Part shown: positions 1-64,000 of the stretch, piece after piece
Layout: every line of letters starts with the position of its first letter
How positions within the stretch are numbered: the stretch's first letter is position 1
DNA from: a virus
Taxonomy: Duplodnaviria; Caudoviricetes
Virus record (IMG/VR): IMGVR_UViG_3300049142_000128
Location: 13,128 to 77,127 of that record
Strand: one strand, 5' to 3'
DNA length: 64,000 nt
Translations under genes and position numbers: made by a program
The notes under the pieces: model-generated
The model's input: only the letters and a program-made list of their open reading frames with translations
Told to the model about the DNA's origin: nothing
Database searches by the model: none

Positions 1-1092
1 TGGGCGGACATCTGGTGGCCTCTGCGCGCTGTCGAGCCGGGCACGCTCCAGCGGGACATGTCCCGGCGCAAGACGCACCTCGAGCCGAAGTGGGGCACCA
101 CGCGCCTCGACGCGATCCGCCGCGACGCAGTCCAGGAGTGGGTCAACGACCTCTACACGAGCGGCATGGCCGCGGCGACGGTCGAACGCTGCTACCGGCT
201 CTTCTCGGCGTCGATGAAGGCTGCGGTCGTGGCTGAGCGGCTCGACGCCACCCCTTGCGTGAAGATCGACCTGCCCAGGAAACCGCCGGCCGACGAGCGC
301 TACCTGACCCACGAGGAGGTCGAGGCGATCACGCACTTCCTCGACCCGCAGGCCGCGCTGCTCGTGTGGTTCCTCGTTGGCACCGGCGTGCGGTGGGGCG
401 AGGCCGTCGGCGTCCACCTGCACCGCGTGCACCTCAAGCACGCGCGCCTCGACATCCACGAGGTGTGGGACCAGCGGACCGGCGAGATCAAGCCCTACCC
501 GAAGGGACGCCAGAAGCGCTCCGTGCCGCTCTCGGCGAGCCTGACCGCGAAGCTCAAGACGCACGTGAACGGCTTGCGCAGGTCCGGATCATGCGGGTCG
601 CCGCACCGAAGAGGCTCGCACTGCCAGGCGCCGCTGCTCTTCCCGAACACCCGAGGGAAGGTCCTCGACTACAACAACTTCCGCAGCAACGAGTGGGAGC
701 GCGTCGTAGGGAAGTGGACCTGGGCAGCGCCGGACGGCACCACGTTCCGAACCGCCTCCGCCGCGCGGAAGAAGCTCGGCGAGGACGTCGAGCTGACGAG
801 GCGATGGAAGGCCGGCCACGTGGATATCGGTCCGGTCACGATCCATGACCTACGTCACACATATGCGTCCTGGCTCATCCAAGACGGCGTGTCCCTCGAG
901 GAACTTCGCGACCTCCTCGGCCACGAATCCGTGAAGACAACCGAGCGATACGCGCACCTCGCGCAGAGCCAGTGGAGCAGGGTGCGGCAGGCCCTCGACG
1001 CGAAACCTGCCCCAGATCTGCCCCAAGTCGATCAACTGGCGATCATGCGTGATCGAAAAGCACACCGTCTGCGCAGGTCAGCAGGGGTGTAA
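1..1092 (+). CDS. int: Tyrosine integrase (5' end outside window)
   Basis: Frame open from base 1; catalytic motifs GVRWGEA (R), HDLRHTYAS (HxxR), LLGH and TERYAH (Y). Confidence 0.95.
   Translation, partial: WADIWWPLRAVEPGTLQRDMSRRKTHLEPKWGTTRLDAIRRDAVQEWVNDLYTSGMAAATVERCYRLFSASMKAAVVAERLDATPCVKIDLPRKPPADERYLTHEEVEAITHFLDPQAALLVWFLVGTGVRWGEAVGVHLHRVHLKHARLDIHEVWDQRTGEIKPYPKGRQKRSVPLSASLTAKLKTHVNGLRRSGSCGSPHRRGSHCQAPLLFPNTRGKVLDYNNFRSNEWERVVGKWTWAAPDGTTFRTASAARKKLGEDVELTRRWKAGHVDIGPVTIHDLRHTYASWLIQDGVSLEELRDLLGHESVKTTERYAHLAQSQWSRVRQALDAKPAPDLPQVDQLAIMRDRKAHRLRRSAGV
1007..1027 (+). repeat. Pair of putative integrase arm-type sites (CTGCCCCAGA, CTGCCCCAAG)
   Basis: Direct repeats at 1007 and 1018 (11-bp period) inside the int 3' end; same motif pair on the other side of the core. 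Confidence 0.7.
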
Positions 1093-1093
1093 C

Positions 1094-1138
1094 TGGTGGG
1101 CCCCCAGGGGATCGAACCCTGAACCCGCGGATTAAAAG
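1094..1138 (-). other. att common core = 3' half of tRNA-Lys(UUU)
   Basis: Reverse complement reads CTTTTAA anticodon loop, TCCGC, T-arm CAGGG-TTCGATC-CCCTG, GGGGCCC-A-CCA; the 5' tRNA half is absent. Confidence 0.9.
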
Positions 1139-1255
1139 AGCGATTTGGATCACGTGCGCGGCCATGACCACAGATGCTCTCCCGCTCATATTCGCAGTTC
1201 AGAGCGGTTCCGAGGCCGACGCGGTGAGACGTCGCGTGCGCTCGCGTGCACCGGT

Positions 1256-1276
1256 CTGCCCCACTACTGCCCCACT
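1256..1276 (+). repeat. Pair of putative integrase arm-type sites (CTGCCCCACT x2)
   Basis: Perfect 10-bp direct repeats at 1256 and 1267 (11-bp period). Confidence 0.7.
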
Positions 1277-1278
1277 TC

Positions 1279-1626
1279 TCATCCACTGTGGACAGACGCC
1301 CAGGCTCGTGCTCGCTCGACGAGACGCCGCGCGGCGGACCCCACGGCGAGCGGGTCGAGCGGGGTATGGCGTGCGCCTTCCTCGAGGACCCGCCGGCGAC
1401 GTTCGGCCCGGCGAGCGAGCTCGACGCGGTCCCGATCGAGCATGGGACGCGCCGCAATCACCTCACCGCGGTGCGCGCTGCACGTGAAGACCAGGAACAC
1501 GCGGGGATTCGGATACTCGAAGAACGCGAGTCCCGCGTGCGTCGGCGGGTTGTGGCAGCTGGCCGGCTTTCCGAGCGGCCCGTTCACCGTGACGATGCAC
1601 CCTGGCCGGCTGATCTCCCCCAACAC
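1279..1626 (-). CDS. Hypothetical protein (Cys/His-containing)
   Basis: Protein-like composition; exact start uncertain. Confidence 0.55.
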   Translation of the reverse strand: MLGEISRPGCIVTVNGPLGKPASCHNPPTHAGLAFFEYPNPRVFLVFTCSAHRGEVIAARPMLDRDRVELARRAERRRRVLEEGARHTPLDPLAVGSAARRLVERARAWASVHSG

Positions 1627-1805
1627 GCACTCCCCTGCAGGACCTCGCGACTCGAGCCCGCGGGGGAAGCGCGGCGGCCGGAAGCGTACGCCCTACGCGC
1701 GCGGCCGCGCAGCTCCCGCAACCGGTGATTGATCCACCCCTGCGAGTAGTCGTCACAGCTGGTCCGCCGCAGGTCAGCGGCCTGTGACGTGCGTACCGTG
1801 TCGCG

Positions 1806-2810
1806 GTGAACGAGGCGGACGAGCTGCTCCAGCCGCCGATCCGGCCCATGACCGCCCGGGCGGCCTCAGCGTTGCCGCCGCCCGAGCGGGCCGCGCTCTA
1901 CAGCTTCGAGCCCAAGTGGGACGGGTTCCGCTGCCTCGCGTTCCGGACCACGGAAGGCGGCCTCCTGCAGTCGCGACAGCAGCGCCCGCTGACGAGGTAC
2001 TTCCCCGAGGTGCTCGCCGGCCTCGTCGAGCAAATGCCGCCCGGCACGGTGCTCGACGGGGAGCTCGTCATCGCCCGCGGCGGGCGGCTCGACTTCACCG
2101 CGCTCCAGCGCCGCATCCACCCGTCGGCGATGCACGCCGCACGCCGCGGCGAGGTCGCGCCGGCCTGCCTGGTCGTGTTCGACGTCCTCGCCTCGGCCGG
2201 GGTGGACCTTCGAGGGCGTCCGTACTGGGCGCGCCGTGAGCACCTCGAGCTGCTCCTCCGCGACGCACGACCGCCGCTGGCGCTCACCCCGGCCACCCGG
2301 GACCTCGCCGCTGCCCACGCGTGGATGACCGAGCACGCCGGCGCCGGGATCGAGGGCGTCGTCGTGAAGGACGTCCGCCGCGGCTACCGGCCGGGCCGGA
2401 CCTCCTGGGAGAAGGTGCGCAGCCGCGCAACCACCGACGCGGTCGTCGGCGGCGTCCTCGGCCCGCTCGACGAGCCGCACGCGCTCGTTCTCGGACGACC
2501 CGACGGCGGCGGTCGGCTACGCGTAGTCGGCCGGACCGGGCCGCTCCCGGCCGCCGCGCGGCGGGAGGTCGGGGCGCTCCTCGAGCCGCCGCAGGGCCGG
2601 CACCCGTGGCCGAAGCGGATCTCGTCGTCGAGGTTCGGACAGCTCCCGCCGGAGCCCGTCTTCTACACCCAGGCGGAGCCGCGTCTGGTCGTCGAAGTGG
2701 ATGCCGACGTGTGCTGGGAGCAGGGACGGTGGCGGCACCCCACGGTGTTCCGGCGCCTGCGTGTCGACCTGCGCGCGGACGACCTCGCCACGACGAGTAG
2801 GGCCGGGTAG
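1806..2810 (+). CDS. ATP-dependent DNA ligase (LigC-like)
   Basis: Motif I EPKWDGFR, LDGELV, VVFDVL, EGVVVK, WEKVR, C-terminal OB-like WRHP. Confidence 0.92.
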   Translation: MNEADELLQPPIRPMTARAASALPPPERAALYSFEPKWDGFRCLAFRTTEGGLLQSRQQRPLTRYFPEVLAGLVEQMPPGTVLDGELVIARGGRLDFTALQRRIHPSAMHAARRGEVAPACLVVFDVLASAGVDLRGRPYWARREHLELLLRDARPPLALTPATRDLAAAHAWMTEHAGAGIEGVVVKDVRRGYRPGRTSWEKVRSRATTDAVVGGVLGPLDEPHALVLGRPDGGGRLRVVGRTGPLPAAARREVGALLEPPQGRHPWPKRISSSRFGQLPPEPVFYTQAEPRLVVEVDADVCWEQGRWRHPTVFRRLRVDLRADDLATTSRAG

Positions 2811-2849
2811 CAACCTGGTCTCGCAGGGCGGAACGGCATAGTTCCGGGC

Positions 2850-3230
2850 GTGCCCGACTACAACCTGCAGGACAAGACCACCGTCGGCATCCTCGACGTG
2901 CAGTTCAGCCCGCTCTCCACGCCCCTGGTCGCCTGGTACGTCTGGATCGAGGAGGACGACTCCGAGCAGATCGAGAAGCGGCCCGTTCTTGGTGTCCTCC
3001 TCCGCCATAAGATCAACCCCGGAGGCGACATCACCGGCTCTCGCGCCGAGATGGCCGTGCAGTTCGAAGACACAGCCGAGGTGTGCGCCGCGAACGACAG
3101 CGCGCTACTTGGCTCGAACGAGGCTTTCGTTGGGATCTACCCAGCCAGCGCGGATGAGCCGACACAGTCGATACGTGACACCGCCAGCCGACTCCGCAGG
3201 GAGATGAAGCGGCAGGAGAAGTCGGGCTAG
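2850..3230 (+). CDS. Hypothetical protein
   Basis: 126-aa ORF with globular, non-shadow composition. Confidence 0.65.
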   Translation: MPDYNLQDKTTVGILDVQFSPLSTPLVAWYVWIEEDDSEQIEKRPVLGVLLRHKINPGGDITGSRAEMAVQFEDTAEVCAANDSALLGSNEAFVGIYPASADEPTQSIRDTASRLRREMKRQEKSG

Positions 3231-3271
3231 CAACTCTCGAACAGAGGGCACCACGCCCGACGAGGCAGCGA

Positions 3272-3982
3272 TCAGTACCGAGCGCTCGGGCGCCCGATCG
3301 ACCGGGGCGCCCGGCGCCGCTGCTGGGGGCCCGTGTTCCGGTTCCTCCGCGCGGCGAGCGCCCGTTCCCGCGGATCGGCCGGCGGCGCCTCCTCGACGAC
3401 GCCAGCACGGCGGAGACCGTCGAAGAGCGGCCGCATGCGCTCTCCGATCTGCTGCATCCAGGCGGCCCCGGCCTCCCCGAGCGCGGCCATCACTTCGCGC
3501 ACCGGTGCGAACGCCTGGTCGAGCTGCCGCGCGAGCTCCGCGCTCTGCACTCGCTGCCGCTCGGCAAGGGACTCCATGCGCAGCTGCACCGCAGCTCGCT
3601 GCTCGTCGGTCGTCGCGGCGAGCAGCGCGCGCTGGGCGGCGCGCCAGTCCGCGGCGAGGTTTCCGGTCGAGCGTGGGAGGCGGAACTCCGGCGGCCCCGG
3701 ATCCCAGGTCACCTGCAGGAGGCCGAGAGGCGACACCAGCACCGGTGGCGACGGGATCGGCGGCTCCTCGTCCTCGAACGCCTCCGGTGGGATCACCCCG
3801 GGCGGGAAGTCTTCCGGCCGGTCCCAGGGCTCCCGGTATCCGACGAGCTCGTCGACGCGGCTCGCGTGCCACGCCTGCTGGCACCCGTCGCCGCAGAAGT
3901 CGTCGGACGGGGAGTCCTGCAGCGGGCCGCCGCACTCGTGGCAGCCGCCGACCGCCTCGTCGATCGCGTCGAGGATGTCCAC
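3272..3982 (-). CDS. Hypothetical protein with N-terminal CxxC...CxxxC motif and coiled coil
   Basis: GGCHECGGP...FCGDGCQ; SD GGAGG upstream. Confidence 0.7.
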   Translation of the reverse strand: MDILDAIDEAVGGCHECGGPLQDSPSDDFCGDGCQQAWHASRVDELVGYREPWDRPEDFPPGVIPPEAFEDEEPPIPSPPVLVSPLGLLQVTWDPGPPEFRLPRSTGNLAADWRAAQRALLAATTDEQRAAVQLRMESLAERQRVQSAELARQLDQAFAPVREVMAALGEAGAAWMQQIGERMRPLFDGLRRAGVVEEAPPADPRERALAARRNRNTGPQQRRRAPRSIGRPSARY

Positions 3983-4037
3983 GCGCTCATCCTCCCGCGG
4001 GGCGGCGACAACGACCCCGCTCCCGAGTCACCCCACG

Positions 4038-5144
4038 TCAGGTCACGATCCGCTCGGCGGGCTCCTCGGCCGAGTCGAGCCAGACCGTGCTGGTTCCGGT
4101 CGGGGTGACGGTGAGTCCGTACCGCGCCCGGTGTGGCCGCCCGTGCGCGGCCCACGCGCGGTGCGCAGCGAGGACCTCGTCTCCGATCGACCGCGAGCCG
4201 CTCTGGTGCGCGGTGCCGTTGCTGTCGATCTCGACCCAGGAGCCGTCGTCGGCGCGCAGGACGCGGGTCCCCCGGTCCGGCAGGCGCAAGGACTGCACGA
4301 TGCCAGGGACCCGGAGAGCGAGCTGGAAGCCGAAGTCGGCGTCGTCGAGATCGTCGAGAAGCTCGGGATCGAACTCGGCGGCGACGGGGCGCATCGCTGT
4401 CCGGTCGAACCAGGCGAGGCTCTCACCCAGCGTGCGGAACGGGTCGGCGGCGAACGGTCGAAGCCACATGAAGTGGCCTGGGACGGGGTGGAAGCGGCCC
4501 ACGAGGTTGCCGGCGCCGTCACGCTGGGCGGCGATCAAGGCGCTCGAGGTGGCGGCCCGCAGATCGGCCACGAGCCGGCCGGCGGCGCGGAGTTGCCGCA
4601 CCCACGCCCCGGGGACGGCGGGAACGGCGCAGGTGGCGATGATCCGGTCGAACGGTGCCCGCGCGGGCACGCCGGCCGCACCGTCCCCGGCCACGAGTGT
4701 CGGGGCGAAGCCCACCGACTTCAGCGCATCACGTGCCGCGTCGACGAGGTCCGGGTCGATGTCGATGCTGGTCACGGCATCGCTGCCGAGGCGGTGGCAG
4801 AGCAGCGCCGCGTTGTATCCGGTCCCGGTCCCGATCTCCAGCACCGTGTGGCCGGGCGCGACGTCGAGCATGCCCAGCATGCGCGCCATCAGGCTGGGCC
4901 GCGTCGAGGAGCTGGTCGGCACGATCTGCCCGGACTCGGGCACGTGCGCGACCTGGGTGGTCAGCGATTCGTCGCGGTAGACCGCGTCGGCCACATCGTC
5001 GCGGGGAGATCCGTCGGCCGCGAACGCGACCGGCACGAACACGTGCCGGGGGACGTTCTCAAACGCGGCGCGCCAGCCCGGGTCGAGCACACCCTGATCA
5101 GCGAGGTTGGCCGCCAGCCGCCGGGCCTGCTGCTGCCAGATCAT
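4038..5144 (-). CDS. Protein-L-isoaspartate O-methyltransferase homologue (RiPP aspartimide-forming PIMT)
   Basis: VPRHVF, SSSTRPSLMARML, VLEIGTGTGYNAALL, DRIIATC, FMWLR; ATGA overlap with the ATP-grasp gene. Confidence 0.92.
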   Translation of the reverse strand: MIWQQQARRLAANLADQGVLDPGWRAAFENVPRHVFVPVAFAADGSPRDDVADAVYRDESLTTQVAHVPESGQIVPTSSSTRPSLMARMLGMLDVAPGHTVLEIGTGTGYNAALLCHRLGSDAVTSIDIDPDLVDAARDALKSVGFAPTLVAGDGAAGVPARAPFDRIIATCAVPAVPGAWVRQLRAAGRLVADLRAATSSALIAAQRDGAGNLVGRFHPVPGHFMWLRPFAADPFRTLGESLAWFDRTAMRPVAAEFDPELLDDLDDADFGFQLALRVPGIVQSLRLPDRGTRVLRADDGSWVEIDSNGTAHQSGSRSIGDEVLAAHRAWAAHGRPHRARYGLTVTPTGTSTVWLDSAEEPAERIVT

Positions 5145-6115
5145 CGGGTCTCCTCCCCCGCGAGCAGCGCCGCGAATGCCGCCGCGATCGGCTGGTCGGC
5201 CTCGTCCTCCAGCCACAGCCACTGGCCGTTCGGGTTGCACTCGAGGAACCGCCAGCTGCCGTCCGGTTCGATCACGAAGTCGAACGCGCCGTACAGCAGG
5301 CCGAAGTGATCCAGGTAGGCCGACATCCCGAGCTGCACGTCCTGCGGGACCGTCACGGTCTCGTAGCGGAGGTTGCGGTAGTCGGCCCGCCAGTCCTCGC
5401 GCCCGGCGTCGGAGTCGGCGATCACGGCGACGGCGAACGCGGTTCTGCCGACCATCGTCACCCGCGCATCGTGGGCCTTCGGCACGCGCTCCTGGAACAG
5501 GTGCGCCGTGGCGGCGAGCTGCTCGGCGTCGATCTGGTCCGGATCGACGGTCGTGGTGAAGACCGAGGTGACGGTGTCGCCGTCGTCGAGCAGCATCGAG
5601 GAGAAGGTCTTGCAGACCAGCGGGCGGCCGATCTCCGCCGCGAACGCGCGCACCGCGTCGACGTCGTTGGTCACGAGGGTGCGCGGCACCAGCAGCCCGA
5701 CGTGCTCTGCCACGTCGAGCTGCAGGGGCTTGTACTCGGCCGGCGCGATCCGGGCGGGATGGTTCACCCAGGTCGCTGGCAGGGATGCGAGCACCCCGCC
5801 CACCCCGAGCTTGGCCTCGGTCAAGGCGAATGCCGCATCGCCGCTCTCCAGCCCGTGTGGGAGCCGGAACCGGGTGGGCCGGCGGTAGTAGACGGAGCGG
5901 ACCTCGTCGAGCTCGACCGTCGCCGATGGGGTGCGGAGCCGGCCGCGCCACCGCCCCTCGGAGTTGCGGGCGTCGATCCGCATCTGGGTCGGGAAGTCGC
6001 CGGTGTCCATGCGGACGAACGGGACACGCCGATCCTTCAGGTGGGCCTCGACCAGGTCGGCGGTCGCGTCCTCGGGCGCGCTGAGCACGAGCACCGGCCC
6101 GTCGGGATCAGTCAT
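5141..6115 (-). CDS. ATP-grasp RiPP maturase (graspetide synthetase)
   Basis: VYYRRP, WVNHP, EYKPLQL, PRTLVTN, LFQERVPK, DWR, YGAFDF, FLECNPNGQWLW. Confidence 0.93.
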   Translation of the reverse strand: MTDPDGPVLVLSAPEDATADLVEAHLKDRRVPFVRMDTGDFPTQMRIDARNSEGRWRGRLRTPSATVELDEVRSVYYRRPTRFRLPHGLESGDAAFALTEAKLGVGGVLASLPATWVNHPARIAPAEYKPLQLDVAEHVGLLVPRTLVTNDVDAVRAFAAEIGRPLVCKTFSSMLLDDGDTVTSVFTTTVDPDQIDAEQLAATAHLFQERVPKAHDARVTMVGRTAFAVAVIADSDAGREDWRADYRNLRYETVTVPQDVQLGMSAYLDHFGLLYGAFDFVIEPDGSWRFLECNPNGQWLWLEDEADQPIAAAFAALLAGEETR

Positions 6116-6362
6116 CGACGTCGGTGTCGGTGACGGAATCGGTGGTGCGGTTGCCGTCGTTCACGGTCTCGCTGTTCGTGCGGTAGGTGTTCCTCGTCGA
6201 GGTCGTGTCGTGCTTCTTGGCCTCGATCGGCGTGGGCACGCCCAGCGTCGCGGCGAACGGTCGCAGCGGGCCGGGCCGGTTCGGCGCGAGGATCCGCACT
6301 CCACCTGGATCGCTCTGCTGGAGCAGCGCGGTGGGCGGGAACAGCGGGTCGGACGTGGCCAT
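6108..6362 (-). CDS. Graspetide/graspimiditide precursor peptide (84 aa)
   Basis: Leader with LRPFA; core TTSTRNTYRTNSETVNDGNRTTDSVTDTDVDD (Thr/Ser donors, Asp acceptors, central DG); SD GGAGG. Confidence 0.88.
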   Translation of the reverse strand: MATSDPLFPPTALLQQSDPGGVRILAPNRPGPLRPFAATLGVPTPIEAKKHDTTSTRNTYRTNSETVNDGNRTTDSVTDTDVDD

Positions 6363-6489
6363 GAAGGTAGCCCTCCGGGTGAGCGGTTGGTGGTCTGAAC
6401 GTAGCGATCGGTGCGTCAGGCGTTGGGCTGTTCGCGAAACACGCGGCCGGGCGCCGCCGGCGGAGGTACACCGGCGACGCCGGCCACGA

Positions 6490-6645
6490 TCAGGGGGGAG
6501 CGCTTCGCCGGTCTCGCTCGTCTGCGTCGACCAACCGCAGCAGCGAGCGCGCGGCGTCGGGATCTCCAACCACCACACCGGACGACGTGACGACCAACCC
6601 GGGCGCCTCGTCGCCCTCGAACTCCCACCATCCGCCCGGGATCAT
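6490..6645 (-). CDS. Small hypothetical protein
   Basis: MIPGGWWEFEG...; starts 2 nt after the upstream stop. Confidence 0.5.
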   Translation of the reverse strand: MIPGGWWEFEGDEAPGLVVTSSGVVVGDPDAARSLLRLVDADERDRRSAPP

Positions 6646-6647
6646 GA

Positions 6648-6791
6648 TCAGACCCACGGCGTCTCCCGGCGGCCGCGGATCTCGTTTTCCTTCTCGATCC
6701 GCCGGCGGCGATCCCGCGCGCCCATGACGAGCACTGCGACCATCATGCCGCCGCCGACGACGAGCGCCACGACCACGTATTCCCGGCTCAT
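6648..6791 (-). CDS. Small membrane protein
   Basis: MSREYVVVALVVGGGMMVAVLVM hydrophobic stretch; ATGA overlap. Confidence 0.55.
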   Translation of the reverse strand: MSREYVVVALVVGGGMMVAVLVMGARDRRRRIEKENEIRGRRETPWV

Positions 6792-7078
6792 CGGACCCGG
6801 CCGACCGCTGCCGAGGCGTACTCGGCGAGCGGGCACGGCCAGACCTTCCGACCCGCTTGCGGGCCCGCCGGGCAGATGCGGCAATGCCCGGTGCCGTCGT
6901 CGGTGTGCTGAGCGAGCATCCGCGCAAGCGCAGCCGGCTGCCCACGGAAAAGGTCCGTGAACGCCCCTGCGAGCGGCGATATCGACGCCGCGACGATCGG
7001 CCGGCCAGCCAGCTCCGATGCGGGCTGGTTCGCAGATCTGCTCATCTCTCCGTCACATGCCTCGTCGGATGGGATCAC
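6788..7078 (-). CDS. Hypothetical protein with H/CxxC/C motif
   Basis: AQHTDDGTGHCRIC...WPC; start uncertain. Confidence 0.6.
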   Translation of the reverse strand: MIPSDEACDGEMSRSANQPASELAGRPIVAASISPLAGAFTDLFRGQPAALARMLAQHTDDGTGHCRICPAGPQAGRKVWPCPLAEYASAAVGRVR

Positions 7079-7308
7079 CGGCCGGCGCGGGCACTGGGGT
7101 TCGCAACCGCGCCGGCCGGGACATTCGGGGGCCGCCAGATCGGCGACAACCAGGAGTGTTCCGCCGGGACAGCAGACTGGGAGGGGATGAGATCGGGGCT
7201 GTCAAGGGGAGGATTCGGGGAGACTTTGAAGCCTCCCCGAATGTCAGCCTGTACCCGTCCAGCTACGCGCTGTGTGACGATGACGCGCGCCTACTGGGGA
7301 GGGCGACC

Positions 7309-8619
7309 GTGGCCGAGAATGATCAACTCAGGGCGGCGCGTGAACGCACCGCGTCGCCCGCCCATCCAGGCGAGGGACTGAGCAGGCAGGAACTCGCGCA
7401 GCTCGTCAACGCCTACATCTGGGACACCCACGATAAGCGGGTCGAGGTCGACGCCAACTACATCGGCAAGCTCGAGCGAGGCGGCATCCGCTGGCCCAGC
7501 CAGCTCTACCGCGAGGCCCTCCGCGCCGTCCTGAACGTCAGCACCGACGCCGCCCTCGGGTTCGTCAACCCCCGGCGGACCGTGGTACAGAGGCCCGTGG
7601 ATCGCAAGCAGTTCCTCCGCGGCGCGGCCTTCCTCGGCGCCGGCGCCATGTCCCTTCCCCCGATCGTCGCCCTGCTCGAGGGCAGCGAACCCACACCGGT
7701 GCCCCCCAAGGTCAGCGCCCGGGACGTCGAGCAGATCCACACGGCCGCCCGGGTCTTCGCGACCTGGGACCACACCTACGGCGGCGGTCTCGCCCGCGAG
7801 GCTGTGCAGGCGCAGCTGCGCTGGTCTGCCGGGCTCCTCGAGTCCACGGTCCCGGAGAAGCTCCGGGCCCCGCTGCTCTCCGCGGTCGGCTACCTGGCCC
7901 ACACGACCGGCTTCATGGCCTTCGACGCCTACGCCCACGACGACGCGCAGCGCATCTTCCGGTACGCGCTCACCTGCGCCGAGGAGGCCGGCGACTGGCA
8001 CCTCCGCGCGAAGATCCTCTCCAGCATGGCGCGGCAGGCGATCTGGATCGGCAGGCCCGACGACGGACTCACGCTGGCCGAGTTCGCGCTGGTGCGCGCC
8101 GACCGCCTCTCCGCCACCGAGCGGGCAATGCTGCACGTGGCCCACGCCCGCGCCCTCGCGAAGATGGGCCGAGTCGGGGACACCCTCACCGCCGTCGGCG
8201 CGGCCGACGACGAGTTCGCACGCCGCAACCCAGCATCCGACGCCCCGTGGATGGCCTACTACGACGCCGCGCAGCACGCGGGCGACTCCGGCCACGCCCT
8301 GTTCGACCTGGCCGTGATCGGCCGCTCTCGGGAGGAAGCCCGCAGCCGGCTCGCGGCCGCCGTGGCGGGCCACGGCCCGGCCTACGCCCGCTCCCGCGCG
8401 ATCGCGCAGACGAAGCTGGCCAGCCTCACCATGCTGGCCGGGGACCCGGTCGAGGCCGCCACGATCGGCCGCGAGGCCGTGGAGACGGCCGGGACGCTGC
8501 GGTCCCGACGAGCCGCGGACGATCTCCGGGAGCTGGGCCGCTACGCCGGACGGCACCCGAAGGTCGCCGAGGTCGTCGAGCTCCGGCACCGGATCAGCCG
8601 GACCGTCATCGCCTCGTGA
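7309..8619 (+). CDS. XRE-type HTH plus helical (TPR/NsdA-like) transcriptional regulator
   Basis: LRAARE...LSRQELAQ...YIGKLERGGIRWP HTH followed by all-helical repeats; GTG start with GGGAGG SD. Confidence 0.85.
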   Translation: MAENDQLRAARERTASPAHPGEGLSRQELAQLVNAYIWDTHDKRVEVDANYIGKLERGGIRWPSQLYREALRAVLNVSTDAALGFVNPRRTVVQRPVDRKQFLRGAAFLGAGAMSLPPIVALLEGSEPTPVPPKVSARDVEQIHTAARVFATWDHTYGGGLAREAVQAQLRWSAGLLESTVPEKLRAPLLSAVGYLAHTTGFMAFDAYAHDDAQRIFRYALTCAEEAGDWHLRAKILSSMARQAIWIGRPDDGLTLAEFALVRADRLSATERAMLHVAHARALAKMGRVGDTLTAVGAADDEFARRNPASDAPWMAYYDAAQHAGDSGHALFDLAVIGRSREEARSRLAAAVAGHGPAYARSRAIAQTKLASLTMLAGDPVEAATIGREAVETAGTLRSRRAADDLRELGRYAGRHPKVAEVVELRHRISRTVIAS

Positions 8620-9503
8620 GCAGCGCACCCGAGCGCGCGGCGCTCGACCTCCTCGCGGCGGCCTGCGCGCAGGTCGGGCTGGACATGGCGGGAGCCGAGA
8701 TCATCCGGCTCGGTGAGAACGCGATCTTCCGGCTCCCCGGAGGTGTCGTGACCCGGATCGCGCGGCCCGGCCAGCTCGCCGCCGCGACGCGAGAGGTTCG
8801 GATCGCTCGCTGGTTCGCCGATCAAGGTGTGCGCGCGGTGCGCGCGCTGGACAGCATCGCGCAGCCGCTGAACGTCGAGCAGCATCCGGTGACGTTCTGG
8901 GAGGAGCTGCCGCCGCACCGGCACGGCACCGTGCTCGAGGTCGCCGACGCCCTGCGCCAGCTGCACGGGCTGCCGCTCCCCGACTGCGATCTGCTCGGCC
9001 CCCTCGACCCGTTCGTCCGGCTGACCGAGCGCATCGAGGGCGGCGCCACGCTGCCCGCCGATGATCGGGCCTGGCTGCGGCAGCACCTCGCCGCGCTGCG
9101 CCAGCGCTACCAGACCCTCCCGCCGGGGCTGCCGCATCGTGTGGTGCACGGCGACGCGTGGGGCGGCAACATCGTCACCACCCACGACGGCCGGACCCTG
9201 CTCCTCGACCTCGAACGCTGCTCCGTCGGGCCGCCCGAGTGGGACCTCGTGTCGATCGCGCTCCGGCGGGGCTCGTTCGGCTGGCTCTCTGACGCCGACT
9301 ACCAGGCCTTCGCGAGCCGGTACGGCCACGACGTGACGACGTGGTCTGGCTACGAGCTGCTCCGCGACATCCGCGAGCTGCGCATGGCGCTCTACCGCGT
9401 TCAGCGCGCCGCCGAGCACCCCGGCGAGCGTGGCGAGGCGCAGCTCCGGGTCGCAAGCCTTCGAGGACGGCACGGCCCGCGACCGTGGGCATGGGGCCGC
9501 TGA
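8616..9503 (+). CDS. APH/choline-kinase-like phosphotransferase
   Basis: RLGENAIF, VVHGDAWGGNI, LLDLE, GPPEWDL; GTGA overlap with the regulator. Confidence 0.88.
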   Translation: MSSAPERAALDLLAAACAQVGLDMAGAEIIRLGENAIFRLPGGVVTRIARPGQLAAATREVRIARWFADQGVRAVRALDSIAQPLNVEQHPVTFWEELPPHRHGTVLEVADALRQLHGLPLPDCDLLGPLDPFVRLTERIEGGATLPADDRAWLRQHLAALRQRYQTLPPGLPHRVVHGDAWGGNIVTTHDGRTLLLDLERCSVGPPEWDLVSIALRRGSFGWLSDADYQAFASRYGHDVTTWSGYELLRDIRELRMALYRVQRAAEHPGERGEAQLRVASLRGRHGPRPWAWGR

Positions 9504-9527
9504 CCGCCCCCGTCTGACCGATTGATC

Positions 9528-9558
9528 GAAGACCCCCGGCCCCGGCCAGGGGGTCTTC
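9528..9558 (+). terminator. Hairpin terminator
   Basis: GAAGACCCCC-N11-GGGGGTCTTC directly after the phosphotransferase. Confidence 0.7.
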
Positions 9559-9581
9559 GTCGTTCCCGAGCCCGTCGCGAA

Positions 9582-9635
9582 TCTCTTGACGAACGCGACA
9601 AGAGTTGTGCTAGTCTCTTGTCAACAAGCAAGAGA
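9582..9635 (+). promoter_or_regulatory. Promoter/operator copy 1
   Basis: TTGACG-19nt-TAGTCT with alternating CTCTTG/CAAGAG half-sites. Confidence 0.75.
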
Positions 9636-9656
9636 CACCAACCGAGGGAGCCCCAC

Positions 9657-9959
9657 ATGATCGCCACCGCCAACATCGCCCCCATCACCTTCTACGTCGC
9701 GTGGGCGCTCGCCCTCGTCGGCCGCACCCAGGCCGGGCAGGCCTTCTACTCGATCAAGGCCAACGGCCGCCCCATCGGCCGCATCCAGCAGTGCCGCCGC
9801 GCGGACGGCACCGGTGGCACCGGCTTTCTGCTCGAGCTCGACGGCGAGGCGGCCACCATCCGCACTCACCTGCGCGACTGGCGCGAGGTGCGCGACGTCG
9901 TGCGCAACCCGCGCGTGTACGCCTCGGCGAACGCCGGGCGCAGGTGGCGGCTCGTGTAG
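9657..9959 (+). CDS. Hypothetical protein
   Basis: SD GAGGGAG, ATG, GC3-biased codons. Confidence 0.75.
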   Translation: MIATANIAPITFYVAWALALVGRTQAGQAFYSIKANGRPIGRIQQCRRADGTGGTGFLLELDGEAATIRTHLRDWREVRDVVRNPRVYASANAGRRWRLV

Positions 9960-10034
9960 CGCCCCCGGCCCGGCCCTCACCCGGCCGGGCCTCACGCCCG
10001 CCTCCTCCCCACCCACACCGGAAGGACTCCGACC

Positions 10035-10265
10035 ATGACCCGCGCGATCACCCTCACCGACCTGCACTACACGTTCAAGCCCGTCACCGTGCCCGTCGAG
10101 CAGGTCGGCGCCGCCCTGCGCCCGTGGACGGAGCCGTGGGGCGCCCGGTTCGTCGACGTGGCCGAGGAGTTCGCCGCCGCGGTGTACGCGGGCGACGACG
10201 AGGCCGCCGGTGAGCTGGCCGGACATCTCGGCATCGGCTGGGAGGACACGCCGCAGGCCACCTGA
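10035..10265 (+). CDS. Hypothetical protein
   Basis: SD GAAGGA; GC3 bias. Confidence 0.75.
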   Translation: MTRAITLTDLHYTFKPVTVPVEQVGAALRPWTEPWGARFVDVAEEFAAAVYAGDDEAAGELAGHLGIGWEDTPQAT

Positions 10266-10321
10266 CCCCTCACCACCCGGCCGGCCACCGGCCCACCGCT
10301 CCCGCTCGAAGGACACCGCCG

Positions 10322-11155
10322 ATGACCGCCGCCCCCGCCGCCCGCACCTTCTACGTCGGCGCCCCCGCACCCAAGTGGCTCACCCTCACCACCGTCCCCC
10401 AGTTCGTCTCCCATACGCGCCTCCGCACCCGCCGCAACCTCCCCCGCGCCGTCGCCCGGTGGGCACTCGACTCCGGCGGCTTCACCGAGCTCTCCCGCCA
10501 CGGCCGGTGGACCATCACCCCCGCCGCGTACGCCACTGCCGTGCGCCGCTACCGCGACGAGATCGGCGGCCTCGACTGGGCCGCCCCGCAGGACTGGATG
10601 TGCGAGCCCGAGCAGCTCGACAACACCGGGCTCACCGTCGCCGAGCACCAGCGCCGCACCGTCGACAACTACCTCGAGCTGCGCGCCATCGCCCCCGATC
10701 TGCCGATCATCCCCGTGGTGCAGGGCTGGACCGTGGGCAGCTACCGCCGCTGCGTCGAGCTGTACGCGGCCGCCGGCGTCGACCTGCGCGCCGAGTCCGT
10801 CGTCGGCATCGGCTCCGTCTGCCGCCGGACGAACCCGGTCACGGTCGCGCTCATCGTCGACGAGCTGCGGGCCCTCGGCCTGTCCGGCCTGCACGGGTTC
10901 GGGGTGAAGTCCGACGCCCTCGCCCTGGTCGCGGGGCAGCTGTCCTCGGCCGACTCGCAGGCGTGGTCGAGCGCCGCACGGGCGCGCCGCGAGCCCTGCT
11001 CGGAGGACTCGGCCCGCCGGGACTGCCGCAACTGCATGCACTACGCCCTCGAGTGGGTGGATCAGCTGCGCACGGCGATCCGCTGGCACGACGTGCCGAC
11101 GGCTCTGCTGCCGGCGCCGCGGAACGCTGTCGACGAGCTCACCTTGTCCGCGTAA
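10322..11155 (+). CDS. TGT-fold (DpdA-like) guanine transglycosylase homologue
   Basis: WALDSGGF, APQDWMCEP, PVVQGW, GIGSVCRR, LHGFGVK, SADSQAWS and C-terminal C..CxxC.H cluster. Confidence 0.8.
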   Translation: MTAAPAARTFYVGAPAPKWLTLTTVPQFVSHTRLRTRRNLPRAVARWALDSGGFTELSRHGRWTITPAAYATAVRRYRDEIGGLDWAAPQDWMCEPEQLDNTGLTVAEHQRRTVDNYLELRAIAPDLPIIPVVQGWTVGSYRRCVELYAAAGVDLRAESVVGIGSVCRRTNPVTVALIVDELRALGLSGLHGFGVKSDALALVAGQLSSADSQAWSSAARARREPCSEDSARRDCRNCMHYALEWVDQLRTAIRWHDVPTALLPAPRNAVDELTLSA

Positions 11156-11179
11156 GCCAGCGCACCACCTCCGGAAGTT

Positions 11180-11231
11180 CCTTGACAGGTACGACAAGAG
11201 TTCTGTTAGACTCTTGTCAGCAAGCAAGAGA
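11180..11231 (+). promoter_or_regulatory. Promoter/operator copy 2
   Basis: TTGACA-19nt-TAGACT with CAAGAG/CTCTTG/CAAGAG sites. Confidence 0.75.
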
Positions 11232-11251
11232 CCGACCCTGAGGAGCTCCTG

Positions 11252-11827
11252 ATGGCCGCCACCACTGTCGCCCCCGCCGCCCGCTACATCGGCGTGACCG
11301 ACGAGTGCGTTGAGTGTCAGCAGTGCGGCAAGGTCGGCCTGCGCTCCACCGTCGTCCTCGGCCTCCTCGACGCCGACGGCAACGTCGACGAGGTCACCTA
11401 CTACGGCTCGGACTGCGCCGCCCGCGCCCTCGGTGTCGGCGGCGGTGCCCGCAAGGTCCTCGCCGCCGCCCGCGAGGCCGACCGCACCACTCGCGCGCTG
11501 GCCGCCGACGCCCGCGACCGGGCCGCCCACTACGGCTACGACCCGGTCACCGGCGAGATCACCACCGCCCGCAGCTTCGCTGAGATCGCCGTCCGCCGCC
11601 GCCGGCTCTACGTCGGCTCCCCGTGGGCCGCGGACATGACCTGGCAGGACTGGCAGGACGCGGCGCGCGAGATGATCGCCCGCGACGTGGCCGCGGTCGC
11701 CGCCGAGCGGCTGCTGGACGGCGTCCGCCCCGCCGCCGCGGCCTCCGCTCCGACCGAGGAGCCGGCCGCGCCGGTGCTCGTCGACGGCGCCCCGTTCGAG
11801 CTCGCCCCGGTGGGCGCCCTGTTCTGA
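11252..11827 (+). CDS. Hypothetical protein with CxxCxxC motif
   Basis: DECVECQQCGK...YYGSDCAA; SD GAGGAG. Confidence 0.75.
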   Translation: MAATTVAPAARYIGVTDECVECQQCGKVGLRSTVVLGLLDADGNVDEVTYYGSDCAARALGVGGGARKVLAAAREADRTTRALAADARDRAAHYGYDPVTGEITTARSFAEIAVRRRRLYVGSPWAADMTWQDWQDAAREMIARDVAAVAAERLLDGVRPAAAASAPTEEPAAPVLVDGAPFELAPVGALF

Positions 11828-11830
11828 AGA

Positions 11831-11884
11831 TCTCTTGACGAGCACGTCAAGAGACGTGCTAGACTCTTGTCAGCAGTCAAGAGA
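11831..11884 (+). promoter_or_regulatory. Promoter/operator copy 3
   Basis: TTGACG-19nt-TAGACT; perfect IR TCTCTTGAC-N6-GTCAAGAGA plus second IR CTCTTG-N8-CAAGAG. Confidence 0.78.
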
Positions 11885-11894
11885 AGGGACTACC

Positions 11895-12107
11895 GTGGAC
11901 AAGGACACGAAGAAGGTCCTCGAGGAGGCCGAACGGCAGGGCTTCACCACCCGCCGAACCTCCCGAGGACACATCCAGGTCCGCGACCAGAACGGGCAGA
12001 TCGTCGCCGTGTTCTCCGGCACGGCGAGCGATCACCGCGCGCTCCGGAACGGGATCGCGCAACTCAAGCGGGCCGGCTTCGTGTGGCCGAGGAAGGGGAA
12101 GGGGTGA
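11895..12107 (+). CDS. HicA-like toxin
   Basis: 70 aa, AERQGFTTRRTSRGHIQV...TASDHRALRNGIAQLKRAGF, alpha-beta-beta-beta-alpha pattern. Confidence 0.7.
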   Translation: MDKDTKKVLEEAERQGFTTRRTSRGHIQVRDQNGQIVAVFSGTASDHRALRNGIAQLKRAGFVWPRKGKG

Positions 12108-12109
12108 GC

Positions 12110-12286
12110 ATGAGCGGCATCCTCCCGCGGCGCTGCATCGATGGCGACGAGGTGGACGCGCACTCGCGCCGCTCCCGCCGCATGCTCCGCTGGAAGCCCG
12201 GCGAGCTGGCCGCGATCAAGCGCCGCACCAACAAGCGCGAGCGCCGCGAGGGCCGCGCCGAGACTCGGAAGGAGACCGGAGCGTGA
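12110..12286 (+). CDS. Small basic hypothetical protein
   Basis: GDEVDAHSRRSRRMLRWKPGELAAIKRRTNKRERR; coupled to both neighbours. Confidence 0.6.
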   Translation: MSGILPRRCIDGDEVDAHSRRSRRMLRWKPGELAAIKRRTNKRERREGRAETRKETGA

Positions 12287-12798
12287 CCACGCACGCCGTG
12301 CACCTCACCACCGACGTCGACCACGTCACCGACGACCAGCTCGACGACCTCGTCGACGCCCTCGCCCCCTGGAGCGGGGTTCCCTCCATGCTCGACGGGC
12401 GCCTCTCCGTGCAGCTCACGATCGACGGCCCCGGCATCGGCGAGGTGTCGCTCTTCGCCATGAGCCGCGTGGCGAACACCATCAGCGCGACGCTCAAGCG
12501 CTCTCAGCTCGGCATCACCGGACTCGAGATCCTCGACCAGTACGAGTTCGACCGCCGCCTCGAGGACCGCCCGCCCCTCGACGACCTCATCCCCACCGCC
12601 CAGGCCGCTGAGATCCTCGGCGTCAAGCGGCAGCGCGTCGACCAGCTCGCCAAGTCATTCGAGAACTTCCCCCGGCCCGTCCGCCGCGGCCGCGTCCTGC
12701 TCTGGCCGGTCCCCGCGCTCCGCGAGTTCCTTGCCGAGTGGGACCGCAGCCCTGGCCCGAAGCGGACCGGGCACGCGGAGTCCCCCAAGCCGAGCTGA
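12283..12798 (+). CDS. HicB-like antitoxin with C-terminal HTH
   Basis: N-terminal beta/alpha domain, EILDQYEFDRR linker, LIPTAQAAEILGVKRQRVDQL HTH. Confidence 0.65.
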   Translation: MTTHAVHLTTDVDHVTDDQLDDLVDALAPWSGVPSMLDGRLSVQLTIDGPGIGEVSLFAMSRVANTISATLKRSQLGITGLEILDQYEFDRRLEDRPPLDDLIPTAQAAEILGVKRQRVDQLAKSFENFPRPVRRGRVLLWPVPALREFLAEWDRSPGPKRTGHAESPKPS

Positions 12799-12801
12799 CG
12801 C

Positions 12802-13341
12802 TCAGGAGAGAGCGGCCGGTAGGAGCAGCGCAGCCGCGAGCACGAGCCCGCGGAAGATCCACTGCTCCGCCGGCCCGGCCGTCCGAAACCGCAACCAGTA
12901 CGGCCACACGACCCGTACTCGGAACGGCCAGAACAGGAAGTCGAGGGACGTCTTTGTCGGGACGTCCCCCAGTACGCCAGCGAGGTAGCCGAGCGTCCCG
13001 AATGCCGCCGTACACACGGCAGCGAGCGGGACGAGCCAGTACGCGGACAGAACGCCGAGCAGTACGCCCCACAGCAGGGACGCCGCGATCGTGTGGGTGA
13101 GCCCGCGGTGCGCCATCCCCACCACGCGTACCGACAGCAGCCGTACCGCCCAACACACCCCCCAGGAGAACGGCGGCAGGCACTTCGCCGCCGTCGCGTT
13201 CGGGTGGTCGACGTCGGGCACGTAGGCCGACGCCGCTCCGACGACCGCGAGCACGGGAACCGCGGTCACCGGGAGATCGAGCACCGCGGCGGCGCCGAGC
13301 GCAGCGACCGCGCCCGTCGCGAAGTGGGTGCGGCCCATCAT
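12802..13341 (-). CDS. YdjM-like membrane metal-dependent hydrolase
   Basis: MGRTH, PDVDHP, HRGLTHT motifs and several TM segments. Confidence 0.85.
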   Translation of the reverse strand: MMGRTHFATGAVAALGAAAVLDLPVTAVPVLAVVGAASAYVPDVDHPNATAAKCLPPFSWGVCWAVRLLSVRVVGMAHRGLTHTIAASLLWGVLLGVLSAYWLVPLAAVCTAAFGTLGYLAGVLGDVPTKTSLDFLFWPFRVRVVWPYWLRFRTAGPAEQWIFRGLVLAAALLLPAALS

Positions 13342-13354
13342 CGGGCCTCACCCC

Positions 13355-13500
13355 GCAGGATCGGCAGGGTTCGCAGGGTTGACGAGGGGGTCACACACCC
13401 TGCAGCCGGCGGAACCGCTGGTAAGACCCCCCTTCTGGAATCCTGCCAGGGTCCACGGCAGGGTCCGAACAGGGTTCGAGCAGGGTCGCGGTGCAGGGTC
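13355..13500 (-). repeat. clt-like array of 8-bp direct repeats (minus-strand consensus RACCCTGC), putative TraB recognition sequences
   Basis: Plus-strand (G)CAGGGT(C/T) at 13364, 13373, 13446, 13458, 13469, 13480, 13493; variant at 13355; inverted copies at about 13397 and 13439. Confidence 0.75.
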
Positions 13501-14677
13501 ATCCGACGCCCACAGCCTCTCGCTCGGGCTCCTTCTCAGCCTCGTCGTCGAGGAGCGCGAGGAGCCGCTCGGCGACCGTCTGGCGGCAGCCGTAGCGCTT
13601 CCGCACCTGATACGCCGTCGGGGGCTCGTCGAGCTCGGCGGCCCACTTCCGGAAGTCGTTCTCGCGGTCTGTGTCGACCGGGACGAGGCGCCGCGGCGGC
13701 GTACCGCCGGGCCGGTCCGCGTTCGGCCGCTGCTCGGTACCCGACTCGGTACGGGCGTCGGTACGGAACGTCGGGGCGTGCTGCTCGACCGGTGCCTCGT
13801 CGGTACGGGGCATCGGTACGGGCGGCGTACCAGCGTGCCCGTTCAGCCAGAACAGCGTCAGCCCGCACGCGTCCAGCAGGGTGAGGAACCGGCCGAGCGT
13901 TCCGTCCCGCCGGGACGCCTGACGGGCAGTACGGCGTGCGAGCCGCTCGGCCTCCGATCCGGACCACGCCGTGCGCGGGTCGGTGATGCCGTGCGCGATC
14001 GAGTAGCGGCGGGCGAGCCAGGTGCGAACCGGGAACGCACGCCAGCGCGCGGACGAGAACAGCGCGCCGGTGTCATCGACGCGACCGTCCTGCTTGCGCT
14101 GCAGGTGGACCGCGCGGCGGGTGTGCATCCCCCACAGCCACGGCTGCAGCGCGGAGAACAGGGCGAACACGACGGCGCTGTCGGTCGGTGCCCAGCCGTC
14201 GGCGAAATGGGCGTAGTTGATCCCGGCCACCGCCAGCGCGAGCCCGTACGCCGCGACCCGTCGCCGGGATGCGGTGGCCGTGTCGCCCGCGAGCAGCGCG
14301 CCGTGGGCGTACCAGGCGACGGTGTTCGCGATCGACTCGACGGTCGCGGCGAAGCCGACCGCCACGACCGCGCGCACGACCCACGGCCACGTCGGCTCGG
14401 TGAGGTGGGCGAAGGCGTAGCCGACCTGCCCGAACATCGCGAACACGGTCACCGCGGCGAGCGGCGCGACCGGGCGCAGAGCGGCCACGCGGGCCGAGCA
14501 GGCCCTCCACCGCGCCGATCGGGCCGTACGCCGCAGGGCCCGCTGTGCCGCCTTCTCCGCCCGGCGCCGTGCCCGCGCGGCCGCCTTCTCGGCGCGGCGC
14601 TGGCGACGCAGCTCGGCGAGGGTGCGCAGCCAGTCCAGCCGGCCGCCGCCGCGCTCGCGCTCGTCGACGTCGGTCAC
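13499..14677 (-). CDS. SpdA/DUF2637-like membrane spread protein
   Basis: Four TM helices, GINYAHF, FALFSALQPWLW, C-terminal HTH-like PTAYQVRKRYGCRQTVAERL. Confidence 0.65.
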   Translation of the reverse strand: MTDVDERERGGGRLDWLRTLAELRRQRRAEKAAARARRRAEKAAQRALRRTARSARWRACSARVAALRPVAPLAAVTVFAMFGQVGYAFAHLTEPTWPWVVRAVVAVGFAATVESIANTVAWYAHGALLAGDTATASRRRVAAYGLALAVAGINYAHFADGWAPTDSAVVFALFSALQPWLWGMHTRRAVHLQRKQDGRVDDTGALFSSARWRAFPVRTWLARRYSIAHGITDPRTAWSGSEAERLARRTARQASRRDGTLGRFLTLLDACGLTLFWLNGHAGTPPVPMPRTDEAPVEQHAPTFRTDARTESGTEQRPNADRPGGTPPRRLVPVDTDRENDFRKWAAELDEPPTAYQVRKRYGCRQTVAERLLALLDDEAEKEPEREAVGVG

Positions 14678-16908
14678 TCCGCGTCCCTCCGGGCGAGCCG
14701 GGCCGCGATCTGCTTGAGCTTCGGCACGTCATAGCCCTGGAGGCGGCCTCGCTGCTCGGTGCGGATCTCCTCGTCGATCGAGGCCATCTCTCGGCCGAGC
14801 TTCCGGGCCGCCTCCTTGAGGTCCGCCTCGGGGGCGTCGGCGACGACGCGGTCGAGGAGGATCGCGAGCTGCCGCGTCGAGATGAAGTCGCGGGGCGCCT
14901 GCTCGTCCCGCAGCAGCGTGATCACGGACTGGAGGGGCTCCGGCAGCGTGATGGCGGGCTTCTTCGCGATCTCACGCAGCTCGGCGGCCGCGGCCTCGGC
15001 GTCCGGGAACGCCACGGCGCCGGGCTGCTCGTCGGAGATCTTCGGCTGCGCCGGCTGCTCCGGCGTCTGCTGCTCGGCCGCGGGCGCGGCGCCGGTCTCC
15101 TGCTCGATCATCTGCCAGAGCTCCTGATCCATCTCGTCGCCGAGCTGGCCCACCGGCCACTCCAATCCGTCTCGTGCCGCCGCGGCGGCGAGTTCAGGCA
15201 GCCGGGAGGCGTCCCACCGGCCGGTCCACACCTCGCCGAGCTGGTCGGCGATGTCGGCCTCGAGTTCGGGCCGCCACTGCCCGTTCCGCTCCGCGATCGG
15301 GGCGACGAGGTCCTTCGCGAGGTTGTAGGCCTTCGCCGGCATGACCCGCGGCTCGTCGATCGACGGCTGCACGAGCATCGAGTTGTGCTTGAGTTGCGCC
15401 GTGTCGGCGTACTTGACCTTGAGCCCGGGCAGCACCGACTGCCCGTCCTGCGGGGCGAGGGTCTTGAGGCAGATCCGGTACGGGGTGTTGCGGGCGATCT
15501 CGGCCCCGTAGTCGCCGAGCGCGTTGTAGAGGTCGGTCTGGTTGATCGCCCAGACCGACACCTGCGCGGACCGGTTCTCCCCGAGGATCATGTGCAGCAG
15601 CTGGGAGAAGCCGACGACCTGGCCGGTATGCAGCTCGACGGTCGCGCCGGCGCTGGCCAGCTTCCCGGCCTCCTCGACGAAGCACACGATCGCTGGCTCC
15701 TTCGGCGTCGGCGTGTGGACGTCTTCGTTCGAGAGCCTCGCGTTGCGCTCGCAGACGATCTGGTAGACCGCGGCGAGCATGAGCAGCGCCTGCCCCGGGT
15801 GCTGGCCAGCGACGAAGTCGAGCGCCGGCTTCGGGCACTTGCCCTCGAGCCACGGCTTGATCCATGGGTAGACCAGCGGTACGAGCTTGTTCGAGGCGAC
15901 CACTCCGACGAGGACGTCGCCGCACTCGCCGACCCGGCCGATGATCGAGTTGGTGAGCCGAGACTTCCCGGAGCCGGTCGCGCCGACGATCTTTCCGTTC
16001 GCGCCGCCCTGCTCCCCGCCGAACGTGACGGTGACATGCTGCCCGTCCTCGAACAGGGCGTAGTCGAGCGGGTCGCCGATCGTGCCGGGCGCCTGTTCGA
16101 ACGGCTCGTAGTCGATGGACTCGCGGAGGATGTGCTTCGTGCACACGTGGATGAGGTGCACGTGCGCGGCCTCGGTGGGCTCGACACGGATCGTGCCGGC
16201 GCTGACCGTGACGCCCTCGCGGGCGAGGAGCGACGACGCCTTCGTCGTGAGGTCCGGGAGGGCACCCTCGAGGATGGCGAACGTGACGGGCTTCGTCTCC
16301 TCGATCGGCTCGACGCCGAGCACGTACCCGGCCCGGGTCGGCTGGGTCTCGACGATGCGCAGGGGCAGGTTGGCGGCTTCGAGGATCTCCGTCCACGTCG
16401 CGGTCGCCCGCTCGATGAGTGCCTGCTCGCGCTCCTCGAGCACGCGGGCGGCCGCCTTCGGGGCGGAGGTGCGCAGCACCCAGTACCAGCCGCCGAACCA
16501 GATGAACCCGATGACCAGCATGCCGAGGGCGTGCAGGGGGGACGTCCAGCACGCGTAGACGAGCCAGGCGGAGGCGGCGCAGCTCGCGATGATGGCGAGG
16601 ACGCTCATGGACGCGCGCAGCTCGTGCCCGTAGTCGTTCTCCGGGAAGGCGCGGCGGGCCCGGCCGACGCCGATCGCGGCGGCGATCGGGGCGAGGAGGG
16701 CGAGCGCGATCGGGGGGATCCCGAAGGCCGGGTAGTCGGCCACGAGCGCGAGGCAGTAGCACCACAGCGCGGTCTCGAGGGGATGCGCCCAGCGCACGTC
16801 CGGCTCCCAGGTCGACAGGCGCCGCACCTTCGGCGCTTCCTCCAGCTGCCCCCGCGCGGCCTTGCGCTCCGCCGGGGAGGACGTCGTAGACGTGGTTGTG
16901 CTGCTCAC
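14674..16908 (-). CDS. traB: FtsK/SpoIIIE-family conjugative DNA translocase (TraB-like)
   Basis: N-terminal TM helices, Walker A GATGSGKS (15961-15984), Walker B-like IVCFVEE, C-terminal winged-helix-like region; GTGA overlap. Confidence 0.8.
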   Translation of the reverse strand: MSSTTTSTTSSPAERKAARGQLEEAPKVRRLSTWEPDVRWAHPLETALWCYCLALVADYPAFGIPPIALALLAPIAAAIGVGRARRAFPENDYGHELRASMSVLAIIASCAASAWLVYACWTSPLHALGMLVIGFIWFGGWYWVLRTSAPKAAARVLEEREQALIERATATWTEILEAANLPLRIVETQPTRAGYVLGVEPIEETKPVTFAILEGALPDLTTKASSLLAREGVTVSAGTIRVEPTEAAHVHLIHVCTKHILRESIDYEPFEQAPGTIGDPLDYALFEDGQHVTVTFGGEQGGANGKIVGATGSGKSRLTNSIIGRVGECGDVLVGVVASNKLVPLVYPWIKPWLEGKCPKPALDFVAGQHPGQALLMLAAVYQIVCERNARLSNEDVHTPTPKEPAIVCFVEEAGKLASAGATVELHTGQVVGFSQLLHMILGENRSAQVSVWAINQTDLYNALGDYGAEIARNTPYRICLKTLAPQDGQSVLPGLKVKYADTAQLKHNSMLVQPSIDEPRVMPAKAYNLAKDLVAPIAERNGQWRPELEADIADQLGEVWTGRWDASRLPELAAAAARDGLEWPVGQLGDEMDQELWQMIEQETGAAPAAEQQTPEQPAQPKISDEQPGAVAFPDAEAAAAELREIAKKPAITLPEPLQSVITLLRDEQAPRDFISTRQLAILLDRVVADAPEADLKEAARKLGREMASIDEEIRTEQRGRLQGYDVPKLKQIAARLARRDAE

Positions 16909-18674
16909 GGTCGCTCCCGGTTCGCGCTGAGGTCCCACTTCTCCTGGTGAGCCTTCGGGTTCCGGAGCTTCTCGAGGTCCTCGATGTGGGCGCGCTCGAA
17001 TGTGGCGCGGGCGTCCTCGCACGGGCCCTTGTAGGCCTGGAACTGCGCTCCGAGCCGAGCGGCGAACTCCCCGGCCGCGGGGTAGAGGAAGAACTCCTCG
17101 GTGTTCCGGGCGCCCTGCGTGGTCAGCATGGCCGAGATCGCGTCGACCAGTCCCGGCATGCCCTCGTACCAGTCGATGACGCGCAGCGCGTTGTCCGGGG
17201 AGTAGGCCTGCGCGGCCTGCGCGCACGCCTCGATGACCGCGGCGAACGGGTTGTGTCCGGACACCGGGGCGGAGCCGAGCTGGGTGCCGCGGCTGGCGCG
17301 AAGGCCGGTCGCGTTGATCTTCGGGCGGCGGCGCATGGGCATCGTGTCTCCGAGGGGTCGTCTCGTTCCGGTGGTCGCCGGCTTCAGCGCGTTGTCGATC
17401 GCCTTCCGCGCGATCGCGGACGTGCCGCGCTGGCCGGTGTGCTGCTGCTTCGTCCTCGGCTTGCGGTGGCGATGCGGGCGGGCGGTGTGCCGCCCGGCGA
17501 GGTAGCCGAGGATGCGGCGGATCCCGGCGAGGCGCCCGCCGCTCGACCGCTGCCCGGCCGGCAGGCTTCCGCGCCCTCGGCGCTGACCGCCGCTGCCGGG
17601 AAGGGTGCCGCGGCCCGACCGCTGCCCGCCGCTGCCAGGCAGAGTTCCGCGTCCAGTGCGGCCGACGAGCGACCTCGGGCGGGTCCCGTTGGCTCGCCAT
17701 GCCTTCGCGAGGCGCCGGGCACGGGCGAGGTTCCCCAGCCGTCCCGCCGCGCCAGCCAGACCCCCGGAGCCGCGCCACCCGCGACCCGACCTCGGACGGC
17801 TCGACGTCGGGGCGCCGCCGCGCGAGCGCCGTCCCGTGGGGCCCGGGGACGAGGAGCGGCGACGACCTGCGACGGGGCGCCCCGAGCCGGTGCGTCCGGG
17901 GCGGCCGCCGGTGAGCAGCCGCCGCAGCGCCGCGCCAGGCCCGGAGCGCGACCCGCCGTTGCGGCTTCCGGCCCCGCCCCCGCGGCCTCCGCCGCTCGTG
18001 CGCCCGGCCTTCCCGACAGGGCGCCCCTTGCCCGCGGTGCTGCCGCCGCCGCGGCCCAAGCCGCGCAGCCCGCCCAGCAGGCCGCGGCCCTTCCCCAGGC
18101 CACCGCCTCGCGACAGGCCGCCGCGCCCGTTCGACCCGGCCCCGGCCGAGCGCCCTGCGCCGGCGGAGCGGCCCGCACCGGTGGATCGCCCCGCCCCGGT
18201 ACCGGTACGCGGCGAGGCGCCCTTCCTCGAGGCGCCGCCGCGGAGCCCGAGTCCGCCCAACGCGCGGCCGAGCCCGAGCCCACCACCTCGGCGCCCTGAG
18301 CCGGGCGCGCCGCCGCGCGAGTTCGCGGTTCCGCGACGAGCGGCCGCACCCTGGCCGAGCCCGAGGCTCGGAATCCGGGCCGAGAGCCCACCGCGCCCGG
18401 CCTGTCGGGCGGCGCGGTGAGCACGACGCAGCTCCCGCTCTGCGACGCGGAGCCGGTTCTTCGCCTCCTTCGCGGCCAGCTCGTGCGGAGAGCGGTTGCG
18501 GTCGCGCATCGCGGCGACGCCTGCGCCAGCCGCGGCCACACCCGCGGCAGCGAGGAGACCGACCGGGCCGAACACGGCACCGGTCGACGCAACGGCAGAC
18601 GCGGCGGCCGGAGTGGCGAGCTCCCAGGCCTGCCGCGTCATCAGCGGGGGCGGCTTCTCGACGTCGCTCATCAC
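16905..18674 (-). CDS. TraA-like protein (Gly/Arg-rich centre, conserved C-terminal domain)
   Basis: C-terminal FERAHIEDLEKLRNPKAHQEKWDLSAN resembles proteins encoded upstream of traB in Streptomyces plasmids. Confidence 0.6.
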   Translation of the reverse strand: MMSDVEKPPPLMTRQAWELATPAAASAVASTGAVFGPVGLLAAAGVAAAGAGVAAMRDRNRSPHELAAKEAKNRLRVAERELRRAHRAARQAGRGGLSARIPSLGLGQGAAARRGTANSRGGAPGSGRRGGGLGLGRALGGLGLRGGASRKGASPRTGTGAGRSTGAGRSAGAGRSAGAGSNGRGGLSRGGGLGKGRGLLGGLRGLGRGGGSTAGKGRPVGKAGRTSGGGRGGGAGSRNGGSRSGPGAALRRLLTGGRPGRTGSGRPVAGRRRSSSPGPTGRRSRGGAPTSSRPRSGRGWRGSGGLAGAAGRLGNLARARRLAKAWRANGTRPRSLVGRTGRGTLPGSGGQRSGRGTLPGSGGQRRGRGSLPAGQRSSGGRLAGIRRILGYLAGRHTARPHRHRKPRTKQQHTGQRGTSAIARKAIDNALKPATTGTRRPLGDTMPMRRRPKINATGLRASRGTQLGSAPVSGHNPFAAVIEACAQAAQAYSPDNALRVIDWYEGMPGLVDAISAMLTTQGARNTEEFFLYPAAGEFAARLGAQFQAYKGPCEDARATFERAHIEDLEKLRNPKAHQEKWDLSANRERP

Positions 18675-18883
18675 GCCGCCACCGAGTTGAGGGCGGACAC
18701 GACGCCGTCCCAGGCGCCTGAGATCAGGCCCTGGGCGCCGCTGTAGATCGCATCACCGGCGTCGGTGTCAGCGGCGCCGACACCGATGCAGAAGATCGAG
18801 AGGATGGTGACCCACGCCCAGCCGCGCCAGAGGCCGACCGCTGCGATGATCGCGAAGACGATGATCCACGGGAGGCCGGCCAT
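18671..18883 (-). CDS. Small membrane protein (Spd-like)
   Basis: Two hydrophobic helices; ATGA-coupled to the next gene. Confidence 0.65.
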   Translation of the reverse strand: MAGLPWIIVFAIIAAVGLWRGWAWVTILSIFCIGVGAADTDAGDAIYSGAQGLISGAWDGVVSALNSVAA

Positions 18884-18917
18884 CACACGGCCCTACGCGG
18901 GAGGAGCAGAAAGCCGG

Positions 18918-19154
18918 CTACTGCCGCTCGAGGTAGAGCTTCGCCCACCGCCGGGCGTTGGACTGTGCGATGCCGGTCTGCGCTTCGATATCTCGCCAGG
19001 ACAGCCCGCGGGCCCGCATGGCGACCATGAGCGCGCCCCGAGTGGACATGAGTGCCGAGTTGTCCGCGACGCCCCGTGCACGCTCGATCAACTCGGGCAA
19101 CGGCACCTCCGCCATCGGATCGGGCGGCGCACCTTCCTCGGGGTCGGTCGGCAT
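18918..19154 (-). CDS. Small HTH DNA-binding protein
   Basis: RARGLSWRDIEAQTGIAQSNARRW HTH at the head of the tra cluster. Confidence 0.7.
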   Translation of the reverse strand: MPTDPEEGAPPDPMAEVPLPELIERARGVADNSALMSTRGALMVAMRARGLSWRDIEAQTGIAQSNARRWAKLYLERQ

Positions 19155-19540
19155 GATCGAGGACCCTAGCTGGCGCCCGGGTGGTCTCCATGACGCACGA
19201 GTGTGCCATTTTTGGCACACCAGCGGCAAACGACCCCCGCGACCACCGCTCAGCGGCTCAGGGTGACGTGGGTCCGCACTCGGCCAGCCGCACGGCCTCG
19301 AGGCGGCCAGCGCGATGAACCCCGGACGAAGGAGCCCGGCGGTGCACTGGTTGTGAGCCTTGGAGCACCGCCGGGCCTGGGCGGACAAGCCGCCCACCTG
19401 TCGACCGCTCAACGCCATGCCCTCGTTAACAGGAGTCGGCGTGATCCACTCCATAGGGGACACCCGTAACGTCGCTGAGGCGCTGCAGAGCCGCCCCGCC
19501 AGGCTGCATCGGCCAGGCGGGGCGCCCACGCGATCGATGT

Positions 19541-19771
19541 CTACCGGGCGCCGGGCAGGAAGCTCGTCGTCCCCTTGTCCCCGGCCGGGGCGGACACGAT
19601 CGACGTCAGCAGCGAGAGCGCCGCGGCGCCGGCAGCGAGGCCGAACGTCGGGCCGAGGTCGACCTCGATGATGTTGAAGCCCTCGTCGGCACCCCAGAGC
19701 AGCAGGAGCGCCTGGGCAGCGGACTTGACGGCCCGGTCGACAGCACCGGTCCAGAAGGCGGCGGTGAGCAT
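19541..19771 (-). CDS. Holin (r1t-like)
   Basis: FWTGAVDRAVKSAAQ...LSLLTSIVS. Confidence 0.85.
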   Translation of the reverse strand: MLTAAFWTGAVDRAVKSAAQALLLLWGADEGFNIIEVDLGPTFGLAAGAAALSLLTSIVSAPAGDKGTTSFLPGAR

Positions 19772-19856
19772 GGCGGGGTTCCCTTCGTTGTGGCCCGGGT
19801 CGTCGACCCGGTCGTGCGCGCCCATCAGGCCGGTCCTTCGGGCGGGATCTGGGAGG

Positions 19857-20678
19857 TCATCGCGGTTGCCCCTCGAGCGCGATGACCGCGCCGTCGGGGG
19901 CGTCGTAGACGACGTTGACCTGCGTGGTTCCGTCCGGTGCCTCGCGCCAGTCGCGGGACGACCAGCCCTCGCGGAAGATCACCGAGAGCCGGTGGTCGGC
20001 GATGCCGCCGCCGTCGGACTGGAAGAAGACGTGCGCCTTCGCTCCGGCCGGGCCTTCGGCGACGAGGGACACCCAGGCGCGGGCAAGGACCGCGCTGGCG
20101 CGGCCGACGGGGAGGATGCGGCGGAACGAGCCCGAGCCGCGGACGGGGATGTTGTCGAGCATGTCGAGGTCCTTCGGGTGAGCGGCGGGAGCGACAGGAG
20201 CAGCGGGAGCTGAGGGCGTCCGCGCGTAGGCCGGGCGGGCGAAGCCGACGATGTTGGCGAGGCGTCGCTTCCGGGCGACCATGCCGCCGTTGCGCTGGTC
20301 CCCGGATGCGGTTCCGGCGGTGTTGCCCTCGATCGTGACCAGCGTTCCGCCGGGCTCGACGCCCTCGACCAGGCCGACGTGGTTGACCGGGTTCTTGTTG
20401 CCGGGGAACTTGAAGAACACCAGGTCACCGGGCTGCGGGTTGCGGGTGTGCCACTGCCCCCGGCTCTGGTACCAGTCCCTCATCAGCACGGTGCTCGCCG
20501 TCTTCGGGACGAGTGGGGCGCAGCCGGCCTCGGTGAGCACCCACCACACGAACTGGGCGCACCAGGCGACGCCGTCCCAGCCGTAGGCGCGGCCGTACTT
20601 CTGCCGGTTGCTGCCGTGCGGCTGCTCGACGGTGCCGAGCTCGCCGCGGGCGACCTCGAGGACGCGGGCGACGGTCAC
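19857..20678 (-). CDS. Endolysin, CHAP domain
   Basis: AWCAQFVWW (Cys), NHVGLVE (His), TIEGNT. Confidence 0.88.
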   Translation of the reverse strand: MTVARVLEVARGELGTVEQPHGSNRQKYGRAYGWDGVAWCAQFVWWVLTEAGCAPLVPKTASTVLMRDWYQSRGQWHTRNPQPGDLVFFKFPGNKNPVNHVGLVEGVEPGGTLVTIEGNTAGTASGDQRNGGMVARKRRLANIVGFARPAYARTPSAPAAPVAPAAHPKDLDMLDNIPVRGSGSFRRILPVGRASAVLARAWVSLVAEGPAGAKAHVFFQSDGGGIADHRLSVIFREGWSSRDWREAPDGTTQVNVVYDAPDGAVIALEGQPR

Positions 20679-21070
20679 ACCGTCTCCCCGAACGGCCGCC
20701 AGCCCGGGTCCTGCGGAGGCTGGTGCAGCACCTCGTCGACCGGCCCGATCTTCGGGGTGTTGACGATGTCGAGTTCGCGGTCGTACGCGGTGAGGTCGTC
20801 CTGCCCGAGCTCGGTGGGCGGGACGCGGGGGCCGGTGGTGTCGCCGCCGCGAGCTACGGCGGGCTGGATCCTCGTCGCGGCGACGTCACGGTCCGGGTGT
20901 GGTGCGGCGCCGAGCAGCTGCCGCAGCGGGTCGGCCGGCAACGGGTCTGGGACGTCGACGCCGGTCTCGACGGCCAGCTCGGTGTAGATCGGCACGTCGG
21001 AGCGGCGCACCCGCTCCCGAGCCTCGTCTTCGGGCTCGTGGGGGGCGGTGTCACCGAGGGGATCGGACAT
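20675..21070 (-). CDS. Hypothetical protein
   Basis: SD GGAGG; coupled to the lysin. Confidence 0.6.
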   Translation of the reverse strand: MSDPLGDTAPHEPEDEARERVRRSDVPIYTELAVETGVDVPDPLPADPLRQLLGAAPHPDRDVAATRIQPAVARGGDTTGPRVPPTELGQDDLTAYDRELDIVNTPKIGPVDEVLHQPPQDPGWRPFGETV

Positions 21071-21335
21071 GTCGGCGCACCTCCCTCGCGTTGCTCCGCC
21101 GCTGGAACGGGATGACCAGCGGCCGGTAGCGGCGCGGCGGAGCAGGCAGAGGCCGGATCTGGCGCTGCTGCGCGTCGAAGCAGGCGGCCCAGTCGTCGGG
21201 CAGCCGCGGCGCGGCCCATGGCTGGATGAGCCGGAGGACGCGAAGCCCCTCCTCGACGCTGGCGCGCGGTCGATCGGCGGGGGCCGGTGGACGGCGCAGG
21301 CCAGGCGTGGTCCGGCCGGGGAACACGCGGGTCAT
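21051..21335 (-). CDS. Possible hypothetical protein
   Basis: ATGA overlap with the sortase stop; Pro/Arg-rich. Confidence 0.35.
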   Translation of the reverse strand: MTRVFPGRTTPGLRRPPAPADRPRASVEEGLRVLRLIQPWAAPRLPDDWAACFDAQQRQIRPLPAPPRRYRPLVIPFQRRSNAREVRRHVRSPR

Positions 21336-21949
21336 GGCAGCTCTCCGGCGAGGCGGGCGTAGACGACCCAGTTGTCGCGGTAGTGGCCTTCTCCGTGGTC
21401 GAACTCGCCGCCGCAGGTGATGAGCCGCAGCTCCGGGCCCGTGGTGTTGCCGTATACGCGGGAGGTCGGGAACGCGTCCTTCGGGTAGCGCTCGAGGCGG
21501 TCGACGAGGAACCGCAGCGTCGAGGCGCCGTCGCGCGTCACGAACACCTCGTCGCCGGGGCGCAGCTCGTGCAGCCGGTAGAAGATCCCGGGCTGGCCCT
21601 TGCGGCCGCCGATCTCGCCGTCGACGTGCCCCGCGATGACGGCCGGCCCGACCTCGCCGGGCAGAACCTCGTCGCCCTCGAACGCCGGGTCCGGGCCGGC
21701 GTAGTAGCCGGCCTGCATCGGCTGGTCGGTGGGGGTTGGGACGAGCTCGCCGGTGGCCGGGTCGAGCCCGAGCGGCACCAGCGTCGAGCGGGCGTCGATG
21801 GCGGGGATCGTGATCTCCGTCGGGACGACGGCCGGCACCGGGATGGTGGCGGTCGGAGCCCCGGACGACTGCGCGGGCGGCTCGTCGGGCGCGATGGCGC
21901 ACCCGACGAGCAGCACGGCGCCCGCGAGCAGGGTGACGAGCCGGATCAA
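21332..21949 (-). CDS. Class F sortase
   Basis: N-terminal signal/anchor, ITIPAID, AVIAGHVD, LRLITCGG...YRDNWVVYA. Confidence 0.9.
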   Translation of the reverse strand: MIRLVTLLAGAVLLVGCAIAPDEPPAQSSGAPTATIPVPAVVPTEITIPAIDARSTLVPLGLDPATGELVPTPTDQPMQAGYYAGPDPAFEGDEVLPGEVGPAVIAGHVDGEIGGRKGQPGIFYRLHELRPGDEVFVTRDGASTLRFLVDRLERYPKDAFPTSRVYGNTTGPELRLITCGGEFDHGEGHYRDNWVVYARLAGELP

Positions 21950-22692
21950 GCTGGGCCGCCGCCGGTGTCGACCCCACCGGTGGGCGGGGTGCCGATCTGG
22001 TCGAAGTCGTCGTCATCGTCGTCGGCCGGGGCGGTGTCCTGCCCGGGCTCGCAGGCGACCCGGTCGCCGTCGCTGTCGATGCCGTGCGGGTCCTCTCCCG
22101 GGGTCTCGTCGAGCACGTCCTGCGCGCTCCGGCCGTCGCGGAGTGGGAAGTCGATGCAGTTGAAGTCCGGGTCGGGGTTCGGCTTCGGGTCGGGCTCGTC
22201 GCAGGCGCCGACCTGTACGCGCAGGGCGGCGTCGAGCGTGGCCTGGGCCTTGGCGAGCACGTCCTGGGCGGCCTTGAGCGCGGTCGCGGCGGTGTCGTGC
22301 ACCGTGGTCAGCTCGAGCACCTTGACGATGGCGGCGATGCGCGCGTTGACCGATGCCAGCAGCTCGATGTTGCCGATGACGTCCGGGTCGTCGCGGCGGT
22401 CCTCCAGCCGGGCCCGCTCCTGGGCGGTCGGCGCGGCGAGGTTGTCGCCGAGCTTGTTGTAGGCGGCGACCGCCGTGTCAAGGTCGGCCTTCGCCCGCTT
22501 CGCCTTCTGCTCGAGGTCGGACGGGACCTTCGCCTCGTCGCGGGCGGCGAGCGCGACCGCGACGGCGGCCTTGGCCTCGATGCACGCCCTGCTGTCGGGG
22601 CCGGTGTCGTCCTGCGCGAGCGCGGCGGTGGTCGAGCCGAGCAGCCCGATCACCACGGCCGCCGCGATCGAGACCGCGTGGGTGAACTTCAC
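21946..22692 (-). CDS. Secreted sortase substrate with coiled coil and excalibur-like Ca-binding domain
   Basis: Signal peptide, DFNCIDF...DPHGIDSDGDRVACE, C-terminal PPTGGVDTGGG. Confidence 0.75.
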   Translation of the reverse strand: MKFTHAVSIAAAVVIGLLGSTTAALAQDDTGPDSRACIEAKAAVAVALAARDEAKVPSDLEQKAKRAKADLDTAVAAYNKLGDNLAAPTAQERARLEDRRDDPDVIGNIELLASVNARIAAIVKVLELTTVHDTAATALKAAQDVLAKAQATLDAALRVQVGACDEPDPKPNPDPDFNCIDFPLRDGRSAQDVLDETPGEDPHGIDSDGDRVACEPGQDTAPADDDDDDFDQIGTPPTGGVDTGGGPA

Positions 22693-22877
22693 GGGGTGGT
22701 CCTCCGTGGGATGAGGCGGGCCAGGGCCCGACGGATCCGGCCCGGCTCACGCACGGGCCGGTAGTCCGGGCAGACGGCGCGGCCGCATCGCGAGCAGTCG
22801 TCGCCCTCCCGGTAGTGCTCGTGCGCGCCCGCGTTGTGGCCGCACCGGCAGAGCGGCCAGGCGTCGGGGCGGGTCAC
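22689..22877 (-). CDS. Small Cys/His-rich protein
   Basis: CRCGHNAGAHEH...CSRCGRAVC. Confidence 0.6.
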   Translation of the reverse strand: MTRPDAWPLCRCGHNAGAHEHYREGDDCSRCGRAVCPDYRPVREPGRIRRALARLIPRRTTP

Positions 22878-22916
22878 GACGCGGACCGTGCAGCCTGGCG
22901 GGCGTGCTGGGAGGGC

Positions 22917-22927
22917 AGTCGCGTGTC
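22917..22927 (-). promoter_or_regulatory. Late-region motif GACACGCGACT
   Basis: 26 nt before CACGGT; downstream GTG at 22877 lies 8 nt from the final T. Confidence 0.65.
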
Positions 22928-24377
22928 AGGCGGCGAGGAGGAACCGGCCGGGCTCGGGGCCGGTCGGCCCGGGTTGGATCAGCTCGAGGTGCGTGATCGT
23001 GCCGATCGCCGCGCCGGAGCTGCCGGACGCGACGGTCGTCTTGTTGTACGGGCCGGCCTTCAGGTAGCAGACCGTGGTGTCCTCGGTGAACTCCGAGACC
23101 GCCCAGTCGTGCTGCGGAGTCGTGGGGAGGTCTGCGACCTCGCCGATCGCCGCCCATAGCTGGATCCGCGCGCTGTCGATCCGGATCCGGTAAGTGATCT
23201 TCGTGGTGGCTGTCAGGCCGGTCAGGACGTTCGACAGGCCCGGGCCGTCCTTGTAGACCCTCAGCCTCGGACTCGCCACGTGGTGCTCGACGGCGAGGTA
23301 GAGCGGCGGGGTGCCGGACGGGCCGTGGATCTGCCCGACGATCATCTCCTTGCGGGGCGTGGTCCCACCGGTGATGGACGTCGGGTCCCAGATGCCCGTG
23401 ACGGTCAGCTGGCGGAAGCCGGTCGTGGCCGCGTTCCAGTCGGTGTTGCCCATCTCGCGGAACTCGCGGCGCGTCGAGGAGCTGCCACCGGTGGTCGCGC
23501 CGACGACCGGGGCGATCATCACCATGCGGTTCTGGGCGTCGAGGTAGAAGCCCGCGTCGGTGTAGGTGGCGAGTTCGGGCTGCTCGACCTCGTCGGCCCC
23601 GCTCGCGCCGGTGGGGAGGGTGAGCTTCCAACGGCTCAAGTCGAAGACGGCGCCAGGTGGGTCGGCCAGCTCTTCGCGGCCGAACACCGCGACGGCCACG
23701 CCGATCTGGTCACCGGTGCCGGCGTTGAGCGTGAAAGTCGTGCTCGTGCTCTGCCCCGCAGGGATGTCCTTCACAGCGACGTAGCAGCCGGCGCTGCCTC
23801 CCCCGGATCCGGCCGGCCAGGCCGGGTTGTAGCCGCCCGGCTTCGTGTAGCTGTCGGAGAACGTCGGCGAGGTGCGGGCAGCCTCGTTCCCGAGGGCCGA
23901 CATGGAGTCGATCACCCCGACCGCGACGGCGCGACCGTCGTGCTCTGCGACATCCGTCGTCCCGGACGCGGCCGAGGTGCGGCTCGCGTCGTTGTACGCC
24001 GGGGAGGCCTTCGCCAGCACCAGCCACGGGCCGGCGCCGTCGTCGACGAGCTCCTCGCCGTACCCGGTGTTCCCGGTGTTCGAGTTCGCACCAGTGGTGG
24101 CGGTGATCGTGGTCTCGCCGCCGACGGCGACCTTCCAGGCGATGTACAACGACACGTTCGTGCCCGGCACGGCGACCTCGAGGTGCCAGGGGTTCGCGCC
24201 GCCGTTGTTGCCGATGTTGTCGGTCACGGAGAGCGTGCCGGTGTTCTTGTCGCCGGCGAGGTAGATCGCGATCAGGTTCCCGGCCGCGCACGCCTGCGTG
24301 AACAGGTAGGTGTTGGTCGGCGACGTGAGCGATGGCTGCGTCGAGGTCGTTGCCTGCCGCTGCGTCGGGTAGCTCAT
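22926..24377 (-). CDS. Tail-associated protein with C-terminal polysaccharide lyase family 7-like domain
   Basis: FDLSRWKLTLP, TRREFREM, VGQIHG, YLKAGPYNK. Confidence 0.75.
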   Translation of the reverse strand: MSYPTQRQATTSTQPSLTSPTNTYLFTQACAAGNLIAIYLAGDKNTGTLSVTDNIGNNGGANPWHLEVAVPGTNVSLYIAWKVAVGGETTITATTGANSNTGNTGYGEELVDDGAGPWLVLAKASPAYNDASRTSAASGTTDVAEHDGRAVAVGVIDSMSALGNEAARTSPTFSDSYTKPGGYNPAWPAGSGGGSAGCYVAVKDIPAGQSTSTTFTLNAGTGDQIGVAVAVFGREELADPPGAVFDLSRWKLTLPTGASGADEVEQPELATYTDAGFYLDAQNRMVMIAPVVGATTGGSSSTRREFREMGNTDWNAATTGFRQLTVTGIWDPTSITGGTTPRKEMIVGQIHGPSGTPPLYLAVEHHVASPRLRVYKDGPGLSNVLTGLTATTKITYRIRIDSARIQLWAAIGEVADLPTTPQHDWAVSEFTEDTTVCYLKAGPYNKTTVASGSSGAAIGTITHLELIQPGPTGPEPGRFLLAA

Positions 24378-24378
24378 G

Positions 24379-26040
24379 TCAGGTCGCGGTCACCGCGGCG
24401 GCGAGCAGAGACCACGCCGCCAGGTCGGCCGAGTACTCGACGGAGGCCCGCAGCATCTGCCCCAATGGCACGGAGTAGGGCCCGCGGCTGACGCCAGTCG
24501 AGGTGCGGATCGCGCTGGCGAACGTGACGGCGCGGGTTGCGCCGGACGCGGGGATCGTCAGCTGCAGGACCTGCCCGTCCCGGGCGCCGGTCGTGGACAC
24601 GCCGAGGGCGGTCACATCGGCGGTGGCGACCATCTTGACGCGGTCGCCTTCCTGCGTCGGGTCGATGGACGGGGTGGCGGAGAAGACGACGGTGCGGGGG
24701 ATCTTCGTGCCGTCCTCGTCGAGCACGATGGTGGCGGGGTGGATGAACCGGGCCGGGGACATCCAGCCGTCAAGCGGGTCGGTGAGGTTGCCGGCCATCC
24801 GGATGTAGAGGCTGCGGCCGGTATCGCCGGACTCGCCGAGGCGCCACGCCTGCGTCTTCCGGGTCGGCGGGGCGCTCGTCCGGTTGAGGTTGGAGTGGCA
24901 GCCCACAACGGTGACCATGGCGTTGAGCTGGCCGCTTCCGGCGCGGAGGTGGAAGTTCGTGAGCCGGCCGGCTGCTGGGTTGTCGCTCTGGCTGGAGGAG
25001 ACCTTGATGTTCGACAGGGTCGAGCCGCGGCCGCGGAGGAACTCGCACTGGAGGCCCGCGTAGTTGTCCGCCGCGGTGTCGTTGTTGCCGTAGTTCTCGA
25101 TGTACCAGCCGTCGAGGTCGGTCGCGTAGCAGGCGAGGAGCCGGGCGGCGTCGTCGCCGATCCCGTACATGTGGACGTCGCGCATCGACCAGCCCGCGGC
25201 GCGGGCGAACTCGAACCCGCGTCCGCCGCCGACCGCTCCCCCGCCGGCGATCCAGCAGCCGAGCAGGTGGCCGTCCTGGTTCGCGGCGCCCCCGTTGCCG
25301 GCCGAGGTGAAGGACTGCTGCAGGATCCCGGTGGCTCCGGCTGCGGAGGCGTTGATGCGGATGTTGCGCAGCACGTTCTCGGAGTGGCTGTTCTCCGTGA
25401 CGGTGGTGCCGTCGATCCCGCGGTTGGCGAGCAGGATCGCGGCCGCGCTCGAGACGTTCGCGACGCCGGTGCCGGTGCAGTTGTGCACCTGCAGGTCGTC
25501 GAACAGGGACCAGAAGTGGAAGACGACCAGGCCGTGGGAGCCGACCTTGCCGGCGCAGTCGATGTCCAGCCCGGCGACGACGACTGGGGAGTCGCACAGC
25601 GTCGCGTTTGCGAGGTAGCCCTGCGCGGCGACGAGCGGCTGCCCGGCCGGGAAGCTCGGCCCGGCCACGAGCCGGGTGAGCCGCGCCCGCCCGCCGGCCC
25701 CGAGGAGCCGCTGGTTGGGCCGGATGACGAGGGTCTCCTCGAGCACGAGCTCGGCGCCGGCCGGGCGGGGGCCCAGCCAGATCGTCGACCCGGGCGGTGC
25801 GGCCGCCGATGCGGCGTTGATCGCTGCCGCGGTGGTCATCCCCGAGCAGTCGACGACGCCGCCGAGGCCTGCGTCCTGCCACGCGAACGCGAAGTCCGCA
25901 GGCGAGGTCTTGCGCAGCACCTGGCCCGTGTTGCCGCCGGGCGGCGGGGTTCGCGCGGTGACGAACTGCCGCGGGACGGCGTGCAGGTCCGCGGTGGGGT
26001 CCCCGGGGAGCTGGACGGGGGCGAGGAACGGGCGGGCCAT
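24379..26040 (-). CDS. Tailspike-like beta-helix (pectin-lyase fold) protein
   Basis: AAINAA...TIWL...TLVIRPNQRLLGAG entry motif followed by beta-helix-like repeats. Confidence 0.7.
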   Translation of the reverse strand: MARPFLAPVQLPGDPTADLHAVPRQFVTARTPPPGGNTGQVLRKTSPADFAFAWQDAGLGGVVDCSGMTTAAAINAASAAAPPGSTIWLGPRPAGAELVLEETLVIRPNQRLLGAGGRARLTRLVAGPSFPAGQPLVAAQGYLANATLCDSPVVVAGLDIDCAGKVGSHGLVVFHFWSLFDDLQVHNCTGTGVANVSSAAAILLANRGIDGTTVTENSHSENVLRNIRINASAAGATGILQQSFTSAGNGGAANQDGHLLGCWIAGGGAVGGGRGFEFARAAGWSMRDVHMYGIGDDAARLLACYATDLDGWYIENYGNNDTAADNYAGLQCEFLRGRGSTLSNIKVSSSQSDNPAAGRLTNFHLRAGSGQLNAMVTVVGCHSNLNRTSAPPTRKTQAWRLGESGDTGRSLYIRMAGNLTDPLDGWMSPARFIHPATIVLDEDGTKIPRTVVFSATPSIDPTQEGDRVKMVATADVTALGVSTTGARDGQVLQLTIPASGATRAVTFASAIRTSTGVSRGPYSVPLGQMLRASVEYSADLAAWSLLAAAVTAT

Positions 26041-26042
26041 CG

Positions 26043-27158
26043 CTACGCGGCGACCATGAACCGGTAGGCGTTCGCGGCCGGGGCGCCCGGGAGGGTGATG
26101 GTGACGTTGTTGGCGTCGGCGGCGACGTCGTCGACCTCGACGAGCTGCCCGGGTGTCGGGCCGGCCGGGCCGTACCGCACGACGACGAGCGGGGAGGCGT
26201 TGCCGGCGCCGTGGTTGAAGGTCACGGCCGCCCCGGCCACGGTGATCGGTAGCCCGTCGACGGTGCCGGACGCGGTCGGGACGATGCCCTGCCACTTACG
26301 CAGCACGCGGCCGGTGTCGATGCCGACGGCGTCGGCCGTCACGAGGATGCCGGGGCCCTGCCCGACGTCGTAGGTCGAGCCGGTCTTCGTGAGGCCGGCG
26401 CCCGCGATGCCAACCTCACCGGTGCTCGCCCCGTACGGGGAGAACGTCAGCGGGGTGGTGCCGATCGTGATCGGCCCGTCGGTGGTGAGCATGTAGAGCC
26501 GGTCGCCCTGGGTGCTGCCGGCGCTCACGGGGACGATCGACCCGGGCGGCAGCTCCGCGGCGGTGTCGGCGTCGCTCGCGCGGGTCCACGTCCCGTTCGT
26601 CCCGGTGCCCAGGGACGACACCACGTAGATGCCGTTCAGCTCGGCCGCGGTCTGGTCCTTCACGAGGACGCGGTCGTTCGCGGCGAGCGTCACGCCGTCG
26701 AGGGTGTTCGGCGCGCCTCCGGCGAGGTTGGCGATGTTCGCGGTGCTCGCGGCCCGGACGGCGGTCTTGAAGTGCTGGTTGTTGACCAGCGCGAGGAGCT
26801 GCCCGTACGTGGCCGCGTCGCTGCCGGCGGAGCCATCCGCGAGCCCGGTGATCTTCCTGCCGTTGAGGCCGACGTCCGCGGTGGGCGCGGCGAGCTGGTC
26901 GAGCCGCGCGGTGAACACCTGCGTCATGAAGTCGGAGACCCGGGACGCGGTGATCGATCCGGTGGTGGCGGCGAGGTCCATCACGTTGATCGCGGTGGTG
27001 CCGTTCCAGAACCGCAGCTGGTTGAGGTCGGTGCGGTACCAGAGGCGGCCCGCGTCGCCGGCGCCGAGGCCGGCCGGGTCGGAGGTGACCGGGTGCATCA
27101 GGGCGCCGATCAGCGCGAACCCGGTGAGGTCGATGTTCGCCAGGAAGCGACGGGGCAC
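26043..27158 (-). CDS. Tail fibre/minor tail protein
   Basis: KITGLADG...DAATYGQL, VRAASTANI, LDGVTLAANDRVLVKDQ...NGIYVV...WTRASD. Confidence 0.75.
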   Translation of the reverse strand: MPRRFLANIDLTGFALIGALMHPVTSDPAGLGAGDAGRLWYRTDLNQLRFWNGTTAINVMDLAATTGSITASRVSDFMTQVFTARLDQLAAPTADVGLNGRKITGLADGSAGSDAATYGQLLALVNNQHFKTAVRAASTANIANLAGGAPNTLDGVTLAANDRVLVKDQTAAELNGIYVVSSLGTGTNGTWTRASDADTAAELPPGSIVPVSAGSTQGDRLYMLTTDGPITIGTTPLTFSPYGASTGEVGIAGAGLTKTGSTYDVGQGPGILVTADAVGIDTGRVLRKWQGIVPTASGTVDGLPITVAGAAVTFNHGAGNASPLVVVRYGPAGPTPGQLVEVDDVAADANNVTITLPGAPAANAYRFMVAA

Positions 27159-27171
27159 GGGTGGCGTCCTC

Positions 27172-27831
27172 TCAGCTCAGGTAGATCACGCCGGCGAACG
27201 GGGCGCCGTACGCGAGTTCGATGACCCCGTCGACGGGGTAGGCGGCGGCGTCGTACTCGACGTCCTGGCCGAGCAGGTCGACCGAGCGGATCCCGGCCGG
27301 CTTCCACGGGAGCCCGTGGGCGACCTGTATGACGGTGGCCGGCGTGGACTGGGTGTGTTCGTAGCCGCCGCCTCCTCCGCCGCCGACCGGGGTGAGGGGC
27401 CGCCAGAGGCCGTCGCCGCCTTTGGTGAGCACCTGCCCGGGGCTGCCGGTGTCGGCGCCGGTGACGTCCTCGAGGTCGTCGAGGCGGCGCGCGCCGACCG
27501 AACCGGCAGGCGGGGGCGGGCAGCACGGAGCTGCCGCGGGATCGATGATCGCGATGTCGCGCAGCTGGAACGGGCCGGGGCCGTCCGGGACGACCGCGGC
27601 GTGCTGCGCCCCGGGTTCCTCGATCCGATACCAGGTGCTGTCGGCGTCGTAGCTCGAGCTCGCGGGCAGGTCGAGCGACCAGGAGCCGTCCTGCTCGATC
27701 GTGGTCGTCCACGTCGTGACGGCCTCGCGGACGCCGCCGCCGGTCGTGTACCAGCCGACCGGGGCCATGAGCCGGGCCACGACGGTGCGGCCGGCTGGCA
27801 CCGGCTGCATCGTGTTGACCACCTGACCCAC
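27172..27831 (-). CDS. Minor tail protein
   Basis: RLDDLEDV, GQVLTK, YEHTQSTPATV fibre-type motifs. Confidence 0.65.
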   Translation of the reverse strand: MGQVVNTMQPVPAGRTVVARLMAPVGWYTTGGGVREAVTTWTTTIEQDGSWSLDLPASSSYDADSTWYRIEEPGAQHAAVVPDGPGPFQLRDIAIIDPAAAPCCPPPPAGSVGARRLDDLEDVTGADTGSPGQVLTKGGDGLWRPLTPVGGGGGGGYEHTQSTPATVIQVAHGLPWKPAGIRSVDLLGQDVEYDAAAYPVDGVIELAYGAPFAGVIYLS

Positions 27832-27870
27832 GGGCGGCAGTCCATCGGCCGCGGGCCGGCGGCCCGGTTC

Positions 27871-27881
27871 AGTCGCGTGTC
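27871..27881 (-). promoter_or_regulatory. Late-region motif GACACGCGACT
   Basis: 26 nt before TGGACT; GTG at 27831 lies 8 nt from the final T. Confidence 0.65.
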
Positions 27882-28740
27882 AGCCGGGCAGCTCGCCGAG
27901 CCCGTCGCCGTCGTCGCCGCTCGCGGGTGGGGTCGCGGAGTCCGGGTCAACGCACGTGATCGACCGCGCGTACGTGACCCCGTCCGTGCCCTCGACGGGG
28001 CCGGTCTCGACGGGCCGGTATCCCTCGGGGCAGTCCGGGCCCGGGGAGCCGGTCTCGCCCCGCTCGCCCTGCGGGAGCGGGCCGGCGTCCTGCGTGCTGC
28101 CGTCGGTGTAGGTGACGACGAGCCGGCCGTCGACCTGGTCGACCGACGCGACCCCGCGCCCCGCCGGTCCGTCGCCGCCGTCCGCGCCGTCCTGCCCGTC
28201 CTCGCCGTCGCGGCCGACGACCGGGCCGAGGTCGACCCGCTGCCCGTCGGTGTAGGTGAGCACGAGCCTGCCGTCGACGATGTCGCTGCTCTCGATCCCG
28301 CGCCCGGGAGGCCCCTGCTCGCCGTCGCGGCCGACGACACGGCCGACGTCCTCGCTGGTGCCGTCCGTGTAGGCGACGATCAAGTGCCCCGCCGGGTTGA
28401 CGTCGGTGCTAGTGATGCCGCGCCCGTCCTGGCCGTCCGAGCCGTCGCTGCCGGGGATCGGCTGGGCCTGAACCTCGCTGGCGCGGCTGCAGAGCGGGTC
28501 GTCCGGGCGGAGCACCCCGGTCGAGCAGGCCTGCTGCACCTGGGATGCGAGGCCGAGGGCCTGCCCGGCTGCGGCGTCCCGCTCCCCCTCGACGCTGCTG
28601 CCGCGCGTGGCGAGCCACACGACGCCGCCGATCGCGACGAGAGCGACCACGACGAGCGCGATGAGCAGGACACGACCGCGCGTATCGCGGTCGTCGTCAT
28701 CCGGCAGATGCGTGTCGGGGACGGCGTCCAGCCTCTCCAT
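27880..28740 (-). CDS. Membrane-anchored protein with collagen-like and GxLVxTYTDG repeats
   Basis: TM helix, then three GxDGxGI/V..S...LVxTYTDG repeats; start may be 28788. Confidence 0.7.
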   Translation of the reverse strand: MERLDAVPDTHLPDDDDRDTRGRVLLIALVVVALVAIGGVVWLATRGSSVEGERDAAAGQALGLASQVQQACSTGVLRPDDPLCSRASEVQAQPIPGSDGSDGQDGRGITSTDVNPAGHLIVAYTDGTSEDVGRVVGRDGEQGPPGRGIESSDIVDGRLVLTYTDGQRVDLGPVVGRDGEDGQDGADGGDGPAGRGVASVDQVDGRLVVTYTDGSTQDAGPLPQGERGETGSPGPDCPEGYRPVETGPVEGTDGVTYARSITCVDPDSATPPASGDDGDGLGELPG

Positions 28741-29017
28741 CAGGTCCGGCCGCGAGTGTGCCGGGCTCGTCGTCGTAGGTGTCCTCATCGGCTGTCAACG
28801 TCCTCAGGAGCTCCGGTCGCGGTGGAGGCCGCACCCCGCGCGAGGTCCACCCCTTCCGCTCGAGCGTGTACAGGTGCACGTCGTACTCCTGCACGAGCGC
28901 CCGCAGCCGCCGGTTCTCCCGGCGTTGCACCCGGCTCTGGCGCTGGAAGTAGGCGCCGATCGCGGGGATCGCCAGCAGCAGCGCGCCGAGCACGCTGCCG
29001 ATCAGCGTGAAGTCCAC
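28697..29017 (-). CDS. Membrane protein (TM + coiled coil), possible lysis accessory
   Basis: MDFTLIGSVLGALLLAIPAIGAY; SD GGAGGAG. Confidence 0.65.
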   Translation of the reverse strand: MDFTLIGSVLGALLLAIPAIGAYFQRQSRVQRRENRRLRALVQEYDVHLYTLERKGWTSRGVRPPPRPELLRTLTADEDTYDDEPGTLAAGPDGEAGRRPRHASAG

Positions 29018-29104
29018 CCACCACTCCTCCAGCTCCGCGCGGTCGGCTCAGCGCACGCGGCTTCCCGGCGCAGTGCACGCGATCAGCCGAGCGGTGAGCC
29101 GATC

Positions 29105-29115
29105 AGACGCGTGTC
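29105..29115 (-). promoter_or_regulatory. Late-region motif GACACGCGTCT
   Basis: Intergenic; TGCACT 27 nt downstream. Confidence 0.55.
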
Positions 29116-29124
29116 CGGGCGCGG

Positions 29125-29484
29125 TCAGGACCAGGGGTTCTCGCCCTGGGTGATCGTGAACGGGGGGTAGACGCGCTCCGGCGGCTCGTCGGGGATCTCC
29201 CCGTCGGCTGGGTGCCACCGCTGCAGGAGGCCGCCCGCCGGTTCGACCCATTGCTCGACGCCGTACCGCATGACGGTGTCGCCGAGCTCGGCCACGCCGC
29301 CCGGTCCGACCGGGCCTGGCGGGACGACGAGGACGTGGCGGCCGTCGTCGCGAAGCTCGAGCTCGCCGCCGCACCACTCGGCCAGCTCGGCCACCGCCTC
29401 CATCGTGAACTGGCGGCCCTCGGCGACGACGTCCTGCCGGACGACGGGACGGAGTTCGTAGTAGCGCTGCAGGTACTGCGGCAT
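29125..29484 (-). CDS. Hypothetical protein
   Basis: TGATG coupling; globular composition. Confidence 0.65.
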   Translation of the reverse strand: MPQYLQRYYELRPVVRQDVVAEGRQFTMEAVAELAEWCGGELELRDDGRHVLVVPPGPVGPGGVAELGDTVMRYGVEQWVEPAGGLLQRWHPADGEIPDEPPERVYPPFTITQGENPWS

Positions 29485-29696
29485 CACGGCTCCGCGGTCG
29501 CCGCCGGCTGCGGCTTCTGCTGGTTCTCCAGCTGGACGACGCGCTGCTGCAGGACGTCGGCCGCGACGCGCCACTGCGCCCGCTCCCACAGCGCGCGGCC
29601 GAGGTCGCTCGAGCACAGCTCGCGGATGACGAGCGCCGGGTCGACCTCGATCGGCGGCGGGCTGGCCGGCGCGGTGGCCGTGGCGGTGTCGGTCAC
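29484..29696 (-). CDS. Small coiled-coil protein (possible fibre chaperone)
   Basis: GTGA overlap with the large tail gene. Confidence 0.6.
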   Translation of the reverse strand: MTDTATATAPASPPPIEVDPALVIRELCSSDLGRALWERAQWRVAADVLQQRVVQLENQQKPQPAATAEP

Positions 29697-32600
29697 GATG
29701 GCTCCTCCGGAGGGACGTAGGGCGGGGTGTAGAGGCCGAGGCCGATCGCGGTAGCGCTCACGCGGGTGGTGTCGCTGGTGCCGACGACGACGTTCGAGTT
29801 GCTGATGTTCTTGAAGACCACGATCGCACCCGTCGCGGACACCGAGCCGGTCTTGATCCACGCGGCGACCTTGCCGGCCCAGATGGCCGAGGAGTGCATC
29901 TGGACGAACCCGCCGGTGGGAGCGGCGGGCGGCGTGGAATCCCAGGTGACCGGTGCTTCCACGGTCGCGCCGGGCGGGAAGATCCCGCGCGGGAAGAACG
30001 CGCCCGGGTCGAGCACGACCGTGCCGCTGGTGCTGACGATCTCCTGCTCGAAGATCTGGTTCAGGGCGCCCCACATCACGCCCATCTCGGAGCTGATCGA
30101 CAGCCCGATGGACTCCTCGCCCGAGGGGAGGCGGGCGACTCGGTGTAGGACCTCGGGCAGCTCTTCGGCGATCACACCGACCGACACCGGTTCGTCCGGG
30201 TTGCCGGTGGTGAACTTGAACTTCCGGGCGCGGGCGTTCCGGATGACCTCGACCGGGTCCAGGATCGCGCGGACGTCCTCGATCTCCTCCTTGGCCGTCT
30301 CCGAGGAGGTCTTCTCCCAGTCCAGCGCGCGGCCTACGCCCCAGTCGGTCATGTTCCCGTTGGTGACCGCGAAGCGGCCGCCGAGGCCGCTGAAGTTCTC
30401 GAACTTGAAGCCGGTGTCGTTGCCGACCATGCCGCCGTTGCCGTTGGAGTCGGTGATGTAGGAGATGCCGGAGCGGGTGATGAAGTCGCCGTCGCTGTCG
30501 ATGGTGGAGAACTGGATGCGGCGGCCGGAGTTCACACCGCTGACGGGGCTGGTCCAGCGCTCGTCGACCTGGAAGTTCATGAACGGCGCCGTCATGCGGG
30601 TCTGGCGGTCGAGCACGAGCAGCTCGGCCCGGATGTTCTCCAGGAGGTTGGCCTCGCGGCTGAAGTTGATGCCGACGCCGAGCATGTTCACGTTGACGCG
30701 GCCGGAGCGCTGGTTGGAGTCGAGTGGGCCCCGCCAGACGACGTCGTTGCCCTCGTTGCTGATCTGCGAGTAGTTGTTCCCGGCGGCCGGGTAGAGGCGC
30801 AGGGTGCCGTCGGGCATCATCACCCACCGCTCGCCCACCAGGTTGGACTGGAGCGTGCCGGTGATGAGGGCGGTGCCGTTGGTGGCGTTCAGGTTGACGG
30901 TGAGCTGGTTGCTCGAGTTGTAGAGCCGCAGGCCGGCGGCATCGAACTCGCCGCGGCTGGTGGTCGCTCCGACCGGGGCGGTGCGGATCTGACTGCCGAG
31001 CACCACGGTGGCCTGCAGCGTGCCGGTGATGAGCTTCCCGACCGACAGCGTTTCGATCTTCGCGTCGTTGACGGCGAGGTCGGCGATCTTCGCGCGGACG
31101 ATCTCCCCGTCGATGATCTGCGCCCGGTCGATCGCGTTCGGCCCGATGTCGATGTTGACGAGCTGCTGCGCGGTGGCTGGCCCCGCGACCGGTGAAAGCG
31201 GCGACGCGAGACCGCTCCGGTCGACCGCACGGAACGCGACGTACCAGCCGACGCCGATCGGGATGTTCGGCTGGTTCCAGGTGCCGCCGATGGGCTGCAG
31301 GTTCGCGACGTGCTGCGGCGTCGTCAGGTTCGGGTCGAACTCGACGGGGTCCGACACGGTCGGCGGCACGGAGAACGCGGCGGTCTGGGAGAACCACACC
31401 TCGACGACGTTGGTGTCGTCCGGCATCGACTCGCCGGCCGAGCCGAGCCCGTCGTAGTGCGCGTCGAGGGTCCTGAACCACACTGCCAGCTGCGGCATCG
31501 ACGGGGCTGGGGGCGCCGTGTTGTCGACCTGCGTGGTGATGTCCACCCGGGTCGACCATTCCGACTGCAGCCCGGAGCGGTCGACCGCGGCGACCTGAAC
31601 GCCGATCTCGCGCCCGGCTTCCGCGGTGCCCCACATCAGCTGCAACCCGCTGGTCGGGGAGCCCTCCGGCTCGTACCAGGCCAGCGGTTCACCCTCCGGG
31701 TTGCTCGACGGGAGGCCACCGACCTGGTCGAACCCCAGGTAGGCCCAGCGGACCCGGTATCCCCTGATGTCGGTGGCCGGGGTGCCGTCGGCGTTCGTGG
31801 TGACCGCCTGCCACTGCGCGGACACCTCGGCGTAGGTGAGGGGGTCGCCCGGCACCTGGTAGGCGACATCGGAGGCGACGACGAGCCCGGTCGGCGCGGC
31901 CGGGGGCTTCCCGTCGTCCGGGTTGTTGGGGGCGCTCGTGCCGATGACGGTGGCGCCGCCCTTGAGCCGGTCGATCTGCTGCTGCAGCGACACGTCCCGC
32001 TCTTCGATGAGGTCGCGCAGCACGACCCCGCCGGAGTAGTGGTCGTCGCGCATCGAGATCGTCAGCTGCGAGATGCGCTCGCGGTCGGGCGGGCCGGCGA
32101 AGCCGCGGCCGCGATCGGAGTACACCCAGTCCAGCGGGTACAGCTCACGCAGCGGCGTCGGGTGGTCCGGATCGAACGTGAGCGCGTGGGTGAGCTCGTC
32201 GACGCCCCAGATGCGGCGGCCGAGCTCGACGGTGCCGTAGGCGGTGGCCGAGGCCTGGTCGGCGAGGTTGCCCTGGGAGACGACCTGGCCGACGCGGCGG
32301 CCGCGGCGCGCTCGCGCGGTGTCGTCGTGCAGGGCGACGTAGACGCCGTCCTTGCCGATGACGAGCAGGTCGGTCGCGGCGTCCGAGACGTCGGTCCGGC
32401 GCGGGGCCTCGACGAGGTCCCGGCCGGCGCGCAGCACGATCGGCGGGTCCTTGAGGGTGTGGTCGACTCCGACGGTGTCCGGGACGTAGAGGCGCACCTC
32501 GAGGTCGGTGGTGACCTCGAACTCGGCGACGCCCCAAGCGCGGAGCTGCTGCGCGATCGAGTGCGGGGTCTCCCCCGGCGAGAACGTCGGGGACATGCGG

Positions 32601-34048
32601 TGGTCGGTTGGCCACGGCGTGCCGCGGGAGTCGACGAGGTCGGTGAAGGTCCACGACAGGTCCTCGAGGAATCCCTCGGCCTGGGCGGCCGCGAGGACCC
32701 AGCCGAGGATCGCGCCGGCCGTGGCCGCGGTGAAGTGGGTCTCGCCCTTCTCGTCGGCGTCGTTGTAGGGCAGCCAGCCCTCGCGCATCAGCGCGGTGAG
32801 GAACGTGCCGGTGAAGGTGACGGTGCCGTCCTCGGACACCTCGTCGCCCTGGCGGGCGGTGAGCAGCGCACCGAGCGCGTTCTGCGCCGTGCCGTCCGTG
32901 CGGATGTGGATGAACAGGTCCCTCGACCTGTTGATCCGCTGGTCGAGGACGTCGAAGTTGAGGCCGTCGACCGGGTACTCGAGCCGGACCGCGCCGTCCT
33001 CACCGGGGATCAGCGAGAGGTCCCAGCCGAGCGGCTGCGGAAGCGGGCACAGGATGCTGCGGTCGTCGTCGAGGGCCCAGAAGTCGACGCGCAGCGGCGG
33101 CCGCGGTCGCCGCTCGAGCGCCGGCTCGTAGACGGCAGCAGCCGAAGGCACCGTGCCAGGACGGATGACCTGCGCGAGCTTCGGCGCTGGCGGCGCGGGT
33201 GGCGCCGGAACCGACGCCGGGAACACGTCGACCGGCCCGGGGACGACGGCCGGGGCGGAGGGCGGCGCAGGCGCCGGGACCGGTGTCGGGGAGATCGTGA
33301 ACCCGACCTTGAGCTGCGGCTGCGGCGGCGCGGCCGGCGCCGGCACGGTGGTCGGGTTGATCGTCTGCGCGGGTGGGGCTGGGACTGCCGCGATCACGAC
33401 GTGCGCGGTGATCCACTGTTCCTGGAGGTCGAAGGTGATCGAACCGGGCGAGAACCCGGTCACGCCGGCCGCGGACCGGTCCATGGAGTGCGCGAGGACC
33501 GGGAGGGTGGCGGCCTGCGGGGCGGGCGGGGTGACGTTGCCCCACCCGCTCGGGATGGTGGTCAGGGCGTGCTGCTCGCCGTCGCTGTTGTCGATCCCCA
33601 GGAAGATCAGCGAGTCGTAGTCGCCGCTCGCCAGGCCGGTGATCGCGGTGACTGTGGCGGTGCCGGTGGCGCCGGTGTTGCCGCCGCCGCTGACGAGCTG
33701 CACCTGCGCGGTTGGGAGCGCGCCGGCGCCCTGCATGCAGATGACGTCCCAGGCGGCTTCGACGAGGTTGCCGTGGCCGCCGTCGACCATGGTCATCGTC
33801 AGCGCGTCGTTGGCGGATCCGTCGAGCACCCGCGTGACGACGGTGAGGCGGTGGTTGGTGCTCGTGCCCTGCCCGAGGGTCCAGGCCGGGTCCGTGGCCC
33901 ACCCGGTGGACGGGGTTGCGGTCGTGGTCGCGTTGTTGTTGACGAACCCGACGACGACCCGGTCGCCGTTCTGCCTGCCGGCCGGGAGCGGGACGGCGTG
34001 CGTGACGGCGGCCGGGGCCGTGCCGGCGAGGCGGGAGCGGATTGCCAC
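29693..34048 (-). CDS. Large tail tip protein (Tal/central fibre) with Fn3-like domains and S74-like intramolecular chaperone
   Basis: 1451 aa after Dit; KPPAAPTGL and PPAPSMPQL Fn3-like starts; SSETAKEEIEDV...GVIAEEL chaperone-like motif. Confidence 0.8.
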   Translation of the reverse strand: MAIRSRLAGTAPAAVTHAVPLPAGRQNGDRVVVGFVNNNATTTATPSTGWATDPAWTLGQGTSTNHRLTVVTRVLDGSANDALTMTMVDGGHGNLVEAAWDVICMQGAGALPTAQVQLVSGGGNTGATGTATVTAITGLASGDYDSLIFLGIDNSDGEQHALTTIPSGWGNVTPPAPQAATLPVLAHSMDRSAAGVTGFSPGSITFDLQEQWITAHVVIAAVPAPPAQTINPTTVPAPAAPPQPQLKVGFTISPTPVPAPAPPSAPAVVPGPVDVFPASVPAPPAPPAPKLAQVIRPGTVPSAAAVYEPALERRPRPPLRVDFWALDDDRSILCPLPQPLGWDLSLIPGEDGAVRLEYPVDGLNFDVLDQRINRSRDLFIHIRTDGTAQNALGALLTARQGDEVSEDGTVTFTGTFLTALMREGWLPYNDADEKGETHFTAATAGAILGWVLAAAQAEGFLEDLSWTFTDLVDSRGTPWPTDHRMSPTFSPGETPHSIAQQLRAWGVAEFEVTTDLEVRLYVPDTVGVDHTLKDPPIVLRAGRDLVEAPRRTDVSDAATDLLVIGKDGVYVALHDDTARARRGRRVGQVVSQGNLADQASATAYGTVELGRRIWGVDELTHALTFDPDHPTPLRELYPLDWVYSDRGRGFAGPPDRERISQLTISMRDDHYSGGVVLRDLIEERDVSLQQQIDRLKGGATVIGTSAPNNPDDGKPPAAPTGLVVASDVAYQVPGDPLTYAEVSAQWQAVTTNADGTPATDIRGYRVRWAYLGFDQVGGLPSSNPEGEPLAWYEPEGSPTSGLQLMWGTAEAGREIGVQVAAVDRSGLQSEWSTRVDITTQVDNTAPPAPSMPQLAVWFRTLDAHYDGLGSAGESMPDDTNVVEVWFSQTAAFSVPPTVSDPVEFDPNLTTPQHVANLQPIGGTWNQPNIPIGVGWYVAFRAVDRSGLASPLSPVAGPATAQQLVNIDIGPNAIDRAQIIDGEIVRAKIADLAVNDAKIETLSVGKLITGTLQATVVLGSQIRTAPVGATTSRGEFDAAGLRLYNSSNQLTVNLNATNGTALITGTLQSNLVGERWVMMPDGTLRLYPAAGNNYSQISNEGNDVVWRGPLDSNQRSGRVNVNMLGVGINFSREANLLENIRAELLVLDRQTRMTAPFMNFQVDERWTSPVSGVNSGRRIQFSTIDSDGDFITRSGISYITDSNGNGGMVGNDTGFKFENFSGLGGRFAVTNGNMTDWGVGRALDWEKTSSETAKEEIEDVRAILDPVEVIRNARARKFKFTTGNPDEPVSVGVIAEELPEVLHRVARLPSGEESIGLSISSEMGVMWGALNQIFEQEIVSTSGTVVLDPGAFFPRGIFPPGATVEAPVTWDSTPPAAPTGGFVQMHSSAIWAGKVAAWIKTGSVSATGAIVVFKNISNSNVVVGTSDTTRVSATAIGLGLYTPPYVPPEEPS

Positions 34049-34081
34049 GTCAGCTGACCACCGATGCGCTACCGGCCGACA

Positions 34082-34486
34082 TCAGAGCGTCGCGATGCCG
34101 GCGGCGTTCTGGACGACGTTGATGTCGCCACCGTTCGGGGTGACGGGGAGCCCGGACGTCGCGGTGTCGACGAAGATCAGAAGCCGTGAGCTGGCGTCCG
34201 AGCCCGTGTTTACCCAGTAGATCAGCGCCTCCGCCTGATCCCCGGTGACGGTGGGGAACGTGAAGTCGTTGGAGTCGAGCACGCCCAGCGCGGATGTCTT
34301 CCCGGCCAGCGGCCCGAACGAGGCCACCCGAGCGGCAGCAGGGACCGACGACCGGAACTCGTGCGTGTTGATCGACACCGTGTAGTCGGCGAGGTCGATC
34401 AGGTCCACATGGATCGCGGCCGTGCCCCAGTTGACCTGGGCGTTGGCCCAGGCCTGCCGGGCGAGCCCGTAGATCGCGTTCGCCAC
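34082..34486 (-). CDS. Minor tail protein
   Basis: MANAIY...GLPVTPNGGDINV actinophage-type motif. Confidence 0.7.
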   Translation of the reverse strand: MANAIYGLARQAWANAQVNWGTAAIHVDLIDLADYTVSINTHEFRSSVPAAARVASFGPLAGKTSALGVLDSNDFTFPTVTGDQAEALIYWVNTGSDASSRLLIFVDTATSGLPVTPNGGDINVVQNAAGIATL

Positions 34487-34489
34487 CGG

Positions 34490-34858
34490 TCAGCCCTCCT
34501 CGGGGAAGGTCGGCCACGGCAGCACCGTGGTGTCCGTGTCGTCGAGGCGCTCGTAGGTCTTGCGCCGGTACTCGGCGCCCCGGCCGACCGCGCGGAGAGC
34601 GGCCTCCTTCCGCGCCTCGCGCTCGTCGACGGCCTGCTTCTTCGACGCCGGCCCGTGCCCGTCGCCTACGTGCTGGGCGAGCCACGACCGCACGAACGGC
34701 TCGACGACCTCGACGGGGTCCCGCTGCCGCCAGATCCCGCCGCACAGGCAGAACAGCTCGGTGAACACGAGCTGCGCGGGGTCGGTGTGCACCGCGGGGT
34801 CGTAGAGCGGCGGTCGCTCCTCGGTGACGGCCTCGGCGGCCGCCTTGGTCCTGGCCAC
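34490..34858 (-). CDS. Hypothetical protein
   Basis: GTG with SD GGAGG. Confidence 0.6.
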   Translation of the reverse strand: MARTKAAAEAVTEERPPLYDPAVHTDPAQLVFTELFCLCGGIWRQRDPVEVVEPFVRSWLAQHVGDGHGPASKKQAVDEREARKEAALRAVGRGAEYRRKTYERLDDTDTTVLPWPTFPEEG

Positions 34859-34866
34859 AGGCCCTC

Positions 34867-35724
34867 CTAGGCGATCTTGTACTTGCGTTTGCCGGTGACG
34901 GTGGCCGTGCCAGCGCCCGGCCCGGTCTGGGTGAGCTCGACAACGGGCGGGGCGCCGCCCGGCTCGGGCCGCAGCGCGAACCAGCGGGTGGTGCCGCGGC
35001 CGCCGTAGGCGAGGTCCTCGTAGAGGCCGGGGGCGACGCCAGGGGAGCCGTAGACCTGCCATTCCGCGGTGTCGACGGTGACCGTCTGGCCGGGCAGGAT
35101 CACGCGGTTGATCTGCACCCAGATCCCGGTCGAGGGCTGCTCGAGGCGCGGGTTGGACTGCGCGCCGAACACGACGAGCAGGTCCTCCATGGGCGCGTCG
35201 GCTCCGGCGAACTCGGGGAGCGGCTGCTCGGCGCCGGAGATGACGGTCGCCGTGCTGGTGGCGGGGTCCGACCAGAACGGGGCGGCGCAGCGCAGGGCAA
35301 CGTTGAGGCGGCCGACGGTGTCGCGGTCGCGGCCGTCGATGTCGGGTGGGATCGCGGCGATGACCTCGCCGGTGATCTGGCGGGCGGTGCCGTCCTCGAG
35401 GGTGAGCCGGAGCGTGACCTGCTCGTCGACGGTGAGCAGCGTGAGGAGCCGGCGCAGGTTCTGGTGGAACACGAGCCGGCCGGCCCCGGCCGCCGGGATG
35501 GTGCCGTCAGGCTCGACGCCGCGCACCCATGGCCGGAACACGATGGTGTTGGCGCCGTACTTCTTGCCGGGCAGGTGCAGCTCGCCGTGCGAGCCGGGGA
35601 CGACGAGGTCGCGGCCGCGCTTCTCCGGGACCGCGACGAGACCGGGGATGCCGTCGACGCCCCGGTCGATGCAGGCGTCGAGGTCGTGGACGACGTCGTC
35701 GGCGGTGATCAGGTCGATGTTCAT
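34867..35724 (-). CDS. Distal tail protein (Dit-like)
   Basis: Directly after the tape measure (ATGA overlap); VPGSHG, APFWSD. Confidence 0.78.
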   Translation of the reverse strand: MNIDLITADDVVHDLDACIDRGVDGIPGLVAVPEKRGRDLVVPGSHGELHLPGKKYGANTIVFRPWVRGVEPDGTIPAAGAGRLVFHQNLRRLLTLLTVDEQVTLRLTLEDGTARQITGEVIAAIPPDIDGRDRDTVGRLNVALRCAAPFWSDPATSTATVISGAEQPLPEFAGADAPMEDLLVVFGAQSNPRLEQPSTGIWVQINRVILPGQTVTVDTAEWQVYGSPGVAPGLYEDLAYGGRGTTRWFALRPEPGGAPPVVELTQTGPGAGTATVTGKRKYKIA

Positions 35725-38700
35725 CGGCGGCGGAACGCTCCCAACGCACTCAGCGTGCGGAGATCGGCGTTGATCTCGTCGGCCGCGCGCTCCGCGGTCG
35801 TCGAGATCTCCTGGTTGATCACGACGTCGCCGCCGACCCCGCCGACCAGCTCGGCGCGGATGGCGCGGAGCTCGGCGAGGATCGCGTCGTCGCTCAGCGA
35901 GACGGGTGCGGGTCGGCCGGCGGTCGCGGCGACAGCGGCCGCGGCGTCTTGCTGCACGTTCGGGGCGGGCAGGGTGATGTCGCCGATGCGGGCCTGCACG
36001 ACGCTGGCGATGTAGTCGCCGAGCGCGCCGCTGTCGCCGCCGCGAATCGCGGCGACGTCGAGCTGGTCGAGGACGCGCTGGGCGGCCTGGCTGGCGCCGG
36101 ACAGGTCGACGGAGTCGACGGCCGCCCGAGACATCCGCTCCGTGGCGGCCTCGACTGCCGGGGTGATGCGGTCGACGCCCTGCACGAGGCCGCGGCCGAG
36201 GTCGCGGCCGATCCCGGCGAACACCTTCGACGGGGAGGCGATGCCGAAGAAGCTCTTCACCGCGTTGAGGGCGCGCTGCGCGAGCCCGGTGAGGAAGCTG
36301 ATGACCTGGCCGGAGGCGGCCTGCAGGCCGCGCACGATGCCGTCGATGACGTTGCGGCCGACCTGCACCATCTGGCCGGCCCACCCGGAGAGCGCGCTGA
36401 TGACGCGGCCGGGCAGCGCGGTGAACCACTGGATCACCTGCTGCAGGAAGCCGTTCACCGAGGCGAGCACGGTGGAGGCGAGGTTCGCGAAGGACGACAC
36501 GACCTGGCCGACGAACCCGACGACCGCGCCAACGACCGTGCTGACCATGCCGGCGAAGAAGCCGACCACGGAGCCGACGAAGGCGCCGACGGTCGCGATC
36601 ACGGTCGCGGCGAGGTTTCCGAAGAACGCGACGACGCTGGCGACGAGGTTCCCGACGAAGGTGATCACCTGGCCGACGAAGGTCGCGACCGAGGTGACCA
36701 TCCCGGTGAAGGCGGCCACCACGGTCGTGATCGCCGTGATGATCGGGACGGCGATCGACACGATCGCACTGACCAGCGACGCGACGATGTTGATGATCGT
36801 CGTGACCACGGTGACGACGACCGTCATGAGGGAGGTGAAGATCGGCAGGAGGATCTGGATCGCCGCGCCGATGAGCGGGAGCACCGCGGACGCCAGCTGC
36901 ATGAGCGGCGGGAGGAGCGGCAGCACGGCCTGAACCAGCGCCATGAACGCCTGCACGATCATCGGGATCAGCGGGGCGAGCGCGGTCACCGCCTGCAGCA
37001 GGATCTGCCCGATCATGGTGGCGAGCTGGGTGAAGATCGGCGTGAGCTGCTGGATGATCGGCACGAGCTGCGCGAACAGCGGCGTCAGCGCGCCGATGGC
37101 CTGCACGAGGACGCCCGCGATGATCGTCGCGACCTGCTGAATCACCGGGACGAGCGGCGTGATGATCGCGAGCATCGCCGACAGCCCGGCCTGCACCAGC
37201 TGCACGATCACCGGGAGGAGCGGGGTGAGGGCCGTGACGACCTGCGCGAAGATCTGCGCGAACGTTGTGAGGAGCGGCGCGAGCGCGGTCACGGCCTGCA
37301 CCAGCGCGCCGCCGAGCACCGTGGCGAGCTGACCGAACACCGGAGCGAGCGCGGTGATCGCCGGGGCGATCGCGGTGAACGCCTGCACGAGGACGCCGCT
37401 GAGCACCGTGGCCAGCTGCCCGATCACCGGGGCGAGGGCCTGGATCACCGGCGTCAGCACCGCGCCGAGGGCCGCGACGACCGGGCCGATCGCGGTCGCG
37501 ACGGCCTGCAGCGCGGACCCGATCACCGGCAGGACCGGGGCGAGCGCCCCGGCGAGCGCCTGGACGAGCACGGAGATGGTGGGGGCGACGGCGGCCATCG
37601 CCGTGCCGAGCGTCGATCCGATGATCGAGGCGAGCTGGCCGAGCAGCGGCAGCAGCGGCGCGAGGGCCTGGACGACCGCGAGGAACCCGGTCGCGAATGC
37701 CGTCACCCCGGGGGCGGCGGCCTGCAGCCCGGCGACGAGCTCGTTGAGCACCTGCCCGAGCACCGGCCCGACGGCCATGCCGATCTGCTGCAGGACCGGG
37801 CCGACCACGCCGAGGACCTGGATGAGGCCGCCGACGACGGGGAGCAGCGCCTGGATGGCGGCCTGCGCGCCCTGGAAGAACGCGACGAGCGCCTGCTGGC
37901 CGGCGACGGAGTTGACGACGTTTGCGATCTCGGTCGTGACCGAGATGAGCCCGGACATGAGCCCGCCGGTGGCCGAGCTCGCCGCCATGAAGACGCCGGA
38001 GACGATCGACCCGAGGTTCGCCAGGACCGTGCCGAGCTGCCGGGCGGCCGCGACGGCGTTCTCGATCCACACCCCGACCTGCCCGGTCTGGGCGGCGTTC
38101 GACAGGAACATGGCGAAGTTCCGGCCAGCGGCGCCGATGGCCTCGCCGAGCTGGACGACGTACGGGGATCCGGCGACGAACACTTCCGTCATCGCCCGGC
38201 CGAGCGGGGCGAGCGCGGTGGTGGCGGCGGCGACGCCGGCGGACAGGTTCCCGAACGCGACTCGGACGTTGGAGACCGTCGAGGACTGGTTGAGGAAGGC
38301 GCCGAGCTGCTGCCCGGCGCGGTTGAACGCGTCGGCGACGAATCCGAGGCTGTTCCGCAGGATGGGCAGGTAGTTGTTGCCCAGCTGGGAGATCACCGGG
38401 CCGAGACCGGCGAACAGGCGCTGCTGCACGTCGAGCCGCAGGCCCTCCCAGGCTGGTCGCAGCGCCATGACCGCGCGGGCAGCTTCCTGCGCGGCCGGCG
38501 CGAGGTTCTTGATGGCCTCGGCGAACGCCGCGGCGTCACCTTCGGCGACGGCGGACATGGCCTCGCCGAACCCCTGGGTACCGACGCGGAGGGCCCCGAG
38601 GGCGAGCTGGACGGCGCCGATCACCGCCGGCAGCACGGCCACACCGCCGGCCAGCTGGGCTGCTCCAGCAGCGGCGCCGGCGAGCACGATTCCTAGGCCA

Positions 38701-39233
38701 CCGGCGGCGGCCTGGGCGGCGACGGCGGCGAGACCAAGCTTCGACAAGCTGGCGCCGAGGGCGCCGATGCCGACGAGCGCGTTGCCGGCGGTGCGGCCGA
38801 TGTCGCCGAGGCCGCGGGACAGGCCGCGGTCGATGTCGACGTTCACGTCGACGTGCGCGGTGCCGCGGGCTGAGGCGATCGCCGCTTCGATGCGGGCCGT
38901 GATCGCGGCCTCGTTGACGTTGGCGTCGACGTCGACGTTGAACGGGCTGGCCCCAGCCAGGGCGGCGCGGATCCGGGCGACGATCTGGGCGGGGTCGCCG
39001 TCGAGCTGGATGTTGAACGGCCCGGCCGCGTTGAGGGCGGCCCGGATGCGGGTGCCGATGCTGGCCGGGTCGGTGTCGAGCTTGATGTCGACCTGCCCGA
39101 TCCGGCCGGCGGTGGCGCGGACGGCATCGGCGAACCGCTGCCCTACCCGGGCGCCGACGCGCGTGGCGTCGGCCTCCGCGCCGGCCGCGTCGAGCGAGAC
39201 GCGGACGGAGGCCTCGTCCAGGACGCGCGCTAT
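35721..39233 (-). CDS. Tape measure protein (about 1170 aa, apparent ATA start)
   Basis: Long Ala/Leu/Val helical repeats, FFGIASPSKVF; frame is open 129 codons upstream of the first GTG, back to ATA at 39233. Confidence 0.9.
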   Translation of the reverse strand: MARVLDEASVRVSLDAAGAEADATRVGARVGQRFADAVRATAGRIGQVDIKLDTDPASIGTRIRAALNAAGPFNIQLDGDPAQIVARIRAALAGASPFNVDVDANVNEAAITARIEAAIASARGTAHVDVNVDIDRGLSRGLGDIGRTAGNALVGIGALGASLSKLGLAAVAAQAAAGGLGIVLAGAAAGAAQLAGGVAVLPAVIGAVQLALGALRVGTQGFGEAMSAVAEGDAAAFAEAIKNLAPAAQEAARAVMALRPAWEGLRLDVQQRLFAGLGPVISQLGNNYLPILRNSLGFVADAFNRAGQQLGAFLNQSSTVSNVRVAFGNLSAGVAAATTALAPLGRAMTEVFVAGSPYVVQLGEAIGAAGRNFAMFLSNAAQTGQVGVWIENAVAAARQLGTVLANLGSIVSGVFMAASSATGGLMSGLISVTTEIANVVNSVAGQQALVAFFQGAQAAIQALLPVVGGLIQVLGVVGPVLQQIGMAVGPVLGQVLNELVAGLQAAAPGVTAFATGFLAVVQALAPLLPLLGQLASIIGSTLGTAMAAVAPTISVLVQALAGALAPVLPVIGSALQAVATAIGPVVAALGAVLTPVIQALAPVIGQLATVLSGVLVQAFTAIAPAITALAPVFGQLATVLGGALVQAVTALAPLLTTFAQIFAQVVTALTPLLPVIVQLVQAGLSAMLAIITPLVPVIQQVATIIAGVLVQAIGALTPLFAQLVPIIQQLTPIFTQLATMIGQILLQAVTALAPLIPMIVQAFMALVQAVLPLLPPLMQLASAVLPLIGAAIQILLPIFTSLMTVVVTVVTTIINIVASLVSAIVSIAVPIITAITTVVAAFTGMVTSVATFVGQVITFVGNLVASVVAFFGNLAATVIATVGAFVGSVVGFFAGMVSTVVGAVVGFVGQVVSSFANLASTVLASVNGFLQQVIQWFTALPGRVISALSGWAGQMVQVGRNVIDGIVRGLQAASGQVISFLTGLAQRALNAVKSFFGIASPSKVFAGIGRDLGRGLVQGVDRITPAVEAATERMSRAAVDSVDLSGASQAAQRVLDQLDVAAIRGGDSGALGDYIASVVQARIGDITLPAPNVQQDAAAAVAATAGRPAPVSLSDDAILAELRAIRAELVGGVGGDVVINQEISTTAERAADEINADLRTLSALGAFRRR

Positions 39234-39313
39234 GGCACCTGGTCACCTCGCATCCGCGGTCGTTGTCGCTGGGGGCGCGGCCACCATGCAGCCCCCCGGT
39301 GCGGGTACGCGAC

Positions 39314-39324
39314 GCCCGCGAGTC
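39314..39324 (-). promoter_or_regulatory. Late-region motif variant GACTCGCGGGC
   Basis: 25 nt before CATGGT; near-identical context to the 40115 copy. Confidence 0.55.
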
Positions 39325-39330
39325 CGCGAC

Positions 39331-39597
39331 TCACCGCGCCAGGGAGGTCCCGGCGAGCTTCGCCATCGCGGCCTGCTGCTCGGGGCTCATCCCCCACGTC
39401 TCCCTGTCGGGGGGCCGGATCTTCCACAGCACCGGGTTGAGCTTGCGGCGCCACTGCTCGAGCGCGTCCCGCGGGACGTCGATGACGATCGTGAGCAGCA
39501 CGTCGACGACGGTGCCGATGGGTGTGCGGTCGGTGATGCCGGCGAGGTGGAGGCGGCCGCGGATGTAGCTCGCGATGTCGGTGCCGCCGGTGGTCAT
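39331..39597 (-). CDS. Tail assembly chaperone (downstream part)
   Basis: DRETWGMSPEQQAAM; ATGA overlap. Confidence 0.7.
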   Translation of the reverse strand: MTTGGTDIASYIRGRLHLAGITDRTPIGTVVDVLLTIVIDVPRDALEQWRRKLNPVLWKIRPPDRETWGMSPEQQAAMAKLAGTSLAR

Positions 39598-40076
39598 CGC
39601 GACGAGCGCGATGACCTCGACGTAGGGCGGCCCGCCGCCACCTCGGACATGAGGTGCTCGAACACGCCGAGGATCTGCTCGAACTCGACCTCGACGTCGT
39701 CGTCGTGCTCCATGAGCTGCACCCAGCGGCGCCGCGACGACCCGGCCTCGAACGCCGTGTACTTCGGCAGGTCCTCGGCGGGGACGGTGGTGCCGTCGGG
39801 GGCGGTGAGCTCGCCGTCGACGACGGTCGGCTGCCACTTCGCGGGGGTGCCGTCGTTGTCGACGAGGCTGCGGCGGATGAGCCGGTCCAGGTAGGGCAGT
39901 GCGCCGGCGCCGTCCTGGTTCTTCACCAGGCCGACGGTGTCGCCGTAGGAGACGCGGGGGCGGGCGGTGAACTCGTGGGGTTCTTCGACGCCGTCGCGGA
40001 CGAATCCGACGGAGAACTCGACGGTGGGGGCGGGCTTGACGTCGCGCTTCGGGCCGAAGTGCTTGGCTGCGGGCAT
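39594..40076 (-). CDS. Tail assembly chaperone
   Basis: Lies between neck/tail genes and the tape measure; ends GRPTSRSSRS. Confidence 0.7.
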   Translation of the reverse strand: MPAAKHFGPKRDVKPAPTVEFSVGFVRDGVEEPHEFTARPRVSYGDTVGLVKNQDGAGALPYLDRLIRRSLVDNDGTPAKWQPTVVDGELTAPDGTTVPAEDLPKYTAFEAGSSRRRWVQLMEHDDDVEVEFEQILGVFEHLMSEVAAGRPTSRSSRSSR

Positions 40077-40114
40077 GCGCGGCAGAGTGCTCGCGCCGCC
40101 GGGGTACGCGCGAT

Positions 40115-40125
40115 GCCCGCGAGTC
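40115..40125 (-). promoter_or_regulatory. Late-region motif variant GACTCGCGGGC
   Basis: 25 nt before CACTCT; ATG at 40076 lies 8 nt from the final T. Confidence 0.6.
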
Positions 40126-40131
40126 CGTGAC

Positions 40132-40557
40132 TCAGCGGGCGGCGTCGAGGGCGCGGACGAGGAACTCGCTGCCCCGCGTGCCGGGATGCCGGACCTGTCG
40201 GGCGAACACGACCTGGCCGCCGGTGATGAACCGCAGCGCGCGTCGGCGCCTCGGCCGGATGATGTGCGGCGCGGTCCCGTCGTGCTCATACCCGAGGTAG
40301 GTGGTGAGGCCGGGGACGCCAGCGACGATGTCGATGTAGCGGCCGAGCGGTCCGACGCCTTCCTCGCGGCGGATCGAGAGCAGCAGCGTTCCGGTGCGGA
40401 CCCGCACGAGGGTGCGGGCGGCGGCGAGGACACGGCGGGAGCGGTCGTCGAGGTCGCGCTCGAGGCCGCCGCGGCCGCGGCCGCCGACGATGTCGCGGAC
40501 GACGCGCCTGTCGGGGTTGTGGCCGAGGTAGCGGGCGTGGACCCGGGTGCTGCTCAC
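40132..40557 (-). CDS. HK97 gp10-like neck/tail protein
   Basis: VRVRTGTLLLSI, EHDGTAPHIIRP, VRHPGT. Confidence 0.75.
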   Translation of the reverse strand: MSSTRVHARYLGHNPDRRVVRDIVGGRGRGGLERDLDDRSRRVLAAARTLVRVRTGTLLLSIRREEGVGPLGRYIDIVAGVPGLTTYLGYEHDGTAPHIIRPRRRRALRFITGGQVVFARQVRHPGTRGSEFLVRALDAAR

Positions 40558-41096
40558 TCGAGCTGTCCGGCGGTGACGGCGAGGGAGCCCTCGACGGCGG
40601 CGTAGGCCCCTTCAGGGCCGAGGACCTCGACGACGCCGGGCACGACCCGGGATCCGACCGGGAGGCCGGCGGCGACCTTCGTGCAGACCTCGACGAGCGC
40701 CTGGGACAGCAGGCCGGCGTCGCGGAGCAGCGCGAGCCCGGCCTTGGTGAGCACGTCGTCGGGGGGTGGGCTGGTGCCGTCGCGGGACTCGGGGACGCAG
40801 CGCACGAGCTGCACGGCGAACACGGCGTGCCGCAGCCCCGTCGCGCTGATCGGGTTGCCCTTCCCCACGGGGCGGCCGCCCTCGCCGGGGGCGGCCCCGA
40901 CGCCGATCCCGGACATGGTGACGACGAGCTGCTCGCAGTCCCACGCGATGAGCCGCGGGTTGCCGGGGGCGATGACCCGCCGCCCCGGCAGCTTCACCGC
41001 GTCCGACGGATCGCCTCCAGCGGCCTCGAAGTGGGCGACGACCCCGTCGAGGACCGTGCGGGCGAGGCCCGGCACGGCGAGCCCGAGACCGGGCAT
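40554..41096 (-). CDS. Putative tail terminator
   Basis: Position; IAWDCEQLVV...VQLVRCVP. Confidence 0.55.
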   Translation of the reverse strand: MPGLGLAVPGLARTVLDGVVAHFEAAGGDPSDAVKLPGRRVIAPGNPRLIAWDCEQLVVTMSGIGVGAAPGEGGRPVGKGNPISATGLRHAVFAVQLVRCVPESRDGTSPPPDDVLTKAGLALLRDAGLLSQALVEVCTKVAAGLPVGSRVVPGVVEVLGPEGAYAAVEGSLAVTAGQLE

Positions 41097-41293
41097 CAGG
41101 CGGCTCCGCGGATCCGGTCGATGAGCTCGGCGCGGGTGCCGCTGGTGTCCAGCTCCCAGGAGGCGGCGAGCGCGACGAGGTCGTCCTTGCGCATGTCGTC
41201 GAGGCCCTTCGGCACCATCCGACCCGGGCGCGCCGGCTGGTCGCCGGCCGGGGTGTGTGGGGCGAAGGGGTCGTGCGCGCGGCGGTCGGTCAC
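41096..41293 (-). CDS. Small protein with SAP/Rho-N-like motif
   Basis: LDDMRKDDLVALAASWELDTSGTRAELIDRI. Confidence 0.65.
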   Translation of the reverse strand: MTDRRAHDPFAPHTPAGDQPARPGRMVPKGLDDMRKDDLVALAASWELDTSGTRAELIDRIRGAA

Positions 41294-42054
41294 GGTGTCC
41301 TCCTGGCTCTCGGAAGGTCGGGGCTCCACACCGACCCGGCGGCCGGGCGGCCGTACGGGTTCACCGAGCGGATCCACAGGTCGACCGCGTAGAGCCCGGT
41401 GAGGCCCTCGGACAGGAACTCCATGTCGTCGAGGGCGGCGTAGGTGATGCCCTGCCGGGTGACCGACTGCAGCCGCTGCGGCAGCCGGCACGGCCGGTCC
41501 GGGTTGGTGGCGCTGGCGCGGCCGAACTCGACGGCCAGCTCGACGCACGCCTGCCGCCCGCCGAGCGGGGGTTCGTTCCCGTAGCGGTAGGTGACGAGCG
41601 TCCGGTCGCGGCAGGTCGGCCAGCCGCGGCCGTCGGTGCGGGTCAACCACGGGCCGTCGAGCTGCCAGGAGGTGAACGCGACGTCGTCGATCGTGACCGC
41701 GACGACCGAGGTGACGTCGGGGTGCGGGAGCCGGATCCCGGTCGGCTCGTAGTGCCCGCCGGCCGGGTCGCGCCACCGCAGCCCCACCACGCCGGGCCCG
41801 TCGTAGCAGGGGCAGCAGCCCCACGAGCGATGCCAGGGCCAGCCGGGCGCCTCACCAGCGCGGGGCGGCTCGGGCCGGAGCGTGGCCTCCGCGGTGAGGC
41901 TGCGGCCGCGCCACCGACGCCCGGTGAGCGCCCACAGGACGTCGGTGGCGAGGTCGAGGTACATGCACCACTCCTGGGGAGAGTGCATGCCGACTGCCGA
42001 CGTGGGGATGTCGTCGACACCAGCCCACGCCGAGCAGCCAGCGGGTGTGGTCAC
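41290..42054 (-). CDS. Head-to-tail adaptor
   Basis: LATDVLWALTGRRW, CRLPQRLQSVTRQG, GLYAVDLWIRSVNP. Confidence 0.7.
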   Translation of the reverse strand: MTTPAGCSAWAGVDDIPTSAVGMHSPQEWCMYLDLATDVLWALTGRRWRGRSLTAEATLRPEPPRAGEAPGWPWHRSWGCCPCYDGPGVVGLRWRDPAGGHYEPTGIRLPHPDVTSVVAVTIDDVAFTSWQLDGPWLTRTDGRGWPTCRDRTLVTYRYGNEPPLGGRQACVELAVEFGRASATNPDRPCRLPQRLQSVTRQGITYAALDDMEFLSEGLTGLYAVDLWIRSVNPYGRPAAGSVWSPDLPRARRTP

Positions 42055-42716
42055 GACGAGGAGTCGGCCGTGACCGGGACGAGGCCCTGGGTGAGGTCGG
42101 GGATCGACGGCACCCGGCAGTACTGCCAGATGCGGTCGGTGGGGAACTCGATGTCCCCGACCGGGCCGTCCCCGAACATCGGGTTCTGCTCGAGCGTGCC
42201 GGTGAGCGTCGGGGTGAGCGCGTCCTCGCCGTTGAGCGTCATCGACTCGCTCGGCCGCAGCTTCGCTCGGGGCATGACCCAGTGGAAGTACGGCAGGGAC
42301 GAGGAGAACGCGTTGTCGAGGACGGCGCGGGAGAACGCCTCGACGGCGACCCCGTTCGGTGTCGGGTCGACGTTCACCTCCGGGGCCTGGTAGCCGACCA
42401 CGTTCGGCCCGTCCATGATCAGCTCACCGCCGACGAGGAACTGCAGGATGTACGGGTCCGGGGTGCAGACCTGCATGTCCTCGATCGTGCCGCCGAGCAG
42501 CGTGGGCGGGGGCGCGTAGTAGACGCAGGTGATGCCGGCGCCGTTGCGCAGCTCGATCGGGTCCGGTTCCGAGTAGGTGTTCCCGAGGCCCATCGCGACG
42601 AGCGCCTCGGTGGTGTAGCTGTTCTCCGGGCCGACCATCGGGGCGCCGGAGGCGTCGAGCTTGGTGAGGCGCAGGCCGAGCGCGAACAGCGACCCCGCAC
42701 CGTCATATCCAGCCAT
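42051..42716 (-). CDS. Major tail (tube) protein
   Basis: LRLTKLDASGAP, FGDGPVGD; position. Confidence 0.75.
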   Translation of the reverse strand: MAGYDGAGSLFALGLRLTKLDASGAPMVGPENSYTTEALVAMGLGNTYSEPDPIELRNGAGITCVYYAPPPTLLGGTIEDMQVCTPDPYILQFLVGGELIMDGPNVVGYQAPEVNVDPTPNGVAVEAFSRAVLDNAFSSSLPYFHWVMPRAKLRPSESMTLNGEDALTPTLTGTLEQNPMFGDGPVGDIEFPTDRIWQYCRVPSIPDLTQGLVPVTADSSS

Positions 42717-42732
42717 GGTGTGTTTCTCCTGG

Positions 42733-43545
42733 TCAGAGGGTGATCTCGGTGGCGAGGTGCACGCACGGATCGAAGGTCGCCGCGAACACGCGCGTGCCCC
42801 ACACGGTGCGGGTGTTCGTCGACGGGTCGACAGCGTCCGGGTCCGTGATGAGCGTGATCGGCGAGGTGAGCACCGCGACCGGGGCGGTCGCGTAGGCCCA
42901 CACCGTCGCGCCCGGGGCCTGCCCGGCCGGGCCGCTGCCCGGGTAGCCGGCGTCGGCGACGAGCACGTTCCCGGCGTGCGTCACGAGCTGCTGCCCGACC
43001 TGCCGGAACACGTCGTGCAGTCGGCCGAGCGCCATCACCGGCACGTGCAGCATCACCGGCTGCCCGTGCGACGCCTCGAGCGCGGCCTGCTCGAGCCGGC
43101 CGAACGCGACGACCGGATCGGTCCCGCTCCCGGTGACGACATCCGCGTCCGGGGAGGCGAGGTAGGCGTTGGTGTGCTGCTGCCCGCCGACCGTGTACGG
43201 GTCGGTCTGGGTGAGCTCGCCGGCCCACAGCTCCCGCGCGATCGCGAACGGGGTCTGCGCCTCGACGAGCCGACGCACCCGATCGACGTCGACGGGGCCG
43301 CCGAGCGTGGAGCACTCGTCGGCGACCTGCAGCCCGACCGGCTGGTAGTACGCCGCACCGGGCCGGCTCGCCTCGTAGCCGATCTCCGGCTCGTCGCACA
43401 CCGGCACGAGCCGGTACTCCGTGCCGCAACGCTCGGGGATCCAGGCCAGGCCCGTCTCCCAGCGGTCCAGGGTCGGGCGCACCGCGGACGCCACCAGCCC
43501 GGAGGCCGGTGGCGCCGCGGGTACGCCCGGGACGTTGGCGAACAT
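42733..43545 (-). CDS. Minor capsid/decoration-like protein
   Basis: Immediately after the capsid gene; VADAGYPG, VWAYAT. Confidence 0.55.
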   Translation of the reverse strand: MFANVPGVPAAPPASGLVASAVRPTLDRWETGLAWIPERCGTEYRLVPVCDEPEIGYEASRPGAAYYQPVGLQVADECSTLGGPVDVDRVRRLVEAQTPFAIARELWAGELTQTDPYTVGGQQHTNAYLASPDADVVTGSGTDPVVAFGRLEQAALEASHGQPVMLHVPVMALGRLHDVFRQVGQQLVTHAGNVLVADAGYPGSGPAGQAPGATVWAYATAPVAVLTSPITLITDPDAVDPSTNTRTVWGTRVFAATFDPCVHLATEITL

Positions 43546-43567
43546 CAGTTCAGTCGCCTGTCCCTGG

Positions 43568-45382
43568 TCAGGAGATCGCGACGTTGACGGTGCCGGACGC
43601 GGCGCCGGTCGGGTCGACGTCGAACACCGGGCGCAGGGCCTCGACGCCGCGGAACGCGACGCCCTCGAACGTCTCCGAGAACTGCTGGTACCTGTTGCGG
43701 CTGATCAGCTCGGAGTCGCGAACGAGGCCCAGGTCCAGCGAGCCGCCGTCGAGGAACAGGAACGCCCCGCTCGTGAACAGCAGGCTGTCGAACGGCTCGG
43801 GGAAGTTCGGGATCGTGCCGCCGGCCGCGACGTCGGCGTAGACCTGGGACGGGATCGTGACCCCGTTGACGGTCTGCGGGGCGGTGGCACCGTCGAGGAA
43901 CCACACCGGCGACACGCCGCGGCGGGAGAACCAGCCGCCGATCGTGCTCTCCGCGACGCCGAGCGCTTCCTGCCAGTCCCCGGCCGCCATCTGGTAGGCG
44001 ATGTCGGCGCGCAGCAGCTCCCGCACCCACTGCGGGGCCATCCACGTGAGGGAGATGCTGTCGTCGAGGCGGTGCCGGTCGCGGTAGTAGGCGATCAGCT
44101 TGTCCATCTCGACGAGGATGTGCCGGGTGGCGCCGACGACCTGCGTGTTGGCGCGCACCAGCTTCGACTGCGCGGCCATCTGCCGGTACAGCTCCCGCTC
44201 GGCGAGCCGGGCGTGCGCGATCATGCCCTCGCGCACGTTCGCCGCGGTCACCTCGGGGTCGAACCGGGTGGTGATGTTGGAGAACTCCAGGCAGCTGTAG
44301 ATCGCCTGGATGGTGGCGTCCTCGACGGCGGGGCAGTCGACGACCCAGCAGTCCTTCACGGTGCCGCCGGACCCGTCGGCGGCCTCGTCGTCGGCGAGGG
44401 TCCACACACCGGCGCCGTTCACCGCGGCCGCGGCGGAGGAGCCGGGTCGGTACTGGATGCCGCCGCGCTCGACCTGGAACCGCGCGAGCGCGTCGCGGAC
44501 GGGGCGGGCGGTCGACCCGATGACCTCGACGTCGTAGAGCGTCTCCAGCGGGGCGCACAGCCCACCGGCTGCGACCAGCGCGCCGGGCGAGGTGACGGCC
44601 TCGATCTTCGCGAAGTTCTGCTCGAGGCTGTTCCCGAGGACGCGCTCCTCCGGGTACTGCGCCTCGACGCGGGCGACGTGCAGCCGGCCGTGGAACCCGC
44701 GGGCCTGGTAGTCGCCGCGGAACCGGTCGTGGATCGCGCGAGCGAGCTCGAACGTCGAGCCGAGGGGCTGGCCATGCTCGAACGAGCCGTTCGACCCAGC
44801 GGCCTTCACCTTCGTGACCACAGCGCCGCGCTGCGGCGCGGTCTGGGCGGCGTGCACGCCGGGACGCCCGGTGCGGCCCTCGAGCCGGGCACCGGTGGCG
44901 GCGGGTGCGGTCGGGGCGTGCCCGGCGGCGCGGAGGCCCTCGGTGATGCCACGGGCGATCGCTGCGCCGAGCGCGGACGCGGCGAGCGCCGGCTCCTGCG
45001 CGCCCTCGACGACGACCGTGTCGCCACCGTCGGCGGGCTCCCCACCGTCGCCCGGCTGGCCCGGCTCGCCGGTCTCCGCCGTGTCGGTGTCGGCCTGCTC
45101 CGGGTCGGGGATGTCGAGGCCGTCGAGCAGGTCGCGCGCCCGGTCGGCGTTCTGCGCGGCAGCCTGGACGCGGGTGTCCCGCTCGCCGACGACGACGTCG
45201 CGGACCTCCTTCAGCTCCTCGAGCTGGGCGACCAGCTCGGGCGTCGAGGCCTGCTCGCGGGCCTGGCCGACGTGCTCGCGGATCGACGCGACCGCGGCCT
45301 GGATCTCCTCGTCGGTGACGTCGGCGGCGTTGTTCTGGAGCTTGTCGCGCAGCGCGCGGAGCTCCTCGAGGGTCATGCTCAT
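43568..45382 (-). CDS. Major capsid protein with N-terminal scaffold-like coiled coil
   Basis: 604 aa; ALVAAGGLCAP, FLDGGSLDLGLVRDS, NRYQQFSETFEG. Confidence 0.85.
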   Translation of the reverse strand: MSMTLEELRALRDKLQNNAADVTDEEIQAAVASIREHVGQAREQASTPELVAQLEELKEVRDVVVGERDTRVQAAAQNADRARDLLDGLDIPDPEQADTDTAETGEPGQPGDGGEPADGGDTVVVEGAQEPALAASALGAAIARGITEGLRAAGHAPTAPAATGARLEGRTGRPGVHAAQTAPQRGAVVTKVKAAGSNGSFEHGQPLGSTFELARAIHDRFRGDYQARGFHGRLHVARVEAQYPEERVLGNSLEQNFAKIEAVTSPGALVAAGGLCAPLETLYDVEVIGSTARPVRDALARFQVERGGIQYRPGSSAAAAVNGAGVWTLADDEAADGSGGTVKDCWVVDCPAVEDATIQAIYSCLEFSNITTRFDPEVTAANVREGMIAHARLAERELYRQMAAQSKLVRANTQVVGATRHILVEMDKLIAYYRDRHRLDDSISLTWMAPQWVRELLRADIAYQMAAGDWQEALGVAESTIGGWFSRRGVSPVWFLDGATAPQTVNGVTIPSQVYADVAAGGTIPNFPEPFDSLLFTSGAFLFLDGGSLDLGLVRDSELISRNRYQQFSETFEGVAFRGVEALRPVFDVDPTGAASGTVNVAIS

Positions 45383-45522
45383 CGCTGTGGCCTTCCGGCT
45401 CGTGTGCTGTCGGGGGGCGGGGACACCCCGGCTATGCCGGAAGACGGCTGGCGCTAGGCGCCGGGCCGCGTTCCCCTTCCTTGATCGGCGAGGATCAGGG
45501 CGGAGCGGCTGTCAACGACGGC

Positions 45523-45533
45523 AGTCGCGTGTC
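45523..45533 (-). promoter_or_regulatory. Late-region motif GACACGCGACT
   Basis: 26 nt before GATCCT, upstream of the capsid gene. Confidence 0.65.
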
Positions 45534-45557
45534 GTGCGGCCGCGCGAGGATGGCGCG

Positions 45558-45872
45558 GTGGACCGCCTGGATGAGGACCTGGTGCGCCGGCTCGTCGGCG
45601 AGCACCTGCAGCAGCACCCGACCACGCGCACGCTGCATCTGACCGACGCCACCTTCCACGCAGCCGTCGAGGCAGCCCGGACCACGCTGGTCGCGGTCAC
45701 CGCCTCGATGCGCGCAGCCGGCCTCCCGTTGTGGCAGGCGGAGGCCGTGCTGCGCGGAGCGCTCGACCAACTGCTCGGCGACCAGTTGCTCGCCGAGCAG
45801 CGGCGGCAGGTGGAGCTGGCTGCGGCGCTCGCGCTGGCACCGCCCAGCACGGGCCGGGGCGTGCCGACATGA
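45558..45872 (+). CDS. Hypothetical protein
   Basis: SD GAGGA + GTG; first of three coupled genes. Confidence 0.55.
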   Translation: MDRLDEDLVRRLVGEHLQQHPTTRTLHLTDATFHAAVEAARTTLVAVTASMRAAGLPLWQAEAVLRGALDQLLGDQLLAEQRRQVELAAALALAPPSTGRGVPT

Positions 45873-46093
45873 GGGAAGACCTCTGGCGCGGCCCGGTGAT
45901 CAGCCCAGAGCCGCCCCCGGCCGTGATGGCGGCGCAGGACGGGCAGGGGTACATCGCCGATCGTCTGCTGGAGCCGTGCGAGTACTGCGGCGACGGCGTC
46001 GGGTCGATCTGGCGGTGGCGGCACAACGGCCGCTCCGAGTGCTGGCTCGACATCGACGGGATCGGGCCGTGGGTAGAGGTTCGCCAGCCATGA
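45869..46093 (+). CDS. Hypothetical protein (CxxC)
   Basis: ATGA overlaps at both ends. Confidence 0.55.
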   Translation: MREDLWRGPVISPEPPPAVMAAQDGQGYIADRLLEPCEYCGDGVGSIWRWRHNGRSECWLDIDGIGPWVEVRQP

Positions 46094-46353
46094 CGGCTGA
46101 GTTGCTCACCGGTCACGTCCCACGTGGAATCGCGTGGTGTCCGTACTGCGGCCGCGAGGTCGACCTCGGCGAGGCCGCCCTCGACGACAACCGCGCCGTC
46201 ACCGAGCTCGCCGAGACCAGCAGCGCAGTAGCGGTGTTACCCCCGCGGCATCACGCGCTGATGCACCGTGTGTCGCGGTGGCCGAGGGTCGGATGGGACG
46301 AGCACCGTTGGCTCGCGGATGGGTACGAGCTACGCCGCGTCCTCGCGGTGTAG
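46090..46353 (+). CDS. Hypothetical protein (CxxC)
   Basis: ATGA overlap; WCPYCG. Confidence 0.55.
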   Translation: MTAELLTGHVPRGIAWCPYCGREVDLGEAALDDNRAVTELAETSSAVAVLPPRHHALMHRVSRWPRVGWDEHRWLADGYELRRVLAV

Positions 46354-46364
46354 CTCACTCCGTC

Positions 46365-47003
46365 CTAGCTGGCGCGCCACCGCGGTCCGATCGGCACGAC
46401 AGGCCCGTCCCACGAGGCCGGAGCGCCCGTGCGCCAGGCGACACGGAGCACAGTCCGGGCGCCTCCGGCCAGCAGCGACGGGCCGTCGGCGTGGTCGACG
46501 AGGGACGGCCACGTGTACCGGACGGGGCGGCGCTGGTTGCGGTACCAGCAGCCGATCCGCTGGTCGTAGGGCAGATGGCACCGCTTCCCCCAGGCGAGGA
46601 GCCCGGCCAGGTCGGCGGCGGGGAGCACGGTGGCGACGCCCCAGAGCAGGGTGTTCGCCTCGAGCCAGGACGCGCCGATCTCGTCGGCCCGCCGGACGGC
46701 GCGGGCGACCTGCTCCGGCCGTGGGCGGGAACGGCCGACGTAGAGCCCGATCGGCCCGTCCGGGTAGGCGGCCACCGCGGCGCCGACGTGCTCGAGCAGG
46801 CCGGGCACCGGCACGGCGTCGTCCTGCACGATCAGCGCGTGCGCGGCGTCCTGCTGCGCCGCCCATGCGAGCGCGCGGGCGTGGGTGGGCCACTCTCCCT
46901 CGCCGAGCCGGTCGACGACGAGGTGCGCGCCCAGCTCGGAGGCGAGCTGCTCGGCGGCGGCGAGCCGGGCCGGGTGGGCGACCACGGCGACGGCGGGGCT
47001 CAC
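46365..47003 (-). CDS. Glycosyltransferase (GT-A, actinophage type)
   Basis: LIVQDDAVP, YTWPSLVDHAD. Confidence 0.8.
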   Translation of the reverse strand: MSPAVAVVAHPARLAAAEQLASELGAHLVVDRLGEGEWPTHARALAWAAQQDAAHALIVQDDAVPVPGLLEHVGAAVAAYPDGPIGLYVGRSRPRPEQVARAVRRADEIGASWLEANTLLWGVATVLPAADLAGLLAWGKRCHLPYDQRIGCWYRNQRRPVRYTWPSLVDHADGPSLLAGGARTVLRVAWRTGAPASWDGPVVPIGPRWRAS

Positions 47004-47935
47004 GCGAGGGCCTCGACGGCGCGGACGAAGGCGTCGAGCTCGGGCCGCGGGTCCAGCTCGGCCGCGCGGGCGCGGGCACGCCGGGAGGCGACTTCGTCGT
47101 CGTAGAGCCGCCGGATCGCGGTCCCCCACGCGTCGACGTCGTCCCGGTCGATGAAGGTTCCGGCACCGGCGAGGGACTCCCGCAGCCCCGGTGTGGGGTG
47201 CGCGATCACGGGGATCCCGGAGTGCATCGCCTCGACCCCGACCATCCCCCACGACTCGTAGTCCGACGGCATCAGCAGCAGGCGGGTGCGCGCCCACACG
47301 TCCCGGCGCATGTCCGCGGTGTGCGGCTGCCACACGACGTTCGGAAGGTCGGGGCGCCGGAGCTGCTCGTCGCGCTGGTAACCGCCCTCAACGGCGAGGA
47401 ACCGGTGCTCCGGCAGGCGCTCGGCGAGCGCGTAGAACGTCGCAGCACCCTTCGCGGGGATCGGGTTGACCAGCGTGATCATGTCGCCGCGGGTGGTGAC
47501 GTGCTGCTCGCCCCACACCGGCGGGTGCACGACGAGCGCGCGGGCTCGGCGGCCGTGGGCGCGGTGCAGCCAACGCGTGTTGTAGACGACGAGCGCGGAC
47601 CGGCGGGCGAGGAACCGGGCGGTGAGCCGGTTCGTGTTGTGCACGACCTGGACGGCGGGCCGGCGGGTGCGGTGCGCCCAGTCGAGGATCCGGCCGGTCT
47701 CCTTGTGGTGGCCGATGCCGACGTCGTAGGCCTCGGTGCGGAGCCGGTCGAGGTGCTCGGCGCCCTGGTGCACGAGTACGCCGTCGAGGTCGACGGTCGG
47801 GCCGTCCTGCTCGGTGACGATCAGTTCCGGGTGGTGGCCGGCGCGGGCGAGCGCGGCGAGGAGTTCGTGCAGCATCAGCTCCGACCCGCCCCGGTTGGCC
47901 GGGAGCCCGTAGTGGGCGACCGCGACGATCCGCAC
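47000..47935 (-). CDS. Glycosyltransferase family 4 (GT-B)
   Basis: GGSELML, LLMPSDYESWGMVGVEAMHSGIPVIA. Confidence 0.88.
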   Translation of the reverse strand: MRIVAVAHYGLPANRGGSELMLHELLAALARAGHHPELIVTEQDGPTVDLDGVLVHQGAEHLDRLRTEAYDVGIGHHKETGRILDWAHRTRRPAVQVVHNTNRLTARFLARRSALVVYNTRWLHRAHGRRARALVVHPPVWGEQHVTTRGDMITLVNPIPAKGAATFYALAERLPEHRFLAVEGGYQRDEQLRRPDLPNVVWQPHTADMRRDVWARTRLLLMPSDYESWGMVGVEAMHSGIPVIAHPTPGLRESLAGAGTFIDRDDVDAWGTAIRRLYDDEVASRRARARAAELDPRPELDAFVRAVEALA

Positions 47936-47936
47936 G

Positions 47937-48602
47937 TCAGCGCCCGGCGATGAGCTGCCGCATCCCGCGCGGGTTGCGGCGCAGGCCGCGGTAGCGGTTC
48001 TGCCGGGCGATGTTCCGCCGGTACTGCTGGGAGGTGCGGTCCATCTCCGAGGGGTGCCAGAGCCCGTAGAGCGTGCCGTCGTGCCTGACGGTCTGGCCGA
48101 GGAGCGCGTCGCAGGCGTGGCGGAACGCGACGTCCTCGCCGCCCCACCCGTGGAACCCCTCGTCCTGCCCGCCGGCCTCCCAGTAGGCGTCGTGGTCGAT
48201 GACGAGCACGCCGCCGACGCTGTTGGTGGTGACGAGCTCGGGCTTCCCGATTCCGGCTGGCTGTGCTCCCTGCAGGAGCACGCGGAGGGTCTGCTCCCGC
48301 GTCAGCCCGGCGAAGATCGTGTAGGGCAGGTGCAGCAGGCCGTCGCCGGCGGCCTCGATCGCGGCCTCGACCGGCTCCCGCTCGGGCAGCGAGTCCGCGT
48401 CGCACACCACGACCACCCCGGAGCCGGCCTCGCGGACGCCCGCGTTTCTGGCCGCCGACCGGTTGAACGGCTCGTGGCCGCTGTCGGCGACGACGAGCCG
48501 CGCGCCGGGCAGGATGCGCTGCAGGTGGCCGCGGGTGTAGTCGGCCGCGACCTCCCGGTCGACCTGGCCACCGCGGAACGGGACGACGACCGTCACGCGC
48601 AT
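47937..48602 (-). CDS. Glycosyltransferase (GT2/GT7-like)
   Basis: VVVPFR, FNRSAARN, CDAD, GQDEGFHGWGGED. Confidence 0.88.
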   Translation of the reverse strand: MRVTVVVPFRGGQVDREVAADYTRGHLQRILPGARLVVADSGHEPFNRSAARNAGVREAGSGVVVVCDADSLPEREPVEAAIEAAGDGLLHLPYTIFAGLTREQTLRVLLQGAQPAGIGKPELVTTNSVGGVLVIDHDAYWEAGGQDEGFHGWGGEDVAFRHACDALLGQTVRHDGTLYGLWHPSEMDRTSQQYRRNIARQNRYRGLRRNPRGMRQLIAGR

Positions 48603-49123
48603 GCCGCGACGCTCCACAGGTAGTAGCCGAGGACGTCGCCGCGCACGCTGTCGACGACGCCGCGGCCGAGCGCGTCGAGCATCTCGTCGTGGCCCCAGTG
48701 GTCGCGGTGGATCTCGAACCAGTTCCCGCCGACCGCGTCCTGCGCGTGGTGGGCGAGCGGGATCGAGACCAGCAGGTTGTCGGCCCACGCCTGCAGCAGC
48801 CGCAGCACCGAGCGGGCCTCCGGCTTCGCCATGTGCTCGAGGACGTCGCCGATGATGACGAGGTCGGGGGCGTAGGTGATCGAGTGCAGGTCGACGTGGC
48901 GGACGTCGGCGACGATCACGTGGTTGTACTTCGTCCAGAGGTCGTGCTCGGCGATGTACGGGGCCCAGGCCTCGACGGCCTTCCACGTCGCACCGGGGGT
49001 GTGCTCGCGGGCCAGGTCGCTGTAGGTGCCGGCACCGGGGCCGATGTCGACGACCACCTTCGGGGCGAGGTCGCGGATGCGGTCGAGGGCCCACTGCTTG
49101 TTCTCGGTGTCGGAGATCGGCAC
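48593..49123 (-). CDS. Class I SAM-dependent methyltransferase
   Basis: VVDIGPGAG, GDVLEHM. Confidence 0.85.
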   Translation of the reverse strand: MPISDTENKQWALDRIRDLAPKVVVDIGPGAGTYSDLAREHTPGATWKAVEAWAPYIAEHDLWTKYNHVIVADVRHVDLHSITYAPDLVIIGDVLEHMAKPEARSVLRLLQAWADNLLVSIPLAHHAQDAVGGNWFEIHRDHWGHDEMLDALGRGVVDSVRGDVLGYYLWSVAACA

Positions 49124-49163
49124 GACCCGGAGCCTGCTCGCGGGCAGGGCGCGGGTGGCTCGT

Positions 49164-49174
49164 AGACGCGAGTC
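49164..49174 (-). promoter_or_regulatory. Late-region motif GACTCGCGTCT
   Basis: 27 nt before CAGGCT; GTG at 49123 lies 8 nt from the final T. Confidence 0.65.
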
Positions 49175-49198
49175 GAGGCCGACCGATAGACATGCATC

Positions 49199-49357
49199 GT
49201 GAACGAGCAGACCCAGCCCACCACGCCGTTCCTCGCGCTCGTCTGCGTCGTGGCCGCTGGCGCCTTGTGCGCTGTCGCGGCCTCCCCCGTCGGCGATGGG
49301 ATCCGCATCGCCTGGGACGCCCTCACCCTCTGGGCTGCGGCCCTGATCGGAGCCTGA
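49199..49357 (+). CDS. Small membrane protein (52 aa)
   Basis: MNEQTQPTTPFLALVCVVAAGALCAVAA...; not in the ORF track. Confidence 0.45.
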   Translation: MNEQTQPTTPFLALVCVVAAGALCAVAASPVGDGIRIAWDALTLWAAALIGA

Positions 49358-49359
49358 CT

Positions 49360-49668
49360 ATGACCGACGCCCCGCTCATCGCCACCCCGCAGGCCTACCC
49401 ACTCGTCTGCCGAACGACCGACAACCAGCGCTACCTCGTCGTCGGCTGGACTGCTTCGGGCATCGCGGTTGGCGTGCTGCAGACGACGAGCCTCGCGCAG
49501 CCGAAGGTCGCCTACGGCGCGGAGGAAATCGTCGGCGAGCTGACCTTCCACATGGGCGGCATGAGCGTTTCGGTCGACGGCGACATCTCCACGAGCGTGA
49601 CTGGGGACCTCACCGTTGATGGCACGCGGTCCGACGGCGCGATCGCCATCGTCGACATCGATCGTTGA
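49360..49668 (+). CDS. Hypothetical protein
   Basis: NQRYLVVGW beta-rich ORF. Confidence 0.55.
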   Translation: MTDAPLIATPQAYPLVCRTTDNQRYLVVGWTASGIAVGVLQTTSLAQPKVAYGAEEIVGELTFHMGGMSVSVDGDISTSVTGDLTVDGTRSDGAIAIVDIDR

Positions 49669-49690
49669 CCTGGCCCTCGTAACGCCGAAG

Positions 49691-49885
49691 TCAAGCCCCT
49701 CGATCAGGGGGCGTGGCTTCTGGCTGTAGAGACTGCTCTGCCTGCACTCGCTCCCTGGTCTTCAAGATGATGGTGCTGTTCTGCTGGACCTGGTACGGGT
49801 GGATGTTCACGATGTGGATGCGGCGCTGCCCGCAGTGCCGGCACGGCCTCGGCCGCCACGCGCGCCGCGCCGACGGCTCGTTCAA
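49691..49885 (-). CDS. Possible small protein
   Basis: CRHC motif; weak support. Confidence 0.3.
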   Translation of the reverse strand: MNEPSARRAWRPRPCRHCGQRRIHIVNIHPYQVQQNSTIILKTRERVQAEQSLQPEATPPDRGA

Positions 49886-49905
49886 GGACTGAGCGGGAGA
49901 CCCCG

Positions 49906-50265
49906 ATGCTCGCGATCATCGCCCGGAGCGGGCCGCCCGAGGCCCAGAACTGCGCCGCAATCCTCTGCGACCAGTGTCTCGAACCGATCGCTGGCCTTCA
50001 GGGCGGCGACGGCAAGGGCGGCATGGTCATCTTCCGTACGGGGACCGATGGCCGACAGGAGCTCGCCACGCTGCACAAGGGCCGGTGCGACCGCACGTAC
50101 GAGGCCGCCCACCCAGGCCCGCGCTGGAGCTGGCAGGAGATGCAGGAGTTCATGCGATTCCTCGCCATGAACACCGCCGAGCCCTTCCCGCTTGAGGACA
50201 ACGTCGAGTATGTCGCCCCGGCGCCTTCCCGCTGGCGCCTCGGCGAATACCGACGCCGCTCGTAG
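49906..50265 (+). CDS. Hypothetical protein (CxxC, H, C)
   Basis: ILCDQCLEPI...LHKGRCD; SD GGGAG. Confidence 0.65.
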   Translation: MLAIIARSGPPEAQNCAAILCDQCLEPIAGLQGGDGKGGMVIFRTGTDGRQELATLHKGRCDRTYEAAHPGPRWSWQEMQEFMRFLAMNTAEPFPLEDNVEYVAPAPSRWRLGEYRRRS

Positions 50266-50267
50266 CG

Positions 50268-50363
50268 TCACCACCACCGGGCGGGCCAGAACCAGACGAT
50301 CACCCACAGCACGACGGCGACGACGAGCCCGATCACTAACGCGGCCGCCCACCAGCGCGGCAT
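50268..50363 (-). CDS. 31-aa Trp-rich hydrophobic peptide
   Basis: MPRWWAAALVIGLVVAVVLWVIVWFWPARWW; not in the ORF track. Confidence 0.45.
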   Translation of the reverse strand: MPRWWAAALVIGLVVAVVLWVIVWFWPARWW

Positions 50364-50386
50364 CGCTACGGCGCTCCGCCGATGCG

Positions 50387-50426
50387 GAACGACCCGGCCG
50401 CCGAGGGGATCGCGGCCGGGTCGTTC
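50387..50426. other. 15-bp perfect hairpin (terminator or 5' UTR stem)
   Basis: GAACGACCCGGCCGC-N10-GCGGCCGGGTCGTTC. Confidence 0.7.
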
Positions 50427-50467
50427 ACGCCGGGGAGCGTCGATGGCGCGCTGCGCGCCGACTAGGT

Positions 50468-50478
50468 AGACGCGAGTC
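50468..50478 (-). promoter_or_regulatory. Late-region motif GACTCGCGTCT
   Basis: 26 nt before GACGCT. Confidence 0.6.
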
Positions 50479-50770
50479 AGGCGTCCGCGCCGTACGCGGC
50501 GTCGCGGGCCTTCCGCAGGGTCCGGATCAGCCGGTTGATCCCCTCGCGGTCGAGGTCGAGCCAGAGGCTGTCGGTCTCGCCGCCGGTGTCGCCCTGGTCG
50601 ATGCGGATCTTCGCGGCCGGTCCGGCCGTGACTCCGACCTGGACACCGCGGTCCGAGGACCAGCCGACGGCGAGGTGCTCGACCGGGTAGTTCTGCAGCA
50701 CCGTCGAGCTGGCGTCGTCGTCGAGCCGCACGCGGAGCGCCTCGGGGCTGTAGATGAGTTCCTTGGGCAT
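50477..50770 (-). CDS. Hypothetical phage protein
   Basis: MPKE...LDREGINRLIRTLRKARDAAYGAD; SD GGAGGT. Confidence 0.75.
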   Translation of the reverse strand: MPKELIYSPEALRVRLDDDASSTVLQNYPVEHLAVGWSSDRGVQVGVTAGPAAKIRIDQGDTGGETDSLWLDLDREGINRLIRTLRKARDAAYGADA

Positions 50771-50857
50771 CACGCCCACCTCCATCACGGAGTCCAGCCG
50801 CCCCCTCGCGGGGCGGGACCGGGTCACGGTCGTGCGGCGCGTCCTGTGCGTCGGGTG

Positions 50858-50868
50858 AGTCGCGAGTC
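50858..50868 (-). promoter_or_regulatory. Late-region motif GACTCGCGACT
   Basis: 26 nt before GACCGT. Confidence 0.6.
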
Positions 50869-50908
50869 CTCTGGGCGGCACCGAAAGAATGCCCCGGTGA
50901 TCAGGGAC

Positions 50909-51565
50909 ATGGTGCTGGACGCTGCGGGGCAGCCACCCGACGTGACCTGGTTCGGTCTCGATCCGGGAGACGTCGTCGCGATCGCGGCCGGCGTCATCGC
51001 GTTGGCGGCGTTGGTCGTCTCGATGGTCTCGACGGCTGCTGCACGCGACTCGGCCGCGGCGGCGAAGGCGTCGGCCCAGGCGGAGGCGCAGGCGCTGCAG
51101 CTCGCGGTTGCTGCGGCCGAGCGCGAGGCCGCAGCGAGGTATGAGGCGGAGGGCCCGCGGTTCCAGGCGAGCGGCACCTTCTTCGTCGGGGAGAGGGATT
51201 ACGCGACGGTCCTGCTGATGATGATCGGCGGACCCCCGCGCGTGAACCTGTCGATCGAGCTGAAGCCGGATGCGTGGTGCCTCGGCTTCGTCCACGGCGA
51301 GCAGCACTGGAGCCACGATCACGAGTTCCGTGACGTCGCGCCGGGCGTGCCGATCCAGTTCCGCGTCGGCCTGATGCTCGAACGTCCCGACCCCGTGACC
51401 GCGGTGAACGCGGCGCTCGGCGTCGCACAAACCAACCGCGTCGACACCACGAGCCACCACCTCCCGATGCTCATGTATGTCACCGCCGTAGACGCGGCCG
51501 ACGAGTCGCGTTCGTGGGACCGCGACGTCCCTGTGGTGGTGTTCCGCTGGCAGCCGCCGGCCTAG
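50909..51565 (+). CDS. Moron-like membrane protein (TM, coiled coil, beta domain)
   Basis: VVAIAAGVIALAALVVS TM; opposite strand within the head operon; start uncertain. Confidence 0.6.
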   Translation: MVLDAAGQPPDVTWFGLDPGDVVAIAAGVIALAALVVSMVSTAAARDSAAAAKASAQAEAQALQLAVAAAEREAAARYEAEGPRFQASGTFFVGERDYATVLLMMIGGPPRVNLSIELKPDAWCLGFVHGEQHWSHDHEFRDVAPGVPIQFRVGLMLERPDPVTAVNAALGVAQTNRVDTTSHHLPMLMYVTAVDAADESRSWDRDVPVVVFRWQPPA

Positions 51566-54375
51566 CGGTTACGCCGGTCGCCCGGCCAGAATCCGACAGC
51601 GTCCCGGTGCAACTGGGCACACATGCCGCCCACCATGCGCTCCGGGACGCCGTGCCCGCGGGCCTGCGCCATGCACCGGGTCATGTCCCCGGGGCTGCCC
51701 CAGGCGATGCGGGCGGCGACCTCTCCGCGCAGGTACGACTCGCGCAGCTGCGGCGGCATCCGGGAGAGGTACTCCTCGACCTCGGCCTCGTCGACGTCGT
51801 CGTCGAGCGCGGCGAGCAGCTCGGCCGCGCGGTGCGGGGAGTCGTCGAGCTCGGCGAGCAGCGCCGCGGCGCGGTCGGGGGTGTCGTCGAGCTGCTCGAG
51901 GAGCTCAGCACGCCGAGCAGACAGCTCCCCTGCGGCGCGGCGCTGCTCCAGCCTGGCGGCGACCGCGTCGGCGAAGTCCTCCGCGTCCGGCAGGTGCCCG
52001 TTGGGCTTCACCAGGCTGCCGGCCTGGTCGTAGAACCGGATCCGGCCGTCACCGCCGACTTCCACGCGGGGGCCGATAAGCGCGCCGGTGGTGATCTTCC
52101 CGACGACGAGGGACTCGATCGGCGCCCCGGCCGGGAGGGCTCCGGCGGCGACCAGGGCCTGCGGCTCCCCCGACGCGACGCGGGCGCGCGGAACGGGGAA
52201 GCCGGGCACGTTCACGGCGAGCAGCGCGACCAACTCGAGGCCGCCGCCGACGCGCCGCCAGTCCCCGGAGAGCGCGGAGGCGCGCAGCCGGGCCGCGGTC
52301 TGCTCGTCCACCGTTGGCCGGAGCGCGCCGGCGACCCAGATTCCGTAGGCGTCCTCCCCGACGGCGACGTCCGCGACCACGGCGCCCGTGTGGTCGTAGT
52401 GCGCGGCGGCGGCCTGGCGGGACATGCTCGTCGGTGCGTGCCCGGTGTCCATCGTGATCGATCCGACCGGGACCTCGGTGCCGTCGTCGCACAGCAGCGC
52501 GCCGGTGGCGAAGTAGGCGTAGCCGGAGCGCGAGCGGGGCGCGGTGACGCACTGCTGCGGGAACCCGATGTGGCAGGTCCCGAACACGGCGGCGTGGCCT
52601 CGGATCCGGCCGTCCTCGTCGATCGTGAGCGGCGTCGGGCCGTCGAGCTGCGGGTCGGTGAACCACGCTGCCGGTCGGCGGACGGCGCCGGCGGCGACGA
52701 TGACCTCGTCGACGGGCTCGTCGGGCTGCACGATCTCGACGACCTGCGTCACCTCGCCGCCGGCTTCGGTGATCCGCTCGCGGGCCTGCTGCTCGTGCTC
52801 GTCGCACACCGGCACGTACGCCTGGCCGCCGTCGAACAGCAGCGACCTCACGGCGGGGTGCTCGCCGAACTCGCACGGCTGCGGCGCGTCCGGCAGCCCG
52901 ACCTCGTCGGCCGGCTCGAGCACGACGTCCTCGGCGGCGGCCGCGTAGAGGAGGTCCTCGCCGGGTTCCTCGTCGTCGGGGTCTTCCGCGCGGGGCTCGC
53001 CGAGCGGGTAGTCGGTGATCTCCTCGCCGAGGGCGACACGCAGCCGGTCGAACTCGACCGGGCCGACGTACGACAGGGCGGCGGGGTCGAGCCCGTAGCC
53101 CGCGGTGACGTGCGGGAGGAACACGGGGTGCTCGGACACGTCGAACGCGGCGGCCTCGCCCTTGAGCGTCGGCAGCATGTCGCCGGAGACGAGGTAGACC
53201 GCGCAGGGCTCGCGGTCGTTCGCGCCGGTGGGGTTGAACGCGGCGTGCCCCATCACCTCGGCCTCGACGGGCGGGGTGGCCTCGGCGAGTCGGCGGACGG
53301 CGTCGAGCACGGCGGTGCGCTGCTCGTCGCTCCAGCCGGTGACGTCCTCTCCGAGGTAGGCGAGCGTGAGGTGCAGCTGCTCGGGAGGGTCGCCGCCCTC
53401 AACGACCAGCGCGCCGGGGTCGGCCGGGACGAGCGCGATCATCCCGCCGGTGTGCGGGCCGTCGGCGGCCGCGAGCACGGCGGGCGGCTCGTCGTCGACG
53501 TCGACCTCGTCGGGGTCGGCCCAGTTCTCGCGGATGTAGTCGAGGATCGCCGCGGCGAGCTGCTCGGCGTCCCGCTCGGCCCCGCTGTCGATGACGGTGC
53601 GAAGCTGCTCGGCCGCGTCGGCCGGCACGGTCACGTCCGACAGGTCCCCAGCCGCGACGAGCCCCGCGAGGCACAGGCCGCATTCGTCGCCGACCTCCGA
53701 CGACCGCCACGCAGGCACGGCGGAGGCGAGCAGCCCGTCGGGCAGCTCCTCGACCGTGATCGGCTCCGGGACGGTCGCCTCGTCCTCGAGCTCCATGTAC
53801 GCGTCGCCGAACGCGGGGATCGGCACCAGCGTCGCGGCGGCGATCTCGGCGGCGTGGGTGATGAGCTGCCGGGCCGGGTTGTCCGGGTCGACCGGCAGGC
53901 CGGGGTCGTCCTCGGACATGGGCATGCCGAGGATGTCGTAGTCCATCCCGACCAGATCGACGGAGACGCCGCGCAGGTAGCGGCGGCGCACCAGGTTGCC
54001 GAGGTTGCGGCCGTCGATGTCGATGCTCGGGTCGATCGCGCCGGTCGCCGACCACACGTAGGTGCCGTCGGGGAACGGCTCGCCGGTGCGGCGGGAGACG
54101 ACCTCGGGCCCGGGGATCCGCTCGAGGGTGTCGATGCGGCCGACGATGACGGCCGGGCCGGGCTCGTCGCCGCCGTGCGCGGACTCCGTCTGCGCGAGCA
54201 GCGACAGCGGCAGGGCCCGGTGCGTGAGCGCGCCGGCCTCGATGAACCGGCCGTCCGAGGTGTCCATGCCCTCGAGGACGAGCACCGGGAAGCGGACGCG
54301 CCACTCTCCCGTGGCGGTCTCCTCGAGCAGCTCGACGGGCTCGACCGCCTCGACGGTCTGGGTCGGTGCGGTCAT
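51562..54375 (-). CDS. Prohead (maturation) protease with inserted 2H phosphoesterase domain (937 aa)
   Basis: EGMDTSDGR...GVSVD protease region; HLT (53365-53373) and HVT (53104-53112) 2H motifs; GHAAVFGTCHIG...SGDWR...AVNVPGF region. Confidence 0.75.
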   Translation of the reverse strand: MTAPTQTVEAVEPVELLEETATGEWRVRFPVLVLEGMDTSDGRFIEAGALTHRALPLSLLAQTESAHGGDEPGPAVIVGRIDTLERIPGPEVVSRRTGEPFPDGTYVWSATGAIDPSIDIDGRNLGNLVRRRYLRGVSVDLVGMDYDILGMPMSEDDPGLPVDPDNPARQLITHAAEIAAATLVPIPAFGDAYMELEDEATVPEPITVEELPDGLLASAVPAWRSSEVGDECGLCLAGLVAAGDLSDVTVPADAAEQLRTVIDSGAERDAEQLAAAILDYIRENWADPDEVDVDDEPPAVLAAADGPHTGGMIALVPADPGALVVEGGDPPEQLHLTLAYLGEDVTGWSDEQRTAVLDAVRRLAEATPPVEAEVMGHAAFNPTGANDREPCAVYLVSGDMLPTLKGEAAAFDVSEHPVFLPHVTAGYGLDPAALSYVGPVEFDRLRVALGEEITDYPLGEPRAEDPDDEEPGEDLLYAAAAEDVVLEPADEVGLPDAPQPCEFGEHPAVRSLLFDGGQAYVPVCDEHEQQARERITEAGGEVTQVVEIVQPDEPVDEVIVAAGAVRRPAAWFTDPQLDGPTPLTIDEDGRIRGHAAVFGTCHIGFPQQCVTAPRSRSGYAYFATGALLCDDGTEVPVGSITMDTGHAPTSMSRQAAAAHYDHTGAVVADVAVGEDAYGIWVAGALRPTVDEQTAARLRASALSGDWRRVGGGLELVALLAVNVPGFPVPRARVASGEPQALVAAGALPAGAPIESLVVGKITTGALIGPRVEVGGDGRIRFYDQAGSLVKPNGHLPDAEDFADAVAARLEQRRAAGELSARRAELLEQLDDTPDRAAALLAELDDSPHRAAELLAALDDDVDEAEVEEYLSRMPPQLRESYLRGEVAARIAWGSPGDMTRCMAQARGHGVPERMVGGMCAQLHRDAVGFWPGDRRNR

Positions 54376-54632
54376 GCCTGCTCCTCCTCGACGCGCTCCG
54401 GCCAATGCCAGGTGCCGCCCGTCTTGTCCTGCTCGTCCTGCAGGCACATCTGGTTGAAGAACATCCCGGTCGGGTTGAGCACGACGAGGGACGCGAACAC
54501 GTCGCCGGGCTCGTTCTGCTCGGGGTGCTCGTCGAGCCCGGCGATGATCGCGGCGCGGCACTGGGAGGTGTACTCGCCGCCCGGGGTGCCGTAGCTGACG
54601 TAGTGCACGATGCGGCCGATGCTCGGCTTCAC
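54372..54632 (-). CDS. Hypothetical phage protein
   Basis: KPSIGRIVHY...GTWHWPER; coupled at both ends. Confidence 0.75.
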   Translation of the reverse strand: MKPSIGRIVHYVSYGTPGGEYTSQCRAAIIAGLDEHPEQNEPGDVFASLVVLNPTGMFFNQMCLQDEQDKTGGTWHWPERVEEEQA

Positions 54633-57319
54633 GAGTCGTCCCCGTTCCTGTCGATGTACTCGCGCTGCAGCCGCTGCACGGCGCCGAAGATCCGGTCGCG
54701 GACCTCGGTCTCCTGCTGCAGCGACGTCCCGACCCGGCCGGCCGCGGTGTCCTGCGCCGCGACCTGGGCGGCGAGGATGTTCCGCGGGTCGCCCTGCGCC
54801 TCCCGCAACCGGCGGGCGACGATCCCGTCCTCGAGGTCCGGGACCGCGTAGATCGGGACAGTGCGACAGCGGCAGCCCTGGTGATCGCCCGGGAAGTAGT
54901 ACGGCCCGATCCAGCTGGTCGCCGGCTCCGTGTCGAGCTTCGGGTCCGTGAAGGTCGCGAACCGCACCTTGTCCAGCTGCGTGTGCCACGGCGTGAACCG
55001 GTCGCGGACGATCGCGTACCGGTACTGCCACTCCCAGCCGAGCAGCACACCGCCTTCCTCGCCGACGAGCTGCGCGACGTCGGGCCCGGCGCCGAACCCG
55101 CCCGGCCCGGGCGTCTCCTCGAGGCGCGGCGCGCGGGTCTGCGAGGAGGGCCGGATCGGCTGGGCGCCGCCGGCGACGCGGAGCACGTCCTCGACGTCCT
55201 GCGGTCGGATGAGGGTGTCGACGGGCTCGCCGGGGCCCTGCTCGGGGACGAGCGGGTCGGGCCGGAACAGGGCCTCCTCCGCGGCGGCGTCGAGGCGCTC
55301 GGCGAGGGTCTGCCACGCCTGCCCAGCACGGGCGGTGAGTCGGGTGCGGACGCGGGCGCGGATCTCGTCGGCGCGGCTGCTGCGCGGCGGGATGCCGAGG
55401 AGGTCGACGAGGATCTCCGCGACCTGGGCGGCGGCGTCGGTGAGCCACCGCTCGAACTGCCCGCGGAGCCGGGCGTAGCCGTCGGCGAGCAGGTCGGAGA
55501 TCGAGACGAGCGACTCGACCCGGGCCCGGCCGATGCGGGCGGGCACGAGGTGCGCGTCGACGCCCTTGATGCTGGCGGCGAGGGCGCGGTCCTTCTGCGC
55601 CTGCGATCGGACCCGGGCGCCAGCGCGTTCGAGGACGCGGGCGAGCGCGGCGTCGGCGGCGACGAGGATCCGGTCGGCGAGCTCGGCGTCGACGTCTGCG
55701 AGGCGGCGTGAGGCGTCGACGTCGACGTGTAGTCCGTAGGGATCTGGCTCGGCGGCGGCGGCGACGATCGGGCCAGTCGGGTTCGTGCGCTCCGTCGCGG
55801 GCTGCGCCGGCGTCGGCCGGGCCGGCGTGGTCTGCCCGGGCTGCGCGGCCGGTTCGTCACCTGCCGGTAGCTGTGCCCGCCCAGCAGGCTGGGCGTCGAT
55901 CGTGACCGGCTGCTGCGGGGCGCGGAGCCCGAGGATCCCGGCGGACGTCTCGATGGGGAGCCGACCGGTGGCGACGAGCCGGCGCATGTACTCGTCGTTG
56001 TCCGGGGCGTCTTCCTCGTCGAACCCGAGCGTCTCGCGGAGCGCCTGGTCGCTGATGACGAGCGCCGCGTGCGCGTCGCGGGCGTCCTGCCCGCGGTTGG
56101 GGTTCTCGGCGAGCGGGGACGGGTCGACGGCGATCGTGACGCGGGCGATGTCCTCGGGCTTGTGACCGAGAGACTCCAGGGCAGGCCGGAGGTAGGCCTG
56201 CATCATCGCGGCGGCGATCGTCTCCGCGGCCGGCTCGACCTGGTCCCGGATGCTGCGGGCGTCGATGATCCAGGCGCCCCAGTGGTTCATCCCGCCCACG
56301 CCCTCGACCTGTTCGGGCTGGATGTCGAGGCCCTTGAGCAGCCGCAGCAGCGCGGCGGACTGGCGGGCAATCAGCGCTTCGGCGTCGGCGCGTTGCACGG
56401 TGACGTGGCGGACCTTGTCGAGGTCCTGCGGGTCGCCGCGTAGCACGATCGGGACGACGGCCTGGGCGTCGCCGTCGTCGCGGATCGGGGCGAGCATCGC
56501 GGCGGTGAGGTCGGCCATGAACGTGGTGCTCATGACGGAGTCGTCGTGCTCGTCGTCGTTCCGCTCCTTGGGCATGTCGAGGCTCTGCGGGATGAGCAGG
56601 AACCCGTTCGCGGCGACGCGGGAGCGGGCGGCGGCGCGCTGCTCGCGCCCGGCGAGCACGACGTCCTCGCAGACGTCGAGGAGGGTGCGCATCGGCGAGT
56701 CGGCGAGCTGCCCCCACTCCGGGTGTGGCACCCAGCAGCGCAGCAGGTCCTCCCGCTCCGGGTCGATCAGTCGTGTGGTGCCGGCGACCGCGGACGGGAG
56801 GGTGTTGAGGGTGACCCGGCCGTCCGGCGAGACGCTGATCTCGCTGGTGGACCGGACGTGGAAGCGTTCGTCGCCGTCGACGTGGACCCAGGCCTCGCCG
56901 GCGATGCCGAGGTTCTCGTCGAGGCGGGCGGTGAACCCGTCGGGCTCGTGGTCGAAGGGCAGCCTCTCGAAGTTGACGATCGCGTCGGCGGCAAGCTGCG
57001 CGGGCAGGCCGTGGTCCTCGTCGCCGTCGAGCGGGACCGGGTCTTCGGGCCACGCGCGGGTCGCGGCGACGTAGAAGCGGCAGCGGGCGACTGCGCGGGA
57101 GCGGAGCCGCTGCGCATAGCGAAGTTCGCCGATCAGATCGCGGTAGGCCCACGCCTGGGTCTGCCAGCCCTGCCGGGTCGCGACGAGCAGCGTGCCGGCG
57201 TCGCGCTTGGACAGGTCGATCCGCTGGCCGTCGGCGCGCAGGACCTTGAGCGGGGCGCGTTGGGGGCGCTCGGCGACGGCCGTAGCGGAGGCGCGACGAC
57301 CCAGAACAGCCACGCGCAA
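54629..57319 (-). CDS. Portal protein fused to a MuF-like minor head domain
   Basis: WQTQAWAYRDLIGELRY portal start; NHWGAW; C-terminal FPGDHQGCRC. Confidence 0.8.
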   Translation of the reverse strand: MRVAVLGRRASATAVAERPQRAPLKVLRADGQRIDLSKRDAGTLLVATRQGWQTQAWAYRDLIGELRYAQRLRSRAVARCRFYVAATRAWPEDPVPLDGDEDHGLPAQLAADAIVNFERLPFDHEPDGFTARLDENLGIAGEAWVHVDGDERFHVRSTSEISVSPDGRVTLNTLPSAVAGTTRLIDPEREDLLRCWVPHPEWGQLADSPMRTLLDVCEDVVLAGREQRAAARSRVAANGFLLIPQSLDMPKERNDDEHDDSVMSTTFMADLTAAMLAPIRDDGDAQAVVPIVLRGDPQDLDKVRHVTVQRADAEALIARQSAALLRLLKGLDIQPEQVEGVGGMNHWGAWIIDARSIRDQVEPAAETIAAAMMQAYLRPALESLGHKPEDIARVTIAVDPSPLAENPNRGQDARDAHAALVISDQALRETLGFDEEDAPDNDEYMRRLVATGRLPIETSAGILGLRAPQQPVTIDAQPAGRAQLPAGDEPAAQPGQTTPARPTPAQPATERTNPTGPIVAAAAEPDPYGLHVDVDASRRLADVDAELADRILVAADAALARVLERAGARVRSQAQKDRALAASIKGVDAHLVPARIGRARVESLVSISDLLADGYARLRGQFERWLTDAAAQVAEILVDLLGIPPRSSRADEIRARVRTRLTARAGQAWQTLAERLDAAAEEALFRPDPLVPEQGPGEPVDTLIRPQDVEDVLRVAGGAQPIRPSSQTRAPRLEETPGPGGFGAGPDVAQLVGEEGGVLLGWEWQYRYAIVRDRFTPWHTQLDKVRFATFTDPKLDTEPATSWIGPYYFPGDHQGCRCRTVPIYAVPDLEDGIVARRLREAQGDPRNILAAQVAAQDTAAGRVGTSLQQETEVRDRIFGAVQRLQREYIDRNGDDS

Positions 57320-57384
57320 CCCCTGTTCCTCGCCGATCTGCGGACAGCGGCGAGGTTCGGGGTCGGCCGGGGCGGGGCGCGATC

Positions 57385-57395
57385 AGTCGCGTGTC
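57385..57395 (-). promoter_or_regulatory. Late-region motif GACACGCGACT
   Basis: 26 nt before GAACCT, upstream of the portal. Confidence 0.65.
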
Positions 57396-57540
57396 ATGGC
57401 GCCCCGACGAGGCGGTCGGGGCACGAGGCGCATTGCTCGTTGGACGCCACCGTGCCGCCTGCTCGTGCTCGACGCCGCGACGCTGCCCGGAGGCCTCGCG
57501 TCGCCGTCATCAACTCGTGACCTCAGATCGGCGATATCCC

Positions 57541-57570
57541 TTGACGAACACAGCAAGAGATAGATAGAGT
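57541..57570 (+). promoter_or_regulatory. Promoter/operator copy 4 (partial)
   Basis: TTGACG-18nt-TAGAGT, with CAAGAG 7 nt after the -35 as in copies 1-3. Confidence 0.65.
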
Positions 57571-57608
57571 AGTTCATGTAAGGCCAACAACTACAGAGAG
57601 GAGTTCGG

Positions 57609-57857
57609 ATGACCGAGCTGGGAGACAAGTTCCTGCTCGCGCTCGCCGACCAGGGGTACGGCATCGTCTTCACCGGCGAGGACCTGACCATCCTGGAAGC
57701 GAGCCACCGGGAAAGGCACCACATCCCGGTGATCCTGCTCGATGACCCGGTGTACGAGTTCCTGCTCGTCGCGGCAATCGAGGCCTTCGCGCAGCTCGAC
57801 GGGCGGTTTGACACCCGCGCCGTGTTCGGCGGGAAGCACAGGAGCGGCGAGAACTAG
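57609..57857 (+). CDS. Hypothetical protein
   Basis: SD GAGGAG; AT-richer upstream region. Confidence 0.7.
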   Translation: MTELGDKFLLALADQGYGIVFTGEDLTILEASHRERHHIPVILLDDPVYEFLLVAAIEAFAQLDGRFDTRAVFGGKHRSGEN

Positions 57858-57861
57858 TCAG

Positions 57862-57898
57862 GTGACCTCCGGGGTGCTCACACCACCCCGGAGGTCAC
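57862..57898. terminator. 15-bp perfect hairpin
   Basis: GTGACCTCCGGGGTG-N7-CACCCCGGAGGTCAC. Confidence 0.7.
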
Positions 57899-57942
57899 TC
57901 CCAGCGTACGGCCCCGGCCTTCCTTGACCAGAAGAAAGGAAG

Positions 57943-58509
57943 ATGGCCAAGATAGGCGACATGGACTCGCGCATCTCTTACGTCGTGACCCTGACCGTGC
58001 AGCTCGACCGCGTCATCGACGACGAGGTCGCCCGCGACGTCGCCGCCCGCTGGGCGACGAACAGCGGCTTCGACCTCGGCATGACCTCGACCAGCCTCGA
58101 CGAACCCTGGCTTCGGGCGTCCGCCGGCCTGCAGACCACCCCCACGGCCGACCCAGTGCAGGTCGTCACCTCCGCCGTCGGGAACCTCAGCATCGAGCTC
58201 CGCGAGGTCGGACACAAGGTCGAAGCGTGGCGCGCCGTCGAGATCATCAGCGCGGACGAGCAGGCGCGGCGCGGTCGCACGCGCGGCATGCCCGACCTCG
58301 TCAACGCCGAGCAGTTCGCGGAGCTGGCCGGACTCACCCGCCAGCGGATCTACCAGTACCTCAGCGACCGGCGCGCTGGGAAGCGGGCCGACTTCCCCGA
58401 GCAGGTCCTCGACGGGTACTGGCTGCGCTCCACCGCCGAGCACTGGGCCACGAACCGGAAGCGGAAGCCGGGGCCGGACCCGCGCTCCGCGACCGAGGGG
58501 AAGCGGTGA
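57943..58509 (+). CDS. HTH protein, paralogue of the 12283 HicB-like gene
   Basis: EIISADEQARR linker, DLVNAEQFAELAGLTRQRIYQ HTH, RKPGP tail. Confidence 0.7.
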   Translation: MAKIGDMDSRISYVVTLTVQLDRVIDDEVARDVAARWATNSGFDLGMTSTSLDEPWLRASAGLQTTPTADPVQVVTSAVGNLSIELREVGHKVEAWRAVEIISADEQARRGRTRGMPDLVNAEQFAELAGLTRQRIYQYLSDRRAGKRADFPEQVLDGYWLRSTAEHWATNRKRKPGPDPRSATEGKR

Positions 58510-58518
58510 CCGCCCCCG

Positions 58519-58809
58519 CTACCCACCGAGGTGCGCGAGGTGGCCGGCCACCGCGGATCCGGCGAGCGCGCGGGCGATCCACGGCCAGGCGCGCGGCCAC
58601 CGGCGCCGCGCGAGCACGACCGCGGCCGCGATCCACATCGATAGGCACCACGGGCAGGTGAGCAGCTCCGTCGCCTTCCGGTCGCGGCCGAGATCGAGCA
58701 GCAGCTCCCGCGCCGGGCCGAACGGGACGTCGTCGTCCTGCACGAGCCGGGTGAGCCGGTGCACGGCCAGCGCGTCGACGGCCACCTCAACCGCGTCAGT
58801 GGGCTTCAC
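58519..58809 (-). CDS. DUF1360-like membrane protein
   Basis: HRLTRLVQDD, ELLTCPWCLSMW. Confidence 0.75.
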   Translation of the reverse strand: MKPTDAVEVAVDALAVHRLTRLVQDDDVPFGPARELLLDLGRDRKATELLTCPWCLSMWIAAAVVLARRRWPRAWPWIARALAGSAVAGHLAHLGG

Positions 58810-59051
58810 CGGCCCACCGCCTGCATCGCGCGCTCGTCGCGGCGCCACCGGTACAGAGCCCGCGCGTACACGAACCCGTACGCGGCCGCCGAGCCGATGA
58901 AACCCCACTGCCTCGTCGCGACGGCGTAGGCGATCCACAGGACCTGCGCGCCGAGCCCGACCGCCCATCCCCACGAGTTCCGCTGGCCGGCGAGCCAGAT
59001 GCCGAGGACGCCGACCGCGGTGAGCAGCACGGACCACCAGACGGGGATCAC
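58806..59051 (-). CDS. PnuC-like short membrane protein
   Basis: WLAGQRNSWGWAVGL..QVLW. Confidence 0.6.
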   Translation of the reverse strand: MIPVWWSVLLTAVGVLGIWLAGQRNSWGWAVGLGAQVLWIAYAVATRQWGFIGSAAAYGFVYARALYRWRRDERAMQAVGR

Positions 59052-59371
59052 CGGGCCCTCCTATCGACGTGGGCGAGCCACCAGCCGAGGTCGGCGTGCA
59101 GCTGCTCGACTTGCTCGACGTCGAACACGAGGGTGTCGGGCTCCTCCTCGGAGCCCCGCATCCCGACGCGCAGGAACGGCCAGACCGCGCCGTCCTCGTC
59201 GCCGTCGTCGTGGCCGTCGCGGGTGATGTGTCCGGGGATCAGCCCGAGGTCGAAGCTGCCGCCGCGCGTGTCGTCCATCGACGGCAGGACATGCGAGCCC
59301 CGGTACAGCATCGGGGCCCGCCGGTCGGGCTCGTCGACGTCGAAGGTGCAGAAGCTGCCGTAGACGCTCAC
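59048..59371 (-). CDS. Hypothetical protein
   Basis: Coupled ORF. Confidence 0.65.
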   Translation of the reverse strand: MSVYGSFCTFDVDEPDRRAPMLYRGSHVLPSMDDTRGGSFDLGLIPGHITRDGHDDGDEDGAVWPFLRVGMRGSEEEPDTLVFDVEQVEQLHADLGWWLAHVDRRAR

Positions 59372-59571
59372 CCCTCGGCTCCGTCCGGCTTGCTGCCGTC
59401 GGCTGGCCGGTAGCCGAACATGTAGGCGACGATCGCCCGGGCCTGCTCCTCGGTGAAGCCGTTCCGGCGTGTGGCCGCGACGAAGCCCTCGACCATCTCG
59501 AGGAACGGTGCGATCCCCGCGAGCGCCTCGTGGCCGGCGAGCGCGGCGCGGTGCAGCTCCGCCTCGGTCAC
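59368..59571 (-). CDS. Hypothetical protein
   Basis: GFTEEQARAIV; GTGA overlaps. Confidence 0.6.
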   Translation of the reverse strand: MTEAELHRAALAGHEALAGIAPFLEMVEGFVAATRRNGFTEEQARAIVAYMFGYRPADGSKPDGAEG

Positions 59572-59900
59572 GACCGCACCGCCACGCTCGTTGCCCAGTC
59601 GGGGCCGGCCCAGCGGCCGAGCTGCCCGCACCGGCACTCCGCCCCGGGGGTGATCACGGCGACGGTGCCGTCGGTCAGCTGCACGTCGACCCCGGCGCGG
59701 GCCCGGCGCCCGGTCGGGATCGGCTGCTGCCGGAGCCAGTTGACGCCGGCGTGGAACGCGACCTCGTCCGGGCGGGTGTAGACCCAGAGGCCGGCGTGCT
59801 CGCCGCCCTCGGCGAGGACGACGCGGGTCTTGCGGAGGTTGCGGCCGTCGGGGAGGACGACACTGGCGGGGTACCAGCGGCCGCGCACGGTGGTGCTCAT
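59568..59900 (-). CDS. Hypothetical protein
   Basis: ATGA overlap; CRCG motif. Confidence 0.65.
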   Translation of the reverse strand: MSTTVRGRWYPASVVLPDGRNLRKTRVVLAEGGEHAGLWVYTRPDEVAFHAGVNWLRQQPIPTGRRARAGVDVQLTDGTVAVITPGAECRCGQLGRWAGPDWATSVAVRS

Positions 59901-60337
59901 CGGGTCTCCAGCGGGTGGGTGGCGCTGCGCAGCTGCGCGAGCTGTTCCTCGAGGACGGCCATGCCGCGGCAGCGGTGCGGGTCCTGCGGGTTCTCCCCCC
60001 ACGCGGTGCCCCACGGCACCATGAGGCCGTCGGCGGCCGCGCGGGGCACGTAGTGGATGTGCAGGTGGAACACGGACTGCGTCGCTTCCCGGCCGGCCGA
60101 CGTGATCAGGTTGAACGGGCGCGCCTGCCGGCGGGCGTAGTCGGCGACGTCCTCCATCACGATCGACGTCAGCGACGGCATGGACGCCGCGTCCTCGGTG
60201 TGGGTCTTCGGGATCGCGAGGATGTGCCCGTCGACGACCGGGCCAAGCGGCACGATCATCAGGGTGATGTCGGTTTCCGCGACGATGGTCGCGGGCGCCC
60301 GCCCGGCGACGATCTCGCAGAACACGCAGTCGGTCAC
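59897..60337 (-). CDS. HIT family nucleotide hydrolase
   Basis: DCVFCEI, GHILAIPKTH, QSVFHLHIHYVPR. Confidence 0.92.
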   Translation of the reverse strand: MTDCVFCEIVAGRAPATIVAETDITLMIVPLGPVVDGHILAIPKTHTEDAASMPSLTSIVMEDVADYARRQARPFNLITSAGREATQSVFHLHIHYVPRAAADGLMVPWGTAWGENPQDPHRCRGMAVLEEQLAQLRSATHPLETR

Positions 60338-60459
60338 GTGAAGCTCCTCCTGAGCTGGTCGAGCAGGTCGGTGAGGCGGGGCAGCAGCTCGAGCAGGCGG
60401 GCTGCGAGCGCGCCGACGGTGACTCCGGCGACGAACGCGGCGAACTCGAAGATGCTCAT
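60334..60459 (-). CDS. Small membrane peptide
   Basis: MSIFEFAAFVAGVTVGAL...; coupled at both ends. Confidence 0.5.
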   Translation of the reverse strand: MSIFEFAAFVAGVTVGALAARLLELLPRLTDLLDQLRRSFT

Positions 60460-60554
60460 CAGGCCGGCCACACCGTGACGAGCAGCGCGGTCGCCGCGGC
60501 GAGGGCGAGCGCGTAGCCGAGCACGGCGAGCCGGTCGCGGGCGCGGGTGCTCAT
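60459..60554 (-). CDS. Small membrane peptide
   Basis: MSTRARDRLAVLGYALALAAATALLVTVWPA; ATGA overlap. Confidence 0.5.
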   Translation of the reverse strand: MSTRARDRLAVLGYALALAAATALLVTVWPA

Positions 60555-61051
60555 GCCGACCGGCCTCGCAGCTGCTGCTCGAGGTGCTCGACCCGGCGCG
60601 CGGTCATCGACGTCACCGACCCTGCCGGCTGCGCGTCGGGCTGCGCCGGGTCTGGTCGGGCGGGGAGGCCGAGGGAGACGCGGGCGGCCATGACGCGCTG
60701 CACGGCCTGTCGGTCCTCGGGGTACCGGTGCCCCTTCGGGGAGATCCACTTCGTGGGGTCGTCCGGGTCGAGCTGCCACATCGTGGGGTCGTAGACGTCG
60801 CAGCGGCGGCGGGAGCGCGCCTTCGGCCGGGAGCGGCGGTAGACGGGGACGCGGGTGTCGTAGGCGTGGCCGCGCCACGTCGAGTACGCCGACACCTGCG
60901 CCTCGGTGAAGCCCTGCCGGATCGCCGCGGCGAGCTCACCTGGCGTGCAGACGGCGGCGGCCCACCCCGGGACACGGGGCTGGGACAGCCGCCACCGGCC
61001 GTCGTCGAGCTGCGCAACGGTCACGGTGATGGCGCGGACCTGCCTCGGCAC
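60551..61051 (-). CDS. Hypothetical protein
   Basis: 166-aa globular ORF. Confidence 0.65.
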   Translation of the reverse strand: MPRQVRAITVTVAQLDDGRWRLSQPRVPGWAAAVCTPGELAAAIRQGFTEAQVSAYSTWRGHAYDTRVPVYRRSRPKARSRRRCDVYDPTMWQLDPDDPTKWISPKGHRYPEDRQAVQRVMAARVSLGLPARPDPAQPDAQPAGSVTSMTARRVEHLEQQLRGRSA

Positions 61052-61146
61052 CCCGGGCGGCGGGCCCTGGAGGTCGCCGGCGGGGCGGCGGGCCTTCGTC
61101 GGGCCGTGGGTGCGGCGGCTCGCGGTGGAGCGGGGGATCTGGGCGT

Positions 61147-62817
61147 TCAGCGTCTCGTGCTCCTCGTGATCCTCGACGATCCGCGGTCGCGGATCCCGGT
61201 CGAGCTGGTGGGGACCCGGTCGGTAGCGCGGCCGAGTCCGGCGGCGGGCATCGCGTCGAGGAGCTGCGCGGCGTGGATGACGGCGTCCGCGCGGTCCGGG
61301 GAGTCCTGCCCGGGCTGCCAGGTGGTGAGCTGGTGCTCGACCTTCGCGTGCCGGCCGACCATGACGGCGCGGCCGGTCTCGAACATCGGGGCGGCGAGCT
61401 GCATGCGCTGCTGCTTCGACCCGCGGGCGACGATCGGCACGAGCCGCGGCCCGGACGACGGGAGCGCAAGGATCGCGTCGACGTCGCCGACGATCTCAGC
61501 GAGCGCGCCGCGGATCTCGTCCCGGGCGTCGGGGCTGTCGTCCGGACGCGCGACCCGCTGCACGGCCGCGTCGACGTCGCCGCCGGTGTGGCGCAGCGCC
61601 TTCGCCTCCCGGTACACGGCGGCCCACGCCTGCCGGATCCGCTTCGGCAGCTGCGACAGCGACTGCTCGTAGGCCAGCGTCACTGCGCCGCGGCGCACGC
61701 ACGTGAGCAGCGCGACCCGGGCCCACCGGGCGACGGTCATCGGGGCGGAGAGGTCGTCGAGGATGAACACCCGGCCCGTGGTGGGGTGGCTGGTGGCGAG
61801 GATGATCCCGGCCTCGTCGCCGTCGCCCTCGTTGTCGGCCGGGTCGACCACCACGGTGGGCGGCAGGCACCCGGCCGGCGCCTCGTGCACGCGCCACGTG
61901 TCGAACCAGGCGGCCTTGAAGACGCCGCCCTCGAGCGGGGCTGGCCGGCCCTGGTACAGGGCGGCGAAGGTGCGTTCGCCGACGGCCTTCCGCTTCGCCT
62001 CCCAGTCGGCGACCGTGCGGCCGCGCGCGGACAGCAGCCACTCCCCCGGTGGCCGGCCGAGCGCGTCCGGGGTCTGCCCGTCAGCGAGCGCCGGCACGTT
62101 GAGCACTGGCCAGTCCTCGGCCTCCATCCGGCCGGCGAGGTCGTCCTCGTGCCACCGGGTCTGCACCACGATCACCGGGGCGCCCGGGGCGAGGCGGGTG
62201 AGCGCCACCGATGACCACCACTCGTGCAGGCTCTCCCGGATCGTCGACGAGTCGGCCTCCTTTTGGCCCTTGAGGGGGTCGTCGACGACGAGCACGTCGG
62301 CGGGCTGACCGGTGAGGCCGCCGCCGACACCGACCGCGCGGAGACCACCGGCGTGCCCGGCGAGCTGCCAGTCGGAGGCGTCGGCGTGGGAGCGGTCCAC
62401 CTTCAGCCCGAGGTCGCGGCCGTAGGACTCGATGAGGCTGCGCACGACGCGCCCCGAGGTGCGCGCCAGGCTCGCGGCGTAGGAGGCGACGACGACCCGC
62501 AGCTCGGGGTCGTGCGCGAGCAGCCACAGCACCGCCCACCGCAGCGTGCTGCTCTTGCCCTCCTGCGGAGGCAGGGACAGCACGAGCCGCCCGTCGCGCG
62601 TCGTCGCGGCGGCGACGACTCGGCGGGCGATCAGCTCGAGCGCCGGGGTGCGCACGGTGCGTCGGTCGAACCGGGCGGCGAGGTCGAGCGGGGTCGGGCA
62701 CTGGGCGAGCAGCACCGCGCGACGCCGCGCGAGGCCGCGCTCCTCGTCGTCCTGGTCGCTGTGCCCCTCGAGCTGGTCGGCGGCCAGGGCGAGCGCCCGG
62801 TCGAGCACCGCGGTCAC
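61147..62817 (-). CDS. Terminase large subunit
   Basis: LSLPPQEGKS Walker A, LVVDDPLK, VQTRWHEDDLAG, VVVDPA, SPDRADA. Confidence 0.92.
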   Translation of the reverse strand: MTAVLDRALALAADQLEGHSDQDDEERGLARRRAVLLAQCPTPLDLAARFDRRTVRTPALELIARRVVAAATTRDGRLVLSLPPQEGKSSTLRWAVLWLLAHDPELRVVVASYAASLARTSGRVVRSLIESYGRDLGLKVDRSHADASDWQLAGHAGGLRAVGVGGGLTGQPADVLVVDDPLKGQKEADSSTIRESLHEWWSSVALTRLAPGAPVIVVQTRWHEDDLAGRMEAEDWPVLNVPALADGQTPDALGRPPGEWLLSARGRTVADWEAKRKAVGERTFAALYQGRPAPLEGGVFKAAWFDTWRVHEAPAGCLPPTVVVDPADNEGDGDEAGIILATSHPTTGRVFILDDLSAPMTVARWARVALLTCVRRGAVTLAYEQSLSQLPKRIRQAWAAVYREAKALRHTGGDVDAAVQRVARPDDSPDARDEIRGALAEIVGDVDAILALPSSGPRLVPIVARGSKQQRMQLAAPMFETGRAVMVGRHAKVEHQLTTWQPGQDSPDRADAVIHAAQLLDAMPAAGLGRATDRVPTSSTGIRDRGSSRITRSTRR

Positions 62818-63407
62818 GCTGCCGCCTTCCGGAGCTCCCGAGCCCCGGCAGCGCGCGCCTCCTGCGCGACCGGGCCCGTGACGCCGGCGGTTGCGAGCGC
62901 CACGTCGATCGCGCGGATCACCGCGGCGGCCTGCCGCTCGCTGATGCGGGCCATGCGCTCGTCGATGTTCAGCTTCGCCATCAGCCCGAGGACGTTCGCG
63001 CACCGGTCCATGGCTCGCTCGAACAGCGACACCTCGGAGCGGAGCTGCTCGGCACCGGTGGCGAACGACTCGTACCGCAGCCGGCCACCCGCAGCCCCGC
63101 ACTGCTCGCAGGGGGCGTCCTCGACGAGCCGGTTCACCAGCGCGGCGAGCGCGTCCTTCCACGACACCACCTGGCCGGCGAGCTTCCCCAGCTCGGTGAA
63201 CGGGTCCTCGACTGCGGGGACGTCGAGGCGAGCGAGGCTGCGCCGGACCTGCTGCTCGACGATGCGCTCGGCCGCGGCCGCCCGGACCTGGGGGGCGTTG
63301 CCGCCGTGCTTTCGGCAGACCGTTGCGCCGTGGACCGGGTAGTTGCCGCAGGGGTCGCCGTTCGTCTTCCGGGCCGCGCACTTCGGCTTGACAGTGTCAG
63401 GTTCCAT
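62814..63407 (-). CDS. Terminase small subunit (putative)
   Basis: CAARKTNGDPC...VCRKHGG motif; immediately upstream of terL. Confidence 0.7.
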   Translation of the reverse strand: MEPDTVKPKCAARKTNGDPCGNYPVHGATVCRKHGGNAPQVRAAAAERIVEQQVRRSLARLDVPAVEDPFTELGKLAGQVVSWKDALAALVNRLVEDAPCEQCGAAGGRLRYESFATGAEQLRSEVSLFERAMDRCANVLGLMAKLNIDERMARISERQAAAVIRAIDVALATAGVTGPVAQEARAAGARELRKAAA

Positions 63408-63630
63408 CGGTGCCCGGCCGGTCCTGCGGTTCCATCGGTTCGCTGCTGCCGCTGGGTTGTGCGCGGGTGATGTGGGCGCCTCCGCAGCGGCGGCAGTCGT
63501 AGGTGGTGCGGGGGGTGGTGATGGGTGACCCGGAGAGAGCTGCCCGGGCGCGCCGCTCGACGAGAGCTTGGTCGGCGGCGGCCCGGGTGGGGAAGCGCTC
63601 GATCGGGCAGGTCACCGCGGCATGCGGCAC
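63397..63630 (-). CDS. Small protein with YxCxxC..H motif
   Basis: TYDCRRCGGAHIT. Confidence 0.6.
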   Translation of the reverse strand: MPHAAVTCPIERFPTRAAADQALVERRARAALSGSPITTPRTTYDCRRCGGAHITRAQPSGSSEPMEPQDRPGTDGT

Positions 63631-63998
63631 CTCACGTCCGGGGTCATCGCGGGGGCCTCCGGGGGCGGTGCAGGTGGTCGTTCGAGTCGCGTGTCTAGCG
63701 ACTGGCCAGACACTAGACGATCACTTTCCGGGGGGCGAGCACCGAGGTCGTCTCGGCGGGGGGTGTCGAGTTCCGCGACGCGCCGGTGGAGCCGGGTGTG
63801 GTCCTGGGCGATGAGGGCGAGCGCGAACAGGGTCACCCAGGTGAGAGCGCCGTTGATGTTGCCGGCGAAGAGGGACAGGCAGGAGAAGGCGCCGGCGACG
63901 AAGGCGATGGCTCGCCAGAGCGCGAGGTTGATCCAGTAGTGCGCGGTCGCATGGTCGGGCAGCCGTCGGCGTGGCCGGCGGAGTTCGGGTGGGGTGGG
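63612..63998 (-). CDS. Membrane protein (start outside window)
   Basis: Frame open to the window edge; two hydrophobic helices. Confidence 0.5.
   Translation of the reverse strand, partial: PTPPELRRPRRRLPDHATAHYWINLALWRAIAFVAGAFSCLSLFAGNINGALTWVTLFALALIAQDHTRLHRRVAELDTPRRDDLGARPPESDRLVSGQSLDTRLERPPAPPPEAPAMTPDVRCRMPR
63685..63695 (-). promoter_or_regulatory. Late-region motif GACACGCGACT
   Basis: Perfect copy upstream of the terminase genes, but no clear -10 at 25-27 nt. Confidence 0.45.
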
Positions 63999-64000
63999 TG

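What the first reader, a model, noticed from the sequence alone, without database searches (positions are those of the whole stretch)
4038..6362. Phage-borne complete graspimiditide-type RiPP cluster with its own core peptide
Seen: overlapping precursor, ATP-grasp ligase and PIMT genes; core TTSTRNTYRTNSETVNDGNRTTDSVTDTDVDD has Thr/Ser residues N-terminal and Asp residues C-terminal of a central Asp-Gly. Known: fuscimiditide/amycolimiditide-type graspetides form ester-crosslinked stem-loops with a PIMT-installed aspartimide. Inference: the phage encodes a multi-ester hairpin peptide with an aspartimide at DG. No protease or exporter is seen, so it may act intracellularly or on lysis. A natural-product cluster inside a tailed phage genome is unusual.
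Basis: partly seen in the sequence, partly recalled or inferred. Interest (0 to 1): 0.72.

Follow-up and report, generated by a model that had tools for sequence, protein, structure and literature searches.

The report
Graspimiditide peptide cluster inside temperate phage
A soil phage that infects Pseudonocardia-type actinomycetes carries, as removable cargo near its integration site, an intact three-gene kit for a cross-linked peptide (graspimiditide) copied from its host family; the chemistry is a known kind, but carriage by a phage is new and gives a way to ask what these peptides do.

Summary
On the minus strand three overlapping genes encode an 84-aa precursor (6108-6362), a TIGR04187 ATP-grasp maturase (5141-6115) and a PIMT-type methyltransferase (4038-5144). 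The precursor has 13 relatives with invariant Thr53, Thr56, Asp69-Gly70, Asp75, Asp79 and Asp83.

The record is a 77-kb metagenome-assembled virus with phage genes on both sides of the cluster. The attP core (1093-1138) equals the 3' end of tRNA-Lys(UUU) of Pseudonocardiaceae. A related 91-kb prophage (G293) places integrase and ligase at opposite ends. It lacks the 8.4-kb segment 2811-11251 that holds the cluster. So the cluster is accessory cargo inside the att-bounded phage, 2.9 kb from attP.

The nearest copy (ATP-grasp 82% identical) is chromosomal in a Pseudonocardia MAG. dN/dS is 0.23-0.29. An independent contig at about 200x depth spans ligase, cluster and regulator.

At least eight IMG/VR virus contigs (five checked: four proviruses, one linear) also pair such an ATP-grasp with a PIMT gene. 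No paper in the searched library reports phage-borne graspetides.

Verdict: a new member of a known RiPP class in a new, recurrent phage context. The cross-link pattern, aspartimide formation, expression timing and biological role are inferred, not shown.

The parts
6108..6362 (-). Precursor peptide gene (84 aa). Leader residues 1-50 contain the conserved motif LRPFAATLGVP and then KKH. Core residues 51-84 read HDTTSTRNTYRTNSETVNDGNRTTDSVTDTDVDD.
   Evidence: ORF and RBS. 13 homologues with invariant T53, T56, D69, G70, D75, D79, D83. dN/dS 0.29 against the Pseudonocardia MAG copy.
5141..6115 (-). ATP-grasp RiPP maturase (324 aa), the omega-ester ligase. Its start overlaps the end of the precursor gene by 8 nt.
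   Evidence: TIGR04187, 402 bits against a cut-off of 350, and PF21068. Full-length match to MdnC 5ig9 (E 5e-45), also 9bou, 7m4s, 7mgv and 7drm. E292-x-N294 and 60 other columns are invariant in 11 homologues.
4038..5144 (-). PIMT-type O-methyltransferase (368 aa) with the C-terminal extension typical of RiPP-associated PIMTs. Predicted to install the aspartimide at D69-G70. ATGA overlap with the ATP-grasp stop codon.
   Evidence: PF01135, E 8e-31. TIGR04188, 321.5 bits over profile positions 1-362 of 363, below the cut-off of 380. SAM motif VLEIGTGTGY aligns with PIMT 1jg1.
3272..3982 (-). Gene of unknown function (236 aa, N-terminal CxxC...C...C) 55 nt downstream of the methyltransferase on the same strand. 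Possibly co-transcribed.
   Evidence: ORF with coding GC3. No Pfam or PHROG family. Best Atlas hit only 0.76. No homologue in the G293 prophage.
7309..8619 (+). XRE-HTH/TPR-like regulator (phrog_10886), divergent from the precursor gene. Followed by an overlapping APH-family kinase gene (8616-9503).
   Evidence: phrog_10886, E 3e-56. Atlas score 0.99 to actinomycete XRE regulators. Homologues lie divergently upstream of graspimiditide clusters in L013, L047, L051, L054 and L056, and convergently in L009. APH is PF01636.
2811..11251 (.). 8.4-kb variable accessory segment. It holds two unknown genes, the RiPP operon, the regulator, the APH-like kinase, two small ORFs and a DpdA-like gene. It is absent from the closest prophage.
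   Evidence: In G293 the ligase homologue (85% identical) is followed directly by the homologue of window 11252-11827, and no ATP-grasp homologue was found there.
1093..1138 (.). attP core: the reverse complement of the 3' 45-46 nt of tRNA-Lys(UUU), immediately after the integrase stop codon.
   Evidence: Up to 100% identical to a site found in 325 of 401 sampled Pseudonocardiaceae genomes. In L037, L038, L043 and L044 that site is the 3' end of tRNA-Lys(ttt). Sequence read.
1..1092 (+). Tyrosine integrase. The ORF starts upstream of the window at genome position 12927 (about 430 aa).
   Evidence: phrog_1, E 6e-50. 55% identical to the integrase at the attL end of the G293 prophage.
1806..2810 (+). 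ATP-dependent DNA ligase, a conserved phage gene lying between attP and the RiPP segment.
   Evidence: phrog_114. 85% identical to the last gene before attR of the G293 prophage.

Best explanation
This is an intact graspimiditide (aspartimidylated graspetide, group 13) gene cluster carried as a self-contained accessory unit by a temperate siphovirus-type phage of Pseudonocardiaceae. Proposed mechanism, with the status of each step marked. (1) The 84-aa precursor is translated, and its leader motif LRPFAATLGVP docks on the central domain of the ATP-grasp enzyme. This step is modelled, not shown. (2) The enzyme uses ATP to activate Asp side chains (D75, D79, D81, D83, D84). It joins them to Thr/Ser hydroxyls in residues 53-66 as nested omega-esters, giving a stem-loop with 2-4 rungs. 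This step is inferred from family membership, and the register is undetermined. (3) The PIMT homologue methylates Asp69 in the loop using SAM, and the Gly70 amide displaces methanol to form an aspartimide. This step is inferred from the four characterised graspimiditides. (4) No protease or exporter is encoded, so leader removal and release would depend on host functions or on lysis, as in other graspimiditide clusters. The operon lies 2.9 kb from attP. It has its own divergent XRE-type regulator and lacks the operator cassette of the neighbouring phage regulon. Most likely it is expressed from the prophage as a lysogenic-conversion trait that benefits the lysogen. Its biological target is unknown. 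The cluster was captured from a Pseudonocardia-type chromosome.
For: Gene content and family scores. Conserved precursor family with invariant donor, DG and acceptor positions. Same A-B-M order in nine Pseudonocardiaceae or Mycobacteriales MAG loci. The closest copy (B 82%, M 72%, A 72-74% identical) lies among chromosomal genes (ABC sugar transporter, thioredoxin-like, DoxX). dN/dS is 0.23-0.29 for all three genes. Leader docking model: ipSAE 0.68 (median of 3 runs) against a best control of 0.01. That mark was reached by 58 of 80 solved complexes and 2 of 110 mismatched pairs. The runs agree in at least 4% of contacts and the partner pLDDT is at least 27. The interface joins precursor residues 33-46 to enzyme residues 168-206. 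Similar complexes (MdnC, CdnC, PsnB) are solved, so this pass shows likeness only. Phage context: virus record with SSB, exonuclease, helicase and repressor on one side and endolysin, tail, tape measure, capsid, portal and TerL on the other. attP equals the tRNA-Lys 3' end. The syntenic G293 prophage is bounded by a 51-bp repeat at tRNA-Tyr, with integrase and ligase at opposite ends and without the 8.4-kb segment. A 6141-nt Logan contig (depth 201) spans 2551-8691 with no differences, and its neighbours have depths 224 and 185. Recurrence: 15 IMG/VR contigs carry related ATP-grasp genes, 8 of them with an adjacent PIMT gene. One ATP-grasp gene sits beside endolysin and tape-measure homologues, and one CheckV-100% provirus has a TerL-like match 4 kb away. 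The palindromic operator cassette of the neighbouring regulon is absent near the cluster.
Against: No chemistry, expression or phenotype data exist. No RNA data set was available, so expression timing is untested. The methyltransferase falls below NCBIfam's curated TIGR04188 cut-off (321 against 380 bits). The precursor matches no curated precursor model at E below 0.1. The phage copy has Asn58 where 10 of 13 relatives have Ser, a possible ester donor, so it may form one rung fewer. No sigma-70-like promoter or intrinsic terminator was detected, though that scan is weak for 72% GC actinomycete DNA. The genome is metagenome-assembled from one sample, so the coverage evidence is not independent of the source. 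dN/dS against a bacterial copy cannot show that selection continued after capture by the phage.
Confidence: 0.8

Rival explanations
1. Neutral passenger. The cluster is real and intact, but it was picked up recently by illegitimate recombination into a variable cargo region and does nothing for the phage or the lysogen. It would be lost or decay with time.
For: The closest prophage relative lacks the whole segment. The closest homologue is chromosomal. The Asn58 substitution at a conserved Ser could be early drift.
Against: All three ORFs are intact with translational coupling. dN/dS is 0.23-0.29. At least eight other IMG/VR virus contigs carry ATP-grasp plus PIMT pairs of different subfamilies, which argues for repeated retention. 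The phage was abundant (about 200x) with the cluster at backbone depth.
Confidence: 0.13
2. Assembly or boundary artefact. The RiPP segment is host DNA wrongly joined to, or flanking, the phage contig.
For: The record is a metagenome-assembled genome from one soil sample. Several IMG/VR hits lie at provirus ends, and two are cut right after the ATP-grasp gene, which shows that such boundaries can be unreliable.
Against: The segment is flanked on both sides by genes conserved in the G293 prophage, namely the ligase and the homologue of 11252-11827. attP lies outside the ligase. An independently built contig crosses from the ligase through the cluster into the regulator and kinase genes with no differences and at the same roughly 200x depth as its neighbours. 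GC and GC3 match the rest of the phage.
Confidence: 0.03
3. The enzymes have another substrate. The ATP-grasp and PIMT homologues modify a phage or host protein (for example for repair or cross-linking), and the small upstream ORF is not their substrate.
For: RiPP ATP-grasp enzymes can be promiscuous, as the title and abstract of PMC12291112 state (listed, not read in full). PIMTs are ancestrally protein-repair enzymes.
Against: The small ORF is conserved, is always placed first in the operon and overlaps the ATP-grasp start in ten loci. Its invariant residues are exactly the donor, DG and acceptor positions. The docking model places its conserved leader motif on the enzyme with clean controls.
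Confidence: 0.04

Closest known systems
Graspimiditides (group 13 graspetides): fuscimiditide, amycolimiditide, albusimiditide, SsfA(BM)
   Same: Three-gene precursor, ATP-grasp and PIMT-type methyltransferase cluster with no protease or exporter. The core has a conserved His, then a Ser/Thr-rich arm, a loop with Asp-Gly, and an Asp-rich arm. Actinomycete origin (Choi et al., bioRxiv 10.1101/2023.06.21.545981; Zhu and Link, PMC13001092).
   Different: The precursor belongs to a small Pseudonocardiaceae-specific family with leader motif LRPFAATLGVP. Its donor spacing does not fit the cluster 1a consensus HxTSTx3TxTxTx3DG. It is carried by a phage; the word 'phage' does not occur in either paper. 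No product has been characterised.
Chromosomal cluster in Pseudonocardia sp. MAG SAW28 (locus L013) and relatives L008-L012, L014
   Same: Same gene order and the same precursor family. ATP-grasp 82%, methyltransferase 72% and precursor 72-74% identical.
   Different: It lies among housekeeping-type genes, not in a phage. Its precursor has Ser58 where the phage copy has Asn58. An extra truncated PIMT fragment lies upstream.
Phage- or prophage-encoded RiPP and bacteriocin clusters (the Dragos et al. survey) and 'lanthiphage' lanthipeptide clusters that carry a PF01135 methyltransferase domain
   Same: A small RiPP cluster carried as cargo on a temperate phage. Lanthiphage clusters share the PIMT-type methyltransferase domain and are reported to be enriched on prophages and plasmids (bioRxiv 10.1101/2024.06.26.600839).
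   Different: A different RiPP class with ester cross-links made by an ATP-grasp enzyme rather than lanthionines. No anti-phage or antibacterial activity is known for any graspimiditide.
Graspetide clusters on other mobile elements: grasp-with-SPASM on Porphyromonas gingivalis ICEs, and a RimK-like ATP-grasp gene with a 37-aa upstream ORF in the Leptospira phage LE1-like record KF114876
   Same: An MvdD/MdnC-type ATP-grasp gene next to a small ORF on a mobile element.
   Different: No PIMT partner. Only 27-30% identity. Different phyla. The ICE clusters carry type I secretion genes.

Membership tests
Graspimiditide / group 13 graspetide cluster | MvdD/MdnC-type RiPP ATP-grasp ligase | tested here: met
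   TIGR04187, 402 bits (cut-off 350). PF21068, E 9e-16. Full-length match to MdnC 5ig9, E 5e-45.
Graspimiditide / group 13 graspetide cluster | Adjacent PIMT-homologue O-methyltransferase (PF01135) with a C-terminal extension | tested here: met
   PF01135, 108 bits (cut-off 20.3), over residues 8-214 of 368. The gene overlaps the ATP-grasp stop codon.
Graspimiditide / group 13 graspetide cluster | Methyltransferase belongs to NCBIfam subfamily TIGR04188 (ATP-grasp peptide maturase system methyltransferase) | tested here: inconclusive
   Best hit, covering 362 of 363 profile positions, but 321.5 bits is below the curated cut-off of 380.
Graspimiditide / group 13 graspetide cluster | Precursor core with an N-terminal Ser/Thr donor arm, a loop with a conserved Asp-Xaa, and a C-terminal Asp/Glu acceptor arm | tested here: met
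   Core residues 51-84. T53, T56, D69-G70, D75, D79 and D83 are invariant in 14 sequences. A conserved His51 precedes the donor arm, as reported for clusters 1, 2, 3a and 5.
Graspimiditide / group 13 graspetide cluster | Equal-spacing nested ester ladder can be assigned from the sequence | tested here: inconclusive
   Three registers are compatible. Register 137 has 5 conserved rungs (4 in the phage copy). Register 139 has S64-D75 and T56-D83 in 13 of 13 sequences. Register 141 has 3 rungs (2 in the phage copy).
Graspimiditide / group 13 graspetide cluster | Omega-ester cross-links and an aspartimide are actually formed | not testable with these tools
   Needs co-expression and mass spectrometry.
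Graspimiditide / group 13 graspetide cluster | Precursor matches a curated precursor model | tested here: not met
   No Pfam or NCBIfam family at E up to 0.1. Precursor families are diverse, so this does not exclude class membership.
Phage accessory gene (moron) within the att-bounded genome of a temperate phage | Lies between attP and conserved phage genes, and is absent from close relatives | tested here: met
   attP is at 1093-1138. The ligase and the homologue of 11252-11827 flank the segment, and they are adjacent in the G293 prophage.
Phage accessory gene (moron) within the att-bounded genome of a temperate phage | Own promoter and terminator; expressed from the prophage | tested here: inconclusive
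   Divergent regulator, and no copy of the neighbouring operator cassette. No consensus promoter or terminator was found. No RNA data.

The most novel reading that the evidence does not exclude
Graspimiditides are phage-linked molecules. The prophage makes the aspartimide-bearing hairpin peptide inside the lysogen. There it acts either as a chemical superinfection-exclusion or anti-phage agent, or as an inhibitor of a host protease or defence enzyme. This would parallel the PIMT-domain-bearing 'lanthiphage' lanthipeptides, which block phage late transcription. The recurrent carriage by proviruses would then reveal the long-unknown function of this large RiPP class (more than 1,000 clusters).
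Probability: 0.15. Interest if true: 0.85.

Novelty: new member of a known kind. Interest (0 to 1): 0.55.

Why it matters
More than a thousand graspimiditide clusters are known, and four products have been characterised (two by NMR structures). Yet the reviews state that their biological function, and the purpose of the aspartimide, remain unknown (PMC13001092; bioRxiv 10.1101/2023.06.21.545981). Here a complete cluster sits in the cargo region of a temperate phage, next to the integration site and with its own regulator. Similar pairs occur in at least eight other IMG/VR virus contigs. This places the peptide in a setting where function can be tested genetically: lysogen with or without the cluster, challenged with other phages, with competitors, or on induction. 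It also adds ester-cross-linked RiPPs to the natural products that phages move between actinomycetes, and it documents a recent host-to-phage transfer of a whole RiPP pathway.

Tried and rejected
- Alignment A1 was too diverse for a locus scan, so I used A2 instead.

Searches that found nothing:
- Megablast of 3200-7300 against the deposited phages gave no match.
- tblastn of the ATP-grasp protein against the phages found only two distant records, at 27-30% identity.
- The capsid protein was not found in the five MAG genomes that carry the closest clusters.
- The sequencing-run search listed no RNA holder, so it says nothing about expression.
- The second soil run, X2, holds only short pieces at 90-95% identity and was not used as evidence.
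- The promoter and terminator scan found none.
- PADLOC gave only a generic methyltransferase-fold hit (mad2) and a marginal ZorA hit.
- The repeat scan of the intergenic region 6363-7308 found nothing convincing except a palindrome at 7213-7242.
- The Atlas search for the 236-aa downstream protein gave only a 0.76 lead.
- No supplementary data sets of the graspimiditide survey were held, so I could not assign the precursor to one of its eight clusters.

Ideas rejected:
- Capture by imprecise excision. The conserved ligase gene lies between attP and the cluster.
- Membership of the neighbouring palindromic-operator regulon. No copy of that operator lies near the cluster.

Caveat on tallies: the counts (325 of 401 and 111 of 401 genomes) include some unpublished genomes (G009, G043, G067, G092, G128, G134, G237, G280, G342, G371, G380, G391). 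No specific claim rests on them.
Full report
**1. Observation.** The minus strand of window 4038-6362 carries three tightly coupled ORFs with coding-type GC3 above 0.9.
- The precursor gene is 6108-6362 (84 aa). An ATG at 6362 sits 8 nt downstream of GGAGGG.
- The ATP-grasp gene is 5141-6115 (324 aa). Its ATG overlaps the last codons of the precursor gene.
- The methyltransferase gene is 4038-5144 (368 aa). It joins the ATP-grasp gene by an ATGA overlap.
- The ATP-grasp protein passes the curated cut-off of TIGR04187, 'ATP-grasp ribosomal peptide maturase' (402 against 350 bits), and matches the MvdD pre-ATP-grasp domain PF21068.
- It aligns end to end with the solved graspetide ligases MdnC (5ig9, E 5e-45), 9bou, AMdnB, MdnB, CdnC and PsnB.
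- The methyltransferase has a PIMT domain (PF01135, residues 8-214) with the SAM motif VLEIGTGTGY, plus a roughly 150-aa C-terminal extension.
- Its best NCBIfam model is TIGR04188, the methyltransferase of ATP-grasp maturase systems. The match covers 362 of 363 positions but scores 321 bits, under the cut-off of 380.

**2. The precursor is a real, conserved gene.**
- A search of 5.8 billion proteins found 13 relatives, from metagenomes and one Pseudonocardiaceae MAG.
- In the alignment, T53, T56, D69, G70, D75, D79 and D83 are invariant. The leader motif L-R-P-F-A-A-T-L-G-V and the K-K-H-D-T-T entry to the core are nearly invariant.
- A conserved His before the donor arm and a central Asp-Gly are features described for graspimiditide cores (Choi et al., bioRxiv 10.1101/2023.06.21.545981).
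- Characterised graspimiditides obey a rule of equal spacing on both arms. Applied to these sequences, three ester registers remain possible.
  - Register 137 pairs T62-D75, (S58-D79), T56-D81, T54-D83 and T53-D84.
  - Register 139 pairs S64-D75 and T56-D83, conserved in 13 of 13 sequences.
  - Register 141 pairs T66-D75, T62-D79 and (S58-D83).
- The phage copy alone has Asn at position 58, where 10 of 13 relatives have Ser. It may therefore form one rung fewer in two of these registers.
- The topology cannot be settled from the sequence.

**3. Enzyme-substrate pairing.**
- A controlled complex prediction supports, but does not show, docking of the precursor on the ATP-grasp enzyme.
- The score was 0.68 (median of three runs; one run gave 0.00) against a best control of 0.01.
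- That mark was reached by 58 of 80 solved complexes and 2 of 110 mismatched pairs.
- The runs agree in at least 4% of contacts, and the partner pLDDT is at least 27.
- The confident interface joins precursor residues 33-46, exactly the conserved leader motif, and 12-18 to enzyme residues 168-206.
- Leader-bound structures of related ligases are solved. The pass may therefore reflect likeness rather than independent evidence.

**4. The element is a temperate phage, and the cluster is inside it.**
- The window is bases 13128-77127 of a single 77,127-bp virus record, assembled from a soil metagenome.
- On one side of the cluster lie the integrase, a metalloprotease, an HTH repressor-like gene, a helicase, a RecE-type exonuclease and SSB.
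- On the other side lie a DpdA-like gene, an FtsK/TraB-like module, endolysin, tail fibre, tape measure, major tail, capsid, portal and large terminase genes.
- The 46 bases directly after the integrase stop (1093-1138) are the reverse complement of the 3' end of tRNA-Lys(UUU).
- That site matches in 325 of 401 sampled Pseudonocardiaceae genomes, up to 100% identical. This is attP.
- A related prophage in a Pseudonocardiaceae genome (G293, contig 1, 157,731-248,758) shares 45 genes with this phage: capsid 75%, tape measure 83% and ligase 85% identical.
- That prophage is bounded by a 51-bp direct repeat at tRNA-Tyr. Its integrase sits at one end and its ligase at the other.
- So the record studied here is in the excised, packaged configuration. 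On integration the RiPP operon would sit 2.9-5.3 kb inside attR, with the conserved ligase between it and the junction.
- In G293 the ligase is followed directly by the homologue of window 11252-11827, and no ATP-grasp homologue was found.
- The 8.4-kb segment 2811-11251 is therefore variable cargo. It holds two unknown genes, the RiPP operon, an XRE-type regulator, an APH-family kinase, two small ORFs and the DpdA-like gene.
- A chimeric assembly is unlikely. A separately built contig of 6,141 nt covers 2551-8691 without a difference at depth 201, and its neighbours have depths 224 and 185.
- One unitig break falls at 1095-1123, in the tRNA-like core that host genomes share; the others (about 2551-2580 and 8662-8691) are unexplained. 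That run is probably the source sample, so this check is not independent.

**5. Origin.**
- The nine bacterial loci that encode the same precursor family are all Pseudonocardiaceae or Mycobacteriales MAGs with the same gene order.
- The closest is Pseudonocardia sp. SAW28 (ATP-grasp 82%, methyltransferase 72%, precursor 72-74% identical). There the cluster lies among an ABC sugar transporter, a thioredoxin-like gene and a DoxX gene, and it shares no phage gene with the window.
- dN/dS between the two copies is 0.29, 0.23 and 0.28.
- Related ATP-grasp genes are common in the family: 111 of 401 genomes at E below 1e-60, but the next best after SAW28 is 55% identical.
- The simplest reading is capture of a host-type cluster by the phage.
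- Imprecise excision is not a sufficient explanation, because the ligase lies between attP and the cluster.

**6. Regulation and neighbours.**
- A 436-aa XRE-HTH/TPR-like regulator (phrog_10886; Atlas 0.99 to actinomycete XRE regulators) is transcribed divergently from the precursor gene.
- Homologues occupy the same divergent position in the SAW28 locus and in four IMG/VR loci, and a convergent position in one MAG locus.
- The palindromic operator cassette that heads the neighbouring plus-strand genes occurs at 9583-9634, 11211 and 11832-11883, but not near the RiPP operon.
- No consensus promoter or terminator was found.
- No protease, exporter or PADLOC defence family lies in the segment. 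This is normal for graspimiditide clusters, according to Choi et al.

**7. Recurrence in viruses, and the literature.**
- A profile-guided scan of IMG/VR found 15 viral contigs with related ATP-grasp genes. Eight have a PIMT gene directly downstream, and the six upstream small ORFs I translated have typical graspimiditide cores.
- In L003 the cluster is flanked by the regulator and a single-strand annealing protein. In L005 it is flanked by the regulator and genes of phage-only (PHROG) families of unknown function.
- In L059 a graspetide ATP-grasp gene lies beside endolysin and tape-measure homologues.
- One provirus rated 100% complete by CheckV has a TerL-like match 4 kb from the cluster.
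- Two hits are cut at the contig end just after the ATP-grasp gene, so not every case is trustworthy.
- In the paper library, 'phage' does not occur in the graspimiditide survey or in the 2026 aspartimide review.
- None of the listed papers holding both 'graspetide' and 'phage' or 'prophage' has a title or abstract about a phage-borne graspetide; I read two of them.
- The nearest precedents are three:
  - phage-encoded bacteriocin clusters (bioRxiv 10.1101/2020.10.01.322628);
  - graspetide clusters on P. gingivalis ICEs (bioRxiv 10.64898/2026.08.04.741601);
  - anti-phage lanthipeptide clusters that carry a PF01135 methyltransferase domain and are enriched on prophages and plasmids (bioRxiv 10.1101/2024.06.26.600839).

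**8. Verdict.**
- The observation and the interpretation both stand.
- The chemistry is a known kind, so the cluster is a new member of the graspimiditides with its own precursor family.
- Two things are new: documented carriage inside the att-bounded genome of a temperate actinophage, and the hint that such carriage recurs.
- Whether the peptide serves the lysogen is open. It could act in defence, in competition or as a protease inhibitor, or it could be a passenger. This is the interesting question, and it can be tested.

Noticed in passing
window 10322-11155: A stand-alone DpdA-like gene (PF23859, E 4e-75; phrog_1279), with no obvious DpdB or queuosine-precursor genes nearby, in the same variable segment. 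It could serve 7-deazaguanine DNA modification using host precursors.
   Followed up: no
window 8616-9503: An APH-family phosphotransferase gene (PF01636) overlaps the stop codon of the XRE-type regulator gene. This regulator-kinase pair of unknown role is absent from the related G293 prophage.
   Followed up: partly
window 7213-7242: A near-perfect 14+14 palindrome (ATTCGGGGAGACTT AA GCCTCCCCGAAT) lies about 70 nt upstream of the regulator start. It could be an operator or a terminator.
   Followed up: no
window 46485-46558: ARAGORN calls a tRNA-Gly(acc) on the plus strand inside a minus-strand glycosyltransferase ORF (46365-47003, phrog_854). It is either a false positive or the ORF call needs revision.
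   Followed up: no
window 46365-48617: Three consecutive glycosyltransferase-like genes (phrog_854, phrog_26352/2170, phrog_1721) lie between the capsid and portal regions. They are 86-89% identical in the G293 prophage.
   Followed up: no
L013:6351-6782: In the Pseudonocardia MAG, a truncated PIMT-domain ORF (143 aa, PF01135) lies just upstream of the precursor gene, in addition to the full-length methyltransferase downstream. It is a remnant of a duplication or rearrangement.
   Followed up: no
L045 (KF114876.1 59005-60079): The deposited Leptospira phage LE1-like genome has a 37-aa ORF that overlaps the start of a 'RimK-like ATP-grasp' gene (27% identical to the gene studied here). It looks like an unrecognised graspetide pair in a plasmid-phage.
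   Followed up: partly
L059:8001-10192 and 16053-16874: An IMG/VR provirus has a graspetide-type ATP-grasp gene (35% identical, no PIMT gene found next to it) directly beside an endolysin homologue and about 7 kb from a tape-measure homologue of this phage.
   Followed up: partly
G293:C1:171400-181700: The related prophage has about 10 kb between its SSB gene and its small-terminase-side genes, with no counterpart at the ends of this 77-kb record. Either this record is missing sequence at its ends or G293 carries extra cargo there.
   Followed up: no
window 1258-1279 and 1008-1026: A roughly 20-nt motif repeated near attP also occurs near attL and attR of the G293 prophage. These are candidate integrase arm-type binding sites.
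   Followed up: no

What the first reader, a model, noticed from the sequence alone, without database searches (positions are those of the whole stretch)
12802..19154. A virion-encoding phage that also carries an AICE/plasmid-type TraB conjugation system
Seen: a coupled minus-strand cluster of HTH regulator, small membrane protein, TraA-like protein, FtsK-type ATPase with TM anchor, Walker A and winged helix, SpdA-like protein, clt-like repeats and a YdjM-like hydrolase. It lies between the holin and attP of a phage with a full head, tail and lysis set. Known: TraB alone transfers circular dsDNA between actinomycete hyphae, and Spd proteins spread it within mycelium; this is typical of plasmids and AICEs, not of tailed phages. 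Inference: a phage-AICE hybrid with two transmission routes, virions and contact-dependent transfer of the excised circle, which bypasses receptors and possibly DNA-injection defences. This is the best candidate for an undescribed system here.
Basis: partly seen in the sequence, partly recalled or inferred. Interest (0 to 1): 0.9.

Follow-up and report, generated by a model that had tools for sequence, protein, structure and literature searches.

The report
Phage-borne TraB-like DNA pump module
A complete 77-kb temperate tailed phage of a high-GC actinomycete carries a conserved membrane gene cassette built around a plasmid-type (TraB-like) DNA pump with its own array of docking repeats, which suggests but does not prove that the phage DNA can also pass between host cells without virus particles; one experimental precedent (plasmid-phage pZL12) exists.

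Summary
The cluster is real. The window is part of a single 77,127-bp virus record with integrase, replication, head, tail and lysis genes. After the holin, behind a terminator-like hairpin, lies an operon of its own. It encodes a 65-aa HTH protein, a 71-aa membrane protein, and a 589-aa membrane protein with a Gly/Arg-rich middle. Then come a 744-aa FtsK-fold ATPase (membrane anchor, motor, winged helix), a multi-TM protein with a C-terminal HTH, seven co-oriented RACCCTG repeats, and YdjM.

The cassette and the repeat array recur at the same position in independent metagenome contigs whose ATPase is 56-87% identical. So it is neither a chimera nor a separately excising island.

The ATPase profile aligns to the proven pIJ101 Tra protein (95% probability, 337 columns). 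It is a divergent family below all curated cut-offs. The labels "TraA-like" and "SpdA-like" are unsupported, and attP was not located.

Best reading (about 0.55): a TraB/clt-like system that moves phage dsDNA between hyphal compartments or cells. Function is untested. The idea has precedents: pZL12, and SpdB2 homologues in phiC31 and VWB. Earlier notes of this scan describe similar modules on other DNA (41 notes, at least 38 genomes).

The parts
19491..19526 (-). GC-rich terminator-like hairpin just after the holin stop. It separates the late/lysis operon from the cassette.
   Evidence: Read from the sequence. The simple terminator scan did not list it because it has no T run.
19201..19220 (.). 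Perfect 8-4-8 palindrome GTGTGCCA-AAAA-TGGCACAC upstream of the HTH gene. Candidate operator of the cassette promoter.
   Evidence: Sequence read. Function is inferred.
18918..19115 (-). 65-aa HTH protein, first gene of the cassette.
   Evidence: Pfam DUF6362 E 1.3e-5 and HTH_28 E 2e-3, both below cut-off. 75% identical copy at the same place in L009.
18671..18886 (-). 71-aa small membrane protein.
   Evidence: Hydrophobic N-terminal half. 49-67% identical copies just upstream of the pump genes in L004, L005 and L009. Its stop overlaps the next start.
16905..18674 (-). 589-aa protein: one N-terminal TM helix, about 380 aa of Gly/Arg/Ser-rich low complexity (27% G, 19% R), and a conserved C-terminal domain of about 150-175 aa. 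No known family.
   Evidence: Frame kept open and colinear in L009. The C-domain is 57% identical in L004, and is also found in L005, L008 and pGBA129-24a. No Pfam, PHROG or NCBIfam match.
14674..16908 (-). 744-aa TraB-like FtsK-fold dsDNA translocase: TM helices at about 38-145, a long helix, a pre-motor alpha/beta domain, a RecA-type motor (Walker A 309-316, Walker B EE 412-413), a disordered linker 587-635 and a winged helix 659-743.
   Evidence: AF2 pLDDT 83. Foldseek FtsK motor on dsDNA E 3e-13. hhalign to pIJ101 Tra 95.3%, 337 columns. NCBIfam plasmid_TraB E 9e-8, 31 bits. phrog_31069 E 2e-21. Invariant motifs in 20 homologues.
13499..14677 (-). 392-aa membrane protein: basic coiled N-terminus, 2-4 TM helices, and a conserved C-terminal HTH-like domain of about 60 aa. 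SpdB-like by architecture only.
   Evidence: The C-terminal 50-60 aa are 45-55% identical to the genes that follow the pump in L004 and L005. The nearest Atlas clusters carry DUF2637, SpdB_N or HTH_SpdB_C at scores 0.86-0.89, which is a lead only. No Pfam or BLAST support.
13355..13500 (-). clt-like array. Block A has five RACCCTG copies at 11-13 nt spacing, starting on the stop codon of the preceding gene. A central GC-rich inverted element follows. Block B has two RACCCTG copies plus a GATCCTG variant, ending about 10 nt before the YdjM start.
   Evidence: The same motif, layout and position occur in L004 (8-10 copies), L005/L006 (5-6) and L009. L007 has ACCCGTTG x4 in the equivalent spacer.
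12802..13341 (-). 179-aa YdjM-family membrane metal-dependent hydrolase, last gene of the cassette.
   Evidence: Pfam PF04307 E 2.5e-19. A YdjM gene lies beside or near the pump gene in all the loci looked at: L004, L005, L006, L007, L008, L009 and pGBA129-24a.
1..1092 (+). Tyrosine integrase, 3' part. The gene starts 200 nt before the window, at record position 12927. It is the only recombinase found.
   Evidence: Pfam Phage_integrase E 1e-21 on L003:12927-14219.

Best explanation
The cassette is a phage-adapted counterpart of the TraB/clt/Spd system of actinomycete plasmids.

Proposed mechanism:
1. The membrane-anchored ATPase assembles as a ring, as FtsK and TraB do.
2. It docks on the phage's own double-stranded DNA at the RACCCTG array, through its C-terminal winged helix or through the HTH tail of the neighbouring membrane protein.
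3. It pumps the circular (excised or replicating) phage genome through a membrane and cell-wall passage. The co-translated membrane proteins and the YdjM hydrolase help to form that passage.
4. The result is capsid-independent movement of the phage replicon across hyphal cross-walls, and possibly into a touching recipient hypha, where the integrase can establish lysogeny.

Shown: gene content, fold, motifs, the repeat array, and the conservation and linkage of the parts.

Inferred: ring assembly, which protein reads the repeats, the substrate, the direction of pumping, the timing and the host.
For: 1. Fold and plan. The AF2 model has pLDDT 83. Its best structural matches are FtsK motors on dsDNA (E 3e-13), then the conjugation coupling protein TcpA. 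It has a TM anchor and a C-terminal winged helix. This is the plan described for TraB in PMC4447253.
2. Homology. The family profile aligns to the experimentally proven pIJ101 Tra at 95.3% probability, E 2e-8, over 337 columns. These include the membrane-proximal and pre-motor regions. E. coli FtsK aligns over only 194 columns, in the motor core. NCBIfam plasmid_TraB is hit by 12 of 20 family members (best E 2.7e-12).
3. A cis site. Seven co-oriented RACCCTG copies lie in 136 nt, at about one helical turn apart, directly after the pump operon. About 0.01 copies are expected. TraB clt sites are direct 8-bp repeats (PMC4447253, PMC4170104).
4. The array is conserved in sequence, layout and place in contigs whose pump is only 56-57% identical. 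A 32-35% relative has a different repeat, ACCCGTTG, in the equivalent spacer.
5. The unit travels together. The small TM protein, the Gly/Arg-rich protein's C-domain, the pump, the HTH tail of the membrane protein and YdjM co-occur in phages with different lysis and tail genes. Coupling by 4-nt overlaps matches the spd operons (PMC4447253).
6. The cassette has its own transcription unit after a terminator-like hairpin, with a palindromic operator candidate.
7. Named carriers of related pumps come from mycelial actinomycetes: Saccharomonospora, Thermobifida and Actinoalloteichus.
8. Precedent. pZL12 is both a phage and a plasmid and needs a tra locus for conjugal transfer (PMC3583192, PMC4487206).
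Against: - There are no experimental data for any member of this family.
- Sequence similarity to TraB is weak: 31 bits against a cut-off of 800. Pfam FtsK_SpoIIIE also falls below its threshold.
- 15 of 20 members also touch the T7SS EccCa model.
- hhalign separates Tra from FtsK mainly by alignment length, not by probability (95.3 against 93.5%).
- The winged helix is generic (Z 5-6.3) and gives no specific match to the FtsK gamma domain.
- No GntR-type TraR/KorA was found, and no demonstrable SpdB2/DUF2637 homologue in this phage.
- The repeats sit right in front of ydjM and could be regulatory.
- The host is unknown, so a mycelial host is only inferred from 72.7% GC and a Streptomyces-type NsdA-family gene.
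- No relative was found in 185,579 reference genomes by a pattern scan, so the natural lysogens are unseen.
Confidence: 0.55

Rival explanations
1. Segregation device. The pump acts like FtsK, SpoIIIE or SffA at closing cross-walls or sporulation septa. It uses the repeat array as a loading site to clear or pull the excised or replicating phage genome into compartments or spores. Its role is inheritance rather than horizontal movement.
For: The motor is equally FtsK-like. Sequence-directed loading is how FtsK works, from my own knowledge of KOPS. pGBA129-24a shows that a related phage can exist as a circular extrachromosomal replicon.
Against: This phage is integrative (integrase), and an integrated prophage is segregated with the chromosome. 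The repeats form a single cluster rather than polar, genome-wide words: outside the array there are 5 minus-strand and 7 plus-strand copies. The dedicated membrane partners and YdjM fit a trans-envelope passage better.
Confidence: 0.15
2. Exclusion, defence or host-takeover function. A membrane ATPase blocks or expels incoming phage or plasmid DNA, or manipulates the host envelope. The repeats are merely operators that control ydjM or the operon.
For: The cassette lies in the accessory region near other morons: DpdA, APH and a HicA-like gene. There is a local PADLOC hit to mad8 (30.6 bits, residues 402-508). PHROGs files the nearest phage family under 'moron/host takeover'. Block B of the repeats abuts the ydjM start.
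Against: The mad8 hit covers only the ATPase core, and no other MADS gene or any other PADLOC family is hit. Five to ten helically phased direct repeats that start on the stop codon of the pump operon are unusual for an operator. They are conserved together with the pump across 56% divergence.
Confidence: 0.12
3. Protein secretion ATPase of the EccC/EssC kind that exports a phage protein.
For: 15 of 20 family members touch TIGR03924 EccCa (best E 7.8e-9). EccC and EssC appear among the fold matches.
Against: There is a single ATPase domain instead of three, a C-terminal DNA-binding fold and a cis repeat array. No WXG or other ESX parts were seen in the cassette. The best folds are dsDNA translocases.
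Confidence: 0.03
4. Passenger. An AICE or plasmid fragment captured by one phage, or an assembly chimera, with no role in the phage's life.
For: The region between the integrase and the lysis genes is cargo-rich.
Against: The same cassette lies in the same position in independent contigs from at least four JGI samples and several Logan runs, with intact motifs. One protein variant alone is recorded in 46 blocks of the assembly collection, mostly on 50-200-kb contigs. There is no second integrase nearby and no flanking att-like repeats. No AICE-type Rep, Kor or Pif was seen.
Confidence: 0.05

Closest known systems
Tra(KilA)/TraB - clt - Spd system of Streptomyces plasmids and AICEs (pIJ101, pSVH1)
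   Same: Both have a single FtsK-like membrane ATPase with a C-terminal DNA-recognition domain. Both have short direct repeats next to the pump gene. Both have a translationally coupled operon of small membrane proteins, with the pump followed by a multi-TM protein. Profile homology to pIJ101 Tra is 95.3% (PMC4447253).
   Different: The carrier is a 77-kb virion-encoding integrative phage, not a plasmid or AICE. The sequence is very divergent, below the NCBIfam and Pfam cut-offs. There is no GntR TraR/KorA. There are extra conserved parts: YdjM and a Gly/Arg-rich membrane protein. The repeat is a 7-mer, RACCCTG. Function is untested.
Streptomyces plasmid-phage pZL12 / phiZL12 (Zhong et al. 2010, as cited in PMC3583192 and PMC4487206)
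   Same: One replicon has both phage particle genes and a tra locus required for conjugal transfer. This is the experimental precedent for a phage with two routes of spread.
   Different: pZL12 is an autonomously replicating plasmid with ParAB and RepA. The present phage has a tyrosine integrase, and no partition genes were seen among those scanned. pZL12 was not among the tblastn hits of the pump. I could not read the primary paper because it is not held.
SpdB2 homologues on actinophages phiC31 and VWB (noted in PMC4447253)
   Same: [quoted passage not shown]
   Different: In that paper those phages are credited only with an SpdB2 homologue. Here the pump and its repeat array are present too, while SpdB2 homology itself is unproven.
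FtsK/SpoIIIE-like proteins of Saccharomonospora phage PIS 136 (PIS_041) and of Actinoalloteichus 'plasmid' pGBA129-24a
   Same: These are the nearest named relatives of the pump: 31% identity with E 3e-64, and 23% with E 8e-16. In pGBA129-24a the pump, the upstream C-domain protein and a YdjM-type hydrolase lie between the holin and the recombinase of a complete siphophage.
   Different: They are annotated only as FtsK/SpoIIIE or hypothetical and have not been studied. The RACCCTG array is not shared.
FtsK with KOPS / SpoIIIE with SRS (chromosomal translocases)
   Same: They share the motor fold and the logic of a winged helix reading short DNA words (KOPS and SRS from my own knowledge).
   Different: Only the beta-domain core aligns (194 columns). 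The Pfam score is below the cut-off. The words are clustered at one site rather than spread in a polar way along the genome.

Membership tests
Streptomyces Tra/TraB conjugative dsDNA translocase | FtsK/HerA-type motor with intact Walker A and Walker B | tested here: met
   G312, G314, K315 and E413 are invariant in 20 homologues. Foldseek matches the FtsK motor at E 3e-13.
Streptomyces Tra/TraB conjugative dsDNA translocase | N-terminal membrane anchor | tested here: met
   Helices 38-58, 66-87, 95-122 and 128-178 in the model. Hydrophobic segments 52-145.
Streptomyces Tra/TraB conjugative dsDNA translocase | C-terminal winged-helix domain that recognises clt | tested here: inconclusive
   A winged-helix fold is predicted (pLDDT 85). 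The matches are generic MarR, Rex and ArsR types at Z 5-6.3. Binding cannot be tested here.
Streptomyces Tra/TraB conjugative dsDNA translocase | Passes the curated sequence model (NCBIfam NF041214 plasmid_TraB, cut-off 800 bits) | tested here: not met
   31.1 bits, E 9e-8. Control: the proven pIJ101 Tra does not hit this model at all, so the model is narrow.
Streptomyces Tra/TraB conjugative dsDNA translocase | Detectable homology to an experimentally proven Tra protein beyond the P-loop core | tested here: met
   hhalign of A1 against pIJ101 Tra: 95.3%, E 2e-8, 337 columns, query 110-491. E. coli FtsK gives 194 columns.
Streptomyces Tra/TraB conjugative dsDNA translocase | Adjacent cis-acting locus (clt) made of short direct repeats | tested here: met
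   Seven RACCCTG copies in 136 nt after the operon, conserved in relatives. Its cis-acting role is not testable here.
Streptomyces Tra/TraB conjugative dsDNA translocase | GntR-type TraR/KorA repressor (kil-kor pair) | tested here: not met
   No GntR protein in or beside the cassette. Only a 65-aa HTH protein and a palindrome.
Streptomyces Tra/TraB conjugative dsDNA translocase | Promotes transfer of its replicon between mycelia (pocks) | not testable with these tools
   Needs mating experiments.
SpdB2 / DUF2637 spread proteins | Sequence membership (Pfam PF10935 or similarity to a named SpdB) | tested here: not met
   No PF10935 hit even at E 5. No BLAST similarity to pIJ101 SpdB or to a DUF2637 protein of L008. 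The Atlas lead of 0.86-0.89 is below its own reliability line.
SpdB2 / DUF2637 spread proteins | Oligomeric multi-TM protein encoded next to the pump, with N-terminal coiled coil and C-terminal soluble domain | tested here: inconclusive
   The architecture fits: a basic coiled N-terminus, TM helices and a C-terminal HTH-like domain. Oligomerisation is not testable.
AICE (actinomycete integrative and conjugative element) | Int + Rep (RepSA, RepAM or Prim-Pol) + Tra in one compact element (criteria of PMC3218068) | tested here: inconclusive
   Int and a Tra-like pump are present. No AICE-type Rep was seen among the proteins scanned, but not every ORF of the record was scanned. The element is a 77-kb phage with its own helicase, SSB and exonuclease.
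Chromosomal FtsK/SpoIIIE | Passes Pfam PF01580 (24 bits) and has a gamma domain | tested here: not met
   15.8 bits, E 0.0095. No FtsK gamma domain appears among the listed fold matches of the C-terminal domain. For the fold this absence is inconclusive.
T7SS EccC/EssC | Three tandem FtsK-like ATPase domains | tested here: not met
   There is one ATPase domain in the model. The hits to TIGR03924 are local.
Tailed temperate phage (Caudoviricetes) | Terminase, portal, major capsid, tape measure, lysis genes and integrase on one molecule | tested here: met
   PHROG and Pfam hits. The tools describe the record as a virus record of 77,127 bases.

The most novel reading that the evidence does not exclude
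Temperate tailed phages of mycelial actinomycetes possess a second, virion-independent transmission route. A phage-native TraB-like pump reads a phage-borne repeat array and moves the excised genome as naked dsDNA across cross-walls and into contacting hyphae. This bypasses receptors and injection-stage defences. In this lineage the machinery includes two parts unknown from plasmids: a YdjM-family membrane hydrolase and a Gly/Arg-rich membrane protein.
Probability: 0.4. Interest if true: 0.8.

Novelty: new variant of a known kind. Interest (0 to 1): 0.55.

Why it matters
How phages spread inside and between multicellular Streptomyces-type mycelia is an open question (stated in PMC11302927). 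A phage-encoded, sequence-directed DNA pump would blur the line between viruses and conjugative elements. It would give lysogens a way to spread a prophage without lysis or receptors. It would also change how host range and gene flow of actinophages are estimated.

This lineage offers a compact, testable set: the pump, a 146-bp repeat array and four partner genes, including YdjM, a widespread family with no assigned role in DNA transfer. The finding is tempered by the pZL12 precedent, by many similar earlier notes of this scan, and by the complete lack of functional data.

Tried and rejected
- Prophage in a bacterial chromosome: rejected. The whole assembly is one 77,127-bp virus record.
- Assembly chimera or separately excising island: rejected on synteny in independent contigs and the lack of flanking repeats.
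- 'TraA-like' and 'SpdA-like' names: no support.
- DUF2637/SpdB2 homology of the 392-aa protein: not detectable by Pfam or BLAST. Kept only as a lead.
- Specific FtsK-gamma or TraB-type winged helix: the fold searches gave only generic winged helices.
- phmmer of the pump against PDB sequences: nothing. The family profile gave only P-loop-level FtsK hits.
- Close relatives in IMG/VR by peptide patterns: none. By profile, one distant provirus.
- Relatives in 185,579 reference genomes: none by pattern scan. This method is pattern-limited and does not prove absence.
attP was not located.
- Repeat clusters near the pumps of PIS 136, Mwe-JY05, L008, L010 and L011 lie wholly or partly inside low-complexity coding sequence. 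They were not counted as clt candidates.
- Literature: the pZL12 primary paper is not held. Searching for the pSVH1 repeat word gave only noise. The pSVH1 8-mer I recall is therefore not used as evidence.
- Sigma-70 promoter scan of the region: no hits.
Full report
**What the record is**

The window is bases 13128-77127 of a single 77,127-bp contig with 72.7% GC and no terminal repeat. The tools call it a virus record. Genes were called by third-position GC.

- On the minus strand, record positions 1-11384 hold SSB, a DUF3799 exonuclease, a 979-aa helicase and a Cro/CI-type HTH protein.
- Still on the minus strand, the window from 63407 down to 19541 holds terminase large subunit, portal, a MuF/protease-like 937-aa protein, major capsid, adaptor, major tail, tape measure, Dit, a 1451-aa tail tip protein, minor tails, a sortase, a CHAP endolysin and an r1t-type holin.
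- A tyrosine integrase spans the window start.
- Next comes about 11 kb of mostly plus-strand cargo: an ATP-dependent ligase, a graspetide-type ATP-grasp/PCMT trio (minus strand), an NsdA-family regulator, APH, DpdA, a HicA-like gene and an excisionase-like gene.

Read on the minus strand, the order early genes, late genes, lysis, cassette is that of one circular temperate siphophage genome. No close relative exists among 50,697 isolated phage records, and capsid identity is at most 40%.

**The observation**

After the holin stop there is a GC-rich hairpin (19491-19526). About 270 nt of spacer follow, then a perfect 20-nt palindrome (19201-19220). Six minus-strand genes come next.

1. A 65-aa HTH protein (18918-19115).
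2. A 71-aa membrane protein (18671-18886).
3. A 589-aa ORF (16905-18674).
4. A 744-aa ATPase (14674-16908).
5. A 392-aa membrane protein (13499-14677).
6. After a 157-nt spacer, YdjM (12802-13341).

Genes 2 to 5 overlap by 4 nt at each junction.

The 589-aa ORF looked doubtful because all three codon positions are GC-rich over 17460-18630. However, the same frame stays open and colinear in an 87%-related contig. Its last 175 residues are 57% identical to a called 494-aa gene in a more distant contig. It is therefore a real protein with one TM helix, a Gly/Arg-rich middle (27% G, 19% R) and a conserved C-domain of unknown family. Nothing links it to TraA.

**The spacer**

The spacer holds seven RACCCTG words on the coding strand of the operon. 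Five are spaced 12, 11, 11 and 13 nt, and the first overlaps the stop codon of the 392-aa gene. A GC-rich inverted element follows. Two more copies and a GATCCTG variant end about 10 nt before the ydjM start. The whole record has only 19 such words on both strands. The expectation for 136 nt on one strand is about 0.01.

**The ATPase**

- Pfam FtsK_SpoIIIE is below threshold (15.8 bits).
- NCBIfam's best hit is plasmid_TraB (E 9e-8, 31 bits, cut-off 800).
- PHROGs gives an 'FtsK/SpoIIIE-like' phage family at E 2e-21.
- Twenty homologues keep Walker A, Walker B and further motor residues invariant.
- An AF2 model (pLDDT 83) shows four N-terminal helices, a pre-motor alpha/beta domain, a RecA-type motor, a disordered linker and a C-terminal helix-strand-helix-helix-wing unit.
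- Foldseek ranks FtsK motors bound to dsDNA first (E 3e-13). The conjugation coupling protein TcpA, EccC/EssC and HerA follow.
- The C-terminal 109 residues, modelled alone (pLDDT 85), match only generic winged helices at Z 5-6.3.
- Profile-profile comparison with the experimentally proven Tra (KilA) of pIJ101 gives 95.3% probability, E 2e-8, over 337 columns. These reach back into the membrane-proximal region.
- The E. coli FtsK motor gives 93.5% over 194 columns of the core only.

As a control, pIJ101 Tra itself does not hit the NCBIfam TraB model at all. Failing that cut-off therefore says little.

Across the 20 members, 12 touch the TraB model and 15 touch EccCa. I conclude that this is a distinct, divergent FtsK-like family with the TraB domain plan and detectable Tra homology. 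It is not a demonstrated member of TraB.

**The 392-aa protein**

It has a basic coiled N-terminus, TM helices and a C-terminal domain of about 60 aa. That domain is 45-55% identical to the genes that follow the pump in two distant contigs.

It gives no Pfam DUF2637 hit. It has no BLAST similarity to pIJ101 SpdB or to a DUF2637 protein that lies near the pump gene in a relative. The protein-language-model atlas places it nearest to actinobacterial clusters carrying DUF2637, SpdB_N and HTH_SpdB_C. The scores, 0.86-0.89, are ones the tool itself calls a lead only. 'SpdB-like by architecture' is as far as the evidence goes, and 'SpdA-like' has none.

**Relatives and linkage**

The pump has 38 cluster-level homologues. 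All come from metagenomes or Logan assemblies.

- A JGI contig at 87% identity repeats the window's order almost gene for gene: holin, HTH, small TM, Gly/Arg-rich ORF, pump, 403-aa protein, YdjM, excisionase-like gene, DpdA, APH, NsdA-like gene and graspetide genes.
- Contigs at 56-57% identity carry the same core: small TM protein, C-domain protein, pump, TM protein with the conserved HTH tail, the array and YdjM. An integrase lies 1-5 kb away and an amidase or tail-fibre-like genes lie nearby. These contigs are 50-100 kb, and one variant is recorded in 46 blocks of the assembly collection.
- All of these carry the same GACCCTG array, in the same two-block layout, between the TM protein gene and ydjM.
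- Relatives at 31-35% identity still keep YdjM and a DUF2637 protein near the pump. One has a different word, ACCCGTTG x4, around a GC-rich hairpin in the spacer next to ydjM.

Named relatives are Saccharomonospora phage PIS 136 (E 3e-64), 'Microcystis' phage Mwe-JY05, Thermobifida phage P1312 and the Actinoalloteichus replicon pGBA129-24a. The annotation of pGBA129-24a shows a complete siphophage with terminase, portal, capsid, tape measure, endolysin and holin. Its C-domain protein, pump and a YdjM-type hydrolase lie between the holin and a serine recombinase.

There is no second integrase near the block and no flanking att-like direct repeats. The cassette is thus a native, conserved phage module. 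It is neither a chimera nor an inserted AICE.

**Mechanism**

The published model for Streptomyces conjugation has three elements. A hexameric, membrane-bound TraB recognises direct 8-bp repeats in clt through its C-terminus. It pumps unprocessed dsDNA. Together with co-translated Spd membrane proteins it also drives spreading across cross-walls (PMC4447253, PMC4170104).

The phage cassette reproduces each sequence-level element: the pump plan, a neighbouring multi-TM protein, operon coupling and a phased repeat array just past the operon. It adds YdjM and the Gly/Arg-rich membrane protein.

My best reading (about 0.55) is capsid-independent translocation of the phage replicon between hyphal compartments and possibly between hyphae. 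Which protein reads the repeats, when the operon is on, and whether transfer is between or within mycelia are all inferred.

The rivals are:

- a segregation role (0.15);
- an exclusion, defence or regulatory role (0.12), for which the only support is a local PADLOC mad8 hit over the ATPase core;
- protein secretion (0.03);
- a functionless passenger (0.05).

**What is known already**

[quoted passage not shown] The primary paper is not held.
- Thoma et al. [quoted passage not shown]
- FtsK-like genes in Streptomyces phages are annotated without study (PMC11536984).
- I found no paper in the held library that describes TraB/clt modules in integrative tailed phages.
- Earlier AI notes of this scan report comparable modules: 41 notes in at least 38 genomes. 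I treat these as leads, not evidence.

**Verdict**

This is a new variant of a known kind. It is a divergent, phage-native TraB-like pump cassette with a conserved repeat array and two unfamiliar partners. It is interesting and readily testable, but the concept is neither unprecedented nor functionally shown.

Noticed in passing
L014 and L011 (NZ_CP016078.1, Actinoalloteichus sp. GBA129-24 'plasmid' pGBA129-24a): This 59.4-kb circular record filed as a plasmid is annotated with terminase small and large subunits, portal, major capsid, tape measure, endolysin, holin, RusA, SSB, DnaB and a serine recombinase. It is a complete siphophage genome, either a phage-plasmid or an excised prophage. It carries the related pump and a YdjM-type hydrolase.
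   Followed up: partly
L002 (PP395638.1, 'Microcystis phage Mwe-JY05'): The fetched stretch has 74% GC and carries an actinophage-type pump homologue (E 2e-34), a RecT-like gene and an immunity repressor. Assignment to a cyanobacterial host looks doubtful.
   Followed up: no
window 3272-6362 (minus strand): An ATP-grasp (MvdD-type) ligase, a PCMT-like methyltransferase, an 84-aa candidate precursor and a 236-aa unknown. This is a graspetide-type RiPP cluster inside a phage genome. The ATP-grasp and PCMT genes recur in the 87% relative L009.
   Followed up: partly
window 7309-9503: An NsdA-family TPR regulator (NCBIfam E 8e-92) and an APH-type phosphotransferase are carried by the phage. They are 90% and 82% identical in L009. 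This hints at a Streptomyces-like host and at interference with host development.
   Followed up: partly
window 9585-9635, 11181-11231, 11834-11884: Three copies of a 51-nt cassette with TTGAC and nested CTCTTG/CAAGAG palindromes precede the plus-strand genes, including DpdA (10322-11155).
   Followed up: no
window 51562-54375: The 937-aa MuF/protease-like head protein has an internal stretch (residues 302-460) that matches a PHROG annotated as RNA ligase (E 1.4e-33).
   Followed up: no
window 21332-21949: A sortase (Pfam E 1.2e-19) lies between the tail genes and the endolysin.
   Followed up: no
window 46485-46558: ARAGORN calls a tRNA-Gly with the unusual anticodon ACC on the plus strand. 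It overlaps a minus-strand ORF with good coding signal (46365-47003), so it is probably a false call.
   Followed up: no
window 1806-2810: An ATP-dependent DNA ligase (LigD-type adenylation and OB domains) lies next to the integrase.
   Followed up: no
window 14674-16908, residues 402-508 of the product: Local PADLOC hit to mad8 of the MADS defence system (30.6 bits). It covers only the ATPase core and no other mad genes are present.
   Followed up: partly
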